A stretch of 64,000 bases of DNA, from assembly GCA_963796685.1 (NCBI GenBank), contig CAWCMR010000006.1, positions 160,001 to 224,000 on the forward strand. Direction: 5' to 3'. Made by a program: the position numbers and the translations under genes. The DNA comes from an uncultured delta proteobacterium (GTDB lineage: Bacteria > Myxococcota_A > Polyangia > Fen-1088). This document shows positions 1 to 64,000 of the stretch, piece after piece; the stretch's first letter is position 1; each line of letters starts with the position of its first letter. The notes beneath the pieces were generated by a model. It saw only the letters and a list, made by a program, of their open reading frames with translations, was not told the DNA's origin and searched no databases.

Positions 1-652
1 CGTGGCTATCGAACCATGCGTCCAAGACTCTGCGAATGGGAGATCTGCAGGTCGGAAGCAAGAAGGGCTGCTGGTCGAGGGAGGTGGGAAACCCGCGGCG
101 AACCTTCTTGGCCAGTGCCGGGGTGGCGAAGAACGCCGTACCGCAGCGGCCGAGGAGATGACTGAAGGTGCGCACGGGGAGATCCGAGGTCACGGGGGCA
201 TCACAGAGCAAGACGTCGATGGAGTAGCTCGCCAGCTCGGCCAGCAGCGTCTCGACCGTGCAACTCTCGCGATAGGCGACTTGCAAACCCTTCTCGATGC
301 GGAAGGCCGGTTCGAGCATCCGGTACACCACGGATTTGGGCAGCGAGTCCACGGCCCCCACGACGAGGCGAAGCCTCGATTCGCCAGACCGGCCCTTCAC
401 CGTACTCATCAATTCGCCGCCGAGCGCGAAGATGTCCTGGGCGAACCCGAAGACCGTGCGGCCCGTGTCGGTCAGAATCAGCTTTCTCCCTTTGCGAATG
501 AACAGCCTTTCGCCAAGGACCTCCTCGAAGCGACGGATTTGGCCGCTGATGGTCGGGTGGGCCAGGTGCAGCTCCTTGGTCGCCGCGACGATGCTGCCCT
601 CCTTGGCTACGACCCAAAAGTAGAGAAGGTGATGATAGTTGAGCCATTCCAT
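1..652 (-). CDS. nhaR: LysR-family transcriptional activator NhaR (3' end runs off the window)
   Basis: Not in the ORF track. Manual translation from ATG at 652 gives MEWLNYHHLLYFWVVAKEGSIVAATKELHLAHPTISGQIRRFEEVLGERLF, the characteristic NhaR N-terminal wHTH. The frame is open to the window edge. Confidence 0.9.
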   Translation of the reverse strand, partial: MEWLNYHHLLYFWVVAKEGSIVAATKELHLAHPTISGQIRRFEEVLGERLFIRKGRKLILTDTGRTVFGFAQDIFALGGELMSTVKGRSGESRLRLVVGAVDSLPKSVVYRMLEPAFRIEKGLQVAYRESCTVETLLAELASYSIDVLLCDAPVTSDLPVRTFSHLLGRCGTAFFATPALAKKVRRGFPTSLDQQPFLLPTCRSPIRRVLDAWFDSH

Positions 653-852
653 GGCCGCAGTGATCGGTATGATCGGTTCATCCGGGAAACGCAAAGAGAA
701 AAGAGGGCATCGGTCGCTTTTTTCGTCATAGAAGCTTGCAAAATCCGCGTGGTTGCAGCGTGGGCCAGGGACTAGATACGCGGCTTGGCGGTCGCATCAT
801 CAGCGTATCGAATCAGCAGAAGCCCAATCAAGGAGAGTGCGATGGTCACGAC

Positions 853-931
853 TCCGGCGTGAATGATTGTTTCCGGCGCGAATGATCGTTCATCCAATAG
901 ACGGATGGGGTTCATCCAATAGACGGATAGG
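853..931. repeat. Two adjacent tandem direct repeats (19 bp x2 and 22 bp x2); candidate LysR-type operator boxes
   Basis: TCCGGCGTGAATGATTGTT / TCCGGCGCGAATGATCGTT (853-871, 872-890) and GTTCATCCAATAGACGGATGGG / GTTCATCCAATAGACGGATAGG (888-909, 910-931). Each 22-mer contains the dyad ATCC-N7-GGAT, which fits T-N11-A. Confidence 0.7.
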
Positions 932-942
932 AAGGGATACTG

Positions 943-1740
943 ATGTTACGAAGCCTGAAAGACCTAGAGGGGTACACCGTCAACGCAACCGACGGCGACA
1001 TCGGAAAGGTCGTGAACTTTTTCCTGGACGATGAGCGTTGGATCGTTCGCTACCTCGTGGTGCAGACGGGGGGGGCCCTCTTCTTGGATGGGCAACGGGT
1101 CCTGATCTCGCCCATCGCCTTCGGCCAGATCGAATGGCCCAGCCATCGCTTTCATGTCGCCCTGACGGCGGAGAAGGTCAAGCACAGTCCGAGCGTCGAT
1201 ACCGACAAGCCCGTGTCGCGCCAACACGAGGCTGATTATACGCAGTACTACGGATACATGCGCTATTGGGGTTTTCCCGGAATCTGGGGCATGGGGGGAT
1301 ACCCGGGGCTGCTCGCGGCGGGCGGTGCGGACGAGCTTCCGCCACCGCTGACCGAGAAGACCGCCGGCGACGTTCACTTGCGCAGCGCCAATGAGGTTCG
1401 GGGGTACCACATTGTGGGAAGCGACGGGGTGGTCGGCCATGTCGAGGACTTCATCGTCGACGACGAGACCTGGGAAGTGCGATTGCTCGTCGTCAACACC
1501 AGCAACTGGTGGCTAGGCAAGAACGTGCTGGTTGCCCCCCACTGGGCGACCCGAATCAGTTGGGAGGAGGGCACCGTGTCTTTGGATATGTCCCGGCAAG
1601 CAGTCAAAGATAGCCCCGAGTGGGATCCGACCAAGGGCGTCAATCAGGAGTATGAAACGCGACTGTATGACTACTATGGGCGTCCGGTTGGTTGGTCCGG
1701 CAGGGGACGTCCCAAAGGTACGCCGCCACCGCGCAGCTAG
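943..1740 (+). CDS. PRC-barrel domain protein (two barrels)
   Basis: Two repeats of the G-Y-x-V/I-x-x-x-DGxxG-x-V-x-x-F-x-x-DDExW-x-VR-x-LVV pattern. GAAGGGA RBS upstream. Confidence 0.9.
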   Translation: MLRSLKDLEGYTVNATDGDIGKVVNFFLDDERWIVRYLVVQTGGALFLDGQRVLISPIAFGQIEWPSHRFHVALTAEKVKHSPSVDTDKPVSRQHEADYTQYYGYMRYWGFPGIWGMGGYPGLLAAGGADELPPPLTEKTAGDVHLRSANEVRGYHIVGSDGVVGHVEDFIVDDETWEVRLLVVNTSNWWLGKNVLVAPHWATRISWEEGTVSLDMSRQAVKDSPEWDPTKGVNQEYETRLYDYYGRPVGWSGRGRPKGTPPPRS

Positions 1741-1761
1741 GGCTGTCGGGGTCTGGAGCCT

Positions 1762-4525
1762 CTATTTCGAGTGTTCAGCAAGCACCTGCTTGAGGGTGTT
1801 CATCGCTTTGCCGAAATCCTTCCAATCCCCCTGCTGCATCGCCTTCTGGGCATCGTCGAACTCCGACTTCGCCTGAGCCAGCTCTTCGTGTTCGTGCGGC
1901 AACAGTCGAGCTTGAGGGGTGGGCGCCATTCCGAACACGGCCTGGATTGCCTCATCGAGGGTGGGCTGCATCGCCACTTTGTTGCCGGAAATCACGATGA
2001 CCCGCTTGAGCTGAGGAAAGTCCGTGCCCTCGGCCGTCAGGTAGAGCGGCACGACATAGAGAAAGGAATTCTCGATGGGTACCGCAAGCAGGTTTCCGCG
2101 AATGACACGCGACCCCTTTTGATCCCACAGGGTCAATTGCTGCGCGATCGCCGTGTTCTGGTCGATCATCGCTTCGATCTGCATCGGGCCATAGACCAGC
2201 TTGTCCTTGGGAAGCTCGTAATAGAGCATCTTGCCGTAATCGGGAAAATCGCACCGGGCGGCCAACCAGGACACCATGTTGTTGCGTCTTGGCGGTGTGA
2301 ACGGAGTCATGATGAGGTACTCGAGCCGATCGCTTCCGGGCAGCTTCATCAGGATGTAGTAGGGCTCCATGGGGGCGGTGGTGCCTCCGTAGGCCTCGTT
2401 GGGAAACACCCAGAGATCTTCGCGGTTGTAGTAGACCTGTGGGACGGCCATGTGGAAGGTCCTGAACTGGTCGGCCTGGATGGCAAAGAGATCCCTGGCG
2501 TAGCGCAGATGGGTCTTCAGATCGGGCGAAAGTTGGCTGAGGTCCTTGAAGAGGTGCGGAAAGGCGTGTCGGTAGACCGCCAGAACGGGATCCCGGGGAT
2601 CCATCGTGTAGAAGTCGACGGTTCCGTCGTACATGTCCACCACCACCTTCACCGAGTTGCGAATGTAGTTGAATGCCTGCTCGAAGGCCGCCCCATGGGG
2701 GGAGGAATAGGGGTAGTGGTCCGAGACGGTGTAGGCGTCTTGAATCCAGTACTGTCTGCCCCCGCTCACCACGGCATAGGGATCCTGGTCGAGGCGCAAG
2801 AACGGGGCGATCTGCTGCACGCGCTGTTGGACGCGCCTCCAGATTTGAATCTTGCTGCTCGGCTTGAGGTAGGAGGTGAAGAGAATGTTGATGTCGGACT
2901 GTGTCCAGGCGAACAGGAGTCGCTTCCAAATACTGTCCAGCGGAATGCCTCCTTTTCCCTCGTAGTTGGTGTAGACATTTTGATTCCCCTTCGGATAGTC
3001 GAATTCCTTGACGCCGGTCGCGACGATGCGATATCCGGGGGTCGACTTGCCGAAGTAGATGGCAGGCTGCTTGGTGGCCAATCCGAAGGAGGATTCGGGC
3101 GGGATGTTCTCCAGAATGTATTGCGGAAAGCCTCCGCCAGTGGTCTTGGACACGAAGCTCATCACCAGCCCGTAACCGTGGGTGAACTGCAACGTCTGGT
3201 TGACCCAGGTTTGGGCATCCGCGGGAAGGTCCGGGGAGAAGCTCGCGGGCCGAAAGCATCACCTGGTGATAGCCGTCCGGGAGATGGTAGCGGTCCACGT
3301 CTACTTCGTAAAACTGGTAGTAGAGCCGAATCTCCTGGGCCTGCTGGTACATGCGAAGCAGAGGGCGGTAGTCCCAGAGTCGAATGTTCTGAATCGTGGC
3401 TTGATTTCTCGCGATCACTTCGGGCGTCAGGTCGGCCAGGGCGGGATAGGAGGTCTCTTGAATCGCGTCCAGACCAAAGGCCTTTCGGGTGAAGTCGATG
3501 TTGCTTTCGAGATACGGTGTTTCGAGGAAGAGCTCGTTGGGTTGCACGGCAAACCGCTGAAACAGGGCGGGCAGGATCCAGATGACGGCACAGTACAAGC
3601 CGATATGAATCGCGAAGCCGATGGCCATTACTTTGAGGCGCGGCCGCATGGCGGTGAGCATCAAGAGCACGCACAGGGCCACGGCGGCGAAGGTCATGAC
3701 CCAGTAGGAGATTCGGGTAACCCGAACCGCCGTGTAGCCGGCTCCGTAGACCACCCCCATGGTGGAATAGAGGAGCTCGTAGTGGTCCAGGTAGAATCCC
3801 CACCCCCAGCTGGCAACGAGTACCAAGGACAGGACCGATACATGCGAGACAGGACCCGTGGCGATGCCGGGCGGACCCTGGTGCCAACGTAATAGGCCGA
3901 AATACCGGTAGAGAAGCAGGATGGCGAGGAGGGTGATCAGGGCCAGGGTGGCGAGGGTGCCTTGCAACAGCTCATAAAGCGGAAGGCGGAATAGATAGAA
4001 GCCGAGATCGACCCTGAAGAGTGGGTCCGACGAGCCGAAGGCGCCGCCGTAGCGAAAGCGCAAGTAGGTATCCCATTCCCCGGAGAAGACCCACGCGAAG
4101 ATGATGGCAACCCCGGCGGAGACAAGAGCGGAGACCCATTTGAAGATCCGTGGAGAGACCTGGATATTGGCCTTCGCGACGGCGGTGGGCTGGATGGACG
4201 GCAGGTCCGAAGGAAAAGCGACGCCGTTCTTCGCCGCGATGCGGAGATTGCCCCAGAGATAGAGCAGCACGAGAACGAAGGCCGCTGCGGCAAACCACCA
4301 GCGCAAGAGCAGGAGCTTCCAGAAGACGGCGTCGTAGCCGAGCTGGTGCATCCACAGACCCTTCTGAAAGTAGCCGGACAGGACCGTCAGAACGACGACG
4401 AGAGCGACCACCGCAAGGAGCAAGAGCCCGATCGGATGCCGTCCATGGACGGTGCGCAGAACGCCGAGGGCCCTGGGCACCTCGTTCGTGCGCATGGGTA
4501 CCGGTTCTCCGTTTCTCTCGCTCAT
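1762..4525 (-). pseudogene. UPF0182-family membrane protein, split by a single extra base near 3236-3242 (pseudogene or assembly error)
   Basis: N-terminal half (ATG 4525, GAAGGAG RBS; DPLFRVDLGFYLFRLP, NIRLWD, YYQFYEVDVDRY, QVMLSAREL) continues in another frame as SPDLPADAQTWVNQTLQFTHGYG...YIRNSVKVVVDMYDG...VIRGNLL. Removing one base restores one long ORF. Confidence 0.85.
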
Positions 4526-4538
4526 GGTTCTATCTCCT

Positions 4539-4763
4539 TCATCGTTGCAACCACCATGGCCGCCACGCGTGCTTGGCGGGAGGCGACTGCGGCTTGGCCA
4601 GCGACGCCGCATTGCTCGATACATGTCGGCCACGGAAGGCCGCGGCCACGATGCCAATCAGGGCGGCAAGTACGAGCAAGGCGGAGAGCGCAAGAAGTAC
4701 CCGCCTAGCGCGGCCGGTCTTGGTTCCACGGACTATCACTCTCATCGGATCGTCCTTGTTCAT
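4539..4763 (-). CDS. Small single-pass membrane protein, unknown function
   Basis: Strong AAAGGAGG RBS, one hydrophobic helix, co-oriented between the OmpA/MotB and UPF0182 genes. Confidence 0.6.
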   Translation of the reverse strand: MNKDDPMRVIVRGTKTGRARRVLLALSALLVLAALIGIVAAAFRGRHVSSNAASLAKPQSPPAKHAWRPWWLQR

Positions 4764-4822
4764 CTGGAGACCTCCTTTCCGTGTTGAACCGTGGGTGAAT
4801 CGCCAACGACATCCCCGTTACG

Positions 4823-5659
4823 CTACGGTCGCGGCGCCGGTTGGATCTCCTCCAGCGAGGGCAACTCGGAGAGATTCGGCTGCAGCACGATCTCGGTGCG
4901 TCGGTTCTGCGCCCGATGTTCGGGCGAGTCGTTGGGGACCACGGGATCGTACTCGCCATACCCCGCGGCCGCGAGAACCTGGGGACGCATGCCGTGGCTG
5001 ATGAGGAATTGGGTCACCTCGACCGCACGGGCCGTGGAAAGCTCCCAGTTCGACGGAAAACGGGCGGTGTGAATCGGCACGTTGTCGGTATCGCCAGCGA
5101 CCAGAAAGTTGCGGTCCGGTATCGTGGCGAGCACCTTGGCGACATCGGCGAGCGCGACCTGCCCGTCAGGCTTGATGTCGGTCTTGCCCGAGTCGAAAAG
5201 GACGTCGTTGGGCAAAGCAATGATCATCCGGCCGTCGCGAATGACGACCTTGAGCTTGCCGGCGTCGATCATGGATTTGAAGTCGGCCACCAATTTGCGG
5301 AACATCGCCGCGCGTGCCTCGGCCGCCTGCTTCTCGCGGCGAAGGTCTTCGAGGCGAGCCCGTGCATCGGCAAGGCCTTGCGTGAGTTGTCCCTTTTCGC
5401 CCGTGAGCTTGTCGACGTTCTGACCGAGCTGTTGCAAGCGCCCGGTGAGCTGGCCGACCAGGGCGATCTCATTATCGAGTTTCTTGCGCAGCTCGTAAGC
5501 ATCGGCAGCCGCGCTGTCCCGGTCTGCCCGAACCGCCGCGAGCTCGGCGACCTTCTTGTTGTAGGTTCCGGAGCTGACACAGGCGCTGGTCGTGCAAAGC
5601 GCGACGAGGACCACCGTGAGGCCGGATGGGGGTACTGTCGATCGGAGGCGGGATTTCAT
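4823..5659 (-). CDS. OmpA/MotB-family peptidoglycan-binding lipoprotein with coiled coil
   Basis: Lipobox-like TSAC, long coiled coil, then LFDSG...GDTDNVP...SNWELSTARA...AAGYGEYDP...NRRTEI (OmpA-C/MotB domain). Confidence 0.9.
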   Translation of the reverse strand: MKSRLRSTVPPSGLTVVLVALCTTSACVSSGTYNKKVAELAAVRADRDSAAADAYELRKKLDNEIALVGQLTGRLQQLGQNVDKLTGEKGQLTQGLADARARLEDLRREKQAAEARAAMFRKLVADFKSMIDAGKLKVVIRDGRMIIALPNDVLFDSGKTDIKPDGQVALADVAKVLATIPDRNFLVAGDTDNVPIHTARFPSNWELSTARAVEVTQFLISHGMRPQVLAAAGYGEYDPVVPNDSPEHRAQNRRTEIVLQPNLSELPSLEEIQPAPRP

Positions 5660-5686
5660 GAAGGGCTCCTTGTGTGGTCGGCGGTG

Positions 5687-7348
5687 CTACCGACGGCCTT
5701 GTTGGACCTTGATTCGGTTAAGAACGGAGGTTGCTCCGCTTTGGTGGGCGTCTTTGCCGGCCTCAGCCCAGGCAATCCAGGTTCGGACCGTGCCGGTCAA
5801 CGTGGCGACTCCGTCGTCTACCGTGACGTTGATGTCCTTCCTGCGAACGAAGGGACTCCAGAAGAGCGCATCGTCGATGTTCTTCTTGATTCGTTCGTCG
5901 CTCAGAAAGGGTCGCCGAGTAGCATGGGCCGGGCAGCCGTGGTCGGGAGGCTGGTCGTAATTGGGCCAACCGTAACCGAGGTAGTCCGGCCAAGCGTCGT
6001 AGGAAGGAAAGACCTCCGGCTCGACTTTGAGATGGTTGACGACCGAGATCACGCCTTTCGTTCGCGACGCGGCATCCTGGGCCTCCACCCTTTGATGATT
6101 GGATGCGACTGCGCCGGAGAGATAGGCGACGTGGTTGACGACGGCCACCTCGATGGCCGAGCCGCCCAGCAACGGATCCCAATGCAACACCGCAGTCAAA
6201 TCGTCCTTGATCTCCGCGTCCGTAGCCGGACCGCTCGGCCTGACTTCGAGAAGGTTGTCGACAGCCGCGACCCCGAGGGTGTTCCTGACGTCCTGTTCGG
6301 CGGAGGTCTTAGCCTTCAAATTTCCAACCGATCCGCCGAGTAGAACCACGCCCCCTTCGACAGTCACGTCGGGAGAAAAGGCCGAGACGCGCGGATCGTA
6401 GCGAAGCGCGGCCCGCACGGCCTGCTCGATCTCGCCGTCGGATCTGACCGCATACCTCTGCTTGCGCTGGGCGGCGTCGCGGAACCACGGCTGGACGATC
6501 AGCCCCGTGCCATCGACGCCCACCACTCCGTTGACCCACGCATCGTCGATCGCTCGGGACTTTTCGACCGCGCTTCCAACCTCGCCGACGAGGGCGACTT
6601 TGCCGTCCTGAACCGTGGCACTGAGCAGGTCGCCGTCGATCCAGATGTCCCATTGCAGACGAGCCGTGACGTCACCGGCAATTTCCGAGTCGGTGCGTGT
6701 GCCCTTGTAGTCGATGGCAACATCGTTGACGACCCTTTTGACACCCTTCACGCTCTTGGCAATGCGTGCGACCAATTGCTTCTCGGCGTAGGAGCCAACA
6801 CTGCCGCTCAACGAGACGACCGCCTTCCTCACCGAAACAGCAACCTGATAGGATTCGGTCGCAGGATCCTGCACCAAGGCTGCCCGGATGTCCCGGAGAA
6901 TGTCCGCGTCCGGGCGGGCCAACGCAGCCACGTCAATCCTGTCGATGGTCGCTCGCACGCCTCGAATGCTCTGGGCTATCCGGAGGGCCCGATCTCTGGC
7001 CAGGATGTTGCTGACCGATCCAGAAAGAGTCACGATTCCATTCATCGTGGCGACATCCAAGGTATCGGGGAATACACCCCTGTCGAAGACCAGGGCCTGT
7101 TCGACGGCTTTGGTGATGGCCCCGTCGGGAATTGCCTTGGGTGCAGTCGCTGCGCGGGAAAGCGGCAAGCCGAGGATTTGAACCACCCCGACAATCGACA
7201 GGGTCGCTGACGCTCTGCCGTGGAAGGCTTGACGATGCAGCGTCGCCGCTGGCCGTCTGGGTGCAGAGCGAGCCCGGGTGAGGGGTCGAGGCCCGGTGCC
7301 CTCCCAGTGGTGTGGGCGGAGCGCAGGACCGAAGCTGTCGTTGCTCAT
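5687..7348 (-). CDS. Secreted multi-BON domain protein (six BON domains); start codon uncertain
   Basis: Six D-x-x-I...AL...G-x-V-x-L-x-G-x-V...GV-x-x-V-x-N/D repeats. The ORF is open to 7474; ATG 7348 chosen. Confidence 0.88.
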   Translation of the reverse strand: MSNDSFGPALRPHHWEGTGPRPLTRARSAPRRPAATLHRQAFHGRASATLSIVGVVQILGLPLSRAATAPKAIPDGAITKAVEQALVFDRGVFPDTLDVATMNGIVTLSGSVSNILARDRALRIAQSIRGVRATIDRIDVAALARPDADILRDIRAALVQDPATESYQVAVSVRKAVVSLSGSVGSYAEKQLVARIAKSVKGVKRVVNDVAIDYKGTRTDSEIAGDVTARLQWDIWIDGDLLSATVQDGKVALVGEVGSAVEKSRAIDDAWVNGVVGVDGTGLIVQPWFRDAAQRKQRYAVRSDGEIEQAVRAALRYDPRVSAFSPDVTVEGGVVLLGGSVGNLKAKTSAEQDVRNTLGVAAVDNLLEVRPSGPATDAEIKDDLTAVLHWDPLLGGSAIEVAVVNHVAYLSGAVASNHQRVEAQDAASRTKGVISVVNHLKVEPEVFPSYDAWPDYLGYGWPNYDQPPDHGCPAHATRRPFLSDERIKKNIDDALFWSPFVRRKDINVTVDDGVATLTGTVRTWIAWAEAGKDAHQSGATSVLNRIKVQQGRR

Positions 7349-7488
7349 GTTGTCTCTTTCGCCACGGTTCCGGTGTTGTTTCGTCGTGAGATCTCCGCTG
7401 CGATGGCCTCGAATAGCCGGATGGGTAAAACTGCCGGGGACCTCGGCCGGAGGCCGAGATCGGAACATGCGCAAACTCGCTCGGGATT

Positions 7489-7998
7489 CTAGGGGTAGGA
7501 TCCCAGGCCGATTTCTCCCAGGTGTTCGTCGAACTCGGGCGGGAGTGAACCCTCTGTTTTCAGGTCACGGATAGTTGGAAGCCGCAAAAGCGTCCCGGTT
7601 GCAGGTGTATGGCGCAGAAAATTGGCCAGACGTCGGTCGGCGCTCAAGACGTGATAGACCAGCCAGTCTTCGATCAGGAAGAAAATGGACTCGCTGGCCT
7701 CTGCCGGCCGTAGCATTTGCGTGTCTATCTCGCCGGCAATGTAGCGAATTTGTCGATGAAACGACGTGTGGAAAGAGCGATCGGGGTATTTTGCGTACGC
7801 CATCGCCAATTCCTCGGACAGGAGGTGGTAGTCGAGATAGGCGAGGAGCGATTTCACCGCGGGCCGAAGACGGTCGGGTGATGCCCGCAGGCCTTGCGGG
7901 TCGAGGATGGTGTTGGCCATTTCGAGCAAGGTGCGACAATGGGCATCAAAGTCGATGTTCCCGGTTTGTACCGAGGCCGTGAATTCGAATCGGTGCAT
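7489..7998 (-). CDS. Bacteriohemerythrin-like protein
   Basis: F..S..TG...D start, HLLSEE, HTSFH and WLVYHVLSAD match the hemerythrin iron-ligand spacing. Confidence 0.8.
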   Translation of the reverse strand: MHRFEFTASVQTGNIDFDAHCRTLLEMANTILDPQGLRASPDRLRPAVKSLLAYLDYHLLSEELAMAYAKYPDRSFHTSFHRQIRYIAGEIDTQMLRPAEASESIFFLIEDWLVYHVLSADRRLANFLRHTPATGTLLRLPTIRDLKTEGSLPPEFDEHLGEIGLGSYP

Positions 7999-8284
7999 GG
8001 CATTCGTCCGAACGAGGTTGAGTGTGAAGGGGTCAGTCCCCGATGGTCTGAAGCGGCAAACATCCCCGCGCCAGCTTCGCGCCTGGAGCACAAGCTGAGC
8101 AAACTTGCATATGCGGCCTGCGTGCCACCGGAGCAAGGAGAATTTTCGTCTGACACGAGTCGGAAAATGCGATCGAATTATCGTGCCTCTTGCGAGCGAT
8201 GGTCATGTTGACCTTTCGGTCTTGTAATGTGCGTGCAAACTAGAGGCAAGGAATCCCAACTAGGCTATCCACACCGGAGGCTTC

Positions 8285-10510
8285 ATGAAATTTCCAACCA
8301 GACTGGTTTCTTTCCTGGCCGCTCTGTGGCTGGCTCTCGCAACGATCGGCACGGGGTTGAGTGCTCAGCCTCGTCCCATGCCGACCGCCGACGCGCGGAC
8401 CGAAGCCAATATCACGCGGGTAACGGCCGGATTTCTCGAGCGCTCCCAGTTGGCGCATCACCCGCTCGATGCCGACTTGGCGGGAAAGCTCCTCGACCGT
8501 TACATGGACGACTTGGACGGAGCGCGCTCGCTGTTCCTACAATCGGATGCGAAGGAATTCGAGGCGTATCGCGCGACCCTGTCACGGGCAATCGAGGCCG
8601 GCGATACCAGCGCGGCCCGGAGCATCTTCAGGCGCTTTCTGGAACGGCTGGGGCAGAAAGTGGCGTACTCCACCCATCTGCTGCGGACGGCGAAGTTCGA
8701 TTTTACGGGACACGACAGGTATTCATTCGATCGCGAAAAGGCCGAGAGACCGCAGGACATCAAGGCGGCCGAGGCGCTGTGGCGGCAGGAGATGCGAGCC
8801 GAATACCTGCAGGAAAAGCTGGCGAACAAGAAACCGGAGGAAATCGTGCGCACCTTGATTCGCAAGGAGACGCAACACCTTGCGAGCATGAAGGCACTCG
8901 ACGACGACGAGGTGCTCGAGATCTACCTCGATACGCTCGCCCACGTGTACGATCCCCACTCGGACTATCTCGGGCACGAGCAGATGGAAACCCTGTCCAT
9001 CGCCATGAATCTTTCGCTCTTCGGGATCGGCGCCTCGTTGGAAAACAAGGACGGGTACTGCGTGATTCGCGAGCTTTTGCCAGGGGGACCCGCGCTGCGA
9101 AGTGGGTTGCTCAAGCCAGGCGATCGCATTGTCGCGGTCGCGCAAGGGAATGGGGAACCCGTGGATATCACGAGCATGCCGCTCTCTCGTTCCGTGGAGT
9201 TGATTCGCGGCCCCAAGGGGACCACGGTAAAGCTGACCATCCTTCCTGCGGCCGCCGCCGAGGGCTCGCTTCCCAAGGTGGTTTCCCTCGTGCGCGCCGA
9301 GATCAAGCTCCAGGACCAACAGGCCAAGGCGAGCATCATGGACGTGCCGAGAGGGAAGGGGCGGACGTTGAGGCTCGGGGTCATCGATCTGCCGTCGTTC
9401 TATGCCGACATGGGCGGGCAGAAGGGTGCCGAGTCTCGCAGCGCGACCGCGGACGTCGCTCGCCTGCTGACCAAATTGAAGGCGGAGCACGTGCGCGGGA
9501 TCGTTCTCGACCTGCGCGGGAATGGCGGTGGTTCGCTCGAAGAGGCGATCACCATGACAGGCTTGTTCATTCGTCAGGGGCCGGTGGTGCAGACGCGTGG
9601 CATGAACGGAGAAATCGAAGTGGGTTCGGACAACGATCCCGCCGTTCAGTACGACGGGCCGCTCGTCGTGCTGACCAACCGGTTCAGTGCTTCCGCCTCG
9701 GAGATTCTGGTCGGCGCTTTGAAGGACTACGGCCGCGCCGTGGTGGTAGGCGATACCTCGACCTTCGGCAAGGGCACGGTGCAAAGCATCTTGCCCCTGG
9801 CGACGGTGATGGACAAGGCCGGCATCGTGCACGCCTATGACCCCGGTGCGCTCAAGATCACGATCAGCAAATTCTACCGGCCCGATGGGGCGTCGACGCA
9901 GTTGCGAGGCGTGGCCTCCGACATCGTGCTGCCGTCGCCGACCGACCTCAGCGACGTGAACGAATCGTCGCTGAAGGATCCCTTGCGTTGGGACGCCGTG
10001 GCCCCTGCTCCCCACGCGGAGCTCCATCGCGTGCAGCCCTATCTGGCGACGCTGCGCGAGAGATCCCGCGAACGAATCGCGAGCGAAAAGGAGTTCTCCT
10101 ACCTGGAGGAGGACGTGGCCCGAATCAAGAAGAGCGTGGCCGAGAAATCGGTCTCGCTCAACGAAGCCGAGCGGCGGCGCGAGATGGCCGAGGACAAGGC
10201 GCGCGACGAGCAGCGCAAACAAGAGGAGCTGGCCCATCCCTTGCCCCAGCCGACCACCTACGAGATCACGCTCGACAACGTGTCGATGCCCGGCCTGCCG
10301 CCGCCCGTGGCGCCCAAGAAGAGCTCGGCGAAGAGCGCAGACACCCAGGCGACCCCGTCTTCGTCGGAGGACTCCGATCAGTCGGTGGCCGACCGGTCCT
10401 TGGACCGCAACATCATCTTGCAAGAGACCGTGAAGATCCTAGGCGATTACGTCGACCTTCTTGGCGAGCGACCGTTCGGCTCGATGCAGGCCGAGCAGGG
10501 GGCGCGGTAG
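8285..10510 (+). CDS. prc: Carboxy-terminal processing (tail-specific) protease, S41 family with PDZ domain
   Basis: Signal peptide, YDPHSDY, GIGA, DLRGNGGGSL, SASASEI, TFGKGTVQ and KFYRPDGASTQLRGV motifs. GGAGG RBS. Confidence 0.93.
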   Translation: MKFPTRLVSFLAALWLALATIGTGLSAQPRPMPTADARTEANITRVTAGFLERSQLAHHPLDADLAGKLLDRYMDDLDGARSLFLQSDAKEFEAYRATLSRAIEAGDTSAARSIFRRFLERLGQKVAYSTHLLRTAKFDFTGHDRYSFDREKAERPQDIKAAEALWRQEMRAEYLQEKLANKKPEEIVRTLIRKETQHLASMKALDDDEVLEIYLDTLAHVYDPHSDYLGHEQMETLSIAMNLSLFGIGASLENKDGYCVIRELLPGGPALRSGLLKPGDRIVAVAQGNGEPVDITSMPLSRSVELIRGPKGTTVKLTILPAAAAEGSLPKVVSLVRAEIKLQDQQAKASIMDVPRGKGRTLRLGVIDLPSFYADMGGQKGAESRSATADVARLLTKLKAEHVRGIVLDLRGNGGGSLEEAITMTGLFIRQGPVVQTRGMNGEIEVGSDNDPAVQYDGPLVVLTNRFSASASEILVGALKDYGRAVVVGDTSTFGKGTVQSILPLATVMDKAGIVHAYDPGALKITISKFYRPDGASTQLRGVASDIVLPSPTDLSDVNESSLKDPLRWDAVAPAPHAELHRVQPYLATLRERSRERIASEKEFSYLEEDVARIKKSVAEKSVSLNEAERRREMAEDKARDEQRKQEELAHPLPQPTTYEITLDNVSMPGLPPPVAPKKSSAKSADTQATPSSSEDSDQSVADRSLDRNIILQETVKILGDYVDLLGERPFGSMQAEQGAR

Positions 10511-10571
10511 TTCACCGAACGGGTCGGGGTTCTCCGGATCTCAATCCGAACCCTTCATTTCTTCTCATCCG

Positions 10572-10600
10572 TCTCAGTGTTCTCTGTGTCCTCTGTGGTT
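10572..10600. repeat. Short 9-bp periodic REP-like element (CTCAGTGTT CTCTGTGTC CTCTGTGGTT)
   Basis: Three degenerate 9-mers between the convergent prc and ftsH genes. Resembles, from memory, the ACCACAGAG-type repeats seen next to GxxExxY genes. Only one copy in the window. Confidence 0.45.
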
Positions 10601-10645
10601 AGAATCCGGAAATTGCCCGGGTTTCAAACCGTTCGGTGTTCTAAT

Positions 10646-12589
10646 TTAGGAGGCACGTGGTGGGTGGGGCGCCGGAGAGGCGGGGCCGGCGGCGGCGGCG
10701 GCGCGGGCATCGGCGGAGGGCCCGAGAAGCCGCGCGAGCTCCTGCTTGTCGATGGTCTCGTGCGCAAGCAGCTCCGCGACCAGACTGTCGAGAGCCGGGC
10801 GGTGCTCTACCACGACCTTGCGCGCTTCTTCTCTGGCCTCGAGCAGGATCTTGCGCGCCTCTTGCTCGATCATGTGAATGGTAGCGTCGCTGGTGCCACC
10901 GTCCGTGGCGAGGGTTTGGCCGAGAAAGGGATGCTCGGTACGGTGCTCGTAGAACACCGGACCCACGCTTTCCGACATTCCAAAGTGCGCCACCATCTTG
11001 AGCGCCAGGTCGGTGGCGGCCTTGAGGTCGTTCTCCGCACCGGAGGAAGGCGTGCCAAGAACCACGGTCTCCGCCGCGTGCCCACCCATGAGCACGCGCA
11101 GACGCGACTCGATCTCGGGCAGGGTCATGAGATGTTTGTCCGCGGCGGGGGTCTGGTGAGTCACGCCAAGAGCCATTCCGCGGGGAAGGATGCTGATGCG
11201 ATCGAGTGGCTCGGCGTGCTCGGTGAAGTGGGCGAGCACGGCGTGCCCGGACTCGTGAATCGCGACACGTCGCTTTTCCATGGGGTCGAGTCGGGTCTCG
11301 CGCAGATCGCCGAGCACGATCTTGTCGTAGGCCTCGGCGAAGTCGCTGGCGCGGATCATGTCGGCGTGACCACGGGTCGCGGAGAGCGCGGCCTCATTGA
11401 CGAGGTTGGCGAGGTCGGCGCCCGAGAATCCGGGGGTGTTGTCCGCCAGGGAGTCCAGATCGACATCTGCGGCGAGCGGTTTGTTGCGAGCGTGAACGTC
11501 CAGGATCGCCCTTCGAGCGGCGCGCTCGGGTCGGTCGACGAGGATCCTGCGATCGAAGCGCCCCGGGCGCAGGAGCGCGGCGTCGAGCACGTCGGGGCGA
11601 TTGGTCGCCGCCAGCACGATGGTCAGCTCGTTGCGAACGAAGCCGTCCATCTCCGATAGCAGTTGGTTCAGCGTCTGTTCCCGTTCGTCGTGGCCTCCGC
11701 CGAGACCCGTCCCGCGCGAACGACCGATGGCATCGATTTCGTCGATGAACACGATCGAAGGCGCCACCTTCTTCGCGTCTTCGAAGAGCGAGCGCACCCG
11801 CGACGCTCCCACACCCACGAAGAGCTCGATGAATTCCGAAGCGCTGATGGAAAAGAACGGCACGCCTGCCTCGCCGGCCACCGCGCGCGCCAGCATGGTT
11901 TTCCCCGTGCCGGGCGGCCCCACCAGCAGGACCCCGCGTGGCACCCTTCCCCCCAGGCGCTGAAAGCGATCCGGCTCCTTCAAGAACTCGACGATCTCGA
12001 GCAGATCCTGTTTGGCGGACTTGAGCCCGGCGACATCGTCGAACCGGATGGCAACCTGCGCCTCCTTCTCGTAGCGGCGCGTGCGACCCTTGGTGATCGC
12101 CGTAAGCGGGTTCTTGGACAGCATGCCCTGGGCCCGGCGCGAGATCCAAAACCACGCGCCAAGGATGATGATCCAAGGCAGTGCTCCCACCAGGATCTGA
12201 ACGATCAATGGCTGTTCTTCGCTCTTGACGGTGAGCCTCACCCCTTTTTGGCGCAACAGGGGCAGCAGATCGCGGTCTTCCTGGGATGGAAGCAAGGTCG
12301 TGAAGCCGGTGATGGACTTGCCGTCGACGGTCTCGGGGTTCTTCAGCGTGCCGGCGACAGTCTGCCCCTTCATCGTGGCGCTCGCGACCTTGCCGTCGGA
12401 TACCAGGTGGTAGAAATCGGTGTAGGCGATACTGGGGCGCTTCTGCTCGCGCGACGCGAAGTATTGGAACCACATCAATCCGGCGAGAATCGCAAAGGGA
12501 ACGACCCAGTTCTTCCAGGACAGCCCTGGCTGTTTGGGGCCCGTTGGGGGAGTTGGTGGGCTAGGCGTTGGTGAAGTCTCGTTCGGCAT
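10646..12589 (-). CDS. ftsH: ATP-dependent zinc metalloprotease FtsH (probable accessory paralog)
   Basis: Two TM helices, Walker A GPPGTGKT, Walker [35 protein letters not shown] zinc motif. Confidence 0.96.
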
Positions 12590-12714
12590 GATAGGGCTAA
12601 ACCATGGACCGCCCAGTGCGTGGAATCATGTCCTGCCGGGTCATGGGCGGTCGGCGAAGGTGCATGGCGCATTCCCGCGGTTCGGATAGGCTCTCTTAAG
12701 TTGGGTAGAGAGGC

Positions 12715-14247
12715 ATGCAGGATCTCAGCACCGACCGATCTGTCATTTCATCGCCCAGCGCTGGCTCGCTGCTGGAGGCGTCGGAGCTGGTCGAGCGGGC
12801 CTACACGCGTGCGTCCGGGGCGCCGCTGGTCGAGGGCAACGCGGTTCGCGTGCTCAAGGACGGCGCCGCCAATTACGCGGCTTGGTTCGCCGCTATCCGC
12901 GCGGCCCGCAAGATGGTCCTCTTCGAGAACTACATCATCGAGGACGATGAGGTCGGTCGCGAGCTTGCCTCCGCGCTGATCGATCGTGCTCGGGCCGGGA
13001 TCAAGGTCAGGATGCTGCACGACTGGCTGGGATCGCTCGCGGGCGCCACGCGCCGGTATTGGCGGCGCTTGTCCGCGGCGGGGGTCGAGGTGCGACGGTT
13101 CAATGCACCTCATCTTGGCAGTCCCTTGGGCTGGCTCAGCCGCGATCATCGCAAGACCCTTTCCGTCGACGGGGAAGTGGCCTTCGTGACCGGAGTCTGT
13201 GTAAGCCAGCGCTGGCTCGGAAATCCCGCGCGCAGTATTCCGCCGTGGCGTGATACCGGTCTCGAGATCCGCGGACCCGCCGTCGCGCACATCGAACGCG
13301 CCTTTGCAGACGTGTGGACGGCTGCGGGTGGCAGCATCCCGGAGGGCGAGCTTTCGGATCCGGCCGCCTTTCCGCGCGTCGGCAAGGTTGCGCTGCGGGT
13401 GGTCGCGGACGTCCCCAGCAAGGCCAGGCTCTTTCGCTTGGACCAGCTCATCGCCAGTGCCGCCAAACGGACCCTATGGTTGACGGACGCGTACTTCGTA
13501 GGCTTTGCCCCCTACGTGCAGGCCCTTGGTGCCGCCGCCCAGGATGGCGTCGACGTTCGCTTGCTCGTACCGAGCACCAGCGACATCATGCTGGTCGCCG
13601 CGTTCTCGAGAGCGGGCTACCGGCCGCTGCTCGACGCCGGCGTGCGCATCTTCGAGTGGAACGGATCGATGTTGCACGCCAAGACTGCCGTGGCGGATGG
13701 GCGCTGGGCGCGGGTCGGGTCGTCGAACCTGAATTTGGCCAGCTTCATTTCCAATTACGAGATCGACGTGGCCATCGAGCACGAGGGGCTGGCCATCGAG
13801 ATGGAGGAAATGTTTCTCTCCGACCTGGAGAACGCTACCGAGATCGTGGTCGACGTCAAACGTCGCGTGGTGCCTGGTGCCCAGGTGGTTCCTCGCAGGG
13901 AGCGCGCAAAGGCCGTGTCCCGCGGGGCCTCCGGGCGAGCCGTGGGCGCTGTCCGTTTCGCGCACGCCATGGGAAGCGTCGTCCGGCAGAAGAGATCGCT
14001 GGGGTTCGCGCAGGGCGGCCCCGCGGCGATCTTCGCCGCCATTCTCCTTGCGGGAGCTGCCATCGCGGTCCTTTGGCCGAGGGTGCTGGCGCTACCTCTG
14101 GCAATCTTCATGGCTTGGTCTGGGGTAACCCTCATGCTGCGCGCGCTTCGACTGTGGCGACGCCGAGCACGCCAGCGACGCGAGGGGAAGAGGCCTGTCG
14201 CCCCGCCCGGTCTTGACGGGAAGAGCGCAACCCAAGTACGACGGTAA
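12715..14247 (+). CDS. Cardiolipin synthase-like phospholipase D (ClsB type) with C-terminal TM helices
   Basis: Two HKD motifs: HRKTLSVDG and HAKTAVADG...GSSNLN. Confidence 0.9.
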   Translation: MQDLSTDRSVISSPSAGSLLEASELVERAYTRASGAPLVEGNAVRVLKDGAANYAAWFAAIRAARKMVLFENYIIEDDEVGRELASALIDRARAGIKVRMLHDWLGSLAGATRRYWRRLSAAGVEVRRFNAPHLGSPLGWLSRDHRKTLSVDGEVAFVTGVCVSQRWLGNPARSIPPWRDTGLEIRGPAVAHIERAFADVWTAAGGSIPEGELSDPAAFPRVGKVALRVVADVPSKARLFRLDQLIASAAKRTLWLTDAYFVGFAPYVQALGAAAQDGVDVRLLVPSTSDIMLVAAFSRAGYRPLLDAGVRIFEWNGSMLHAKTAVADGRWARVGSSNLNLASFISNYEIDVAIEHEGLAIEMEEMFLSDLENATEIVVDVKRRVVPGAQVVPRRERAKAVSRGASGRAVGAVRFAHAMGSVVRQKRSLGFAQGGPAAIFAAILLAGAAIAVLWPRVLALPLAIFMAWSGVTLMLRALRLWRRRARQRREGKRPVAPPGLDGKSATQVRR

Positions 14248-14295
14248 CCGAGCGCGCGATTGGCGTGGCAGGATCGTGGCCGTGGAGGCAACTTG

Positions 14296-15672
14296 CTACG
14301 AAGGTTTCTTTTCCGCCGTCACCAGATCGCGCAGCGAGATTCGGTCAAGCACCTTTCGCCCTGCTTCTTCGGACGCCTCGAAGATGGACCGTATCTTTTC
14401 GTGGAGCGGGGTGAGCTCGAGCCTGAAGGTGTCGCCGTCCCGCCAGCGCAGCACCTGCTGGATCTGGTACAGCGTGATTTGTTCCAAGCTTTGCTCCGGT
14501 CTGAAACCGCCCTCATGCTTGCCGCTGCATTCTTCGAGCAGATCGTGAGCGACCATCACCTCGGTCACCTGCTGGATGAGGGTGCTCATGGTGTCCAGGC
14601 GCCGCGTGAGCGTCTCCACGGTGGGTGGGCGCTCCTTGCGTTCGAATGCCTCCGCCACAACGGCCATGATTCGCACGGCCAATAGCTCCTTGAAACCCGA
14701 GCACATGCGAATATCGCGCGCTTCCAACCCCTCGGTGGTCACCGACTGGTTGGCAAAGGCGTAGGTGGCTCCGAACAGCACGAGGATCCAGCTCAAGTAG
14801 ATCCAGATCATCAGGACGGGAAGGGCGCTCAGCGCGCCGTAGACGGCACTGTACTTGAGAGAGTTGGCCGCGAACGCGATGAAGAGCATCTTGAGCAGGC
14901 TCCAGAGCACACCGGCCACCACGCCGCCCAGCAAAGCCGCACGAAGACGCACACGGGTGTTGGGGACAATGAGGTAGCTGAAGGTGAAGGCCAAGCAGAC
15001 GGTCAAGACCGTCGTCAAGGAGACGAGCCAGCGCCCGAGATCGAACGGCAGCCAGTTCATCAGGGTGGTGGCGTAGGCGTGGCTCTGTAGGCGCGCGCTG
15101 AGCGACAAGGCGACGCCCAGCAACGGCGGGGTAAGGGTGAGCAGCAGCCAGTACATCATCACTCGCTGCAGAAGCGAGCGCCCACGTCGAATCTGCCAGA
15201 TACGGTTGAAGGCCCCCTCGATGTTGGTCAAAAGGCCGATGGCTGAATAGAAGAGAAAGACCACTCCGACGCCTGCGATGGCGCCCGCACTGACGTTGGA
15301 AATGAATTTGTCCAGCCATTGTCCGACCTCCTCGGCCCGCCCTGCGGCCAAGTTCTCCAGGACGAGATTGCGCAAGGGCGCCTGGTACTTCTTCAGTCCC
15401 CCGAATCCCTGAAAGATGGCGAAGCCGACGGCCATCAGCGGTACCAGGGAGACCATGGTGTGATAGGTGAGAGCGGCGGCCCGTCGCGTGATCTCGTCCC
15501 TGACCACGCTGCGTGCGGTGACCACGAACACCTGAAACTGCCGTATCCCAAAGGCCCTCATTCCTGTTTTGCGGCGATAGGGCAGCGCCCAGGAATGCAG
15601 AAAGCCCGGATCCCAGAAGCGGGTGAGGAGGCCAACCCAGGAGACACGGCGTTTCCGCTGATCGTTCGACAT
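14296..15672 (-). CDS. YihY/virulence factor BrkB-family membrane protein with C-terminal wHTH-like extension
   Basis: RAAALTYHT.VSLVP, IEGAFNRIW and YSAVYGALSALP...WIYLSWILVLFGA motifs. GAGG RBS before ATG 15672. Confidence 0.9.
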   Translation of the reverse strand: MSNDQRKRRVSWVGLLTRFWDPGFLHSWALPYRRKTGMRAFGIRQFQVFVVTARSVVRDEITRRAAALTYHTMVSLVPLMAVGFAIFQGFGGLKKYQAPLRNLVLENLAAGRAEEVGQWLDKFISNVSAGAIAGVGVVFLFYSAIGLLTNIEGAFNRIWQIRRGRSLLQRVMMYWLLLTLTPPLLGVALSLSARLQSHAYATTLMNWLPFDLGRWLVSLTTVLTVCLAFTFSYLIVPNTRVRLRAALLGGVVAGVLWSLLKMLFIAFAANSLKYSAVYGALSALPVLMIWIYLSWILVLFGATYAFANQSVTTEGLEARDIRMCSGFKELLAVRIMAVVAEAFERKERPPTVETLTRRLDTMSTLIQQVTEVMVAHDLLEECSGKHEGGFRPEQSLEQITLYQIQQVLRWRDGDTFRLELTPLHEKIRSIFEASEEAGRKVLDRISLRDLVTAEKKPS

Positions 15673-15837
15673 GGTGGTCCTCTCTTCATACGCCAAGCAC
15701 GGCGCGTTGGGGGCATTCGCGAAGCCCGAGCATGGAAAGTGGCGAACCTTTCACAGCTGTAAGGCTCCGGAAAGACTCCGGCATGGATTGACCTTCCATG
15801 CTTGTTCTCGTCAATCGGACAACAAGGAGAACAAGCC

Positions 15838-16914
15838 ATGGACGCCTCGCCAGATTCCAACTCGATTCGCGCCAACCCGGTCAACACCAATGCGTTCGAC
15901 GCCGACCACGGTCGGGGTGGATGGCACGGGGATGTGCAACAGATCCAGAAAGAGGTGCTCGAGTCGGCCGGTTGGGTGTCCTCGCTGCAGACGGAAATCG
16001 CTCGGGTCATCGTCGGGCAGCGCTATTTGGTCGACCGCCTGATCGTTGGACTCCTGACCAGCGGGCACCTCCTGCTCGAAGGCGTGCCAGGGCTGGCCAA
16101 GACCCTGGCGCTCAAGACCCTGGCCCAGACGCTCGACGGCGCGAAGTTTCGCAGGATTCAGTTCACGCCCGACATGTTGCCCGCCGACGTCGTCGGCACC
16201 ATGATCTACAACCCGATCCAAGGCAGTTTCCAAACCAAGCACGGTCCCATCTTCTCGAATCTGGTGCTCGCCGACGAGATCAACCGCGCACCGGCCAAGG
16301 TGCAATCGGCCCTGCTCGAAGCGATGCAGGAGCGCCAGGTGACCCTGGGCGAGGAATCCTATCGCCTGCCCGATCCGTTCATGGTGATGGCGACGCAAAA
16401 CCCCATCGAACAGGAGGGCACCTATCCCTTGCCTGAGGCGCAGACCGACCGCTTCCTGCTCAAGCTCGTCATCAACTACCCATCCAAATCGGAAGAGCGC
16501 GCGATTCTCGATGCCATGGCGACCAGCGAGCCCAAGCTCGCCGTGGATCCGATCGTCTCGATTCCGCAGCTCGCGCATGCGCGCGGCGTGGTCAACGAGA
16601 TCTACGTCGACGACAAGATCCGCGACTACATCGTGGACATCGTGACCGCGACGCGCGCGCCGGCCAGCTACGACCTGCCTCTCGCCGACTATGTCCTCTT
16701 CGGCGCATCCCCGCGTGCCACCATCTCGTTGACCCTGGCCGCGCGCGCGTGGGCGTTCATGCACGGACGTGGCTACGTCATTCCTTCCGACGTGAAGACC
16801 CTGGCCCCGGACGTACTGCGACACCGGCTCGGCCTGACCTACGAGGCGGAGGCGGAGAACGTTCAGGCCGACGATCTGGTCGCCAAGATCCTGGCCGCAT
16901 TGCCCAACCCGTGA
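15838..16914 (+). CDS. moxR: MoxR-family AAA+ ATPase
   Basis: GHLLLEGVPGLAKT, RIQFTPD, LADEINRAPAKVQSALLEAMQE, ATQNPIEQEGTYPLPEAQ.DRF. AAGGAG RBS. Confidence 0.96.
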   Translation: MDASPDSNSIRANPVNTNAFDADHGRGGWHGDVQQIQKEVLESAGWVSSLQTEIARVIVGQRYLVDRLIVGLLTSGHLLLEGVPGLAKTLALKTLAQTLDGAKFRRIQFTPDMLPADVVGTMIYNPIQGSFQTKHGPIFSNLVLADEINRAPAKVQSALLEAMQERQVTLGEESYRLPDPFMVMATQNPIEQEGTYPLPEAQTDRFLLKLVINYPSKSEERAILDAMATSEPKLAVDPIVSIPQLAHARGVVNEIYVDDKIRDYIVDIVTATRAPASYDLPLADYVLFGASPRATISLTLAARAWAFMHGRGYVIPSDVKTLAPDVLRHRLGLTYEAEAENVQADDLVAKILAALPNP

Positions 16915-16923
16915 GAGGCGACG

Positions 16924-17841
16924 ATGGAAAGCGATATCAGCAATATCAAGGAGATCCTGAAGCAGGTCCGGCTCATCGACATTCGTACGCGACGGCTTGC
17001 CACCGATGCCCTGGCCGGGCAATTCCATTCGATGTTCCGCGGCCGGGGCATGGACTTCGAAGAGGTGCGCGAATACGTGCCGGGCGATGAGGTACGCACC
17101 ATCGACTGGAACGTGACCGCCCGGGCCGGGCGTCCGTTCGTCAAGAAATACCGCGAAGAGCGCGAGCTCACGATCCTGCTCGCGGTCGACGTGAGCGCCT
17201 CGGGGGATTTCGGCTCGGTCGAGCACACCAAGCGCGAGATCGAGGCGGAGATCGCCTGCGTCTTGGCGCTCTCCGCGGTTCGCAACAACGACAGGGTCGG
17301 CCTGGTCTTGTTCTCCGACCAAATCGAGACCTTCGTTCCACCGCGCAAGGGACGCCAGCACGTGCTGCGCATCGTGCGCGAGGTGCTGAGCTGCGAGCCC
17401 AATCGGCGCGGCACGGATGTCGCGCACGCGCTCGACTTCATCAATGCCGTGACCAGGAGGCGGGCCATGGTGTGCGTGCTTTCTGATTTTCAGAGCGCTG
17501 GCGATCCAAGCCAGGCGCTGTCCACGCTGCGCCGGTCGTTGCGGATGATCAGACGCCGGCACGATCTCGTGGCCCTGCACGTGAACGATCCGCGCGAGCG
17601 CAATCTTCTCGCGGTGGGTCTGCTGGCCATGGAGGACGCGGAGACGGGCGAGATGATCGAGATCGACACCGGCTCGGCCAAAGTGCGTGAACGCTTCGCG
17701 GAGCGTGCCCGCGAGCGCGACGCGCGGCTCGCGCGAGTTCTGCGCGGCGAATCGGTCGACAGCGTCGAGGTGGACACGTCGGTGCCGTACCTTCCGGTCT
17801 TGATCTCGCTGTTTCGCTCGCGACGGGGGAGGCCGCGATGA
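16924..17841 (+). CDS. DUF58 domain protein (MoxR partner)
   Basis: GRGMDFEEVREYVPGDEVRTIDWNVTAR, VDVSAS. Confidence 0.93.
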   Translation: MESDISNIKEILKQVRLIDIRTRRLATDALAGQFHSMFRGRGMDFEEVREYVPGDEVRTIDWNVTARAGRPFVKKYREERELTILLAVDVSASGDFGSVEHTKREIEAEIACVLALSAVRNNDRVGLVLFSDQIETFVPPRKGRQHVLRIVREVLSCEPNRRGTDVAHALDFINAVTRRRAMVCVLSDFQSAGDPSQALSTLRRSLRMIRRRHDLVALHVNDPRERNLLAVGLLAMEDAETGEMIEIDTGSAKVRERFAERARERDARLARVLRGESVDSVEVDTSVPYLPVLISLFRSRRGRPR

Positions 17842-18488
17842 AATTCCGCGCGTTGCCCACGATCTTGCTGCTCGCCGGTCTGCTTGGAACGACACGACCG
17901 TGGGCGGCGACGGTGGTAGCCCCAGGGTTGGCCGCGGCGCCGGCTGGGCGGGCGTCCGTGCCGTCCTCCGCGACGGAAGACATCCGCGACGTTCGCGGTC
18001 CGATTCCGATCCCGCCGTGGTGGCGCTGGTGGGCGGTGGCCGGAGGCGCGGTGTTGTTGCTCGGCCTCGCAGGGGTGACGGTGGTGATCGTGCGGCGGCG
18101 GCATGCGAAGCCGGTTGCCCCGCACGAGCGGGCGTTGCTGCGCCTCGAACAGGCGCAACCGCTGGCGGCGGCGGGACAGGTGCGTGAATACGCCGGAGTC
18201 GCCTCCGATGCTGTTCGTGACTATATCGAGGAGCGCTTCTTGTTGCGCGCGGCCCACGTGACGACCGAGGAGTTTTTCGACGACATCCTGGCGCCCGCGA
18301 ATGCGGTGCTGGGTACGCACCGGGATGCCTTGCTCAGGTTTCTCGGGGCCTGCGACTTGGCGAAGTTCGCGCGCCTGCCGCTTCCCAGGGAGCAGATGAT
18401 TTCGCTCAACGATCTGGCGCGCCGGTTCGTGCTCGAGACCGCCTCGAGCTCGGCCGAACGCAAACCCGCACCCGTGAGGCCGTCATGA
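17838..18488 (+). CDS. bat-operon membrane protein (DUF4381-like)
   Basis: DIRDVRGP then a TM helix, YIEERF, TTEEF, DLAKFA. Typical position between DUF58 and batA. Confidence 0.75.
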   Translation: MKFRALPTILLLAGLLGTTRPWAATVVAPGLAAAPAGRASVPSSATEDIRDVRGPIPIPPWWRWWAVAGGAVLLLGLAGVTVVIVRRRHAKPVAPHERALLRLEQAQPLAAAGQVREYAGVASDAVRDYIEERFLLRAAHVTTEEFFDDILAPANAVLGTHRDALLRFLGACDLAKFARLPLPREQMISLNDLARRFVLETASSSAERKPAPVRPS

Positions 18489-19483
18489 GCCTGTTCGAGA
18501 ATCCGCATCTTCTGTGGGCGCTCGCCCTTTTGCCCGTGCTCGCCCTGTGGCTGGGCCGACAAGGTGCGCGGCCAGCCGTCAATTACTCGAGCGTCGCCAC
18601 CGCGCGCGAGGTCGCACGCACGACGCGCAGCCGTTGGGGACGATTGCTGCGCGTGGCGCGCTGGGTGGGACTGGGCTTGCTCATCGTCGGCCTGGCGCGC
18701 CCGCGGCTCGGGCATGCCTCGACGGAGGTGCAGGCGAGTGGTGTCGATCTGGTGCTCGCGGTCGACATCTCGGGCTCGATGCAGGCCCTCGATCTGACCG
18801 AGGGGGGCAAGCCGCGAAGTCGGCTCGACGTCGTGAAAGACGTCGTTGCCAAGTTCATCAAGGGCCGGCCGAACGACCGCATCGCCCTGGTGGCGTTTTC
18901 GGCCGAGCCGTATCTCATGAGCCCGCTCACCCTCGACCACGATTGGTTGCTCCAGAACCTCGACCGATTGCGGCCCGGCATGATCAAGGACGGCACGGCC
19001 ATCGGCTCGGCGCTCGCCGCGAGCATCAATCGCCTGCGCGACCAGAAGTCGAAATCCAAGCTGGTGGTCTTGCTCACCGATGGACAGAACAATGCCGGCA
19101 AGATTGACCCGGCTCTGGCTGCGCAGGCCGCTCGGACCCTTGGCGTCAAGGTCTACACCATCGGGGTTGGTAGCAAGGGCGAGGCCCCCATGCCCATCAC
19201 CGACGACCACGGCAACACCCACATCGTCATGACCAAGGTGGACGTGGACGAGGGGCTACTCGAGGATATCGCGGCCACCACGGGCGGGAGGTTCTATCGC
19301 GCCACCGATGCCGGGTCGCTCGCTCGCATCTACGGTGCCATCGACAGCTTGGAAAAGACCACGCGAACGCTCAAGCGTTACCAGGATCAGGAAGAGCGTT
19401 TCGCCTGGCTGGTCTTGCCCGGGATGCTGCTTCTGACCGGCGAAATAGGTCTTGGACTCACGCGTTTCAAGAGGATCCCATGA
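18485..19483 (+). CDS. batA: BatA-like vWA domain protein
   Basis: F.NP..LW N-terminus, LARP, MIDAS DISGSM, GTAIG, LLTDG.NNAG. Confidence 0.92.
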   Translation: MSLFENPHLLWALALLPVLALWLGRQGARPAVNYSSVATAREVARTTRSRWGRLLRVARWVGLGLLIVGLARPRLGHASTEVQASGVDLVLAVDISGSMQALDLTEGGKPRSRLDVVKDVVAKFIKGRPNDRIALVAFSAEPYLMSPLTLDHDWLLQNLDRLRPGMIKDGTAIGSALAASINRLRDQKSKSKLVVLLTDGQNNAGKIDPALAAQAARTLGVKVYTIGVGSKGEAPMPITDDHGNTHIVMTKVDVDEGLLEDIAATTGGRFYRATDAGSLARIYGAIDSLEKTTRTLKRYQDQEERFAWLVLPGMLLLTGEIGLGLTRFKRIP

Positions 19484-21483
19484 CGATTCATTCCGTCACC
19501 TTCGTGCATCCCATCTGGCTGCTCGGCGGCCTCTTTCTCGCCGTGTCGATCCTCGTCCTCGGCGCGCGGCTCGACGGCAAACGTAGACTCGCCCTGGCCG
19601 CGTTCAGCTCGCGTCGCAAGGGCCCGACCTCGACGCTGTCCCGTGTGCGTCGTGTTTTCAAGAGGGCGCTGCTCGTCGTCGGGGTGTTGCTCGGTTGCGC
19701 GGCCTTGGCGCGACCCCAATGGGGTATTCGCTGGGAAGAGGCTCACCGCCGCGGGCTCGATTTGCTGTTCGCGCTCGACACCTCGAAGAGCATGCTGACG
19801 CCGGATCTCGAGCCGGATCGACTTACGCGGGCCAAGCTGGCCATTCGCGATCTGGTGGCGAAGTTCGATGGCGATCGGGTGGGGCTCGAGGCCTTTGCCG
19901 GAGACGCATTCCTGCAGTGCCCGCTCACGCTCGATCGCGGCGTGTTCGATCAGACCCTCGATGCCATCGACACTTCGACGATTCCCCGCGGGGGGACCGA
20001 CATCGGACGCGCCATCGAGGTGGCGCGCGCGGCGCTGCACAACCAGCCCGCGAACCACAAGCTACTCGTCTTCCTCACCGACGGCGAGGATCTGGAAAAC
20101 CACGCCATCGAGGCGGCCCGCGCGGCCTCGGCCGACGGCATCCACATCTACACCGTCGGTGTCGGAACGCAACGTGGCGAATTGATTCCACTCCCGGGCG
20201 GACCTGGCCAGTTCGTGCGCGACGAAAAGGGAGCCTTCGTACGCTCCAGGCTCGACGAAAATACCTTGCAAGCCATCGCGCGGGTGACGGGGGGAGACTA
20301 CCGGCGGCTGGGCGTGGATGGACGCGGGCTCGAGGGGCTGTACCGGGACGTCCTGGCCAAATTGCCACCCGAAAATCTCAAGTCGCGCATGCACCAGATC
20401 CCCATCGAGCGCTTCCAATGGCCGCTCGGATTCTCGATCTTCTGCCTGGCGCTGGAACCGCTGGTCGGCGAGCGCCGCCGGCGTCGGCATTTCGAGGAGG
20501 AGCCGGAGAAGCGATGGCTGAAGCTCACGACGCTGCGGCGCAGGGCGGTCACCACCCTGGCGGTGGCATTGGCCATGACGGCGGCGCAAGCGGCACAAGC
20601 CTCGCCGGGCGATGCCGAACGCGCATACCACGCCGGAAAGTTCAAGCAATCGGCCGAGGAGTACCGGCGTGCCTTGGCACGCGCGCCGGGCGACGTGAAG
20701 CTCGAGTACGACCTCGGCGTCGCGGCCTACAAGAGCGGCGAGTACGCGAAGTCGGACGATGCCCTCCGTCGTTCCCTGCGCTCGGATCGCCTCGATCTGC
20801 AAGAGAACGCCTACTACGACCTCGGCAACGTCCTTTACCGAGTCGGCCAAGAGACCGTCGCGAAGCAACCCGAGGTGACGATGGAGAAATGGAAGAACGC
20901 CATCGCGTCGTACGAGTCGGCGCTGAAGCTGAATGCGAAGGATCAAGACGCCGTCTACAACCGCGATCTCGTGAAGCGAAGATTGGCAGCGCTCGAAGAG
21001 CAGCAGAAGCAGCAGAAGCAGGAGGAATCGAAAGGCGAGAAGAAGAAGGACGACAGAAACAAGTCCGGCAACTCCGGTCAACAGGGCAAACCGGACCAGT
21101 CCGCAAAGCAAGGCCAGAAGAACCAACAGGATCGGCAGGGCAAGCAGGGCAAGCAGGGAGAGCAGGGCAAGCAGGGAGAGCAGGGAAAGAATGACAAGGG
21201 CCAGCAGGACCAGAAGAGCTCTTCGAATTCCGGACAGTCGCAGCAGGGGACGGCCCAGCAAAGGCCCGCGGCGGGGTCGCCCGGCCAGTCAGAGCCCGGC
21301 AAACCGAACGCGGGCGCCGAGGCGAACGCGGATCGGAAGGAGCCGGAGGTTCCAGGCAAGCTTTCCAAGAACGATGCGCGGGAGCTTCTCGACGCTGCCC
21401 GCGGAGACGAAAGACTGATGCCCCTGGTGCCCGCCGGTCAGAACCGTCCGCACACCGAGGATGAGGTCAGAAAGGATTGGTGA
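19480..21483 (+). CDS. batB: BatB-BatC fusion (vWA + TPR + Gln/Lys-rich linker)
   Basis: LARPQWG, DTSKSM, LTDGED vWA, then TPRs (YDLGVAAY, YYDLGNVLY), QGK/QGE repeats and the BatC-type ...KDW C-terminus. Confidence 0.88.
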   Translation: MTIHSVTFVHPIWLLGGLFLAVSILVLGARLDGKRRLALAAFSSRRKGPTSTLSRVRRVFKRALLVVGVLLGCAALARPQWGIRWEEAHRRGLDLLFALDTSKSMLTPDLEPDRLTRAKLAIRDLVAKFDGDRVGLEAFAGDAFLQCPLTLDRGVFDQTLDAIDTSTIPRGGTDIGRAIEVARAALHNQPANHKLLVFLTDGEDLENHAIEAARAASADGIHIYTVGVGTQRGELIPLPGGPGQFVRDEKGAFVRSRLDENTLQAIARVTGGDYRRLGVDGRGLEGLYRDVLAKLPPENLKSRMHQIPIERFQWPLGFSIFCLALEPLVGERRRRRHFEEEPEKRWLKLTTLRRRAVTTLAVALAMTAAQAAQASPGDAERAYHAGKFKQSAEEYRRALARAPGDVKLEYDLGVAAYKSGEYAKSDDALRRSLRSDRLDLQENAYYDLGNVLYRVGQETVAKQPEVTMEKWKNAIASYESALKLNAKDQDAVYNRDLVKRRLAALEEQQKQQKQEESKGEKKKDDRNKSGNSGQQGKPDQSAKQGQKNQQDRQGKQGKQGEQGKQGEQGKNDKGQQDQKSSSNSGQSQQGTAQQRPAAGSPGQSEPGKPNAGAEANADRKEPEVPGKLSKNDARELLDAARGDERLMPLVPAGQNRPHTEDEVRKDW

Positions 21484-21488
21484 GAACC

Positions 21489-23345
21489 ATGCACACGAAT
21501 GGACGGAAGCACATCCTGCTCGCGGCGATCGGCCTCGGGGTGGTGATGGCGCTCGGGCGAGGCGCCGCCGCTGCGGGCGCGCAACCAACGGCCGAAATCA
21601 GCCCTGCGCAAATCGCACTGGACCAGACCGCCGAGCTTCGCATCGACAAATCCGCCGCGAGCAACGCCGTGCCTCGGCACGTGGACGGGCTGCATTTCCA
21701 GCGCACGGGTGAGAGCACCGAGATGACCAATGTCAACGGCTCGGTTTCGCAGCACACCTGGGTCCTTTATCAGGTTGTCGCAGACCACCCCGGCTCGTAC
21801 AGCATTCCAATCGGTGGAGATACCCTTACTCTCGAGGTCGGTCCGACGGGCAGCGGAGGCGCACGCGCGCACTTCGGTCCATCGGCCGGCTCCGGAGTGT
21901 CGGCCGAGAAGGGAGCGCATCAAGGAACGCTGGCGTTCCTGCGCGTGGTGTTGCCGAAGAAGAAGGTGTTCATCGGGCAAGCCGTCCCCGTGACGTTCAA
22001 GGCGTACTTTCGCGCCGGTACCGAGGTCACCCTCTCTGGAGCGCCGAGCTTGGGTGTTCCCGCCTTTACGATCAGCCATCTCGACGACAACCCCCGCCAG
22101 AGCATCGAATCCATCGGCGGGGTGCCTTATCGGGTCGCCACGTGGACAGGCCAGGCTTCGGCCGCCATGTCCGGTCACTTCACGGCCCAGGCGACGCTTC
22201 CCATCGTGGCGCGCTACCGCGAGGCATCGCCTCAGGAACCTGCCACCGATCCCTTCGGCTCCATGTTCGACGATGACGACATGTTCTCGGTTTCACCCTC
22301 CAAAATGCTTCGTTCCTTCATGAAGCAATCGGCTTTTGGTGGTGCCCTTGGCGACATGTTCGGCCAGGAACGCGAGCGCGAGATGACCCTTCATGCCCCT
22401 GCGCAAGGGGTCGACGTGCTGGCCCTTCCCACCAAGGGGCAGCCGGCCGGCTACAGCGGCGCCGTCGGTCACTTCGACGTGCGCGCAAGCCTTTCCCCGA
22501 AATCGGGCTCCATGTACGCGCCCATGACCTTGAAGATCGAGGTCACGGGGCAGGGCAACCTCGATCGGGTGTCGACCAGCGGTCTTCCTTCTTCGGCGAA
22601 ATGGAAGACCTATCCGCCCGGCTCGAAGATCACCGATAAGGGGACCAAGGTCTTCGAGCAGGCGGTGGTGCCGCAAGCGAGTGGTCACGTGGAAATTCCC
22701 GCAGTCTCGTTCAGCTTCTTCGATCCTGACCTGAAGCAGTATGTGACGCGGTCGACGACGCCGATCGGGGCGGACATCGCCTCGACCCCGGCCGGCGCCG
22801 CCACGCCAACCGTGAGCGCGGCCCCAGCCTCCTCCGAGATCGCCGGCGTGTCGCCCGGCGGGCTGCGACCCAACCACGTCGAGCAGGGAAGGTTGGTCTC
22901 GACCTTGCTGCCCCCGTACCGGCGTGCGTGGTTTTGGCCGGTGGTGGCGGCGCCATGGTTCGGGCTGGCGGGGGTGTTCGCACGACCACGCCGACGAGGC
23001 GTCTCGGCGCGCGGCCGCCAAAGAGCGCTTCGCGAGACGATCGCCCGGCACCGCACGGCCATGAAGCGTGCCGCGGCCGCGGGAGATGCGGTCCGTTTCC
23101 ACGAAGCCGCCGGGGCCGCGTTGCGGGAGCGCCTGGGCGAGATGTGGAGGATCGCGCCCGACGACGTCACCGCTGCCGAGGCGGCCGCCAGAATGGGCCC
23201 GGAGGACGAGCCCATCGTGGCGGCCCTGAGATCCGCGGAGCGTTTGCGCTACGGAGGGGCGGCCGAGGATCCGTCATCGCTCGCGACCCTTCGAGAAACC
23301 GTCGAGCGCAAGCTCGAACAACTGGAGAAGCAACCATGTCGCTGA
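21489..23345 (+). CDS. batD: BatD-like protein
   Basis: Signal peptide, Ig-like beta segments, V.ALP....GYSGAVG.F, G.GNL, KTYP, IPAVSFSFFDP....Y. Confidence 0.85.
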   Translation: MHTNGRKHILLAAIGLGVVMALGRGAAAAGAQPTAEISPAQIALDQTAELRIDKSAASNAVPRHVDGLHFQRTGESTEMTNVNGSVSQHTWVLYQVVADHPGSYSIPIGGDTLTLEVGPTGSGGARAHFGPSAGSGVSAEKGAHQGTLAFLRVVLPKKKVFIGQAVPVTFKAYFRAGTEVTLSGAPSLGVPAFTISHLDDNPRQSIESIGGVPYRVATWTGQASAAMSGHFTAQATLPIVARYREASPQEPATDPFGSMFDDDDMFSVSPSKMLRSFMKQSAFGGALGDMFGQEREREMTLHAPAQGVDVLALPTKGQPAGYSGAVGHFDVRASLSPKSGSMYAPMTLKIEVTGQGNLDRVSTSGLPSSAKWKTYPPGSKITDKGTKVFEQAVVPQASGHVEIPAVSFSFFDPDLKQYVTRSTTPIGADIASTPAGAATPTVSAAPASSEIAGVSPGGLRPNHVEQGRLVSTLLPPYRRAWFWPVVAAPWFGLAGVFARPRRRGVSARGRQRALRETIARHRTAMKRAAAAGDAVRFHEAAGAALRERLGEMWRIAPDDVTAAEAAARMGPEDEPIVAALRSAERLRYGGAAEDPSSLATLRETVERKLEQLEKQPCR

Positions 23346-24112
23346 AACTGCACCCACCAGCCCGCCGGTTTTCCCTCGGCCTCTTTGCCCTCGTTGCCGT
23401 CATGACCGTTGCCCTCACCGGTCTGGCGCGCGCGGCGTCGCCAGGCGTCAGCTTCGACGAGGCCAACCGGCTGTTTTCGCAGGGCCGCTACGCCGAAGCG
23501 GCGGCCGAGCTCGAAGCCATCGGACGGTTGCGTGGATGGTCGGCCCCGCTGCTCTACGATCTCGCCAATACGTATGCGAAAGAGGGCCAGATCGGACAGT
23601 CCATTTTGGACTACGAGCGCGCGCAGGTGCTGGCGCCAAGGGACGCGGATATCGCCGCCAACCTGGCCTACGTGCGGGCGACAGCAGGGCTGCCGGTTCC
23701 GGCGTGGCCGTGGCACGATCGCCTGGTTCGCCTGCTCACGCCTGCGACGTGGACCTGGCTGGCCGTCACGGGCTGCTTTCTTGCCGGCGTCGGATTCGTG
23801 GCGAGGTGGAGGTGGCGGCGCCGCCGACTGGTCTACGCCGCGGTTCTTGCCGCGCTCATGGGCGGGACCGCCGTGGCCGCGACAGTGATCCTGGATCGGG
23901 ACCTGGACCACGCCGTCGTCGTCGAAAGGAAGATGGCGCCGGTCCTGGTATCTCCGTTCGAAGGCGCCGCCAGCGAAGTCTCGCTGAGTGAAGGGGAGGA
24001 CGTCTCCGTCATCGGGCGCCACGATGACTTCGTGCGGGTACGCGATGGCAATGGACGCACGGGTTGGGTACAATCCGGCGCGGTGCTGCCGGTTGTTCCC
24101 CGGCGTTCTTGA
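23336..24112 (+). CDS. batE: BatE-like TPR + SH3b protein
   Basis: FDEAN.LF..G.Y, LYDLANTY...G..G.SIL.YERA..LAP.D.DI.ANL, two TM helices, C-terminal ..GRTGWV SH3b-like domain. ATG overlaps the batD end. Confidence 0.85.
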   Translation: MSLKLHPPARRFSLGLFALVAVMTVALTGLARAASPGVSFDEANRLFSQGRYAEAAAELEAIGRLRGWSAPLLYDLANTYAKEGQIGQSILDYERAQVLAPRDADIAANLAYVRATAGLPVPAWPWHDRLVRLLTPATWTWLAVTGCFLAGVGFVARWRWRRRRLVYAAVLAALMGGTAVAATVILDRDLDHAVVVERKMAPVLVSPFEGAASEVSLSEGEDVSVIGRHDDFVRVRDGNGRTGWVQSGAVLPVVPRRS

Positions 24113-24142
24113 CCGGGAGCTGGCGGCTGTGCCGCAAGCCCC

Positions 24143-24820
24143 ATGCGATTCCTCCTGATCGAAGACGACGAAAAGATCGGCAGCTTCATCGCAAAGGGCT
24201 TGCGCCAAGAGGGGCATGCGGTGGAATGGAGCCGCCACGGGGACGAGGGCTTGGTCTTCGCCTTGGATGGGCACTTCGATGCGGCAGTCGTCGACCTCAT
24301 GCTGCCCGGCCGGGACGGGCTGGGCGTCATCCGCGAGCTGCGCGAGCGCCGGCACAAGCTGCCCGTCATCATTCTCAGCGCGAGGAGCGACGTCGAGGAT
24401 CGCATCAAGGGACTGTCGGTCGGGGCGGATGACTACCTGACCAAGCCGTTCTCGTTCGCGGAGCTGCTGGCCCGTTTGCACGCGCTGGTACGAAGGTCGA
24501 GCGCCGCCGAGGAGACGGTGCGAACGCTTTCATTCGAGGACTTGACGCTCGACCTGGAATCAAGGCGCGTGACGCGTGGAGGAAAACCGATCGAGCTCCA
24601 GGCACGGGAGTTCTCTCTCCTCGTCTACCTGTTGCGAAATGCCGGCCGGGTCCTGTCGAAGACGATGATCCTCGAGCACATCTGGAGCTATTCCTTCGAC
24701 CCACAGACCAACGTGGTCGACGTGTTGGTCAGCCGGTTGCGCCGGAAGATCGATCGCGACTTCCCGGTCAAGCTGATCCAAACCTTGCGCGGAGTCGGGT
24801 ATGTCCTCCGCAAGGCGTAG
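24143..24820 (+). CDS. OmpR/PhoB-family response regulator (CusR/CopR-like)
   Basis: LIEDD, DLMLPG, GADDYLTKPF receiver; TNVVDV.VSRLR.KID...TLRGVGY wHTH. Confidence 0.95.
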   Translation: MRFLLIEDDEKIGSFIAKGLRQEGHAVEWSRHGDEGLVFALDGHFDAAVVDLMLPGRDGLGVIRELRERRHKLPVIILSARSDVEDRIKGLSVGADDYLTKPFSFAELLARLHALVRRSSAAEETVRTLSFEDLTLDLESRRVTRGGKPIELQAREFSLLVYLLRNAGRVLSKTMILEHIWSYSFDPQTNVVDVLVSRLRRKIDRDFPVKLIQTLRGVGYVLRKA

Positions 24821-26186
24821 CCGACTGCGCTCGCTGGGTGTTCGCTTGACGATTTGGTATTTCCTGGTCCTTCTCGCCAGCACCATCCTGCTGTCCGCCG
24901 CTGCCGAATTTCGCATTCGCTCGTCGATTCGGGAGCGGGTCGTGGAGATCCTGACCAGCAGCCTGAACCGGCACAAACAAGCCTTCGAGGCGGATGGCAT
25001 CGCGGGGCTTCGGAAGCTGACCGAGTCGTCGGAGGATCGGCGCCGTTTGCTGTACGTGCGCGTGGTCGATCGCACCGACACGACGATCTTCGAGCGGGCG
25101 AATCCCGGAATATTCTTCGCCCCGGATTCAATCGCGGTGAACCGGTCGTCCCCCAAGGTGCGTTCGGTGCGCGAACAAGGCAGCGGTTCCCTGTGGAACC
25201 TGACGGCGACACCGCTCGGCGAAGGGCGATGGCTGCAGGTCGCGATCAGCGACCAAGGGACGCAGGAGGTCGTTGGCCATTTGCGTGCCGGGTTGGCCGC
25301 GGTGTGGATCGGGGCGGTGGTGCTCGGGCTGGTGGGGGGCTTTTTTCTCACCCGGCGGGCGTTGCATCCGATCCAACGCCTGGCCAGCACGGCGCGCAAG
25401 GTGATCGACTCCGGGGATCTGGCTTTGCGGGTCGTCGAACGGGGCACGCATGACGAGCTCGACGAGCTCTCTCACCTCTTCAACGGCGTGCTTTCACGCA
25501 ATGAAAACCTGGTGCAAGGCATGCGCAAGGCGCTCGACAATGTTGCCCACGATTTGCGTACTCCGCTCACGCGATTGCGGACGGGCGCGGAGGTGGCGCT
25601 GCGCGATGGGGCGGATCCGACACGGCTCCGCGACGCCCTGGCCGACACGCTGGAAGAGTCCGACCATGTGCTGGCGATGTTGAAGACGCTGATGGATATC
25701 TCGGAGGCGGAAACCGGCGTGATGAAGCTCGACCGCACCCATGTCGATTTGAGCGAGCTGGCAAGAGATGCCATCGACATTTACCAACACGTGGGGGAAG
25801 AGAAGGGCGTTCGGCTCCTGACCCATCTGACCGCCGGAGTCAAGGTGATGGCCGACGCCATTCGCATGCAGCAGGTGATCGCCAATCTCATCGACAACGC
25901 AATCAAATACACGCCCACCGGTGGACAAGTCGAAATCACCACGAGCTACGCGGAGCCGTGGGCTTCGCTCGAGGTCAAGGATACCGGCATGGGCATCGCA
26001 CGGGAGGATCAGCCGAGGATTTGGCAGCGACTCTACCGCGCGGACCGGAGCCGAAGCGAGCATGGCCTGGGCCTTGGGCTCAGTCTCGTGAAGGCCATCG
26101 TCGAAGCGCATGGTGGACAGGCCAAGGTGACAAGCGCACCCGGCGCCGGCGCGGCATTCACGGTTCGACTGCCCTCGGCGCTGTAA
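24801..26186 (+). CDS. Sensor histidine kinase (2 TM, HAMP, HisKA, HATPase)
   Basis: AHDLRTPL H-box, NLIDNAIKY, DTGMGI, GLGLGL. Confidence 0.95.
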   Translation: MSSARRSRLRSLGVRLTIWYFLVLLASTILLSAAAEFRIRSSIRERVVEILTSSLNRHKQAFEADGIAGLRKLTESSEDRRRLLYVRVVDRTDTTIFERANPGIFFAPDSIAVNRSSPKVRSVREQGSGSLWNLTATPLGEGRWLQVAISDQGTQEVVGHLRAGLAAVWIGAVVLGLVGGFFLTRRALHPIQRLASTARKVIDSGDLALRVVERGTHDELDELSHLFNGVLSRNENLVQGMRKALDNVAHDLRTPLTRLRTGAEVALRDGADPTRLRDALADTLEESDHVLAMLKTLMDISEAETGVMKLDRTHVDLSELARDAIDIYQHVGEEKGVRLLTHLTAGVKVMADAIRMQQVIANLIDNAIKYTPTGGQVEITTSYAEPWASLEVKDTGMGIAREDQPRIWQRLYRADRSRSEHGLGLGLSLVKAIVEAHGGQAKVTSAPGAGAAFTVRLPSAL

Positions 26187-26211
26187 TCAGTCGAAGCGGG
26201 CCGGCCGGCGC

Positions 26212-26312
26212 GAGGCGGGTTGCCACGCGTGGCTGCCTGCCACACGCGAGCGGGGCATTGCGCGCGGCAAAGCTCCGAATCCTCGTCACGCCCTCTTGGC
26301 ACATCGAATGCA
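26212..26312 (+). promoter_or_regulatory. Tandem palindromic operator plus sigma54 -24/-12 promoter
   Basis: GAGGCG-GGT-TGCCAC gc GTGGCT-GCC-TGCCAC (26212-26243); TGGCACATCGAATGCA (26297-26312). Confidence 0.75.
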
Positions 26313-26350
26313 GCGTTGAGCGCTCGAGTAACTACTTGAGGAGTTATGCG

Positions 26351-26818
26351 ATGGAAACAACCGGCGACCCGAGCTCGGCTCTCGAAACGACAGCGGCAGA
26401 AGGTCCGGCCAAGGCCTCTGCCCGGAGATCGCGGGTGCTTATCGCGGAAGACGATTGGGCCTTCAGGGACATGTTGCTCTTTGCCTTCCAGGACCAAGGT
26501 TGCGATGTCGTCGCGGTCGGCGACGGTGCCGCCTTCCTCGATGTCCTTGCGTCGACTCTGCTGCCGAAGTCTTCGGTCAAACCGTTCGATCTGGTGGTGT
26601 CCGATATCAGAATGCCGCGCTGGCGTGGTCTCGCCGACCTGGAGAGTCTGAGCCATAGCCCGAAGGTTCCACCCATTGTCGTGATCACGGCCTTCGGCAC
26701 CGACGAGGTTCACCAACGGGCCGAGCGGGCTGGCGCGGTGGCGGTACTGGACAAGCCCTTCGACATCGCGGACCTCACGGCCTTGGGCCGTCGTGTGATC
26801 AGCCGGCGCGCAGCATAA
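26351..26818 (+). CDS. Stand-alone receiver-domain response regulator (paralog 1)
   Basis: VLIAEDD, VVSDIRMP, ITAFG, VLDKPF; no output domain. Confidence 0.9.
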   Translation: METTGDPSSALETTAAEGPAKASARRSRVLIAEDDWAFRDMLLFAFQDQGCDVVAVGDGAAFLDVLASTLLPKSSVKPFDLVVSDIRMPRWRGLADLESLSHSPKVPPIVVITAFGTDEVHQRAERAGAVAVLDKPFDIADLTALGRRVISRRAA

Positions 26819-26837
26819 CAAGGAGGCTCGACCAGCC

Positions 26838-27395
26838 ATGCCAATCAATCCACCGCAATCGCATCTCTACCACTCGATAACCCTGGAAGCGGCCAATCAG
26901 AAGCTCGGACATGCCAGCCGCAAGAGCCTCAGCCAGGCGCTCAATCTCGTGGCCTACATCGACATGATGACCGTACTGGTCATCTTCCTACTCATGACCT
27001 TTCAGGCCAATGGCGAGATTCTCTTCATCCAGAAGAACATCACCTTGCCGGAGGCGCAAAATTGGACCGATCTGGAACGGGCACCGGTCATTGCCATGAC
27101 CAAGGACGTGGTCACGCTGGACGGGAGGCAAGTCGCGACCGGGGACGATCTCATGCGGGACTCTGCCACGGGCGACATGAGAATCGGGGAATTGATGGAC
27201 GAGCTGGTCACCGACAAGAACAACTACAAGCTCTTGCACCCCACCGAGGATTTCAAGGGCGTTTGCATCATCCAGGCGGACAAGAACGTCGAGTTCAAGG
27301 AGCTCAAGAGAGTCATGTTCTCGGCCGCGGCAGCCGGTTACCAAAACGTGAATTTCGCCGTCCGTCCCAAGGCGCGCGTTGCCGTAGGAGAGTAG
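26838..27395 (+). CDS. exbD: ExbD/TolR-family protein (myxobacterial type)
   Basis: LNLVAYIDMMTVLVIFLL TM with conserved Asp; IQADK.V.F...V..SA..AG..NVNFAV. AAGGAGG RBS. Confidence 0.88.
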   Translation: MPINPPQSHLYHSITLEAANQKLGHASRKSLSQALNLVAYIDMMTVLVIFLLMTFQANGEILFIQKNITLPEAQNWTDLERAPVIAMTKDVVTLDGRQVATGDDLMRDSATGDMRIGELMDELVTDKNNYKLLHPTEDFKGVCIIQADKNVEFKELKRVMFSAAAAGYQNVNFAVRPKARVAVGE

Positions 27396-27493
27396 CGGCG
27401 GACGTTGCGAAACGCACGGGTCAGCGGGCTTCTTTGGGCTTTAGGGAGACGCGGCGGTTCTTCGCCCAGCACGCCTCGTTGTGTTTTTGTGGG

Positions 27494-29005
27494 TCAGCGA
27501 AGTACGCGGTACAAGGCGATGTTCATGTAGGGAGAAGAAAATCGCTTCATGAGCTCGGTTCGGACTCCGGGGGGCGGCGCGAAGCGGCCATAGATTTCGC
27601 TGGCGAAGATGTACTTGTCCTCGGGAGAGTATCGGTAGGACGAGCGGTTGAACTTCTCCGGGGAATAGCCGTACCGCGGATCCTCCAGGCCGAAGATGGT
27701 GGGAAAATTGGCCAGGATGGGCTTGTCCGTGCCGACCGCGCCTTCCAGGTAGCGGGTTGCCTCCTGTTGCAGTCGGACCGCCTCGCGGAAGCTCATGTCG
27801 TAGGCACAATTGAAGGTGGGGGAGCTCAGGTCGCCGAGGCACAGGAGCCCGAGTGCTGCGGTCGCCGGCAGTAGCAGCTTGGCCTGGTCGCGGACCAATT
27901 CGTAAAGCGCCCGAGCGGCGAGCATGGCGAGCGGTGGAAGCAGACACATGAGGTAGCGCTTCATGAACACGTTGCCGGCGGAGAACGACAGCATTCCGAC
28001 CTCGAAGACCGCGAAGGTCCAGGCCACGCTGGGAACGAAGCGCGCCTCGCCCTCGCGCCGCCCGAGCAGCCTGAATAGAATCCACAGCGCCACGACCACG
28101 GACAGAGCAAGCCGTCCCTGTTCCACGAAGACGAAGGTGATGCCGGCGACCAGCTGCCCTTTCATGGCAAACCAGTGGAAGTTCACGAGGTTCCTATGTA
28201 GCGGGTAGAGGTACCAGCCGTTCTGACGCTTTTGAGCCAGCAGGAAGGTGCCGTAGAGCAGGCCGGGAATGACGAAGGCCAGCAGCCCGTGGAGAATGTC
28301 CCCGCGCCGCCGTTCGGGTAGTCGCATGACCAGGATGACGGCAAAGGTCGCGGCCAACACCACCGCCGTCTCTTTCAAAAAGATGGCCAGCCCGAGGAAG
28401 ATCCCGGCTTGCAGGTATTGCGCGCGCCAGAAAGCGTGCAAGGCCCACAGGGCAGCCAACGCGAGAGGGACCTCGGGCAAGAGCAGGGTGCTTTGGGCGA
28501 GGAAGAGCGGTTGTACCAACAACAGACCGACTGCGGCCAATGCAACCGGCGTGTTCCAGTGTATGCGCGCAATCCAGAACACGGACACGGCCAAACCCGT
28601 CGACACGAGAAGCATGCAGACATGCGCGACCAGCGGCGTGACGCCGAAGATGCGAAACAACGCCCCGAAGACGAAGGGAAGCAAGAGCGGATGCCCGCGC
28701 GACAGGTCGGGCGGAAGATAGGCGGGCAAAAGGCCCAAGGCGTGGTCATGCAGGTACACCGCTGCCCTGGCGTAGACGCCGAGCTCGTCCCAGAAATACG
28801 GTAAGGACAGGTCGTGCACCTTGTAGATCCAGAACGGCAGCAGGAGGAGCCCAAGGGCCCACCAAGCCGCGCCCGGTGCGCTCCAGGGCGCTCGGGTGCG
28901 AGAGGACTTGGCCTGATGGCGCTCCCGAGAGCTCGAGGTCACCGAGAGAATTCGGTCTGTCACGGTCTTGGCATGAGAGCCCAGGTAGTTGAGCACGCTC
29001 GTCAC
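27494..29005 (-). CDS. GT-C fold (ArnT/PMT_2-like) membrane glycosyltransferase
   Basis: WDE..Y luminal motif, GHPLL, LLPE, LKET, KRY...LLP and many TM helices. Confidence 0.8.
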   Translation of the reverse strand: MTSVLNYLGSHAKTVTDRILSVTSSSRERHQAKSSRTRAPWSAPGAAWWALGLLLLPFWIYKVHDLSLPYFWDELGVYARAAVYLHDHALGLLPAYLPPDLSRGHPLLLPFVFGALFRIFGVTPLVAHVCMLLVSTGLAVSVFWIARIHWNTPVALAAVGLLLVQPLFLAQSTLLLPEVPLALAALWALHAFWRAQYLQAGIFLGLAIFLKETAVVLAATFAVILVMRLPERRRGDILHGLLAFVIPGLLYGTFLLAQKRQNGWYLYPLHRNLVNFHWFAMKGQLVAGITFVFVEQGRLALSVVVALWILFRLLGRREGEARFVPSVAWTFAVFEVGMLSFSAGNVFMKRYLMCLLPPLAMLAARALYELVRDQAKLLLPATAALGLLCLGDLSSPTFNCAYDMSFREAVRLQQEATRYLEGAVGTDKPILANFPTIFGLEDPRYGYSPEKFNRSSYRYSPEDKYIFASEIYGRFAPPPGVRTELMKRFSSPYMNIALYRVLR

Positions 29006-29025
29006 CTATTTCGCGTTGTGGGCCA

Positions 29026-29115
29026 TGCACGGGGAGTGCCACGAAGCAACCGACTATGGGCGCGACCACGACCTCCCATCACCGTGACATTGCGCCACGC
29101 GTGGCAATGTGCCAC
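29026..29115 (-). promoter_or_regulatory. Sigma54 promoter plus tandem palindromic operator for the GT-C gene
   Basis: Minus strand TGGCACTCCCCGTGCA (29041-29026); GTGACA-TTG-CGCCAC gc GTGGCA-ATG-TGCCAC (29084-29115). Confidence 0.78.
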
Positions 29116-29134
29116 GCCTCGGCTCGACGAAGAA

Positions 29135-29527
29135 CTAATTATGTCTCTTCCTGCTCTTCTTGGATTTCGGCTTGTCCTTGCTGTTGTCAGCGCTCGCTTC
29201 CGGGGTTGCCTGGGAAGGGTTCCCCCCACCCATGTCGGGAAGTTTTGCGTGATTGCACTTGCCGGCCACGCAAGTCCATCGCTGGCCCACGGGGGGAAGT
29301 CCCACGGTATCCACACAGTCGAAGCTCTCCTCGCACTTGCCTGGGTCCAGCTTCGGGCGGCTGACCACGGGCGTGGTGACCGCTGGCTCTGGGGAGGCTT
29401 CAGGCGCGGGGCTGGAGGCCGCGACCTTCGTAGGGGCAGGGCTTGCAGCGGGCGGTTGGGCGGGCGCGGACGCGCAGGAGCACGCGAGGGCGAGGGCGAA
29501 CGGGACCGTAAGCACAGTTCGTAGCAT
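29135..29527 (-). CDS. Small Pro/Ala-rich, Cys-containing lipoprotein
   Basis: GGAGG RBS, MLRTVLTVPFALALAC signal, C-x5-C-x14-C-x4-C module, basic tail. Confidence 0.75.
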   Translation of the reverse strand: MLRTVLTVPFALALACSCASAPAQPPAASPAPTKVAASSPAPEASPEPAVTTPVVSRPKLDPGKCEESFDCVDTVGLPPVGQRWTCVAGKCNHAKLPDMGGGNPSQATPEASADNSKDKPKSKKSRKRHN

Positions 29528-29585
29528 TGGCTTCACCTCCGGGACACGAGTTGCACGAATTGGATTGAGAGCGCAGCCCTCCACC

Positions 29586-29651
29586 CGCAAGCGCCGTGCC
29601 AGCCCTCGAGCGCCGTGCCAGCCCTTTCGAAGGGTTGGCCCAGGAGTTGCT
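29586..29651. promoter_or_regulatory. Divergent sigma54 promoters with a duplicated -24 element
   Basis: Minus TGGCACGGCGCTTGCG (29601-29586); plus TGGCCCAGGAGTTGCT (29636-29651); 17-bp direct repeat AGCGCCGTGCCAGCCCT at 29590-29606 and 29609-29625. Confidence 0.7.
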
Positions 29652-29669
29652 GCCCTTGGCAACGCTGGT

Positions 29670-30599
29670 GTGGAGACATTTCTAAGAAAATACATGTGGG
29701 CGCTTGACGCCGCCGTCGTGGCAGCCTGCGCGGCCCTTCTCGGACTCTCGGCCTCCAGCCTGGTCAAGTCCCGCTTCAGCGGATTGACGACGGCGAGGCC
29801 ACCTGAATTTCGACTTCGAGTCCGTTCGTACGAGCCGGCCCGTGACAAGCGGCCCGATGCGATCCTTCGGCGCGACATGTTCTGCTCGACGTGTCCCCCT
29901 TTGCTCGGGGAGGGCGAGCCGGATGCCGGAGTGGGCGAGGCTGCGCTCGAGCCGCAGGCAACCACCCTGCCGCTGGAGCTGGTGGCCGTGATGTACGCGC
30001 CTTCGGCGAAGGAGCAGAAGTGGGACACCGCCGTGATTCGAGACAAAGATAGCAAGGCCATCGGGGCTTTCGCAGTCGGGGCCCAGGTCGACGGTGCGAC
30101 CCTGGTCGACATTCTCGACACGCGGGTGTACCTGGACAATGCGGGAACCACGGAGTATCTGGACCTCCTGTCACCCCCCAAGCCCGCCCCAACCGCCGCA
30201 TCCAGGCCTGCTCCGGCCCAGCGGCCCAAGGGCGACGCATTCACGCTCGAGCTCGACCGTGGCATCAAGAAAGTCGGCGAGCATAGCTACGAGTTGCAGC
30301 GAAGCACCCTGGAGTCGGTGCTGGGAAACATCGCTCTGCTGTCCAGATCGGCGCGAATCGTCCCGGAGCTTCGCGGCGGCAAGCCCTACGGTTTTCGGCT
30401 GTTCGCGGTCCGTCCCGATGGTCCCTTCGCGAAGATTGGCCTGCAGAACGGCGATACCATCATTTCCATCAACGGACTCGAAATGACCAGCCCCGAAAAG
30501 GCGCTCGAGGTCTATGGAAAGCTCAAATCGGCCAGCCACCTGGCCTTGGGTCTGGAGCGCACCGGGAAGAAGATCGCGCAGGACTACACCATTCGGTGA
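29670..30599 (+). CDS. gspC: Type II secretion system protein GspC (TM, HR, PDZ)
   Basis: GTG start VETFLRKYMW, TM helix, ARIVP....GFRLFAVRP.....KIGLQNGD.I.SING......PEKALEVY.KL PDZ typical of myxobacterial GspC. Confidence 0.88.
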   Translation: METFLRKYMWALDAAVVAACAALLGLSASSLVKSRFSGLTTARPPEFRLRVRSYEPARDKRPDAILRRDMFCSTCPPLLGEGEPDAGVGEAALEPQATTLPLELVAVMYAPSAKEQKWDTAVIRDKDSKAIGAFAVGAQVDGATLVDILDTRVYLDNAGTTEYLDLLSPPKPAPTAASRPAPAQRPKGDAFTLELDRGIKKVGEHSYELQRSTLESVLGNIALLSRSARIVPELRGGKPYGFRLFAVRPDGPFAKIGLQNGDTIISINGLEMTSPEKALEVYGKLKSASHLALGLERTGKKIAQDYTIR

Positions 30600-30649
30600 G
30601 TCGTCGGTGTATTGCCCACAGTCCGCGGCCTCGTAGCGGGCCGCGAAGT

Positions 30650-30722
30650 GAGGCAGGGTGCCACGCCGGGACGGGTCGGCGAGAGCCACAAACCGTGGTT
30701 TTCGGATGGCACCGCTCGTGCA
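30650..30722 (+). promoter_or_regulatory. Palindromic operator plus sigma54 promoter
   Basis: GAGGCA-GGG-TGCCAC (30650-30664); TGGCACCGCTCGTGCA (30707-30722). Confidence 0.72.
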
Positions 30723-30768
30723 TGAAGGTACCAAGGTGCAAGAAGTACAGACAGGTTCTCGCGAAGCG

Positions 30769-31176
30769 ATGTCTGTTCGCAAACATCGACTTCTTGTGGC
30801 CGAGGACGACCGAGCGCTACGAGGGATGATGGTCGAAATCCTCAGATCCGACGGACACGAGGTCATCGCCGTGACCAATGGATTCGATCTCCTCGAGATG
30901 ATCGAGGTCTCGCTGGACCGGGGTGTCGGATCGGACAAATTCGATTTGGTCATCTCGGACGTTCGCATGCCTGGCCTGTCCGGACTGCATGTCTTCACCC
31001 AAGTGGGGTATGGGCCCGATATCCCTCCGGTGGTGTTCATCACCGCATTCGGCGACCAGGAGCTGCACGACCAAGCGCACCACCTTGGCGCGCTGGCGGT
31101 GCTCGACAAGCCGTTCGACATCGACGAATTGCGCGCCTTCGTCAACGGCTACTTGGCGAGCAGGGGGCGGGGTTGA
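30769..31176 (+). CDS. Stand-alone receiver-domain response regulator (paralog 2)
   Basis: LLVAEDD, VISDVRMPG, ITAFG, VLDKPF. Start chosen downstream of the sigma54 promoter. Confidence 0.9.
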   Translation: MSVRKHRLLVAEDDRALRGMMVEILRSDGHEVIAVTNGFDLLEMIEVSLDRGVGSDKFDLVISDVRMPGLSGLHVFTQVGYGPDIPPVVFITAFGDQELHDQAHHLGALAVLDKPFDIDELRAFVNGYLASRGRG

Positions 31177-31258
31177 AACCCGCCCCTACCTCTTCTGCTT
31201 GAAATCGAATTGCCTTGGCGTCGGACCGTTCCGTGCGAGTGGGCTATGGTGCGACATC

Positions 31259-31459
31259 ATGCGACGACGACTATTTCTCGTGGCGATGTTCCTGCCGGCG
31301 GCAGCATTGGCGTCGCCATCGGGCGGACACGGCGATCCCGTCGCGCCCCTGACGCTGGCGTTGGTCCTGGTTCTGGCCATGGTCATCCTGACGACGCTGC
31401 TCACGCCCTTCGCGCTCAAGGCGAGCCTGGGCCGAAAGCGGTCAGCGGCTCAGAAATAG
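31259..31459 (+). pseudogene. Probable internal-deletion remnant of a CPA2/Kef-type cation:proton antiporter
   Basis: 66 aa joining a signal + GGHGDPVAP.TLAL..VL N-terminus directly to MVILTTLLTPFALK.SL, which resemble the two ends of such antiporters (recognised from memory). Confidence 0.5.
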
Positions 31460-32052
31460 TAGCGCGCGCCGATGCTGCCGTCGGCGTAAATGCCGTACTT
31501 ACCGAACAGGGTGGAGTTGCTGCGCACCGTGAACTCGGGAGCAATTTCGAAGAACAGCTCGATGGGGTTTCCGCGCACGAGGACGGACATTCCCAAAGGC
31601 AAGCGGAATCCACCTTCGGTGTAGCTCAGGCTCTGCCCGGCGGCGAAGGTGTGCCCGAAGGCTCCTCCGATCCCCACATACACCGGCACGATGTACTGGC
31701 CGTCCGACGACGTCCAGGTCCCGGGCATGAACAGGAGGTCGAAGTGCACGCGCAGGTCGTTGCCATCGGCACCTTCGCCGAGCGCGCCTTGAAATGCGAC
31801 GGTCGAGGCGGCCCACAGCTTTGCCGTCACACCCGTCAACATATTGCCGACGCCCAGCCCGAGACCAAAGCGCGCCGGCGAGTTCGGCAGTCCGGAGTAG
31901 GTACGGCTTTCCGGCGGCGAGGAGGGGGCCTGCGGGGCGGGCACGGTCGCCGGGGAGCTCGCGAACCCGGAGTCCTGCGCCGTCGCCGCCGGTGAGGCGA
32001 GCAAAGTCGTTAGAAAGCCCAGATATAGAGCACTCGATGGAATACGGTTCAC
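31450..32052 (-). CDS. Small outer-membrane beta-barrel protein
   Basis: Signal peptide, FGLGLGVG..TGVTAK, YVGIGG, RLPLG, PIELFFEIAP and C-terminal GARYYF beta-signal. Confidence 0.8.
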   Translation of the reverse strand: MNRIPSSALYLGFLTTLLASPAATAQDSGFASSPATVPAPQAPSSPPESRTYSGLPNSPARFGLGLGVGNMLTGVTAKLWAASTVAFQGALGEGADGNDLRVHFDLLFMPGTWTSSDGQYIVPVYVGIGGAFGHTFAAGQSLSYTEGGFRLPLGMSVLVRGNPIELFFEIAPEFTVRSNSTLFGKYGIYADGSIGARYYF

Positions 32053-32124
32053 TTGGTAACCCTTTCGGCCCTGTCCGGGCTTTCTCGAAGAGGCAACGAC
32101 TTTACACTGACCGTTCCTGCGAAC

Positions 32125-32487
32125 CTACTTCTTGGCCTTTTCTTTCTTTTCGGCCTTCTCCTTCTTTTCAGCCTTTGCGGGCTTGGCCTCGGCCGTCTTG
32201 GCTTCGCCAGCCTTGCCCTTCTCCTCCATGGCCTTGCCACCCTTCCCCATCTTGGCGGCCTCGCCCTCCTTGGTCATCATCTCTTGGACCTTGGCTTGAG
32301 CCTGTGCGAGCTGCGACTTCAGGCTTTCGATGGTCGCCCTTTGGCTCGTCGATAGCTTCTGCTCGTTGCCGAGATCGTTCTTGCATGTCTTGAGGGCCTC
32401 TTGGGTCTCCTTGTCTTCGCATGCAGCGCTGGAAAGCAGAAGGGCTCCAAGGCATACCGCCACGAGTGTCTTGAATGTACGGGTCAT
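32125..32487 (-). CDS. Coiled-coil lipoprotein with Lys/Glu-rich tail
   Basis: AAAGGAG RBS, MTRTFKTLVAVCLGALLLSSAAC signal. Confidence 0.75.
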   Translation of the reverse strand: MTRTFKTLVAVCLGALLLSSAACEDKETQEALKTCKNDLGNEQKLSTSQRATIESLKSQLAQAQAKVQEMMTKEGEAAKMGKGGKAMEEKGKAGEAKTAEAKPAKAEKKEKAEKKEKAKK

Positions 32488-32549
32488 GGGTTCTCCTTTG
32501 CGTTCTCTGATGATGTGAAAGGTGCGCTCGTTCTGTCCGGCAGCGCTAA

Positions 32550-32728
32550 AGCAAGCGACATGCCACGAAAACAGGAGCTTCCGCGCCAGAAAATAGCCCT
32601 CTGCGCTGAGGCAGTTTGTCACGCGTGGCAAGTTGCCACGAGGGAGCAATCCAGGCGATCAACGGGTTTGCCGAGATCAGTGTGTTTGCCGGCCCGATTG
32701 CCTTTCCTCGCGCGGCACGGGGATTGCT
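32550..32728. promoter_or_regulatory. Divergent sigma54 promoters sharing a tandem palindromic operator
   Basis: Minus TGGCATGTCGCTTGCT (32565-32550); GAGGCA-GTT-TGTCAC gc GTGGCA-AGT-TGCCAC (32608-32639); plus CGGCACGGGGATTGCT (32713-32728). Confidence 0.8.
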
Positions 32729-32784
32729 GAATGGCTGCGTGCCCACAGCCGGAGTCGTGTTAATCCGCGCTAGACTCGAACCCT

Positions 32785-34267
32785 ATGAAACTCGCGGCCA
32801 AACTGACAGCCTTCATCCTGACCGCCATGCTGCTGGTGTTCGCTGTGCGCGGCTACCAGGCCGCGCGCGCCCAGATGGCGGTCGCGGAACGGCGTTCGCG
32901 CGAGAATGCCCTGCTGATCGGGCGTGCATTGCGGCCGGCCTTGGTGGAGATCTGGGGCGGGGAGGGCCCTACCACGGCGCTGGAGATGCTTTCGTACGCG
33001 GCGGATCGCGTGCGACGGACCCAGCAGCTGGAATTGCGTTTCGTGCACTTGACCGATGGGCCCGGGATGGGGTCGCATCCGCTCGTCCATCTCGATCGTC
33101 TTGCTGGCCTCGGCCCCGACGAGGAACGATCCTTCGTGGAGAAGGTCGCAGGGAACGAAACCCTGCTTACGTACTTGCCCGTGAGGGTCAAGGGCGAGAC
33201 GGTTGGCGCCCTGGAGGTCGCCGGATCTCTCACCGAGCGCGACAAGGAGTTCCGCGCCGAAATCATGCAAATCCTGGGACGCACGGCCTTGGCAGCACTT
33301 GGCGCCTTCGTGGCGGTGGGGGTGGCCGGGGTTCTGCTTGTCGGCCGGCCCATGCGCCGTTTGGTGGCCAAGGCCCGGCGCATTGGTGCCGGTGACCTGA
33401 CGGGGCCGCTCGACCTGAAGCAACGAGACGAGGTGGGCGAGCTGGCCTTGGAAATCAATCAGATGTGCGAGCGCTTGGCTGCAGCTCAGGCACGGGTGGA
33501 AGAAGAAACCACCCGCCGGCTGGTCGAGTCCGAGCAACTCCGCCATGCGGATCGCCTGACGACGGTGGGCAAGCTGGCCTCGGGCGTGGCCCACGAGCTG
33601 GGCACGCCGCTGAACGTGGTCTCGGGGCGAGCCAAGATGATCGTTCGCGGGCAGGTTACCGGCGCCGCGGTGGTGGAAAACGCGCAAGCCATCGCCGATC
33701 AAGCGGAGCGGATGACCAACATCATCAAGCAATTGCTGGGCTTCGCGCGCCGGAGACAGCCCCAGCACAGAAAGGAGAGCCTGCGCGGGGTGGTCGAACG
33801 GACGTTGGCGCTGCTTGGGCCTATGGCCGAGAAGTCCCAGGTCGCCTTCGTGCCCAGCCACGGCGAGCCGGAGCCCTTCGCGGACATCGACGTTTCCCTG
33901 ATCGAGCAGGCTCTCACCAACCTGGTGGTGAACGCCATACAAGCGATGCCCATGGGCGGCTCGCTCACGGTTCGCTCGTGCGAAGAGGTCGTTTCGCCGC
34001 CCGCGGGGGCGCCCGATTCATCCACCGGCAGCTACGCATGCCTGCACGTCGAGGACACGGGAATGGGGATGACCAGCGAGCAACTTCGTCACGCGTTCGA
34101 GCCCTTCTTCACCACCAAGGATGTGGGAAGCGGTACCGGCCTCGGGCTGTCGGTCGCCCACGGCATCGTACGCGATCACGGGGGCTGGATCGCCGCCACC
34201 AGCACGCTGGACAAAGGAAGTCGATTCTCCATCTATCTGCCCTCGGTCCACAAAGCGGAGGGAACCC

Positions 34268-34275
<8 letters not shown>
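32785..34275 (+). CDS. Sensor histidine kinase (HAMP, NtrB-like)
   Basis: Two TM helices, HAMP, LASGVAHELGTPLN, NLVVNAIQAM, FEPFFTTK..G.GTGLGL. Confidence 0.95.
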
Positions 34276-35628
<1,353 letters not shown>

Positions 35629-35629
<1 letters not shown>

Positions 35630-35723
35630 TGGCAATCCGCCACGCGCGGGGCAATCGGCCACGGGGCATGGGCGAACGGCTTGGCGCCGAACTGGGGATA
35701 TCGGCGCGGGCACGCGGGATGCA
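35629..35723 (+). promoter_or_regulatory. Tandem palindromic operator plus sigma54 promoter
   Basis: GTGGCA-ATC-CGCCAC gcgc GGGGCA-ATC-GGCCAC (35629-35662); GGGCACGCGGGATGCA (35708-35723). Confidence 0.72.
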
Positions 35724-35745
35724 GACGTGCCCCGCCAGGAAGTCG

Positions 35746-36220
35746 ATGTCCGACGCACCAGATTCGAAAGCCGAGGCGGACGTCCTCGGCTCACCGGGAA
35801 CAGCTGCACGAGAACCTCGCACGCGCCGGAGGCGCATCCTGCTGGCCGAGGACGATGCCGCCTTCTGTACGTTGCTACAAGAGGCCTTCGTGCGCGACGG
35901 TTATGATGTGGTCGCGGTGAGGGACGGAACGGAGTTGCTCGAACGACTCGGCGGTCTGTCGCCCGCGAGCTCGGCTGTGGAGACCTTCGACGTCGTGGTG
36001 TCCGACGTTCGCATGCCGGGATGGACGGGCCTGAACGTCCTCGTGACCGTGGGTCGCTTGGAGAAGCTCGCCGCCTCCGGTTGTGCTCATCACCGCCTTC
36101 GGCGACGAGCGGCTGCACGAACAGGCCATGCGGGCAGGGGCCATCGCGGTGCTCGACAAACCTTTCGAAATCGACGATCTGCGCGCCATCGTCAACCGCC
36201 TGTGGACCCTCGAGGACTAG
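35746..36220 (+). pseudogene. Stand-alone receiver response regulator (paralog 3), one extra base near 36064
   Basis: ILLAEDD...VVSDVRMPGWTGL in one frame, PPPVVLITAFGD...VLDKPFEIDDLR...stop 36220 in the next frame. Confidence 0.8.
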
Positions 36221-36244
36221 TCGTTGTGGCCGCCAGGCCGGCTT

Positions 36245-36727
36245 TCACGAAAGCACCTGCTCGACGAGCTCGAGCAGGTAGTCGATCTCGAACGGCTTGT
36301 CGAGCAGGGTCACGGCACCCAATTCGCGCGCGCGCTTGTGGGTGTCCTGGTCCCCGAAGGCGGTGAAAAGGATGAAGGGCGGCATGCCCGGCGTCCGTCC
36401 GAGCTTTGCCAGCGCTTCCAGCCCTGGCCACCCGGGCATGCGCAGATCCGTGAGCACCATATCGAACGGCGCGAAGGTTCCATCCGGGCTCAGCGAATCT
36501 CCCAGGATGTCGATCAAGTCCACGCCGTTGGACACCGCGACGACCTGGTACCCATCCTTGCGCAGCACCGACGAGAGCAGAAATCGAAATGGACCATCGT
36601 CCTCGGCGAGCAGCAGGCGCTGAGCGCCCGGGTGGATGTCGAGCTTCGCGTCGGGCATGATCCGGGCGGCGTATTCCACACCCGAGTCCTCTTGTTGGAG
36701 AGTTGGCATGTCATGAATCACCTGCAT
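36245..36727 (-). CDS. Stand-alone receiver response regulator (paralog 4); true start probably GTG 36679 or later
   Basis: LLLAEDD, VLTDLRMPGW, FTAFG, LLDKPF. A sigma54-like AGGCATCCTTCATGCA at 36738-36723 overlaps the ORF-track start. Confidence 0.88.
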   Translation of the reverse strand: MQVIHDMPTLQQEDSGVEYAARIMPDAKLDIHPGAQRLLLAEDDGPFRFLLSSVLRKDGYQVVAVSNGVDLIDILGDSLSPDGTFAPFDMVLTDLRMPGWPGLEALAKLGRTPGMPPFILFTAFGDQDTHKRARELGAVTLLDKPFEIDYLLELVEQVLS

Positions 36728-36762
36728 GAAGGATGCCTAAGACCAATCGAGGGCCCGTGGTG

Positions 36763-37047
36763 CTAGAGATTTTCGAAGGTCTTGACGAGCTCCGGCAGAA
36801 AGCTCCGACGGATTTCGATCAGGCTCTTCTGACTTGCCTTTGGAATTGCGCTCACCAGAAATCCATCGGGACGTTGCAGGTCGCCTTCGACCTGATCGTC
36901 CTCGAAATCGTAGTGGGTGGGCGCCGGGGCCGCCGCTTCTTCTTGACCGGAATTGGTCGTGGTGGTCTTTGCAGTCGTGGTGGTATTTGCGAGTGCTGGG
37001 ACCGCCAATCCCATGCTCAGCAGTAGAGCAATGGCAAATTTCTTCAT
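36763..37047 (-). CDS. cglF: CglF/GltF-like small secreted gliding-motility protein
   Basis: CAGGAGG RBS, signal peptide, then YDFEDDQVEGDLQRPDG...SLIEIRRSFLPELVKTFENL, which matches the CglF pattern DF....I/VEG.L.xP.G...SLI..R..F.PEL.K...NL. Confidence 0.75.
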   Translation of the reverse strand: MKKFAIALLLSMGLAVPALANTTTTAKTTTTNSGQEEAAAPAPTHYDFEDDQVEGDLQRPDGFLVSAIPKASQKSLIEIRRSFLPELVKTFENL

Positions 37048-37105
37048 GGCTTACCTCCTGGTGTCGGCTTGCGACAGGGTGGTCGAAGCCGTCATCCCCG
37101 AAGGG

Positions 37106-37193
37106 TGCATTTGCGATGCCAAGAACGGGAACGGACGCCCGGCGTCGGCAGAGCGCGCCGAAGCGCAAGGCCGTGCCTGGCATCGCGCATGCA
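37106..37193. promoter_or_regulatory. Back-to-back sigma54 promoters
   Basis: Minus TGGCATCGCAAATGCA (37121-37106) facing cglF; plus TGGCATCGCGCATGCA (37178-37193) facing receiver paralog 5. Confidence 0.75.
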
Positions 37194-37222
37194 GCTCTAC
37201 TTTGGCCGAAGGAGATGTTGCC

Positions 37223-37690
37223 ATGCACCTAAGCGTGGAACCAAGCGAATCGACTGGCAGGCGAGCTTCGACCAAGGCCAGCGTGCATGCGCCAAGACGC
37301 CCGCGCGTCCTCGTCGCCGAGGACGAGTGGACCTTTCGAGCCATGCTGTTGTGGGCCTTCGAGGTGGAGGGCTACCGGGTCCTCGGGGTGGCCGATGGGC
37401 GCAAGCTGCTCGAGGTGCTGGCCTCCTCGATGCTGACCACCACCGGGCTCGATCCGTTCGATATGGTCGTCTCGGACATCAGGATGCCTGGGTGGAGCGG
37501 CCTTCCCGCGCTGGAGGAGCTGTGTCGCAGTCCGCTCGTGCCCCCGGTCGTCGTCATCACCGCCTTCGGCAGCGATGACCTTCACCATCGCGTCCAAGAG
37601 GCAGGCGCGGCCGCGGTCCTGGACAAGCCGTTCGACTTGGCCGACCTGACCGCGCTCGTGCGCCGTTTGATGGCCGTGCGCTCCGCTTGA
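37223..37690 (+). CDS. Stand-alone receiver response regulator (paralog 5)
   Basis: GAAGGAG RBS; VLVAEDE, VVSDIRMPGWSGL, ITAFG, VLDKPF. Closest in sequence to paralog 1. Confidence 0.9.
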   Translation: MHLSVEPSESTGRRASTKASVHAPRRPRVLVAEDEWTFRAMLLWAFEVEGYRVLGVADGRKLLEVLASSMLTTTGLDPFDMVVSDIRMPGWSGLPALEELCRSPLVPPVVVITAFGSDDLHHRVQEAGAAAVLDKPFDLADLTALVRRLMAVRSA

Positions 37691-37773
37691 GATATCGTCC
37701 CCGAGTCGCAGGCCAGGGAGCTGGCCACGGGCTTGACCGTCGGTGCACCAGCTCCTGGCTCGCGTCGATCGCG

Positions 37774-38853
37774 CTAAGGCGAGGGTAGAATGAGCGCACC
37801 GGAGGCGGTGGCGCTGCCCACCGGGAAATTCCCAACCAGGCTGAGGAAATCACCGCTCCGCTTGCTGCGTGCGTAGCTGAGCAGCACCGGCGCCCCACTG
37901 CTCATGCCGAGAACCCCCACCCATCCATCCATCATGTCGATGTCGAAGACCGTGTCCCCTGAAATGCTGGCCGCCGCGCCGGTGTAGCTGGTGAAGGCAT
38001 TCGGACCAAGGTGCCCGCACGAGATCGTCATGCTGCCAGGGTTGGTGATGCAGGCTTCGTTGTCCTCATTGGCAGCCCAGCAGGCCGCGACTTCCTTGGT
38101 TGGAACAACCTGGATCACATCGAGGCCACTGACGACGGGAACGGCCGACTGGTTGGCATTGCTGGCCAAGTGCGCGATGGGTGCCACGACCAGATCCCCG
38201 ACCGCCGTGATGCCGACAATCACGCCGGCGGGAACGCCGGCAACCGGCGTGGCGCTGCCCTGAATATTGCCGTCTCTTCCAAGCGAAAAGGCTTCGAGCG
38301 AGCCGCTCTTTTCCGAGACGTAGGCATACCCGTCGGCAAGCACGACCTGGGCCGCCAATCCGTCCGCTACCAGCAGTGGCTGGGTGCTTGCGGCCATCAC
38401 CTCGCCTTTCCGGAAGAAGAGCAGGCGCGTGCCCGTCAGCACGTAGGCGCCTCGCTCGCTCAGTGCCCCGGAGAGCGAGCCCTCGCCATCGGTCTGAAGC
38501 ATGGCGGGCGACCTCAACTGTCCTCCGGCCAGCTCGAAGAGCACTGCGCCCTGCGACTGGTTCGTCACGAGCACGTGCCGTTCATCGCGGACCAGGCTTC
38601 CCGCAATGCCTCCAGGGGAAGCCATCGTGGCCCCGACCGCGACAGATTGCGTGGTTGCGCCGGTCACGGTGTTCTTGCAAAGGACGGACCCCGGCTGTCC
38701 AACGCCCGAAGAGGCCAGCGTACAGAGCTGATCCCCCCTTGCGCCGTTTCCCGACGGGTGATCGGCCAGTGCTTGGCTGCTGGCCGTCATGACGAGCAAG
38801 CCCAGTACGACGACACAGGATTGCCAGGTATGACTTGGCATACGACTTTTCAT
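37774..38853 (-). CDS. Secreted hypothetical protein, beta-rich (possible beta-propeller)
   Basis: AAAGGA RBS, signal peptide ending ALA-D, repeated short beta-strand segments. Confidence 0.7.
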   Translation of the reverse strand: MKSRMPSHTWQSCVVVLGLLVMTASSQALADHPSGNGARGDQLCTLASSGVGQPGSVLCKNTVTGATTQSVAVGATMASPGGIAGSLVRDERHVLVTNQSQGAVLFELAGGQLRSPAMLQTDGEGSLSGALSERGAYVLTGTRLLFFRKGEVMAASTQPLLVADGLAAQVVLADGYAYVSEKSGSLEAFSLGRDGNIQGSATPVAGVPAGVIVGITAVGDLVVAPIAHLASNANQSAVPVVSGLDVIQVVPTKEVAACWAANEDNEACITNPGSMTISCGHLGPNAFTSYTGAAASISGDTVFDIDMMDGWVGVLGMSSGAPVLLSYARSKRSGDFLSLVGNFPVGSATASGALILPSP

Positions 38854-39223
38854 GGCTCACGTTCCTTTCTTGTTCGCGCGGTCCCCCAAACCTCTGGGCG
38901 GATACCGCGATTTCCTCCGCTTACGAAGCTCGTCGGGAACGGTTACTTGGAAAAATCTTGCATCTTACGCGCCATGGCAATCGGGGAGGAGAGCCGTCGA
39001 TGCGCCGAAAGAGAAGGCCAGTGTCCTGTTCGGCTTCAAATACGGCTACGTTCGACGCGCCATCGAGCCATCGTCGACCAAGTCGACCTGCTCGGAGGGG
39101 ATAAGCAATTTTGGCACCACATTACTTGTTCTCTGGATTCCCGTAACAGAACCGTCGCGGAGTGTTGACGATCCGCTCACGAGAACTTCCGTATGGTGAC
39201 CCCGCCCACTGAAGGAGATCACC

Positions 39224-42178
39224 ATGTTGCTCGATCGTCGCAGACTCTCTCGAACGCAATTGCTCCCCCTCGGAGCCCTAGCAACCCTTGCCGTCTTTGC
39301 CGTCTTCACTGGCTGTGGCCAGCACGAAGACCCTGCTGCCGGCTCCGGCGGCGCGGACTTGACCGTCAAGACGCTGCTGAGCACCGCTAACGTCACCGCC
39401 GTAACCGCCACGATTTCCGGCCCCGCCCTCTCCACGCCCCGCTCCGTCGCGCTTTCTTCGAGCACCACCGGAACCTGGGGCGCTCTCATCGGCGCGCTTC
39501 CAGCCGGCACCGGCTACGTCTTCAACGTCAGCGCCACCGACGTGAGCAGCGCCATACAGTACGCCGGCGTCGCCTCCAACGTCACCATCGTCCCGAATGT
39601 GGTGACCAGTGTCGTCATCACGGCCCAGCAGGCCGCGGCGCCGACGCCTTTCCAGAACTCGCTCCCCGTGATCGACGCGTTCGTCCTCTCGTCGAGCAAC
39701 GTCGCTCCGGGCGCCACCATCACCGCCGCGGTCACGGCCCACGATCCGGACGCTGGCGACACCCTCACGTACGCCTGGACGGTCAGTCCCAAGGGGAGTG
39801 TCTTCTCGGCCCCGACCGCCGCGACCACCAACTGGACCGCGCCCACCACGGCCGGCGCGTACACGCTCACCATCGCCGTCACCGATAACCACGGCGGGAC
39901 CGCCTCGGCCTCGGTCGTGGTGAACGTCTCGACCGGTAACGGCGTGGGCCAAGCCTCCCTCTCCGTCAACCTCAACACCTGGCCGGTGGTGACCAACATG
40001 GTCGCGGCTCCGAGCTACCTCGTCCTTGGCAAGCCGACCAAGCTGACCGCGGTTACCAGCGATGCGGACGGCGACCCTCTGACCTACGCCTGGACCAGCA
40101 CCTGCGCCGCCGGCTCGTTCAGCGCCGCCATGGCCCCCGTCACCACCTTCACCTTGCCCGCTGGCGACCCCGACACCAGCTGCTCGTTCAGCGTCGCCGT
40201 CAGCGACGGCCGTGGTGGCTCGACCACCGGTCAGGCCACCCTGCCCGTCGGCGCTCCTACTGCGGTCAGCTCTCCAGTCTTCACGGGCAGCTCGCAATCG
40301 CCCAACGTCGTGACCCCTGGCATGAGCGTGACCTTCCAGGTCACCGCCTCGGATCCGCAATCGAGCGCTCTCACCTTCACCTGGATTGCTCTTACGGGCA
40401 CCGTCTCGGGCCAGACCAACACTGCCAATTCGTCGCAGATCACCTGGACCGCCCCGGCCGGGACCTCGTCTAGCTCCACGGTATCCGCCGTGGCGACCGA
40501 TGCCCTCGGCCTGACCGTTGAGCTCGACTTCGCGGTCACGGCTTGCGCGGCCGCATTGAAGTGGCCCTACCTCATCTACCCCGGCCAGAACTCGACGATG
40601 CAGGTGCTCTGGCAGGACAACAACGCCGGCGAGTCGAATAGCGTTCGCTGGGGTACCGACACGAGCTACGGCCTCGGCAGCGCGGTCGCGCCCGAGTTCG
40701 GCGACAAGCAGCACTCGTACACCATCACCGGGCTGCAGCCGGACACGAAGTACTACTACCAGGTGACCGACACGTCCGTCCCGGCCTGCGTCTACGGCCA
40801 GGGCTCGTTCATCACCGCGCCGCTGGCCGACGCGACGTCCATCCGCTTCATCGGCCAGGGCGACTCTCGCAGCCAGCCGTTCGCGCTCGACAACCTGATG
40901 CAGGCGCTCACCCAGTTCACCTCCCAGCCCGAAAACGCGGACTACCAGCGCTTCGCCATCCACAACGGCGACTGGGTCAGCACCGACGGCGAGAGCTACT
41001 GGACGAGCCAATGGTTCGATCCCACCAAGAAGGACATCGTCGCGTACACGGCCAATACGCCCATCGACGGCGTCAAGGGCAACCACGACAACGCTTCGGG
41101 CTACAGCACCACTTTCCCGAAGTACTTCCCCTTCCCGTACCCGAACGCGACGCTCAAGGCTGGGACCGGGACCGGGACCAGCACTCCGGCCGCGTACAAC
41201 AACCTCTACTGGTCCATGGACTACGGCCCGGTCCACCTCACCTACGTCGACGAGTACTCGAGCTTTGCGCCTGGTTCGCAGCAGTACACCTGGCTCACGA
41301 ACGACCTCGCCACCACCACCAAGCCTTGGAAGATCCTCGTCTATCACGAGCCGGCGTACTCCGCGGGCTCGGACGGCGACAACACCTCCGCCCAAACCTA
41401 CCTCGAGCCGCTCATCACCCAGTATGGCGTGGACCTCGTCTTCGCCGGTCACAGCCACAACTACGCTCGTACCGGTGCCTATAACCTGACCCAGGCCCAG
41501 GGCGACCACATCGCCCTCAACGTCCCGCACATCACCAGCGGCGGCGGCGGCGCGCCGGTCTATCAGCCCGACATGACCAACACCCACAGCAAGTACCCGC
41601 ACGTCATCACGGCCTGGCCTGCCTTCGAGTTCGTGACCTTCGACGTGAAGCCGACCACGCTCACCATGACCGCCTACCAGGTCAACAACGTGAGCTTGAC
41701 GGCCATCATGACGCCGGCCGCGCTGACCCTCTCGAAGATCGAGACCATCGTGCTCAATCACTTCAGCAACGTCACGCCGCAGTTCACCGCGACGACGAGC
41801 GCGTTCGTGCAGGATCCGACGACCGGTCACTACATGGGCAACCTGACCCTCACCAACAATGGTACGGATGTTGCCGGAACCGTCGACGTCGTGCTGGACG
41901 GCATCCTGAACCTCGCCGGGATTGGCAATGCAGACAACGAGTACAGCACCGCGAGCCCGCCGCTCGCTTCGAAGATCGCCCAGAACACCGGTTTGGCGAC
42001 GACCGTCACGGTGGTCGGTGCGACCGGCTCTAACAACGGCGAGCCGATGATCCGGGCCACCAGCAGCGGCGTCCTGGCCAGCGGCCAGATCGTCGTTCCG
42101 CTGGAGCTCGACATGGGTACCGGTGGCATCGATCCGAACGCCACCAGCTTCTTCACCCCAGTGGTCCTGAAGGAGTAA
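39224..42178 (+). CDS. Lipoprotein with Ig-like/PKD-type repeats fused to a purple-acid-phosphatase-like metallophosphoesterase
   Basis: GAAGGAG RBS, FTGC lipobox, three A.D.D/Q.D/S.LTY/F.W repeats, FN3-like H...ITGLQPDTKYYYQV, calcineurin-like motifs GDSR, HNGD, GNHD, YHEP, GHSHNY.R. Confidence 0.9.
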   Translation: MLLDRRRLSRTQLLPLGALATLAVFAVFTGCGQHEDPAAGSGGADLTVKTLLSTANVTAVTATISGPALSTPRSVALSSSTTGTWGALIGALPAGTGYVFNVSATDVSSAIQYAGVASNVTIVPNVVTSVVITAQQAAAPTPFQNSLPVIDAFVLSSSNVAPGATITAAVTAHDPDAGDTLTYAWTVSPKGSVFSAPTAATTNWTAPTTAGAYTLTIAVTDNHGGTASASVVVNVSTGNGVGQASLSVNLNTWPVVTNMVAAPSYLVLGKPTKLTAVTSDADGDPLTYAWTSTCAAGSFSAAMAPVTTFTLPAGDPDTSCSFSVAVSDGRGGSTTGQATLPVGAPTAVSSPVFTGSSQSPNVVTPGMSVTFQVTASDPQSSALTFTWIALTGTVSGQTNTANSSQITWTAPAGTSSSSTVSAVATDALGLTVELDFAVTACAAALKWPYLIYPGQNSTMQVLWQDNNAGESNSVRWGTDTSYGLGSAVAPEFGDKQHSYTITGLQPDTKYYYQVTDTSVPACVYGQGSFITAPLADATSIRFIGQGDSRSQPFALDNLMQALTQFTSQPENADYQRFAIHNGDWVSTDGESYWTSQWFDPTKKDIVAYTANTPIDGVKGNHDNASGYSTTFPKYFPFPYPNATLKAGTGTGTSTPAAYNNLYWSMDYGPVHLTYVDEYSSFAPGSQQYTWLTNDLATTTKPWKILVYHEPAYSAGSDGDNTSAQTYLEPLITQYGVDLVFAGHSHNYARTGAYNLTQAQGDHIALNVPHITSGGGGAPVYQPDMTNTHSKYPHVITAWPAFEFVTFDVKPTTLTMTAYQVNNVSLTAIMTPAALTLSKIETIVLNHFSNVTPQFTATTSAFVQDPTTGHYMGNLTLTNNGTDVAGTVDVVLDGILNLAGIGNADNEYSTASPPLASKIAQNTGLATTVTVVGATGSNNGEPMIRATSSGVLASGQIVVPLELDMGTGGIDPNATSFFTPVVLKE

Positions 42179-42188
42179 GTTCGCTAAC

Positions 42189-42228
42189 GGGACGACGGGG
42201 GCCTTCGGGCCCCCGTTTCCCATTTTTT
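42189..42228 (+). terminator. Rho-independent terminator / stabilising hairpin
   Basis: ACGGGGGCC-TTCG-GGCCCCCGT stem with C(UUCG)G loop, outer GGGA/TCCC pairs, followed by ATTTTTT. Confidence 0.85.
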
Positions 42229-42238
42229 GTGATTGGAA

Positions 42239-43411
42239 ATGCGCAACCTTTTCGCCATTGCAATAACCGCAACAACCCTCGGCGTGCTGCCGCTGGCGCC
42301 TAGCGCCGCGCATGCTGAGTCGGACGACCCGACCACAAGCGCCCTGAAGCAGACAGCGCAGCAGGCCTATCTCGAAAAGCGCTTTGACCAGGCCATCGCC
42401 CTCGACCTCGAAATCACGCAACACCCCGAGAGCCAAGTGCGCCGCTACGCCGTGCAGATGTTGGGGACGCTGTACGAAGACAACGTCGTCGATGTCGCCG
42501 CCGCTATTCGCTGGGATCGGGAATTCCTGGAGAAGTACGCCGATGTGCGCCAGGTAGCCTTCTACCGGCAGAAGATCGCCACGCTCGAGCAGGTGCTTCC
42601 GCAGAAGGACGCCTTCGCAACTTACCAAAAGATTCGCTTCGCCAACCAGGGCGACGAGGTGCAGGTGCAGCAGCTCGAGGCCCTGCTGAAGGAACATCCC
42701 GACTTCTTCCTCAAGGACAGGGTCCAGGCGGAGCTGGGCTACGCCTACGCCCGCATGGACAAGCACAAGCAGAGTTATCTCGCGTTCCAGGCGCTGTCAC
42801 AGAGCGGAAAGCCAATGTCGGCCGAGCACATGAAGGCCTACCAGGCGGCCGCCCTGCATTTCAACGAGACCTCGCGCTGGGGCTTCGTCGTGTTGGGCAT
42901 CGTGCTCGGGCTGTGGGGCGTGGTGCTCCTCGGCAAGCCGTGGAGGCGGATCACCCGACGCGCGCTCTGGAAGCTTCTCGCCATTGCTTTGGCCTGGGTT
43001 GCGCTGAACGTGGCCCGCATGCCAGGCTTCTACACCATCGAGACAACGGGCTATCCGGTCGTCATTCCCGACACAGTCGTCTACACAGGCATCGCGCTCA
43101 ACCTGACCGTTATCGTGTGGCTCTTCCTATTGAGACGTGGATCGTTCTGGGGGCGCTGGCCGAAGATCGTGCGCCTCGTCGCCAGCCCGCTTCTCGTGGT
43201 CGTGATGACCACGTCCGTCCTCTATCTGCTCGTGATCCGGCAGCCGAACGGGCCGGAGATCGTCGACGTCTTCCCCATGGTGTACCATCGCTGGGTCGAG
43301 GATATGAGACGCCCCAAAGGTCCGGTCGTGCCCAGCGCCGAAGCGCACGAGAAGAAAGCCGTGGGCGGCCCGCCGACCGTACCGGCCATCGCACATAAGG
43401 GGGAACCATGA
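42239..43411 (+). CDS. Secreted TPR-like domain followed by four TM helices; unknown function
   Basis: Signal peptide (AHA), alpha-helical TPR-like repeats, four hydrophobic segments. Stop overlaps the next ATG (ATGA). Confidence 0.8.
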   Translation: MRNLFAIAITATTLGVLPLAPSAAHAESDDPTTSALKQTAQQAYLEKRFDQAIALDLEITQHPESQVRRYAVQMLGTLYEDNVVDVAAAIRWDREFLEKYADVRQVAFYRQKIATLEQVLPQKDAFATYQKIRFANQGDEVQVQQLEALLKEHPDFFLKDRVQAELGYAYARMDKHKQSYLAFQALSQSGKPMSAEHMKAYQAAALHFNETSRWGFVVLGIVLGLWGVVLLGKPWRRITRRALWKLLAIALAWVALNVARMPGFYTIETTGYPVVIPDTVVYTGIALNLTVIVWLFLLRRGSFWGRWPKIVRLVASPLLVVVMTTSVLYLLVIRQPNGPEIVDVFPMVYHRWVEDMRRPKGPVVPSAEAHEKKAVGGPPTVPAIAHKGEP

Positions 43412-43620
43412 CGGGAAAAATCCTGAAAGTGAAGACCGGCTACAACCCGAACTCCAGCAGCATCGGGGTCGACATGGTCGCCTTCTTCACCATTGGTGCG
43501 GGAATGACGGTGCTCTTCAACCTTATCGCGACCTTCATTGACGGCATCCACGGCAAGCAGCGACCGGGCGAGGCCGAGCAAGGCAAGACGGAAGCGACGA
43601 CGGAGGCGAAACCGGCATGA
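43408..43620 (+). CDS. 70-aa membrane-anchored peptide with KILKVKTGYNPNSSS motif; candidate radical SAM substrate
   Basis: AAGGGGGA RBS, ATGA overlaps on both sides, GC3-rich codons, one hydrophobic segment after the NSSS motif. Confidence 0.75.
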   Translation: MTGKILKVKTGYNPNSSSIGVDMVAFFTIGAGMTVLFNLIATFIDGIHGKQRPGEAEQGKTEATTEAKPA

Positions 43621-44771
43621 GCGCGATCCGACATCGCTTCGAGTCCTTCGGCGGCATCCTGGCCATGGAAGATCCGCCGATGCTCGTACACGTGGACCGC
43701 GACTTCATGCGCAGCCTGGGCCATTCGGCCTGCTCGGCCTGGGAAGAACCGGAGACGCGGCTCCTCAGCGCACCGCTGGAGGTTCACCTTGCGGTGACCA
43801 ACACCTGCTCGCAGCGCTGCGGCCACTGCTACATGGACTCGGGGCCAAGCGACGCTGGCGAGCTGTCGTCGGCGGAGCTCCGGCGAGCCATCGACCTGCT
43901 CGCGGACATGGGCGTGTTCCACGTTGCGCTCGGGGGCGGAGAGGCCCTGGAGCGGCCCGACTTCTTCGAGCTCGCCGCCTATGCGCGCGACCGCGGCATG
44001 GTCCCCAACTTGACCACCAATGGAGCTCTTCTGACCCGCGAGACGGCCGAGCGATGCCGTATCTTTGGTCAGGTCAACGTCAGCATCGACTCCCTCGATT
44101 CCCTCGATGGGGGCGCGCAGGCCGCGCGGCTCCGCGCGGTGGACCTTTTGCGGGAAGCTGGGATCCGCGTCGGGATCAATTGCGTCGTGACCCGAGAAGG
44201 CCTCGATGGCCTGGCGAACCTCATCGCGTTCGCGAAGGAGCGAGGGCTTGTCGACGTGGAGCTCCTCCGGCTCAAGCCCTCGGGCCGCGGGAAAAAGGAC
44301 TACTTCGAGCAGCGACTGACCCGGGCTCAGAACGAGAATTTCTTCCCGTTCATCCGGGACCTGTCCTTGAAGCACGGCGGCTTCCCGGTGAAGATCGACT
44401 GTTCGTTCGTTCCGATGTTCTGCTGGCACCGACCGGACAAGAGCCTCATGGAAAAGTTCTCGGTCTACGGGTGCGAGGCCGGCAATGTCCTTCTCGGGGT
44501 GCGTTCCGACGGCAGGTTTGCCGGCTGCTCCTTTCTGTCGGGCGAGGAATCCATCTTCGACTTGCCGGAGCTTTGGCGGACCTCGAAGCACCTCGGCCGC
44601 CTGCGTGGCTTCATCGAGCGCGCGCCGGAGCCGTGTCGCTCCTGCGACTACTTGGATATCTGCAAGGGGGGCTGCCGCGCGGTGGCCGCCTTCGTCGCTG
44701 GCGATGCCTTCGCTCCGGATCCCGAGTGTCCGTTCGCGGTGACGATGAGCGAGCGCAGCGTGGGATCGTGA
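43617..44771 (+). CDS. Radical SAM protein with SPASM domain
   Basis: CSQRCGHC (CxxxCxxC), GGGE, TTNG, VSID; SPASM CEAG...C then CxxCxxxxxCxGGC...C. Confidence 0.95.
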   Translation: MSAIRHRFESFGGILAMEDPPMLVHVDRDFMRSLGHSACSAWEEPETRLLSAPLEVHLAVTNTCSQRCGHCYMDSGPSDAGELSSAELRRAIDLLADMGVFHVALGGGEALERPDFFELAAYARDRGMVPNLTTNGALLTRETAERCRIFGQVNVSIDSLDSLDGGAQAARLRAVDLLREAGIRVGINCVVTREGLDGLANLIAFAKERGLVDVELLRLKPSGRGKKDYFEQRLTRAQNENFFPFIRDLSLKHGGFPVKIDCSFVPMFCWHRPDKSLMEKFSVYGCEAGNVLLGVRSDGRFAGCSFLSGEESIFDLPELWRTSKHLGRLRGFIERAPEPCRSCDYLDICKGGCRAVAAFVAGDAFAPDPECPFAVTMSERSVGS

Positions 44772-44773
44772 GC

Positions 44774-46039
44774 ATGCGCAGACGACTGGTTGCGGCCTTT
44801 CTGGCAGCGGTAGCGCTGACGGGAGGCGCGCCAGCATTCGCACACGATTTGCCGATGGGAGGATCGCGCTGGTCCTTCGGTCGGAACCGGATCGTCGCCA
44901 ACATCGACCTCGGCCCCTCGCTGCTGCAGTCGATCAAGGGCATCCATGAGGGGGGCTATCCAGTCGGCAGCCTGTCGGACGAGCAGATGCACCAAGTGGC
45001 GATCGAAATCCTCCAGCCGTATCTCGATGAGAAGCTGTCGGTCACCGAGGACGGCAAGGCGTACCCGGTGAAGGTCGATAGGCTGGTGAATAGCGGGAAC
45101 GTCTACACGATCTGGATCTCGGTCGAGCGGATCCCGCTCGACCTTGGGCGGCCCGTCACCATCGATTACAAGCTGCTCTTCGACGAGACCCAGAACGCGC
45201 ACCTGAACCTCGCCTACGGATACGTGTCCGAAGCCACCGGAGACGCTCTGAAGTCGGTGTTCGACTACTCACCACCCGCGATGCAGTACACGTTCGAGTC
45301 GTCCGCGCACACTTGGACGGTGATCCCGCCGGACATTGCAAAGACCGGGGCGGCGAGCACTGCTATCCCGTCGAGAGGTCGGCCCAGCGTCACGCTGCCC
45401 GGAGCAAAGGCGGGCACGTCGGCGACCGCGCAGGCGCCGACGCCGATATCGCCTCGCTCGGGGTGGAGGGAGATCCTCGCCAATGTCGGACGCTTCGTGC
45501 TGCTCGGCATCGAGCACATCCTGACCGGGTACGACCACATCGCATTCCTCTTGGCGCTCGTGCTCGTCGCGCCGTCGTTCAAGGCCGTCCTGCCCATCAT
45601 CACCGCCTTCACGGCAGCCCACAGCATCACGCTGCTGTTGGCGGCCCTGGGCGTGGTCAGGCTTGATTCCAGGCTGGTCGAGTCGGCCATCGCGGTCTCC
45701 ATCTGCTACGTCGCCGTCGAAAACCTGTTTCGGAAGAAAATCACACACCGTTGGCTCGTGACTTTCTGCTTCGGGCTCGTCCACGGCTTCGGGTTCGCGA
45801 GCGTCCTGCAGACCCTGATCGTCGGCAGGGCGAATCTCGTCAGCTCGGTCGTCTCGTTCAACGTCGGCGTGGAGCTCGGGCAGCTCATGATCTTCGCCGC
45901 GTTGCTCCCATTGCTGCGCCTCCTCGCCGCGCTCATCGCGCCCCGGAAGATCACCATCGCCGCCTCGGCCGCCATCGGCCTGCTGGGCTTCATCTGGGTC
46001 CTCGAGCGGGGCTTCGACTTGAAGTTCCTGTGGCTGTGA
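44774..46039 (+). CDS. HupE/UreJ-family membrane protein with N-terminal periplasmic domain
   Basis: Signal ending AFA-H; GIEHILTGYDHIAFL, TAFTAAHSITL, VESAIA.SI, FGLVHGFGFA, FNVGVELGQ. Alternative GTG start at 44768 overlaps the rSAM stop. Confidence 0.9.
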   Translation: MRRRLVAAFLAAVALTGGAPAFAHDLPMGGSRWSFGRNRIVANIDLGPSLLQSIKGIHEGGYPVGSLSDEQMHQVAIEILQPYLDEKLSVTEDGKAYPVKVDRLVNSGNVYTIWISVERIPLDLGRPVTIDYKLLFDETQNAHLNLAYGYVSEATGDALKSVFDYSPPAMQYTFESSAHTWTVIPPDIAKTGAASTAIPSRGRPSVTLPGAKAGTSATAQAPTPISPRSGWREILANVGRFVLLGIEHILTGYDHIAFLLALVLVAPSFKAVLPIITAFTAAHSITLLLAALGVVRLDSRLVESAIAVSICYVAVENLFRKKITHRWLVTFCFGLVHGFGFASVLQTLIVGRANLVSSVVSFNVGVELGQLMIFAALLPLLRLLAALIAPRKITIAASAAIGLLGFIWVLERGFDLKFLWL

Positions 46040-46082
46040 GCTGGCGATCGACATCTGCTGTTTATCTGATATGCTCATTGGC

Positions 46083-46538
46083 ATGAGCGCTCACGCCGAA
46101 ACCCTGACCGACTTTCTCCGCCAGCCGAAGCCTATCCTGAAGAAGCTGGCTAGGGAGGATGTTGTCCTGCACCGGCGTGGGGCTGTGGCCCTCCGTCTAT
46201 CCTTGGACACACGATCCTCCGCATCTTCTGCAGGCACCGAGATTGCGGCCAGTCTGCTTGCGGACCTGGTGAATGTTCCTCAGGTTCCGGATTCCCTGGG
46301 CATCCTCCTGGCAGCCCGCTTCCCTTGGATGAAGTTTCTATCCAAGGACGCCAAGCAGGCGTTCGTGTACGAGTTCATCGAGACCGTGCAGGCGTGTGCC
46401 GCCGTTGGAAACAGCGCCGCACTGAACGAGGTCGTTCACGCCTGGAAATCCACGGCTGCGATCTATGCAGACCCCAAGCTGGCGGCGGACCTGAGCCGTT
46501 CCCTTCTCGGTACCCGGGCCAAGGTTCCACGTCCCTGA
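46083..46538 (+). CDS. Putative antitoxin (Phd-like N-terminus + DUF6247-like C-terminus)
   Basis: TDFLRQPK...DVVL.RR, FPW..FL......F..E, W..TA.IYADP. TGATG overlap with the next gene. Confidence 0.65.
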   Translation: MSAHAETLTDFLRQPKPILKKLAREDVVLHRRGAVALRLSLDTRSSASSAGTEIAASLLADLVNVPQVPDSLGILLAARFPWMKFLSKDAKQAFVYEFIETVQACAAVGNSAALNEVVHAWKSTAAIYADPKLAADLSRSLLGTRAKVPRP

Positions 46539-46888
46539 TGGCCAAGCGTGGCGAACGAGTGGCCCCGCCTCCGCGAAGGGGCGAATGGGAACTGCGGTTT
46601 GGTGAATCCGAAGCGGCAGCCGGGTGGGAAGAGCTGTGCCGTCAGGCACCAGGCCCCCTTCGTGAAGCCTGGGATGTTCTGTCCCGAGATCCTCGCGGCA
46701 GGACCAACCCCGACAGGCAGCATAGGTTGCGTAGCGACCTGGGCATCCGAACCATCAAGGGCAAGGTGCTTGAGCAGTGGCAATACGAGGTCACCGGCGC
46801 TGGAAGAATCTGGTACTGCCCGGATGATGCTCTCCACGTCGTGTTCATCACGAAGGCAAGCACTGGCCATCCCGGCGAGACCGACTGA
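46538..46888 (+). CDS. Putative RelE-like toxin
   Basis: KRG.RVAPPP...EWELRF....AA.GWEELC, RQHRLR, LEQWQYEVTG.GRIWY, GHP..TD; coupled to the upstream gene. Confidence 0.65.
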   Translation: MAKRGERVAPPPRRGEWELRFGESEAAAGWEELCRQAPGPLREAWDVLSRDPRGRTNPDRQHRLRSDLGIRTIKGKVLEQWQYEVTGAGRIWYCPDDALHVVFITKASTGHPGETD

Positions 46889-47098
46889 CGTCCGCAAAGG
46901 AACCACGATCGTCGTGACCCTCGCGCGCGTCGTCCGTGGCCCAGCAGGATCTCCTGGTCGATCCTCCGAGCTGAGAGTCGCCAGCTCCTCGGCGAGCTCT
47001 TCGATGTGAGCGTCTTGGGTGCGCGATTTCTCTAAATCCCTCTACCCAGGGCCCTCGATCCGGTACAGTCTCGGGAAACGGAAGGAAGTCGAAAGACC

Positions 47099-47929
47099 AT
47101 GCCCGCTATGTCAGCCTTTCCAAAAGGCTTCCACCATGTTCCGAAAGCCTTGGCTCAGTGCCGCCGGGCGCTCTGGCTGCTCCTTACGACCGGATGTGGC
47201 TTCCAGACCGCTCTCGACGTGCCCGGTACGGCCCCGTCGGTCAGCATGGGTGGGGCTGGTGGTGGCGGGCTTATAAGTTCCGGCGGAGCAATTCTCACGG
47301 GTGGTGTGGTAGGCACTGCGGGCGTTGTCGGCAACGGTGGGACGAGCGGCGAATCCGGAGGGACCGGTAGCTCCCCGGCGAGCAGCGGCTGCGCCATGGA
47401 CGCGAATCATCCCGGCTACCTCCACTGCGGCCCGTGGAACGGTTACGCCTGGGCTCTCGCCACAGAGCCCGACCAGGGCAGCAGTATATCTCCCTCCAAT
47501 TTCGCGTCCGCTAGCGGGCTACCGTTTTGCGCCAGGGGGGTGCTGGCTCGTGATGACAGCGCGGTCGGTTTGCTCGGCTTCAATGTCAATCAAAGCATGA
47601 ACGGGGACGTGAATCAGTCCCCGGGAACATGGGCGGTCACTGGCAAGGGCCTCAAGTATGAGGTCAGCAATCCAGGGGGCTCGCCGCTCAGAATTCAAAT
47701 CCAAGGCGCGAAGGGCTGGCCTGACGAAACCTGGTGCGCGGACATCTCCGGCTCATCAAGCAGCGGCTCTGTCCCCTGGTCGACCTTCAACACAATGTGC
47801 TGGGCGCCCAGCGGACCCCCAGGTTATGACGGCCAGACCCCACTCGAACAAGTCATGCTTCTGGTTCCCGGAATCAATGGGACCGAACAACCATTCAACG
47901 TCTGCCTCATCGGTCTTTACCCCTACTGA
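47099..47929 (+). CDS. Myxobacterial-type lipoprotein with Gly/Thr linker and Cys-containing beta domain
   Basis: LLLTTGC lipobox, Gly-rich linker, W.GYAW, LR.QIQ, WC, PW..FNT.CW. Start uncertain. Confidence 0.7.
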   Translation: MPAMSAFPKGFHHVPKALAQCRRALWLLLTTGCGFQTALDVPGTAPSVSMGGAGGGGLISSGGAILTGGVVGTAGVVGNGGTSGESGGTGSSPASSGCAMDANHPGYLHCGPWNGYAWALATEPDQGSSISPSNFASASGLPFCARGVLARDDSAVGLLGFNVNQSMNGDVNQSPGTWAVTGKGLKYEVSNPGGSPLRIQIQGAKGWPDETWCADISGSSSSGSVPWSTFNTMCWAPSGPPGYDGQTPLEQVMLLVPGINGTEQPFNVCLIGLYPY

Positions 47930-48218
47930 CGCGGTCGCCAGCCACGGACCGAAGCCCGTGCGATGTGCAAGCACGACGTTCGGCCCGGGGCGCGAGGCAC
48001 GGGCAGCCTTCATCTTCTTCGCCCATTTGGCGACGTCGTGTACTTCTTCGTGGTGAAGGTGTCGTACACGGCTTGGGCCAGCTTGGCTATAGTCTCCTCG
48101 CGCGTTCGGCAAAGAGAAGCGGCCAACGTCGTTGGCGGCGTCGGTTCTGCTGTCTTGGGTGCGCGAGCTTCCGCTCTTGGGTTTGCAGCGATTCCTGAAT
48201 GGGGCCATCATCATCCAC

Positions 48219-48872
48219 ATGGTCGCAGGGCTCTGCATCGTGCTCTCGTGCGTATTCGCGCTTAGCTCGTGCCATTCCGAAGGACTGAGAGTGCCGACCG
48301 CTCACGACGCCGGCTTGGGTACCAACGCCAACGGCGGCCAGGCGGGTCACGTTGGCCTGACCGCGAGCGATGCGAGCGCGAGCGGCGGGACCACGCGCGA
48401 CACCAGCGGGAGCGGCGGGATCACGAGCGATGCGAGCGCGAGCGGCGGCATCACGCGCGACGCCAGCGGCCGCGTGAACGTCACCTTCAACTACTCGCCC
48501 CCTTCCTTCATCGGCGTTGATTGCACGGAAAACTCGCCACGCGACCCGGTGGATGTCGGTCTCAACGTCGTCTTCAGTCCCCCCGAAGGGGAATCGCCCG
48601 ATTCGGTCACCTTCCCAGCGGCGCGCATCGAGTTCACGAACACGTCGAACGCATTGACCTGGACTTTCGAGGTCATGACCGAGCCTCTCATAGTGGGCCC
48701 GCCGCTCGTGGACAAAAGCCTGTGGAAGGTTGCCGACTCGGGCTTGGGTCAAGGGAGCGGCGTTCCGTGCGACTACTGCGACACCATGGCCGAGCTCGAT
48801 TTGCAAGTGGTGAGTCCCGCCCAGACTCCCTATTGGGCGACGGGATTGTCGCCGGTGCAGTGTCAGAGGTAG
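48219..48872 (+). CDS. Hypothetical lipoprotein with 10-aa tandem repeats
   Basis: ALSSC lipobox and SDASASGG repeats. Start uncertain (ORF open from 48132). Confidence 0.6.
   Translation: MVAGLCIVLSCVFALSSCHSEGLRVPTAHDAGLGTNANGGQAGHVGLTASDASASGGTTRDTSGSGGITSDASASGGITRDASGRVNVTFNYSPPSFIGVDCTENSPRDPVDVGLNVVFSPPEGESPDSVTFPAARIEFTNTSNALTWTFEVMTEPLIVGPPLVDKSLWKVADSGLGQGSGVPCDYCDTMAELDLQVVSPAQTPYWATGLSPVQCQR
48363..48471 (+). repeat. 30-bp degenerate tandem repeat (about 3.5 copies) within a lipoprotein linker
   Basis: Encodes ASDASASGGT/TRDTSGSGGI/TSDASASGGI/TRDASG. Confidence 0.8.
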
Positions 48873-49019
48873 GCGAGGATCGAGGAGGTATGAAGTCCTG
48901 GATCTCGGTGAGGCGCGTGGCAGATAGCCCGAAAGCCCGCACCGAAGCCGTTTTGCCGCGCCAGAGCGATTTCGCGCGGCACCCCCTAGCTCGGCAAAAG
49001 TGTGGCAAGCTAGGGAGCG

Positions 49020-49253
49020 ATGGCAACGTACGAGTGCATCTCTGTGGACCCGGCGCAGATGGGCGGTACTCCCCGTATCAGGCGCCTGTGTATCCCGGTG
49101 GCCACGGTCGTTGGAATGGCGGCTGAGGGAATGGCGACCGACGAGATTCTGGCCGCCTATCCCGACCTCGAACGCGAGGACATCGCCGAGTCCTTGCGCT
49201 ACGCAGCCGAGGCCGTCCGAGAACGAGACCTGCCACTTCGGACCGTCGCCTGA
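49020..49253 (+). CDS. DUF433-family antitoxin-like protein (no partner toxin seen)
   Basis: ISVDP..MGG.P.IR...IPV..V......G....EIL..YPDLE.EDI...L.YAA. GGGAG RBS. Confidence 0.88.
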   Translation: MATYECISVDPAQMGGTPRIRRLCIPVATVVGMAAEGMATDEILAAYPDLEREDIAESLRYAAEAVRERDLPLRTVA

Positions 49254-49352
49254 CATGAACTACCCTCGGAGAGGATCAGCTCCCCATCTCGGGAAACTCG
49301 CCACGCATCGATTCGGTGGGCAAGACGTTGATATGAAACCCTGCCCTGAAAA

Positions 49353-49410
49353 CACCTCGCCCCGCGCAGCGGGGAGAGGTCGCCGAGCGCAGCAAGGCGG
49401 GTGAGGGGCT
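49353..49410 (+). repeat. 58-bp REP-like palindromic element, copy 1
   Basis: CACCTCGCCCCGCGCAGCGGGGAGAGGTCG...CGGGTGAGGGGCT; a near-identical inverted copy lies at 54875-54932. Confidence 0.8.
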
Positions 49411-49744
49411 GCCACGTTTCATGCCTGAAGGATCCGGCCATTGGCCCGGTGGAGGCAGGAGCTCTTTGGTGTCCATGGTCGAGCATGTATTTCGCCCAAA
49501 CCCACCCTGCCGCCTTCCCCAGGCCCCCCGGTGCACCGCCCGTTCACGACTGCTGCCCACCCCGCCAGACCCTCCCCACCGGAAGGCGGGTCTTGGTCAG
49601 AATACAATGGCTTGCGTCGTCGACCTTCGCGAGCTTCTCGGCAGACACCCCAAACTCATAGGCTTGGTCCAAACTCGATGAGCACCCTCGTCCGAAGAAT
49701 CCCTCTCCCAAAAGACGGGCATATTCGGCACCATCTCCGGCATA

Positions 49745-52700
49745 TTGAGCGTCGCGTCGGCATTCGTCTCCCAGATCGGGGCACTGGCCGCCGTTCCCGC
49801 GTTTGTCAAGGTACTAGTGCCGGTGATCTGCGCAATACTCGCAGTCATCCTGGTGTGGTTCTCGCTGCCCTTGCCGTCGAGGCTCTTGCAGCCCGAACGC
49901 TTCCGTCTTTTGTCGCGCGTTCCGACAGATCTCGTTGGACGAGACGAGGACATCGAGAGACTGGTAAGGAACTGCAGCCAGCATGTTCTGACGTTCCTGG
50001 TCGGCGAATCAGGCGCCGGGAAAACCGCCCTCGTTCAAGCAGGTTTGGTTCCCGCGTTGTCTGGTCAACGCCAGAACGCCGCAGGAAACGCACGGTTTGT
50101 GCCTCTGAGCATCGACCTGTCCTCAGTTCCTTGGGAGCGTGGCCTGCATCAAGCTGTTGCAGACAGCCTATGCCGACTTGAGCAGCGAGATCTCGACAGT
50201 CTGAAAGCAACCGCTCCGGTGGGGAACTTCGACGCTTGGTCGTGGATCAGGGAGCTACCTGCTCGCACGCCCAAGCGCCTCCTTCTGATCTTCGACCAAT
50301 TTGATGACTACCTATCTGCGCACCGCGAGCGGTTCTATGAAGGCACAACACTCCGGCGCGCTTCGGAAATAGCAACAGACGGGGATTGGCGTGAGGTTCA
50401 GAGCCTACTCCGCGACGAGGAGATCCACCTCATCGTCATTGCCCGATCCGATGTCGGCGCCGCTCTTTCGGCGCTTCAATTTGTGGACGAGAGCAAGTTC
50501 ACCCATCAGGAGCTTCATTCAATCAAGACAGGCCTCATCTCACCGCTCCTTGAGCGAATAGCACTGGCACCCGACCAATCGCCTGTCATTGAGAATCCAG
50601 AGTTTGGGTGGATGGCACTGCAGCACCGAATTCTTCGGGACATTCAGGATGAACGCGGCGAGGTGCTTCCGATCCGACTGGCTGTGGCTCTCAGCGGTTT
50701 GCGCTTCACTCGTCGCCACCTGCTAACGCTGCGCGAATACGAACGACTCGGTGGGCTCAGCGGACTCGAGAAGCAGCATATTCAGCGTGTGGTCGAGTCG
50801 GCGGGCAGGGTGGCAAACATACCTAAGGATGATATCTTGGAAGGCATTAGGAGCCTATTGGTGGCTCCCGACGGCAACAAGGCAACTTCCTGTAGTAAGC
50901 AGGATTTTGCAACGGCCCTCCGCCAGCGGTCCGCATCGGGTTCTGCGGAAGAAGCCGTGAGGATCCTCCTTGAGGAACTAATGCTTCGCACCAGCGCCTC
51001 AAGCGACAAGGATGATCCCAGGCTCCTGCTGTACCACGACTACCTCGCACGTCCCCTGCGGGATGCTCAGGGTGAGGCAACGAAGTGGGACGACTTCGTC
51101 TGCAAGAGGAACCAACAGCTTGCAGACGCAACCGGGCTTGAATGGTGGCGTGCACTGCTTTCAATGGGCGAGCAGCTCAAGTTGGTCGGCCATATTCTGG
51201 CACGACGAGTATCGCTCACATCCGCCGGAAGCCTGATCGCCAAGAGCTTTCTTCGTTGGATTCCAGCCGGCATACTCGTTGCGCTTGCTGGTCTGGGCGC
51301 CTGGCAATACTCCGTCTACCGAAATCAAATGATGGTGAGGGAGACCATGAAGGCCATCGGGCACGGCGAGCTTACGGAGGAGGAGGCTCGCGATCTCAAG
51401 CACCTCTGGACTGGCGACAGAGGTCTGCTTACATTGGCCCTCCAACTCGCGGATGACGTCGTAGTGGCGAAGAGGGCAGCAACCCGCGCACAGTACATTG
51501 CCCAAGTCGCTGTGGGCCTCGACGTTACTGGCCGGAGGTCGGACAAGCTCGCCGAAAACATTCTGCTTCCTGCTCTGACAACAGGGAGACCCGGTCAAGT
51601 CCTGATGGCCTCGGCGATTGTGGCTTCAGACCAGCTACGGCTTCTCGATTCCACGTCAACCAAACTCGCGCAGGCCATCGTGGAGCAGTTGAAGGACGCT
51701 TCCCAGGACACCCTTCCTTCGTTGGTTAGTGCCCTCGGCAAGGTCCCGGCACGGATAGATGCCGACCGGTCTTTGATGACCACGAGCTCGCTACTCGATC
51801 GACTGCTGGCTGGAACGCCCTCACCAGAGGAGGATTTCAGGGTATCTGAGGCAGTCTCCGCGATTGCACCGCGGTTAGATTCCCCCACCGGTATTCAGAT
51901 CTTGAGCACCTATCTGCCCAGGTTGCTGGCGCAGAGGGATCCTGCGAGCATCTGTAGAACGGCGCAAGCATTGGCGAGAATCGCAACAGCGATTCCCGGA
52001 CGTGAGCGCGCACGACTCGCCCCGCCTGTTTGGGAGAGGGTCCGAGACGTGACGAACTGGCCGAATGTTGTTTCCTGTCTTGGTGTGCTGGCGACCACGC
52101 TGACCGCAGACGAGTCCAGCACGGACGCGTCTGAGATCGCTACGCAGTTGCTTGCGCGACTAGAAAGTGACGGCGACAGTCACACCCAATCCAGCTTGGC
52201 TGGCGCGGTTGCTTCTTTGAAACCGCATCTTGAGAGTCGGGAAGTCCTTCGCGCAGCCAGGGCCGTGTTGGGACGGATGCGACAGGAATCGAACACGCTT
52301 TTCGGTGGAGGCGCGTTGGAGGCGTTGTCGCGGTTGCTGAGCAACGACGACGCTCAGCGCCTTGCAGACGAAGTGCTTGAGCTGATGAAGACATTTCCGC
52401 CCAGCGATGCGCAGGCTATCCAGGATCTCGGTCGGACCTTGGTGGAACTGGCACCCCGCCTCGACAGCCAAGCCGATTTGCGGCTGGCAAGACAGCTCTT
52501 GACCCTGGCTGAGCGTGCGAACGAGCTACAGGCAACGTCATTTCTGATGCTCACGACTCAGCTCATTCCCAGTCTGGATGTCGCAAACGCCGCAGACTTG
52601 GCTCGTGATCTCCTAGCATGGACAACGGCCAGGAAGGAGCAAACATTCTTCTGGGAGGACACCGGGCGCGCGCTATGCCTCCTGTGCGAAAAGCTCAAGG

Positions 52701-53314
52701 ACGGAGCGGATTCCAAGGTTCGGGACCAGTTGCAACAGGAGATGCTCGAGCACTATCGGAAGTTCAACGGAATGCTTGCACTTTCCGGAACCCCGACGGA
52801 CCAGAGCAAGCAGATCATCGAGCAAATTTCGCACGGGCCCGAAGGTGAGGTCTTCTTCTTTGGCCAGTTTGCTGGGCAAATGGTCGATCGTCTGGACGAT
52901 CGAGAATTGGCGTCGCTCAGCGATTTGCTTCTGACCAGCATTATCTCTCAATGGAATCCAAGGCGGATCGACCTGCTTTCGCTGCTTCTCATACGATCAT
53001 TGACAGCTTCCTCCTCGCCGGTGTTCTTGTCTTCGTACAAACATGCCGTTGACCCTCGACAAGTCTATGCCGACTTGCTCAAGGGCCCTTTTACGGTGGG
53101 AGCGGCTCGTAACAGACTCCTCGCGGCTCTGGTCTCGGATCGCGCTCAGACGCTACGAGATCCCGAACGCTGCGGCCCGGCTATCTTTCCGCCTGAGAAT
53201 GCCCGGAATGCCCACGGAACGGAGAACAGGCGACTACTCGACATCCTGGCGCAGCAGTCCGATCAATCCCTGCTGCCAGTAGACCTCGTCGGCCCTCCAC
53301 CGTGGCAGTTCTAG
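49745..53314 (+). CDS. Membrane-anchored STAND-type (nSTAND1-like) P-loop NTPase with C-terminal HEAT/ARM-like repeats
   Basis: N-terminal TM, LVGRDEDI, GESGAGKT.LVQAGL.P.L, LLIFDQFDD, RSD, L.HDYLA, internal TM, long helical repeat region. Less GC-biased than its neighbours. Start uncertain. Confidence 0.8.
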   Translation: MSVASAFVSQIGALAAVPAFVKVLVPVICAILAVILVWFSLPLPSRLLQPERFRLLSRVPTDLVGRDEDIERLVRNCSQHVLTFLVGESGAGKTALVQAGLVPALSGQRQNAAGNARFVPLSIDLSSVPWERGLHQAVADSLCRLEQRDLDSLKATAPVGNFDAWSWIRELPARTPKRLLLIFDQFDDYLSAHRERFYEGTTLRRASEIATDGDWREVQSLLRDEEIHLIVIARSDVGAALSALQFVDESKFTHQELHSIKTGLISPLLERIALAPDQSPVIENPEFGWMALQHRILRDIQDERGEVLPIRLAVALSGLRFTRRHLLTLREYERLGGLSGLEKQHIQRVVESAGRVANIPKDDILEGIRSLLVAPDGNKATSCSKQDFATALRQRSASGSAEEAVRILLEELMLRTSASSDKDDPRLLLYHDYLARPLRDAQGEATKWDDFVCKRNQQLADATGLEWWRALLSMGEQLKLVGHILARRVSLTSAGSLIAKSFLRWIPAGILVALAGLGAWQYSVYRNQMMVRETMKAIGHGELTEEEARDLKHLWTGDRGLLTLALQLADDVVVAKRAATRAQYIAQVAVGLDVTGRRSDKLAENILLPALTTGRPGQVLMASAIVASDQLRLLDSTSTKLAQAIVEQLKDASQDTLPSLVSALGKVPARIDADRSLMTTSSLLDRLLAGTPSPEEDFRVSEAVSAIAPRLDSPTGIQILSTYLPRLLAQRDPASICRTAQALARIATAIPGRERARLAPPVWERVRDVTNWPNVVSCLGVLATTLTADESSTDASEIATQLLARLESDGDSHTQSSLAGAVASLKPHLESREVLRAARAVLGRMRQESNTLFGGGALEALSRLLSNDDAQRLADEVLELMKTFPPSDAQAIQDLGRTLVELAPRLDSQADLRLARQLLTLAERANELQATSFLMLTTQLIPSLDVANAADLARDLLAWTTARKEQTFFWEDTGRALCLLCEKLKDGADSKVRDQLQQEMLEHYRKFNGMLALSGTPTDQSKQIIEQISHGPEGEVFFFGQFAGQMVDRLDDRELASLSDLLLTSIISQWNPRRIDLLSLLLIRSLTASSSPVFLSSYKHAVDPRQVYADLLKGPFTVGAARNRLLAALVSDRAQTLRDPERCGPAIFPPENARNAHGTENRRLLDILAQQSDQSLLPVDLVGPPPWQF

Positions 53315-53413
53315 GATGGAGTCCATGACGTTTGGTTCCTAAGCCGCGATCGGCCCCGCCGATAGGCGAGGGCGACGTGAGACGGGTGCCGCAGAGGATT
53401 ACCCTCTAGTTGG

Positions 53414-54382
53414 TCAACGTGATGGCCACATCTTCTCTGCAAGCTGCTGCGACATCTGCAATCGGATGCTGCCGATTGGACGAAGTGCATTATTCATGGC
53501 GAATTCGAGCCAGCGGCGTCCATCGGTAAATGCACCCTTCATCGCATGCTGGAACTGCTGAATGGCTGCGGCCTTCAGGGACTCATCCTTAACAATTACT
53601 GCATGTCGAAGGATTTTCGCCATTACGTCTGACCCATCATCAACAGAAGGAAGGCTCTCGAGAACGTGGGCTGCGTTGGCGGAAATCTCAAAACCTAACT
53701 GAAGTGCCGTATCGACGATCTCGCGCTCTGCGGGATTGAGTTGCTCGGTGCGTTTCTCAATCCACGGCGGCAAGGGAAGCGTCTCGATGATGACTATGTG
53801 CGCAATACTCGTGAGGTCTTCAAGCCTGGATCCGTGCGTCCATCTTCCCGCGAGCAGACTCCCGATTGCGTAAAGCACCTCCAGGCGCACTCGCAGTCCA
53901 TATCCCCATGCGTATTGACCCAAGAGGCGGATCCGCTGAATGACCTCACTCAAGCCGCCATAGGGCCCGCAAGATGGGCCAAGTTTTCTCACCTCCATGG
54001 TTGCAAGAGCATCCAGAAAGTCTTCTTGACTGGTGGACTCACTTCCAGGGAGTGAGGGCCTCCTGCGCGCGTTCCGTCTCTCCTGGACCTCGGAGTACCA
54101 CTCATCACGGTACCGCCTGACCACCACGGCTGACAGTTTCCTGGTTAGGCTTGTGGTCTTCGACGCCTCCTCATGGTGCTCGTGGCAGAGCAGGGCAAGA
54201 TTTTCAAGGCCATCGCCTGCCCTTCTTCCGTCAACATGATGGACCTGAACGCCCTTACGTGCCTCATGGTAGATGCAGCAGACGCGGTCCGACTTCCACA
54301 TCAGGTCCGCTTCTACGTTCGGGGAGAGACGTGGGCGACGTTTTGCCGCTGGGAGTGTCGTCTTCTTAGCCATGGCCAGCAT
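53414..54382 (-). CDS. HNH endonuclease-like N-terminal domain with helical C-terminus
   Basis: SDRVCCI...QVHHVDG.......NL..LC.EHH; atypical codon usage. Start at 54382 or 54373. Confidence 0.72.
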   Translation of the reverse strand: MLAMAKKTTLPAAKRRPRLSPNVEADLMWKSDRVCCIYHEARKGVQVHHVDGRRAGDGLENLALLCHEHHEEASKTTSLTRKLSAVVVRRYRDEWYSEVQERRNARRRPSLPGSESTSQEDFLDALATMEVRKLGPSCGPYGGLSEVIQRIRLLGQYAWGYGLRVRLEVLYAIGSLLAGRWTHGSRLEDLTSIAHIVIIETLPLPPWIEKRTEQLNPAEREIVDTALQLGFEISANAAHVLESLPSVDDGSDVMAKILRHAVIVKDESLKAAAIQQFQHAMKGAFTDGRRWLEFAMNNALRPIGSIRLQMSQQLAEKMWPSR

Positions 54383-54435
54383 GCTATCCGATCCCCTATC
54401 TGCGGTCCTGATAGATGGCGGCTTCCAATCCCATT

Positions 54436-57400
54436 TCACGCTCCCGCCTCCGACACCAACGCCGCCACTGCCCAGTCGTAGTCTGGGCGTGTCCCATCCC
54501 AAAGCGGCATGTTGCTATCCGCCCCGATGTTCAGCCCGCGATCCTCGGCCCATTCCTGCAAGAAGACCATCGCATCTTCGCTGACCTCGCGCGCGGGTAC
54601 CGATGGTAATTCGCCTCCGTCGGGTGCCCGAAAGCACAAATCCCCGTCTGCCGTTCGCTCGACCGACCAGCCGCCTTCGTGGACCAGATGGTGGTGGTGC
54701 GAGCACAGCAAGGAAAGGTTGTCCAAGCTGGTTTCGCCCCCGTGCAACCAGTGCTGGATGTGGTGGCCGTGCAGGAATAGGTTGTGGGTGCAGCCGGGGA
54801 AGGCGCAACCACGGTCGCGCAGGAGGAGGGCGCGGCGAATTGAGGTGGGAATGGTGCGGGTGCGGCGGCCGGGGAGCCCCTCACCCGGCGCACTTCGCGC
54901 GCCGACCTCTCCCCGCTGCGCGGGGCGAGGTGATTCTACGGCCACGAGGCCACAGTCGCAGGCCACGCGCCGGAGCGGTCGGGTGGCCCTGGGCGGTTGT
55001 CCGCCCAGGGCTCCCACAGATCCGGACGTGCAGATTTCCCGCATCCGGCTCCTCAAGCTACGGTTTCGTTGCGGGTCGGTAGACGCTGTGGACGATTCGG
55101 ATCGGCGGCAGCGGATACCGCTGCAGCAGAGCACAGAAGCGTTCCCACACCATCTTTGCTCTTGCTGACCGACGGTTGAGCCAGTAGCGCCACACGCGCT
55201 CGACCTCGTGCAGAAAGCGACTGAGACAGCGTGCGTTTCCGGTGATTCCGAAATACGCATAGTGTCCGCGAAGCTTCCGCGAAAGGTCGATGTGCTGTGC
55301 GGCGACGGCGTCGTGCCGATGGGTCCGACACCAGTCAGCGATTCGAGAGAGCGCTCGACAAAAGCGGCTCGACGAGGTTTTGCGCTGGATGACTGCGGCT
55401 CCCTTGCGGGACTTACCCCAGTACCAGGTGAAGCCCAGCATGTCGAAAGTCTCAGGCGCACTCGGGTTCGCAGACGACTGCGACCTGCGCGGCCTTCGAA
55501 AGTCGAGCATCCTGGTTTTCTCTGGATGCAGGGCGAGGCCATACTTGGCAAACCGTTTGCCGAGTACATCCAACACTCTGCGGGCATCGTCCTCGTTTCC
55601 AACGACGATGGCCACGTCATCTGCGTACCGGACCATGAATGCCTGTGACCGAAGTCTGAGCTTCACTTCCCGAGCAAACCACGTATCCAGGACCTCGTGC
55701 AGGTAGATGTTCGCGAGTAGCGGTGAGACGACACCTCCCTGGGGCGTTCCGCCTTCAGGGTGGTACACGCTGCCGTCCTCTAGAACTCCTGCTTTGAGCC
55801 ACTTGTCGATTGCTCGACGGAGCACTCCGTCTCGCACCCTTCTGTCGAGAAAGCCTCGGAGATGTCCATGGTCGACGGTGTCGAAGTAGCTCTTGATGTC
55901 TACCTCAATCACCCAGCCACCGCCCATGTTCATCAGACCCTGCCAAAGCGTTGCCAGCGCTTGATGCGCCGACCGGCCCGGTCGGAAGCCATACGAGCAG
56001 GCTAGAAAGTCCTGCTCATAAACCGCCTCCAGCACCATCGTGACCGCCCTTTGAAGCACTTTGTCTTCGAAGGTCGGTATCCCTATGGGGCGGGTCGACT
56101 TACCATCCCCCTTCGGGATATGCACCCGTCGAACCGGAGGCGCCTGGTACGTGCCCGACTTGAACCGGTCTAGCAGCAACCGCAGATTTCCCTGCAGATT
56201 CGCCGCGTACCCGGTCGCATCCTGGCCGTCTACTCCAGTCGCCCCATCCTTTCGGGTCAGCCGAAACGCTTGGTCTAATAGTTCCAGGTCGATGTGATGG
56301 GCAAGCGTCGTGAACACCATGTCCGGTGATTCCTTCGCCAGCTTTGCTATCCGCTGTAGTTTCGTTGAGACGTTTTCGGGACTCGACGTTCCCTTCATCT
56401 TTCTCTCCAGCCGTTCCGTAGTTTGGCTCCCCCTTCCCTCCACGGGGTCCCTCGGGTCGGTTCCCCCGCTTCATCGGTACTACGAGAAAGCTCCGACTTC
56501 CTTTCGCCCTTCCCGCCGCGCTTCGTTTCCTTCGCTTGGCGGTACCACTGCGCGCTCATTCGTTCGCTCCCCATCGTGTCGAGCGCGTCGTGATGGGGCC
56601 TGGGCTCTTGGCTTCCGCCGGGTGCCCTTCCCTTGTTGTCAGTGGAGACGACAGGACCTCCCAGGTTCCTGTGGAACCCCTGTGCATGCGCGCCACGTTC
56701 TTCGACCCCGGCGGGACCTCAACGCCTAGCCATTGCGGCATCGCAGGTGCTGACGCCGCTCAGAAAACCACGGCATCTCCCGCAAGCAGTTTCATTTCGA
56801 GGCTCTATCGCGCGGCCCTCATGCTCCCTGTGTACGCTTCGCAGTCGGGGTTACCCCCGAACCACGCAACACTCGGTTCCGGCTGGTTGCCAGCCTTTGC
56901 CGGGCGGGCTTGTCCCGCCGGGTTCCTTCGCAAGGTTTCAATCATGGTTCTACATGTCATCCTCCTTGCCCAGGCTTTGCCTGGCGCACTTTCCGCGGAA
57001 ACGCCTGTGCCGTCGTCCAGGGTTCCGGCCAGCGCGCCGTCGGGTGCAAGCGGATCTTGATCGACGTGAAGCATGACCTGGAAGCGCTCGCCGCCGTTGC
57101 CGTTGCCTGCGTTGCCGGCCAGGTAGCTTTCGGCCAGGGCGACCATGCCGTCGGCGCGGGATGGCCGCTTGGGGTCGGGCTGCTCTATTCTGTGCTCGTC
57201 AACCTTGTGCTCGAGTCCGCGAGCCCGGTCGAGCGCGCCCAGCACGAGCTCGGCTTCGTCGGGCGTTAGAACAATTTCGAGCTTGACCATGCCGCCAACC
57301 AAGTCGCGGCGGCGCACGGAGCGCTCGGGTGGCGGGAGGGCGTTGTCAGCGGTCATGGCAATGCGGTAGCCACGGCACAGGCGTTCGAGCTGGGCGCCGG

Positions 57401-57740
57401 TGGAGTACATGGCGGCGTCGAGCAACTTGGCCTCGGTCTCGGGGGTGGCCACGCGGGTCAGCGCTCGCACCTTCGCGTACGACAGCTTGCCCGACCTCAA
57501 GGCGGCGTCGATGGCGGGCAAGTTGCCGAGCGTGCGCGCCACGCGCACCTTCTCGCGTGCGGTGGCCGGGTCGAGCCCAATTCGCCAAGACAACCAGTGC
57601 GCGCACGACACCGCCCCTTGTGGTTCCCATCCGCACTCGGCATCGAATTGGCGAATGCATTCGAGCAACCGGTGCGTGGCCGCATCCAAGTGAACCGCCA
57701 ATTCCGCTATCTCTTGACCCAATTCCTCGACGGTAAACAT
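54436..57740 (-). CDS. DUF222 + HNH endonuclease gene interrupted by a group II intron (exons 57740-56990 and 54977-54436; 430 aa spliced)
   Basis: Exon 1 has [10 protein letters not shown]....[25 protein letters not shown]. The splice junction GAA A|CG restores VSAETLRRVACD. Exon 2 has [14 protein letters not shown]...HHI.HW.HGGET.L.NL.LLC.HHH..VHEGG. Summed length of 1293 nt is in frame. Confidence 0.9.
54875..54932 (-). repeat. 58-bp REP-like palindromic element, copy 2, inside the DUF222-HNH coding sequence
   Basis: First 30 and last 13 nt are identical to copy 1; the middle differs but still forms a hairpin. Confidence 0.8.
54978..56989 (-). mobile_element. Group II intron (2012 nt), apparently full length
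   Basis: 5' end GTGCG at 56989; domain V GAGCCGGATGCGGGAAATCTGCACGTCCGGATC with AGC triad; domain VI ending ...CCCGAC at 54978; candidate EBS1 UUUCUG (56766-56761) in a stem-loop pairs with IBS1 CGGAAA; removal restores the host ORF. Confidence 0.93.
55058..56398 (-). CDS. ltrA: Group II intron reverse transcriptase/maturase (no endonuclease domain)
   Basis: GVDG, IPK..G..RPIGIP...[53 protein letters not shown] before ATG 56398. Confidence 0.95.
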
Positions 57741-57747
57741 GGGTAAG

Positions 57748-57776
57748 ACTATACAGATGTTCAGGTGTAATTGCAA
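57748..57776 (-). promoter_or_regulatory. Sigma70 promoter (probably leaderless) overlapped by a Myxococcus-type LexA box
   Basis: Minus strand TTGCAA-N17-TATAGT, 7 nt before ATG 57740. Plus strand CTATACAGATGTTCAGG (57749-57765) resembles the M. xanthus LexA consensus CTRHAMRYBYGTTCAGS with two central mismatches. Confidence 0.7.
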
Positions 57777-57863
57777 TGGAAATTCGATGCGATTCACTTG
57801 CATGCACCACAGTCGCGCACGTGAATTTCCGGCCCGCTCGGCGCCTTGACCTGCATGTAACAG

Positions 57864-58694
57864 CTACCGGCGACCGTCGAGGAAGGACATCACTTCCTGC
57901 CACCACGCTTGCTGCGTGAAATCCTGCCACGTGTTGTGAGTTGCGTGCGTAAGGGTCCACAGCCGCTTGCGTCCCGCAAACGAGGAAAACAATGTCTGAG
58001 TGCATGGCGTGGGGATCAACTCGTCTTGTCCGGCGAGGATCACGGCGAGTGGTCCGGGATAGGTCGCCAGGTTTCGCACGCTGTCGTAACGATCGAGCAC
58101 CAGCCACTTCACCGGCAAGAACCAGAAGGTCTTCTGCGCGACCCGCGGCAGGTCGTCCCAGGCCGTGGCCAGCAACACGCCGTCGAGGCTCTTGCCAGCA
58201 GTAGCAACCGTCGCGGCGGCTACGCCGCTGCCCAGGGATTCGCCGAAGAGGAAGAGTGGCGCGCCGAACTGTGCGCGCGCAAGCTCGACCGAGCGGACGG
58301 CATCCGCGACCAACGCAGCCTCGCTCGGGCTGCCGGGACGGGCACCGTACCCCGGGTATTCGAGCAGAATCAGGCGGTAGCCGAGCGGCGTTGTGAACCG
58401 CCGTAGGTCGGACCAGTCGAGCGCCGACCCGGCGTTGCCGTGAAGATGCAAAATGGTGCCCTTCGTCGGGGAAGCATGCGGATCGACCATCAGACCACGG
58501 TGGTCGGCCCCTGCAGGCCAGGGACGGAGGTCCTCGGCCTGGCTTTGCTTGGCCAACTCTGCCAGCGTGTAGGTGGTCGGGTGATAAAGCAGGCGTCGCT
58601 GGAAGACGAAGAGGGCTGACTCGAGCAGGAGGAAGACAACCACCAAGAGAATCGCGATCCGGCGCAGCCTGTGCCAGACGCGTGCAGCAGTCAT
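57864..58694 (-). CDS. Alpha/beta hydrolase (ABHD13/BEM46-like) with N-terminal TM
   Basis: FQRRLLYHP, HGNAG, EYPGYG, GESLG nucleophile elbow, G.DELIP, THN. Confidence 0.9.
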   Translation of the reverse strand: MTAARVWHRLRRIAILLVVVFLLLESALFVFQRRLLYHPTTYTLAELAKQSQAEDLRPWPAGADHRGLMVDPHASPTKGTILHLHGNAGSALDWSDLRRFTTPLGYRLILLEYPGYGARPGSPSEAALVADAVRSVELARAQFGAPLFLFGESLGSGVAAATVATAGKSLDGVLLATAWDDLPRVAQKTFWFLPVKWLVLDRYDSVRNLATYPGPLAVILAGQDELIPTPCTQTLFSSFAGRKRLWTLTHATHNTWQDFTQQAWWQEVMSFLDGRR

Positions 58695-58759
58695 ACGGAA
58701 CGGCCCCCCGCGGGTGCGACAACCACGCCGCATGGTCGCGCGTTTGTCAGAGCTTGTCA

Positions 58760-59320
58760 TCTGCAAGAAGACCATCGCATCTTCGCTGGCTTGGCGCGCG
58801 GGTACTGCGGGCAAGGCGCCTCCGTCGGCCCGCGAAAGCACAAATCCCCGTCTGCCGTTCGCTCGACCGACCAACCACCTTCGTGGACCAGGTGGTGGTG
58901 GTGCGAGCACAGCAAAGAAAGGTCTTCCAAGCTGGTTTCGCCCCCGTGCAGCCAGTGCTGGATGTGGTGGCCGTGCAGGAATCGGTTGTGGGTGCAGCCG
59001 GGAAAGGCGCAACCGCGGTCGTGCAGGAGGAGGGCGCGGCGAATGGCCGGAGGAATGGAGCGGGAGCGCCTACCAATGGACAGGGTGGTTCCGGTCTTGT
59101 CGTGGCCGACGGCCACGAGGCCGCGGTCGCAGGCCGCGCGCCGAATACTTTCCGCGGAAACGCGGGTACCATCGTCCAGGGTTCCGGCCAGCACGTCGTC
59201 GGGTGTGAGCGGATCTCGGAAAGGATCTAGATCGACATGAAGCATGACCTGGAAGCAGTCCGCGAGCCCGGTCGAGCACACCCAGTACGAGATCGGCTTC
59301 GTCGGGCGTTAGCACAATGT
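58760..59320 (-). pseudogene. Degenerate second copy of the DUF222-HNH gene (3' part only)
   Basis: High similarity to 54555-54977 and 56990-57275, with a deletion/frameshift after LDRARGL and another near 58830. Both ends truncated, no intron. Confidence 0.85.
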
Positions 59321-59429
59321 CGGGCCAGCGTGGCGCGTGGCGCGTTGAACCGCACCCTGGCTTGCCCCTATGTGGCCTGACAAATTGGATTCATGGCTCA
59401 GCTTCCTGGTCGTGGACGAATTCGAGAAG

Positions 59430-59747
59430 CTATGCCGCCGGCTTGATCTGAACCCTGTATTTGAGCCCTGCTGCCCGTAGACTCTCCTCGATTGACAAGC
59501 GGATGAGGAGCTCCTGAGGTACGCCAATGGCCTTGGCGATTTGCTCGGCCTTTTCCGGACTCACACCCTTGCGCCCCTTCTCTATGTCGCACAGGTTAGC
59601 GACTGACATGCCGACGAGCCTGCCGAAATCCGCCAGACTGATCCCCTCGGAGACCCGCCAGGCGTGAAGAAACTCACCCACGGTGAGCTTGCCCATCCGT
59701 CTCTCCAAATCCTTCGACCCGAAAATCTTTTGCCTATCTGTACTCAT
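59430..59747 (-). CDS. XRE/HigA-like HTH antitoxin
   Basis: LTVGEFL.AWR..EG.S...FG...G.S..NLCDIEKGRK.VSPE.A..IA; overlaps the upstream toxin remnant. Confidence 0.85.
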   Translation of the reverse strand: MSTDRQKIFGSKDLERRMGKLTVGEFLHAWRVSEGISLADFGRLVGMSVANLCDIEKGRKGVSPEKAEQIAKAIGVPQELLIRLSIEESLRAAGLKYRVQIKPAA

Positions 59748-59860
59748 GCTTGTTTACCTCCAAGACCTCGATCAGCTCGACCTCGCCGGTCTCATGCTCC
59801 ACGTAGATCGCTCGGTAGGCTCTGTTCAACCGCACCGATCTTTGCCCTTGGCGCCCCCAG
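59734..59860 (-). pseudogene. C-terminal remnant of a HigB/RelE-like toxin
   Basis: G.RQGQRSVRLNRAYRAIY...IEVLEVNKHEY is toxin-like, but the upstream in-frame sequence is not. Confidence 0.65.
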
Positions 59861-60113
59861 AAGAGCTTGGTCACTGCTGCGAAGCTACTGCTACAAGCAG
59901 TATTTGTCAAGGACCGTTTGAGCTGATCCCCTGCGGGGGCCACCGACGCGCCACCAAGAAACATAGGCGCGCTCGCGCTCTTGGCCAGGGTTGTCAGCGT
60001 CGTTGCTCCGCCGAGACCGAGCGGGTCAAGAAGACTACGAAACAGATTCCGTTGCGGAACTGTCGCTAAGAAGTCGCAAATCAGACCCGCATTGCATGGC
60101 TACTGTGCGCGCG

Positions 60114-60389
60114 ATGCAAACCTTTCCGATCCGTCGACCCAAGAAGCAATCATCAACAAGAGGGTGGAAGGTGGCAGTTCTGGTAGGGCTCGTCTTGATC
60201 GGATGGGGCGTTGGCTGCGGTCTTGGCAGCTATGACGACCTGGGCGAGCCGGTCCCGGGACAGCGGTGGCCGTGGGTGTGTCCCGCGGGAGGCGACCCGA
60301 GCATGGACGGCGGTTGCCCACCTGCGGCGAGTATGGATGCCGCAGCCACGGACGACGCCTCAGACGCGGCTACCGTAGGGGCGTCATGA
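60114..60389 (+). CDS. Small lipoprotein upstream of the TonB-dependent receptor
   Basis: Basic N-terminus, hydrophobic stretch, GVGC lipobox, WPWVC...C; ATGA overlap with the receptor. Confidence 0.6.
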   Translation: MQTFPIRRPKKQSSTRGWKVAVLVGLVLIGWGVGCGLGSYDDLGEPVPGQRWPWVCPAGGDPSMDGGCPPAASMDAAATDDASDAATVGAS

Positions 60390-62713
60390 GTGCGAAGGTG
60401 CGATTCGGAGTGCGATTCGGAGCAACTGTCGGATTGTGCTTGGCCGCCTGCTGGCCTCGCCCAGCCGCAGCCCAAGAACCGCTCGACGGAGGGCAAGAAG
60501 CTGCCCCGCAACCGCTGGCGGCAAGCCCGGACGGCGGCACTCCCGACTTACCGCCAGCTCCGACTGTCGCGCAAGAGCCGGTGAGCCCCGTGGCCACGAA
60601 GGAAGCCGCCTCGCCGCCAGCGCCGACGGCTGTTGCGCCGGAGCTGGCTGTTTCGCCGGAGCCGGCCCCCGACGTCACGGTGCTTGGCCAGAGGGAACGG
60701 ACGACCGGAACGAGTGAGTCCGTCCTATCGCGACAGACGATTGCATCCCTGCCCGGAGGTGACACGCAACCGCTTGCCTACGCGCTGGCGACTCAGCCCG
60801 GGTTCGTCGCCGACACGTTCGGTTTCGGGCTCCACGTGCGCGGCGCCGATGGCGGCTTGCTCTACGTGGTCGATGGCATTCCTCTTTTGGCCGCCCCGCT
60901 CGGGGAATTTGGCGCCACGATGGGCTTTATCCCGACCAGGTTGGTGCAGAACGTTCGCGTTCTGACGGGCGGTTTTCCGGCAGAATTTGGTTCTGGGCTT
61001 GGTGCCGTGATCGACATAACCACGTGCCACGCTCTCGGTGGCCCATCTGGGGAAGCGGAAGCCGCGTACGGATCCTATGGCACGACCCATTACGCCTTCA
61101 ACTATTCCCAGGAGATCGGAAAGCTCAGCCTCTTCATGGCGGGCGATTTCCAGAACACCAACCGCGGGTTCGACCCACCATCGGTGACCCCCATCCTTCA
61201 CGACGGCATGACCTCGGGCAGCGGCTTTCTGCGCCTGGACTACCAACTTCGCGAGAGCGACCACATCGAGCTCGTCACGACCTTCAATCAGAGTCGGTTT
61301 CAGATCCCGATCGACCCGACCTTGCTGCCTCTTTCCCAAGCCCCGGCAGGAGCGGTCCGGGGGGCCGACGCCTACGGTAACGATCCTCCTCCCTTCGTGC
61401 CTTACGATGCAGACCCGGTCGAGACCGAACGCAATGTCTTCGCGGCGGTTTCCTACAAGCATGTCGGCGCAGCGGGCACCTTGCAGGTTGCCCCCTTCTT
61501 CCGCGAAGCGTACGGAAAGCTCACCTGCGATCCTGCCGGATCGCTCGGTCCGACCGCGGATCCTGGCTCTGCCTGCGGCGATGTTCGCAGGGATGTCCTT
61601 CACGGAGGCGGGCTGGCCTCGCTCACGTGGGCACAAGGCCTGCGGCACATCTGGAAGACAGGCCTGCTGGTCGATGCGGCCCGCAGCAATGTGGATTACA
61701 CGGCCTACTTCCGCGACGATGTCGCCCCTTCCGGCGGTGCAGATCCGGCGCAGACCCTGTCAGGCAGTGATAGTACCAACGTGCTTGGCGCGGGGGCTTT
61801 TCTGCAAGACCAAATCCTGCTTGGGAAGGTGACAATCCTTGCCGGTGCCAGGCTCGACATCGAGAGTGCGTCCTTCCTTCACAGCGACGAGCCGTCGTTG
61901 TTTCTCCTCGGGCCAAGCGCCCGGCTGGGACTTAGCTACGCCGTCACGACCAACCTCACGCTGCACGGATTCGCCGGATACTTGTGGCAACCGCCGAGCA
62001 CGATCGACGCGCCCGTTGCAGGTCGCATCCTCGTTCCTTCGCTGGCCGGGCAGACTCTTCCCGTCGATATCAAGGCAGAAAAGGATTGGTCTGCGGAGCT
62101 GGGCATCACCGAGCGTCTGCTGCGCGGGTTGACCTTGGACCTCACTGGTTGGGGCCGCATCGCCAGCGATCAGCTCGACCGCGTGAACGTGGGCACCACC
62201 AACCTCGTCGCCAGCTACAATTTCGAACGCGGGCGTGCCGCCGGGGTCGAGGCCTCCTGCAAGCTGAACGGCGGCAACAACGCCGACGGTTTCGCGAACT
62301 TGGGATGGCAGCTCGCGCAGGGCTCGGGCATCAGCTCCGAAAAATTTCTGTTCAGTCCGGCCGAGGTAGCTGACAAGAGCTGGGTGATGCTCGATCACGT
62401 GCAGACATGGACAGCCAACGTCGGGGTCGATCTTCACGACGCCCCCGCGAGCACGCACGTGTCAGCCCTGCTGAACTACGGCAGCGGACTGCGTACCGGC
62501 CCCGACAGCAACGAGACGGTGCCGTCGCATGTGGTCGTCGACCTCACGCTTCGCCACCGCTTCGATATCTCGCACCTGCACCCCGAGATAGCCATCGACG
62601 TCTTCAACTTGTTCAACCAAGTCTATGCCTATCGCATCGGTACCGGCTACGTCGGCAGCGCCTACGGTCCGCTACGGCGAGTCTTCGTGCGTCTCGCGGT
62701 TCCGTTTTCCTGA
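60386..62713 (+). CDS. TonB-dependent receptor
   Basis: Signal peptide, Pro-rich linker, DVTV.G TonB-box-like segment, plug (PG, HVRG, YVVDGIP, V.VLTGGFPAEFG..LGAVIDITT), beta-barrel, DVFNLFN..Y C-terminus. Confidence 0.92.
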   Translation: MSAKVRFGVRFGATVGLCLAACWPRPAAAQEPLDGGQEAAPQPLAASPDGGTPDLPPAPTVAQEPVSPVATKEAASPPAPTAVAPELAVSPEPAPDVTVLGQRERTTGTSESVLSRQTIASLPGGDTQPLAYALATQPGFVADTFGFGLHVRGADGGLLYVVDGIPLLAAPLGEFGATMGFIPTRLVQNVRVLTGGFPAEFGSGLGAVIDITTCHALGGPSGEAEAAYGSYGTTHYAFNYSQEIGKLSLFMAGDFQNTNRGFDPPSVTPILHDGMTSGSGFLRLDYQLRESDHIELVTTFNQSRFQIPIDPTLLPLSQAPAGAVRGADAYGNDPPPFVPYDADPVETERNVFAAVSYKHVGAAGTLQVAPFFREAYGKLTCDPAGSLGPTADPGSACGDVRRDVLHGGGLASLTWAQGLRHIWKTGLLVDAARSNVDYTAYFRDDVAPSGGADPAQTLSGSDSTNVLGAGAFLQDQILLGKVTILAGARLDIESASFLHSDEPSLFLLGPSARLGLSYAVTTNLTLHGFAGYLWQPPSTIDAPVAGRILVPSLAGQTLPVDIKAEKDWSAELGITERLLRGLTLDLTGWGRIASDQLDRVNVGTTNLVASYNFERGRAAGVEASCKLNGGNNADGFANLGWQLAQGSGISSEKFLFSPAEVADKSWVMLDHVQTWTANVGVDLHDAPASTHVSALLNYGSGLRTGPDSNETVPSHVVVDLTLRHRFDISHLHPEIAIDVFNLFNQVYAYRIGTGYVGSAYGPLRRVFVRLAVPFS

Positions 62714-63496
62714 GCAGGCTCGTGGCGTCCTGGCGATCCCAGGCTGCCGTCTCGCGAGCAATCATGGCCTCAATTTCGTGCTCTGGGGTCATCTTCGCTT
62801 TCTCCTCAACGCCTTGCAACAGTGGTGCGCAAACGCCGAGAGTCTGCAAGGCTGTTCGATGGCGGCGGCACAAACCTCGCATATAGGTGTATCACTCAAA
62901 GTCGCACGCGTAGGACAGGGTCTGACCTGCCATGGAGGGGCAGACCTCGTGGTGTACCTGTGCCAAGAAGGTCTGCACAGTCTGCTGGCTAGAAGACGCT
63001 CCATCCGCAGGCGAAGGGGATGCGATCGCCAGCCAAGCATGGCCATCGATAGTCGGCCACCGAGTCCAGCCATGCCTGCTTCATGGAGTCGGAATCGCCG
63101 AAAACCGCGTTGTCGATGACTCGGCCCTCGCCGTCAAGGAGCAATCGGTGGGTTCGCCGGATTTCTGGCGGCGACGGTGGGCCGACGGTGGACAAGAAAA
63201 AGGTCGCCCTGGACCGGCGATCTAGATCATCGTAACGCTTATCGAAAACTTGGTGGAGCTGAACAGGATCGAACTGTCGGCCTCCTGAATGCCATAGAGC
63301 CGAATAGCCTAAATCACCCGAGAAAACCTAGACGTGGCGGGGACTTACAGTCACACAGAGTCACGGAGCGCCATGCTCCGCCACGCTAGAAGTGGGGATT
63401 TAGGTGGGGATCTTAGGGGGCGCCTACACCTCTTGATAGGGGGAACCGTTGAAGCGGGCCGCGCTAGAGATCGTCAAACTAGCCAAAGGGATCGAC

Positions 63497-63802
63497 ATGC
63501 AAACCCACGTGAAGGTGATCGGACTCCTCGCATTCCTCGCTGCCGCGCCCGCCGTGGCCGACTGCCGAATCTACAACGAAACACGCTATAGCTTCGAGGT
63601 CGATTCCGGAGACGCCTACAGGCAGGCTCTCGGGCCACATCAGGAATCCCAATTCGCCCGTGGGCACATGACCGCATCGGGCGAAGACGACGCAGGGCAT
63701 ACGGCAACTTTTGGGGGCTTCTGCGGCGACGGGGATCGGTACGTGGTGAGGGTGGTTCGCGGCTCGCGTGGCGAATGGATTCCGGTCTTGCTGCGGAGGT
63801 AG
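63497..63802 (+). CDS. Small secreted hypothetical protein
   Basis: AAAGGGA RBS, signal peptide ending AVA-D, two Cys. Confidence 0.6.
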   Translation: MQTHVKVIGLLAFLAAAPAVADCRIYNETRYSFEVDSGDAYRQALGPHQESQFARGHMTASGEDDAGHTATFGGFCGDGDRYVVRVVRGSRGEWIPVLLRR

Positions 63803-64000
63803 TGACATGCACAAGACACCACGCACGAGGGAACCGAAACAGCCAACGTCGCTAGTTGACTATTCCCAATCCCCTCAAGCCCAGAAGCGACGAGGTGCCA
63901 GTCAGGGTTCCCCTAAGCCTGTAGGAGGTCCCCTTTCGTAGTCCCATGACGAACGCCCTAGCTCGCTCGGGATATGAGAATCTGGATGTCCTGGATCAAC

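Follow-up and report, generated by a model that had tools for sequence, protein, structure and literature searches.

MftC and PqqE are maturases that act on the very short, strongly conserved precursors MftA and PqqA, and the resulting product serves the producer's own enzymes. Anaerobic sulfatase-maturating enzymes, which are SPASM proteins, act on serine or cysteine residues of an envelope-bound polypeptide before its export. QhpD, a SPASM-type radical SAM enzyme, modifies QhpC in the cytoplasm, and QhpC ends up not as a free natural product but as the small subunit of an enzyme complex outside the cytoplasm (PMC7876137). Precursors of TMcins carry a transmembrane helix and are integrated in the producer's membrane; TMcins themselves are antimicrobials that Gram-positive bacteria secrete and that form pores (bioRxiv 10.64898/2026.05.31.729130). 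We compared these systems with a locus encoding a radical SAM/SPASM enzyme (rSAM), a 70-aa mini-protein and a TPR/4-TM membrane protein (TPRm). No family model in the databases searched, and no paper that we found, describes this combination.

Within the window (the whole stretch of 64,000 nucleotides that was analysed), the ORF list and direct reading of the plus strand gave four genes at 42239-46039, chained by ATGA/GTGA overlaps as had been reported from the sequence (Table 1). The TGA of the TPRm gene (43409-43411) overlaps the mini-protein ATG at 43408, ahead of which lies a strong Shine-Dalgarno sequence, AAGGGGG. The mini-protein stop overlaps the rSAM ATG at 43617, and the rSAM stop overlaps the GTG of gene 4 at 44768. 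Together with the Shine-Dalgarno sequence, these overlaps suggest translational coupling, which would speak for a joint module. The hairpin upstream of the TPRm gene has 10 pairs, 8 of them G-C, and is followed by TCCCATTTTT. A contig from X16, one of four RNA libraries, fits the window only to 42216 and then runs into a dissimilar T-rich tail, a weak hint that this hairpin is a terminator. RNA-library contigs also bridge the TPRm/mini-protein junction (43303-43494, X16) and the mini-protein/rSAM junction (43578-43838, X17), which is weak evidence because DNA carry-over is possible.

Table 1. Features of the locus in window coordinates
Feature	Position	Strand	Basis
Lipoprotein-type secreted metallophosphoesterase, 984 aa, upstream of the four genes	39224..42178	+	Pfam, PDB
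Terminator-like G+C-rich hairpin, then T run, between phosphoesterase and TPR genes	42194..42217	+	
Gene 1, TPRm: signal peptide, TPR domain and 4-TM; core partner	42239..43411 (ORF 42233/42239-43411)	+	Family profile; ORF call
Gene 2, 70-aa single-pass mini-protein, presumed rSAM substrate	43408..43620	+	Homologues, Shine-Dalgarno, purifying selection
Nearly invariant head motif GKILKVKTGYNPNSSSIG of mini-protein, residues 3-20	43414..43467	+	Logo
Hydrophobic transmembrane-like segment of mini-protein	43468..43548	+	Segment lengths in homologues
Gene 3, radical SAM/SPASM enzyme, 384 aa, conserved 47-residue N-terminal extension	43617..44771	+	PF04055
Gene 4, signal peptide, N-terminal-His periplasmic domain and HupE/UreJ-2 permease, 423 aa, taken from GTG inside longer open frame	44768..46039	+	PF13795

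The mini-protein is a real, widespread gene. A word search returned 68 homologues, a profile matched 520 representative clusters at 50% identity (hmmsearch), and codon variation was confined to third positions; for these reasons its recurrence is far above chance. The window copy reads MTGKILKVKTGYNPNSSSIG, followed by a hydrophobic stretch and a charged tail, which agrees with the basic leader, YNPNSSS core, hydrophobic part and charged tail first described. The profile search proposed in the original prediction placed NPN, and with it NPNSS, in 148 of the 149 representatives examined. A logo built on the 148 representatives bearing NPN defined a head of about 19 residues, (K/R)G(R/K)(I/V)L(R/K)(V/I)KxG(Y/F)NPNSSS(I/V/L)G, in which N-P-N-S-S was present in all 148 and the third serine in 147; the other counts were G at -10, 143; L at -7, 145; K/R at -4, 148; G at -2, 148; Y/F at -1, 144; and G at +7, 144. 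The head itself is without cysteine, and a cysteine lies close to it in 3 of these 148. Among 56 distinct DNA copies, the third positions of the motif codons varied (entropy 0.9-1.8 bits) and the first and second were fixed, a pattern that is, as judged from these copies, one of protein-level purifying selection on the head. Such extreme constraint is typical of cofactor precursors. The mini-protein had no family match in Pfam, NCBIfam or PADLOC.

The hydrophobic segment spans about 26 residues (median 26, interquartile range 24-28, 147 representatives), and the charged tail is the least conserved region. When the 15 residues flanking the helix were compared, the C side was the more basic one in 129 of 147; taken as a whole, however, the N-tail was more basic in 100 of 147 representatives; these conflicting cues do not settle the predicted orientation. 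A head-outside orientation, if true, would need modification before membrane insertion. By eye, an A-K-A-like signal-peptidase motif closes the hydrophobic stretch in many peptides of type A, the layout of the window.

The rSAM matched Radical_SAM (PF04055) at 68.1 bits against a cut-off of 29.5 (E 1.4e-18; Pfam). Across 41 orthologues there is no variation at the CxxxCxxC cysteines C64, C68 and C71 or at the SPASM cysteines C286, C304, C340, C343, C349, C353 and C371, together with C262 and G299, so the full SPASM set noted earlier holds across the family. The seven-cysteine motif Cx9-15Gx4C ... Cx2Cx5Cx3C ... C is present and a SPASM-family full-length alignment extends to residue 375 (NCBIfam); no match to the Pfam SPASM model was reported at E<=0.01. 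Every NCBIfam match was below its cut-off, the best being the mycofactocin maturase MftC (TIGR03962; 156.8 against 265). PqqE (TIGR02109; 99 against 381.35), NirJ2 (135.4 against 500), AhbD (123.1 against 500) and, in unspecified order, NirJ, NirJ1 and AhbC (118 against 515, 109.2 against 650 and 100.5 against 650) were rejected likewise, and the enzyme falls, as had been expected, outside the known cofactor families Ahb/NirJ, PqqE and MftC. NirJ2, AhbD and NirJ, which are tetrapyrrole enzymes, rank among the next matches below MftC, all sub-cut-off, and a non-peptide substrate is therefore possible. The closest PDB entries were PqqE (6c8v, 3.7e-26), SkfB and SuiB; the nearest characterised relatives (MftC, GeoRSP, StsB, PqqE, SkfB and SuiB) appear to be mostly peptide-modifying.

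The N-terminal extension of the rSAM is conserved as strongly as the catalytic core, with R7, E9, F11, G12, G13, P20, L23 and W42 retained in the orthologue alignment. Its RFESFGGIL segment had been likened to MftB-type recognition elements, a likeness that was not borne out: residues 1-65 of four orthologues had no Pfam match at E<=10, and hhalign of the extension against a PqqD alignment (20 domains) gave a probability of 0.4%. No PqqD/MftB chaperone was found at the locus, the sole PF05402 match in the genome being on contig C11. A RiPP maturase with a PqqD-like RRE seems an ill-fitting description, given the absence of profile signal and an extension of just 47 residues.

The window TPRm alone gave no TPR in Pfam or NCBIfam. 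Its family profile matched consensus TPR (E 5.5e-35), OGT, CpoB and MamA in the PDB (profile positions ~31-208), which upholds the original reading of a TPR-membrane protein, and a type B homologue matched TPR_1 at 2.4e-9. Comparison by hhalign shows that the TPRm proteins of layouts A, B and C are homologous (98.2%, 94.5% and 96.2%), with zero invariant residues in the membrane part in the family comparison.

An rSAM orthologue was present in all 44 peptide-seeded genomes, within the locus in 39 and elsewhere in 5; each of these five has one orthologue, and three of the orthologues adjoin a second peptide copy. Three same-genus genomes without an rSAM orthologue also lacked the peptide. In rSAM-seeded loci, the peptide lay within 1.5 kb in 18 of 30; the remaining 12, two of them cut by contig ends, reflect a looser type C link in a type C sample that is largely of one class. 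Six genomes with such peptide-less loci were searched; four have the peptide elsewhere, and none was found in the other two (88% and 91% complete). A small-peptide gene is conserved with the enzyme across lineages. Because of the 44/44 co-occurrence and the sub-cut-off family scores, neither non-conservation nor placement in a known cofactor family counts against the original prediction.

In all fetched loci uncut by contig ends, the genes for peptide, TPRm and rSAM lie side by side, in four orders (TPRm-peptide-rSAM, peptide-TPRm-rSAM, rSAM-peptide-TPRm and type C). The trio was found in Myxococcota, Nitrospirota, Geobacter relatives, Syntrophobacter, Acidobacteriota, Planctomycetota, Cytophagia, Fibrobacterota and Raymondbacteria, at least 8 phylum-level groups overall. 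The type A rSAM of the window shares 66-73% identity with rSAMs of other phyla and just 42-45% with the type C enzymes of its own class; this greater closeness across phyla shows that the module moves as a unit. For a single rSAM, type B loci have two each of the peptide and the TPR-membrane protein (c8, c13), a doubling that fits 1:1 peptide-TPRm pairing. The recurring core is the TPR/4-TM protein, the peptide and the rSAM.

The phosphoesterase comprises a PKD/Ig region, a purple-acid-phosphatase (PAP) N-domain, a Metallophos domain and a C-terminal domain of ~200 aa (Pfam K319L-like_PKD; Pur_ac_phosph_N, 38.5 bits against 30; Metallophos, 50.8 against 21.5), and its closest PDB entries are PAPs (6git, E 1.4e-17). 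The ligand motifs of PAPs supply seven metal ligands, including an Fe(III) tyrosinate. Motifs GD/GDW/GNHD/H/GHSH are present and the PAP tyrosine ligand is absent; since motif II is GDWVS, with no tyrosine, in the window and 11 type A homologues, we rejected a canonical PAP and call the protein PAP-like. In the phosphoesterase-like proteins of type B the metal motifs are changed, reading GDND and SW-H. The gene was found by tblastn in 26 of 29 type A loci, with L023 and L036 cut at contig ends and a fragment in L041 seen by ORF clustering only. It is conserved alongside the core in layouts A and B, as originally suggested for the upstream gene, and was absent from all four extended type C loci.

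Gene 4 matched HupE_UreJ_2 (PF13795) over residues 243-387 (160.4 bits against a cut-off of 24.5). An A-H pair stands at the predicted cleavage site, placed by eye, in 18 of 18 full-length homologues and in none of five stand-alone N-domain paralogues. The N-domain matched no Pfam family at E<=10, and its profile (A4) no PDB chain at E<=1 in a PDB copy that possibly lacks the published anglerase crystal structure. Of the 29 fetched type A loci, 27 carry a HupE/UreJ-2 gene, as does the window; none of the 15 type B loci or the 4 extended type C loci has one. Gene 4 is thus an accessory gene of layout A only and not the core partner that had been proposed. Since type C lacks the phosphoesterase, and types B and C lack HupE, the module may have different physiological roles in different layouts. 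Overall, the peptide/rSAM pairing, the placement of the rSAM outside known cofactor families and the co-travel of TPRm and phosphoesterase stood, and the core role of HupE/UreJ and the MftB-like segment did not.

Several type A clusters are followed by genes for a TonB-dependent receptor, ExbB, ExbD and TonB (cluster c5 in 13 sources, c17 in 6, c18 in 4 and c15 in 6); neither the window nor types B and C have these genes. A c-di-GMP riboswitch was present in four relatives' loci, and no heme or siroheme genes were among the conserved neighbours. In agreement with the initial reading, Pfam showed no protease or ABC-exporter family, and so neither the leader protease nor the exporter of a secreted RiPP, in the gene clusters common to at least 4 of 45 sources; c10 was judged by eye alone, as a TonB-dependent-receptor plug, and c11, c12, c14 and c16 were without Pfam match.

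The locus resembles qhp in that a small-polypeptide substrate would be held through its N-terminal leader, which we propose from sequence. QhpC acquires Cys-to-Asp/Glu thioethers and a Trp quinone, whereas the head here has no cysteine; QhpC is soluble, whereas the mini-protein has a transmembrane-like helix; and the protease QhpE and ABC exporter QhpF of the qhp operon have no counterpart at this locus (PMC7876137). MftC and PqqE provide the best-scoring families and structures, yet far below cut-off, and their adjoining PqqD/MftB chaperone is missing here; unlike MftA and PqqA, the mini-protein lacks a C-terminal GVY or ExxxY core and is probably membrane-embedded. The TMcin 'escort', an uncharacterised membrane protein, is comparable in idea to TPRm, but TMcins are unrelated in sequence to the mini-protein, and the available text describes their maturation by leader removal, disulfide formation and secretion without mention of a radical SAM enzyme (bioRxiv 10.64898/2026.05.31.729130). 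By analogy with sulfatase maturases, a serine-rich target would be plausible for the rSAM; the similarity to PDB 4k36-4k39 is weak (E 8e-12) and covers the radical SAM core alone, and neither a (C/S)xPxR motif nor a neighbouring sulfatase gene is present. Gene 4 has the 'anglerase'-HupE/UreJ-2 architecture of signal peptide, mature N-terminal His (cleavage site by eye), non-cytoplasmic domain, linker and PF13795, but its N-domain is not assignable to Ang-1 or Ang-2 by sequence, and the description of that architecture, as available, mentions neither a radical SAM gene nor a peptide partner (PMC12537917).

We consider it an evenly balanced proposition that the region encodes a previously undescribed peptide-maturation module in which the rSAM modifies a membrane-retained mini-protein. 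A clearly less probable reading makes the mini-protein an adaptor, whose head docks on the 47-residue extension and anchors the enzyme at the TPR/4-TM complex in the membrane, the rSAM acting on another substrate such as an envelope protein before export (phosphoesterase or HupE N-domain) or a small molecule, for example a tetrapyrrole. Anaerobic sulfatase maturases act on sulfatases, and NirJ and AhbD on tetrapyrroles. An extension conserved like the catalytic core yet without a recognisable RRE would suit an adaptor, as would the NirJ2, AhbD and NirJ matches, the lack of protease or exporter, the two of six searched genomes that keep the rSAM where no peptide was found, and the single rSAM serving two peptide/TPRm pairs in type B. 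However, 10 consecutive residues including three serines, fixed across 148 clusters at 50% identity, are seldom due to an interface alone; neither phosphoesterase nor HupE can be a universal substrate, both being absent from type C, and the conserved neighbours offer no heme or siroheme genes.

A conventional RiPP is unlikely; in that case signal peptidase or a housekeeping protease would cut the head or tail off the membrane segment to free a bioactive or metal-binding peptide. Adjacency of a small peptide to a SPASM enzyme is what such a system would show, the A-K-A-like motif could be a cleavage site, and release to the TonB-dependent receptor encoded after several type A clusters, with ExbB, ExbD and TonB, would resemble a chalkophore or siderophore. 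Against this, no layout conserves a protease or exporter, conservation is lowest in the tail, the head, in contrast to antimicrobial cores, stays constant from phylum to phylum, and the TonB genes are missing from the window and types B and C. That the adjacency is mere inherited synteny, or the small ORF unexpressed, is highly improbable: kin do share gene order and one class dominates type C, but the trio recurs in differing orders in at least eight phylum-level groups, the codon pattern indicates selection on protein, start/stop overlaps accompany a strong Shine-Dalgarno sequence, and the window rSAM is closer to other phyla than to type C of its own class.

Gene structure, conservation, co-occurrence and family placement are established for this locus, and from them we infer that the peptide is the substrate, where it is modified, how it sits in the membrane and what physiological role it has. 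In the preferred reading, a maturation module, the cytoplasmic rSAM would bind the short, basic, beta-strand-like leader (ILKVK) and, on the cytoplasmic side of the membrane, modify at least one residue within NPNSSS. That NSSS is modified, and that the product is a metal-binding or cofactor site, both part of the original prediction, we infer only. The modified mini-protein would be neither excised nor exported but would remain an inner-membrane component, acting as small subunit to the TPR/4-TM protein. In the window layout this membrane module would serve an envelope metal/phosphate unit made up of the lipoprotein PAP-like metallophosphoesterase and the His1-domain-HupE/UreJ-2 metal permease; in relatives the unit may also take in the TonB-dependent receptor/ExbBD/TonB genes, with the c-di-GMP riboswitch in four loci. 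If true, the system would tie peptide modification to cell-envelope metal and phosphate enzymes.

The block comprises five genes on one strand (Table). Its coordinates, gene overlaps and the anatomy of the 70-aa peptide, read directly from the ORFs, agreed with the original prediction. Stop and start codons of the genes for the TPR/4-TM protein (signal peptide, TPR and four transmembrane segments), the peptide, the radical SAM/SPASM enzyme (rSAM) and the HupE-like protein overlap, chaining all four. The window's genome consists of 26 contigs and is 88.6% complete, and its nearest public relatives are MAGs labelled uncultured Myxococcales or 'delta proteobacterium'.

Table. Coordinates of the gene block in the window and of associated elements in fetched relatives' loci (L numbers)
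Feature	Sequence	Positions	Strand	Remarks
Whole block, five genes	window	39224-46039	+	ORF calling
Phosphoesterase, 984 aa	window	39224-42178	+	lipoprotein-type signal peptide, PKD/Ig, purple-acid-phosphatase N-domain, Metallophos (Pfam)
G+C-rich hairpin, 10 pairs, then T run	window	42194-42217		3' of phosphoesterase gene
TPR/4-TM protein, 390 aa	window	42239-43411	+
Peptide, 70 aa	window	43408-43620	+	AAGGGGG 5' of start
rSAM, 384 aa	window	43617-44771	+
HupE-like protein, 423 aa	window	44768-46039	+
c-di-GMP-I riboswitch	L026	3298-3373
c-di-GMP-I riboswitch	L029	3298-3373
c-di-GMP-I riboswitch	L034	9596-9670
c-di-GMP-I riboswitch	L049	10222-10296
PSRP kinase	L068	1566-2384	-	4-nt overlap with rSAM
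PSRP kinase	L066	8691-9587	-

A word-based search returned 68 peptide homologues of 50-120 aa, and a profile of the peptide matched 520 clusters at E<=1e-3, of which 110 reached E<=1e-10 (1.84 billion representatives of 50% identity clusters). We examined 149 of the best 150 representatives; NPN was present in 148 and the remaining one read NAN. The head logo built on the 148 NPN carriers was (K/R)G(R/K)(I/V)L(R/K/A)(V/I/L)KxG(Y136/F8/L2/W1/H1)NPNSS(148)S(147)(I/V/L/M)G(144). To our knowledge, few short motifs in SPASM-peptide pairs are as conserved as this 19-residue head. A hydrophobic segment (median 26 residues) comes within about four residues of the end of the head and the charged tail is variable (median 23 residues), near-absolute constraint within the mini-protein being confined to the head.

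Codon usage was compared across 56 non-identical DNA copies, taken from the loci and from the window itself. Within the motif, first and second codon positions are fixed and the third varies (entropy 0.9-1.8 bits), which argues that selection acts at the protein level rather than on an RNA or DNA element. Of the three serines in SSS, the first always has a TCN codon, the second has AGY in 54 of the 56 copies, and the third has TCN in some copies and AGY in others; this codon-family pattern implies no interchange among the three serines since the family arose. At position -1, the residue before NPN, the logo set holds F (8), L (2), W (1) and H (1) besides Tyr (n=148), and many copies of the layout called type C below carry L or M there, with W at -3 instead. 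Because this position is replaceable in both sets, the Tyr hydroxyl does not appear essential, and a Tyr-based quinone or metal ligand at -1 was dropped.

Three fused forms were matched among 7999 longer candidates, and they are probably artefacts or rarities. One has a low-complexity N-terminus and another is a possible read-through after a lipoprotein-like domain. The third, database protein P0191 (255 aa, on a 1.5-kb contig), joins a type C head and part of the helix to a metallophosphoesterase-like domain with GHTH; this protein either results from a frameshift artefact or is a natural, though rare, fusion linking the peptide and phosphoesterase themes.

The rSAM carries CxxxCxxC (C64/C68/C71), a GGGE SAM motif and the full SPASM cysteine set noticed in the original prediction, all invariant in 41 orthologues. 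Its closest solved structures are PqqE, SkfB and SuiB. The enzyme did not fall into a known cofactor family, as every NCBIfam score lay far under its cut-off (MftC 156.8/265, NirJ2 135.4/500, GeoRSP 128.3/400, AhbD 123.1/500, PqqE 99/381). Homologues bear only generic names in their source records, and for one homologue the protein Atlas gave unnamed generic radical SAM clusters, mostly from Myxococcota. The N-terminal extension of 47 residues (RFESFGGIL...MLVHVDRDFMRSLG...W) is conserved to the same degree as the core. Its supposed likeness to a PqqD-like peptide recognition element was not borne out at the sequence level: no Pfam family matched at E<=10, hhalign against 20 PqqD domains gave a probability of 0.4%, and across the window's genome the PqqD model found a single unrelated gene elsewhere and none at the locus. 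A known defence system was also rejected, PADLOC having returned only generic matches to the viperin-like radical SAM core.

Scanning one-genome-per-species contigs with the peptide profile yielded 44 loci, including one from an isolate, Geomesophilobacter sediminis Red875. Layouts were defined by tblastn and ORF clustering, with Pfam and NCBIfam applied to representatives. Type A (29 loci and the window) occurs in Myxococcota, Nitrospirota/Thermodesulfovibrionales, Geobacter relatives, Syntrophobacter and Acidobacteriota and reads [pentapeptide-repeat protein] - phosphoesterase - [NF038129 PEP-CTERM protein] - TPR/4-TM - peptide - rSAM - [205-aa membrane protein] - HupE-like - [TonB-dependent receptor, ExbB, ExbD, TonB]. 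Type B (15 loci; Planctomycetota, Cytophagia and others) reads c8 (PAP N-domain, TPR and membrane domain) - c12 - peptide 1 - TlpA/ResA-like thioredoxin - phosphoesterase-like - peptide 2 - TPR/4-TM (c13) - rSAM - c16, where c-numbers are ORF clusters; two type B loci, L055 and L061, have rSAM - peptide - TPR/membrane (c35). A search of relatives with the rSAM revealed type C, ordered TPR/4-TM - peptide (LAVK[WL]G[YLM]NPNSSSLG) - rSAM. As originally observed for the window, no leader protease or exporter accompanies the peptide, and none is among the gene clusters shared by at least four of the 45 sources.

The TPR/4-TM proteins share 12-18% identity between layouts. Profile comparison gave 98.2% for A-B, 94.5% for A-C, 96.2% for B-C and 94.7% for B-c35, by which measure they are homologous in all layouts, and the family profile matches consensus TPR proteins. 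Since the membrane part holds no invariant polar residue, we interpret the protein as a non-enzymatic scaffold or receptor; a sortase- or protease-like enzyme was set aside on the same observation.

In line with the original prediction of an enzyme-peptide pair, the peptide is conserved beside rSAM homologues or in the same genome. The rSAM lies inside 39 of the 44 peptide-seeded loci; the other five are on short contigs or, in L052, arranged differently, and each of those genomes has exactly one rSAM orthologue elsewhere (E<=1e-148), adjoining a second peptide copy in 3/5. Three same-genus genomes (74%, 84% and 94% complete) have neither rSAM orthologue nor peptide. Among 301 sampled genomes of the window's class, 108 carry one rSAM orthologue each (E<=1e-70), concentrated by family (44/44, 21/23 and 14/15). 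The peptide was within 1.5 kb of the rSAM in 18 of 30 retrieved loci, two of the 12 without it being cut at contig ends. In six non-adjacent genomes searched, the peptide was on another contig in four and was not found in two (88% and 91% complete). From these locus counts and peptide-less genomes, the peptide-rSAM linkage is strong and not absolute, and is loosest in type C.

The type A rSAM in the window shares 66-73% identity with its counterparts in other phyla and only 42-45% with type C enzymes of its own class, and just 8 of 13 same-genus genomes carry it. Because cross-phylum identity exceeds own-class identity and presence within the genus is patchy, horizontal transfer of the type A block, as one piece, is evident from these comparisons. 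The genes for the cytoplasmic SPASM enzyme, the mini-protein and the TPR/4-TM protein are passed on, by descent and by transfer, as a translationally coupled set.

The original prediction also included the HupE/UreJ protein as a member and, perhaps, the upstream metallophosphoesterase. The former holds for type A only: the HupE-like gene is present in 27/29 type A loci and the window, 0/15 type B and 0/4 type C. The phosphoesterase is a companion in type A (26/29 loci by tblastn; of the exceptions, L023 and L036 are truncated by contig ends and L041 has a fragment that only ORF clustering picked up) and, as a distant version (22-27% identity), in 10/15 type B loci. Both genes are absent from the ~10-20 kb around each of the 4 type C loci. 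The C-terminal 559 residues of the phosphoesterase best match, among solved structures, plant and bacterial purple acid phosphatases (6git, E 1.4e-17). Type A proteins keep GD, GDW, GNH(D/E), H and GH(S/N)H without the PAP tyrosine; type B proteins read GDND and SW-H, and because of these altered motifs the property under conservation may be something other than hydrolytic activity. The c8 fusion ties the phosphoesterase theme to the TPR/membrane theme. The last residues of the phosphoesterase read GGIDPNATSFF in the window (~42100-42178) and GGINPNTTSFF in close relatives (L006 4092-4154, - strand; L024 6636-6767, + strand), an echo of the peptide's GYNPNSSSIG that is loose, not conserved across type A and probably due to chance.

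The HupE-like protein combines an N-terminal-His domain with a HupE/UreJ-2 permease (PF13795), an architecture shared with the 'anglerase'-HupE/UreJ-2 metal-capture permeases described in passages of PMC12537917. Its predicted mature N-terminus is His in 18/18 full-length homologues, and five stand-alone paralogues of the N-domain have no N-terminal His. For the N-domain, neither Pfam nor the PDB gave a match.

Of 15 scanned relatives' loci, 4 have a c-di-GMP-I riboswitch ahead of the phosphoesterase sub-operon, which suggests a surface or biofilm-linked role in those lineages. Nothing credible was seen upstream of the window's phosphoesterase gene, and no riboswitch reached gathering level across the window. 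In 11 type A loci the phosphoesterase gene is followed by one for an NF038129-family PEP-CTERM protein (209 aa in L031, 6148-6777; 99.9 bits against a cut-off of 65), which points to exosortase-dependent surface sorting nearby. In type B, c12 encodes a 279-aa periplasmic protein upstream of peptide 1 (L057 356-1195); its similarity to an FEA1-related (iron-assimilation) lipoprotein is faint (E 2.2e-4, far under the cut-off) and a lead only. Directly 3' of the rSAM, 16/24 type C loci encode a PSRP-type kinase/pyrophosphorylase (PF03618, 303 bits). A Ser/Thr kinase beside an SSS-motif system is an intriguing juxtaposition. The gene is single-copy in three relatives' genomes (G031, G032 and G227) and searches of the window's genome and of a further one (G037) did not find it; on its single copy and its absence from the window's genome it was set aside as probably inherited synteny.

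Sigma-54 promoter matches in the window numbered 86 against 66.6 expected, with none on the + strand upstream of the phosphoesterase or TPR genes, and sigma-54 control of the block was rejected on that ground. A HAMP histidine kinase (32785-34275, +) and a sigma-54-dependent response regulator (34121-35629, +) are encoded ~3.6 kb 5' of the window's phosphoesterase gene, and a sigma-54 activator adjoins the TPR gene in type C loci too. After the HupE-like gene comes a 155-aa ORF (46071-46538, +) with no family in Pfam, NCBIfam or PADLOC; among the 44 fetched loci, ORF clustering places it in two others, L023 and L024, and tblastn detects its 5' part in three of four same-genus loci (L002, L004, L006; absent from L005). 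Farther along are a DUF433 small protein (49020-49253, +; E 6.4e-19) upstream of a 1189-aa STAND NTPase (49745-53314, +; nSTAND1 E 2.9e-19), which may form a conflict-system neighbourhood separate from the peptide finding, and a group II intron (54978-56912, -; RF02005 (D1-D4) 143.8 bits at 56696-56912, Intron_gpII 46.4 bits at 54978-55053).

Contigs from four peat/permafrost RNA libraries match the region; they are relatives' sequences, 88-99% alike, and DNA carry-over is possible. They bridge the TPR/4-TM-peptide (43303-43494) and peptide-rSAM (43578-43838) junctions, a hint that the block genes are transcribed. The phosphoesterase gene had the higher contig depth, a measure that cannot rank genes, and three of the four libraries left much of 42188-46039 uncovered. 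In sequencing runs the share of words was <=0.23 in every run, which supports no claim about habitat or strain.

We propose that the rSAM would recognise the basic ILKVK strand of the peptide head and modify a residue within NPNSSS, and that the modified peptide would stay in the membrane with the TPR/4-TM protein; from the sequences at hand, we give these steps jointly about an even chance. Retention with the TPR/4-TM protein is supported by type B, in which two peptides and two TPR/membrane proteins occur per one rSAM. Chemistry on the Tyr hydroxyl is unlikely, since the aromatic residue before NPNSSS is replaceable. As the main alternative, the head may serve as a docking tag that holds the rSAM at the membrane complex, some other molecule being the enzyme's substrate, which we consider rather unlikely. 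For modification of a membrane-retained peptide there are two partial parallels. According to passages of PMC7876137, the SPASM enzyme of the QhpD/QhpC system matures the small subunit of a periplasmic enzyme; the present system differs in having neither protease nor exporter. The TMcins (bioRxiv 10.64898/2026.05.31.729130) show that processing of a RiPP precursor is possible in its membrane-embedded state. Least certain is the physiological output, since the accessory genes are layout-specific; for type A, metal or phosphate acquisition or maturation of envelope metalloenzymes are candidates.

In a further-reaching form, the rSAM would build a protein-derived cofactor or a cross-link of a new kind into the NPNSSS loop of the single-pass mini-protein. 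The modified loop would become a site for catalysis, redox reactions or metal/phosphate binding, tethered to the membrane and active only in complex with the TPR/4-TM partner. Taken whole, this is improbable.

Pfam (2025 copy), NCBIfam 20.0 and PADLOC hold no model of the peptide, and none assigns the rSAM. No description of this system was found in literature full text; the supplementary tables of the rSAM compendium PMC10288494 and of PMC12537917 (Ang families) might list the proteins. A radical SAM/SPASM-peptide pair is a known kind; the membrane-embedded precursor, the dedicated TPR/4-TM partner and the lack of processing or export genes are unusual. SPASM enzymes and short peptides have been a repeated source of new chemistry and cofactors, for example PQQ, mycofactocin and the QHNDH gamma subunit. 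Here the peptide partner is an integral membrane mini-protein with a dedicated TPR/4-TM partner of its own. With 520 peptide clusters and an rSAM in 108/301 class genomes the family is not rare, and its presence in the cultured isolate Red875 makes it directly testable. A membrane-bound cofactor as product would be a new setting for peptide-derived cofactors, and would also account for the widespread envelope gene set of PAP-like phosphoesterase, His1-domain HupE permease, TonB uptake and c-di-GMP riboswitches that occurs in peat, permafrost and soil bacteria. If the further-reaching form were true, the cofactor would be the first of its kind both made and kept on an integral membrane protein, and envelope metalloenzymes of anaerobic soil and peat bacteria would depend on it for maturation or supply.
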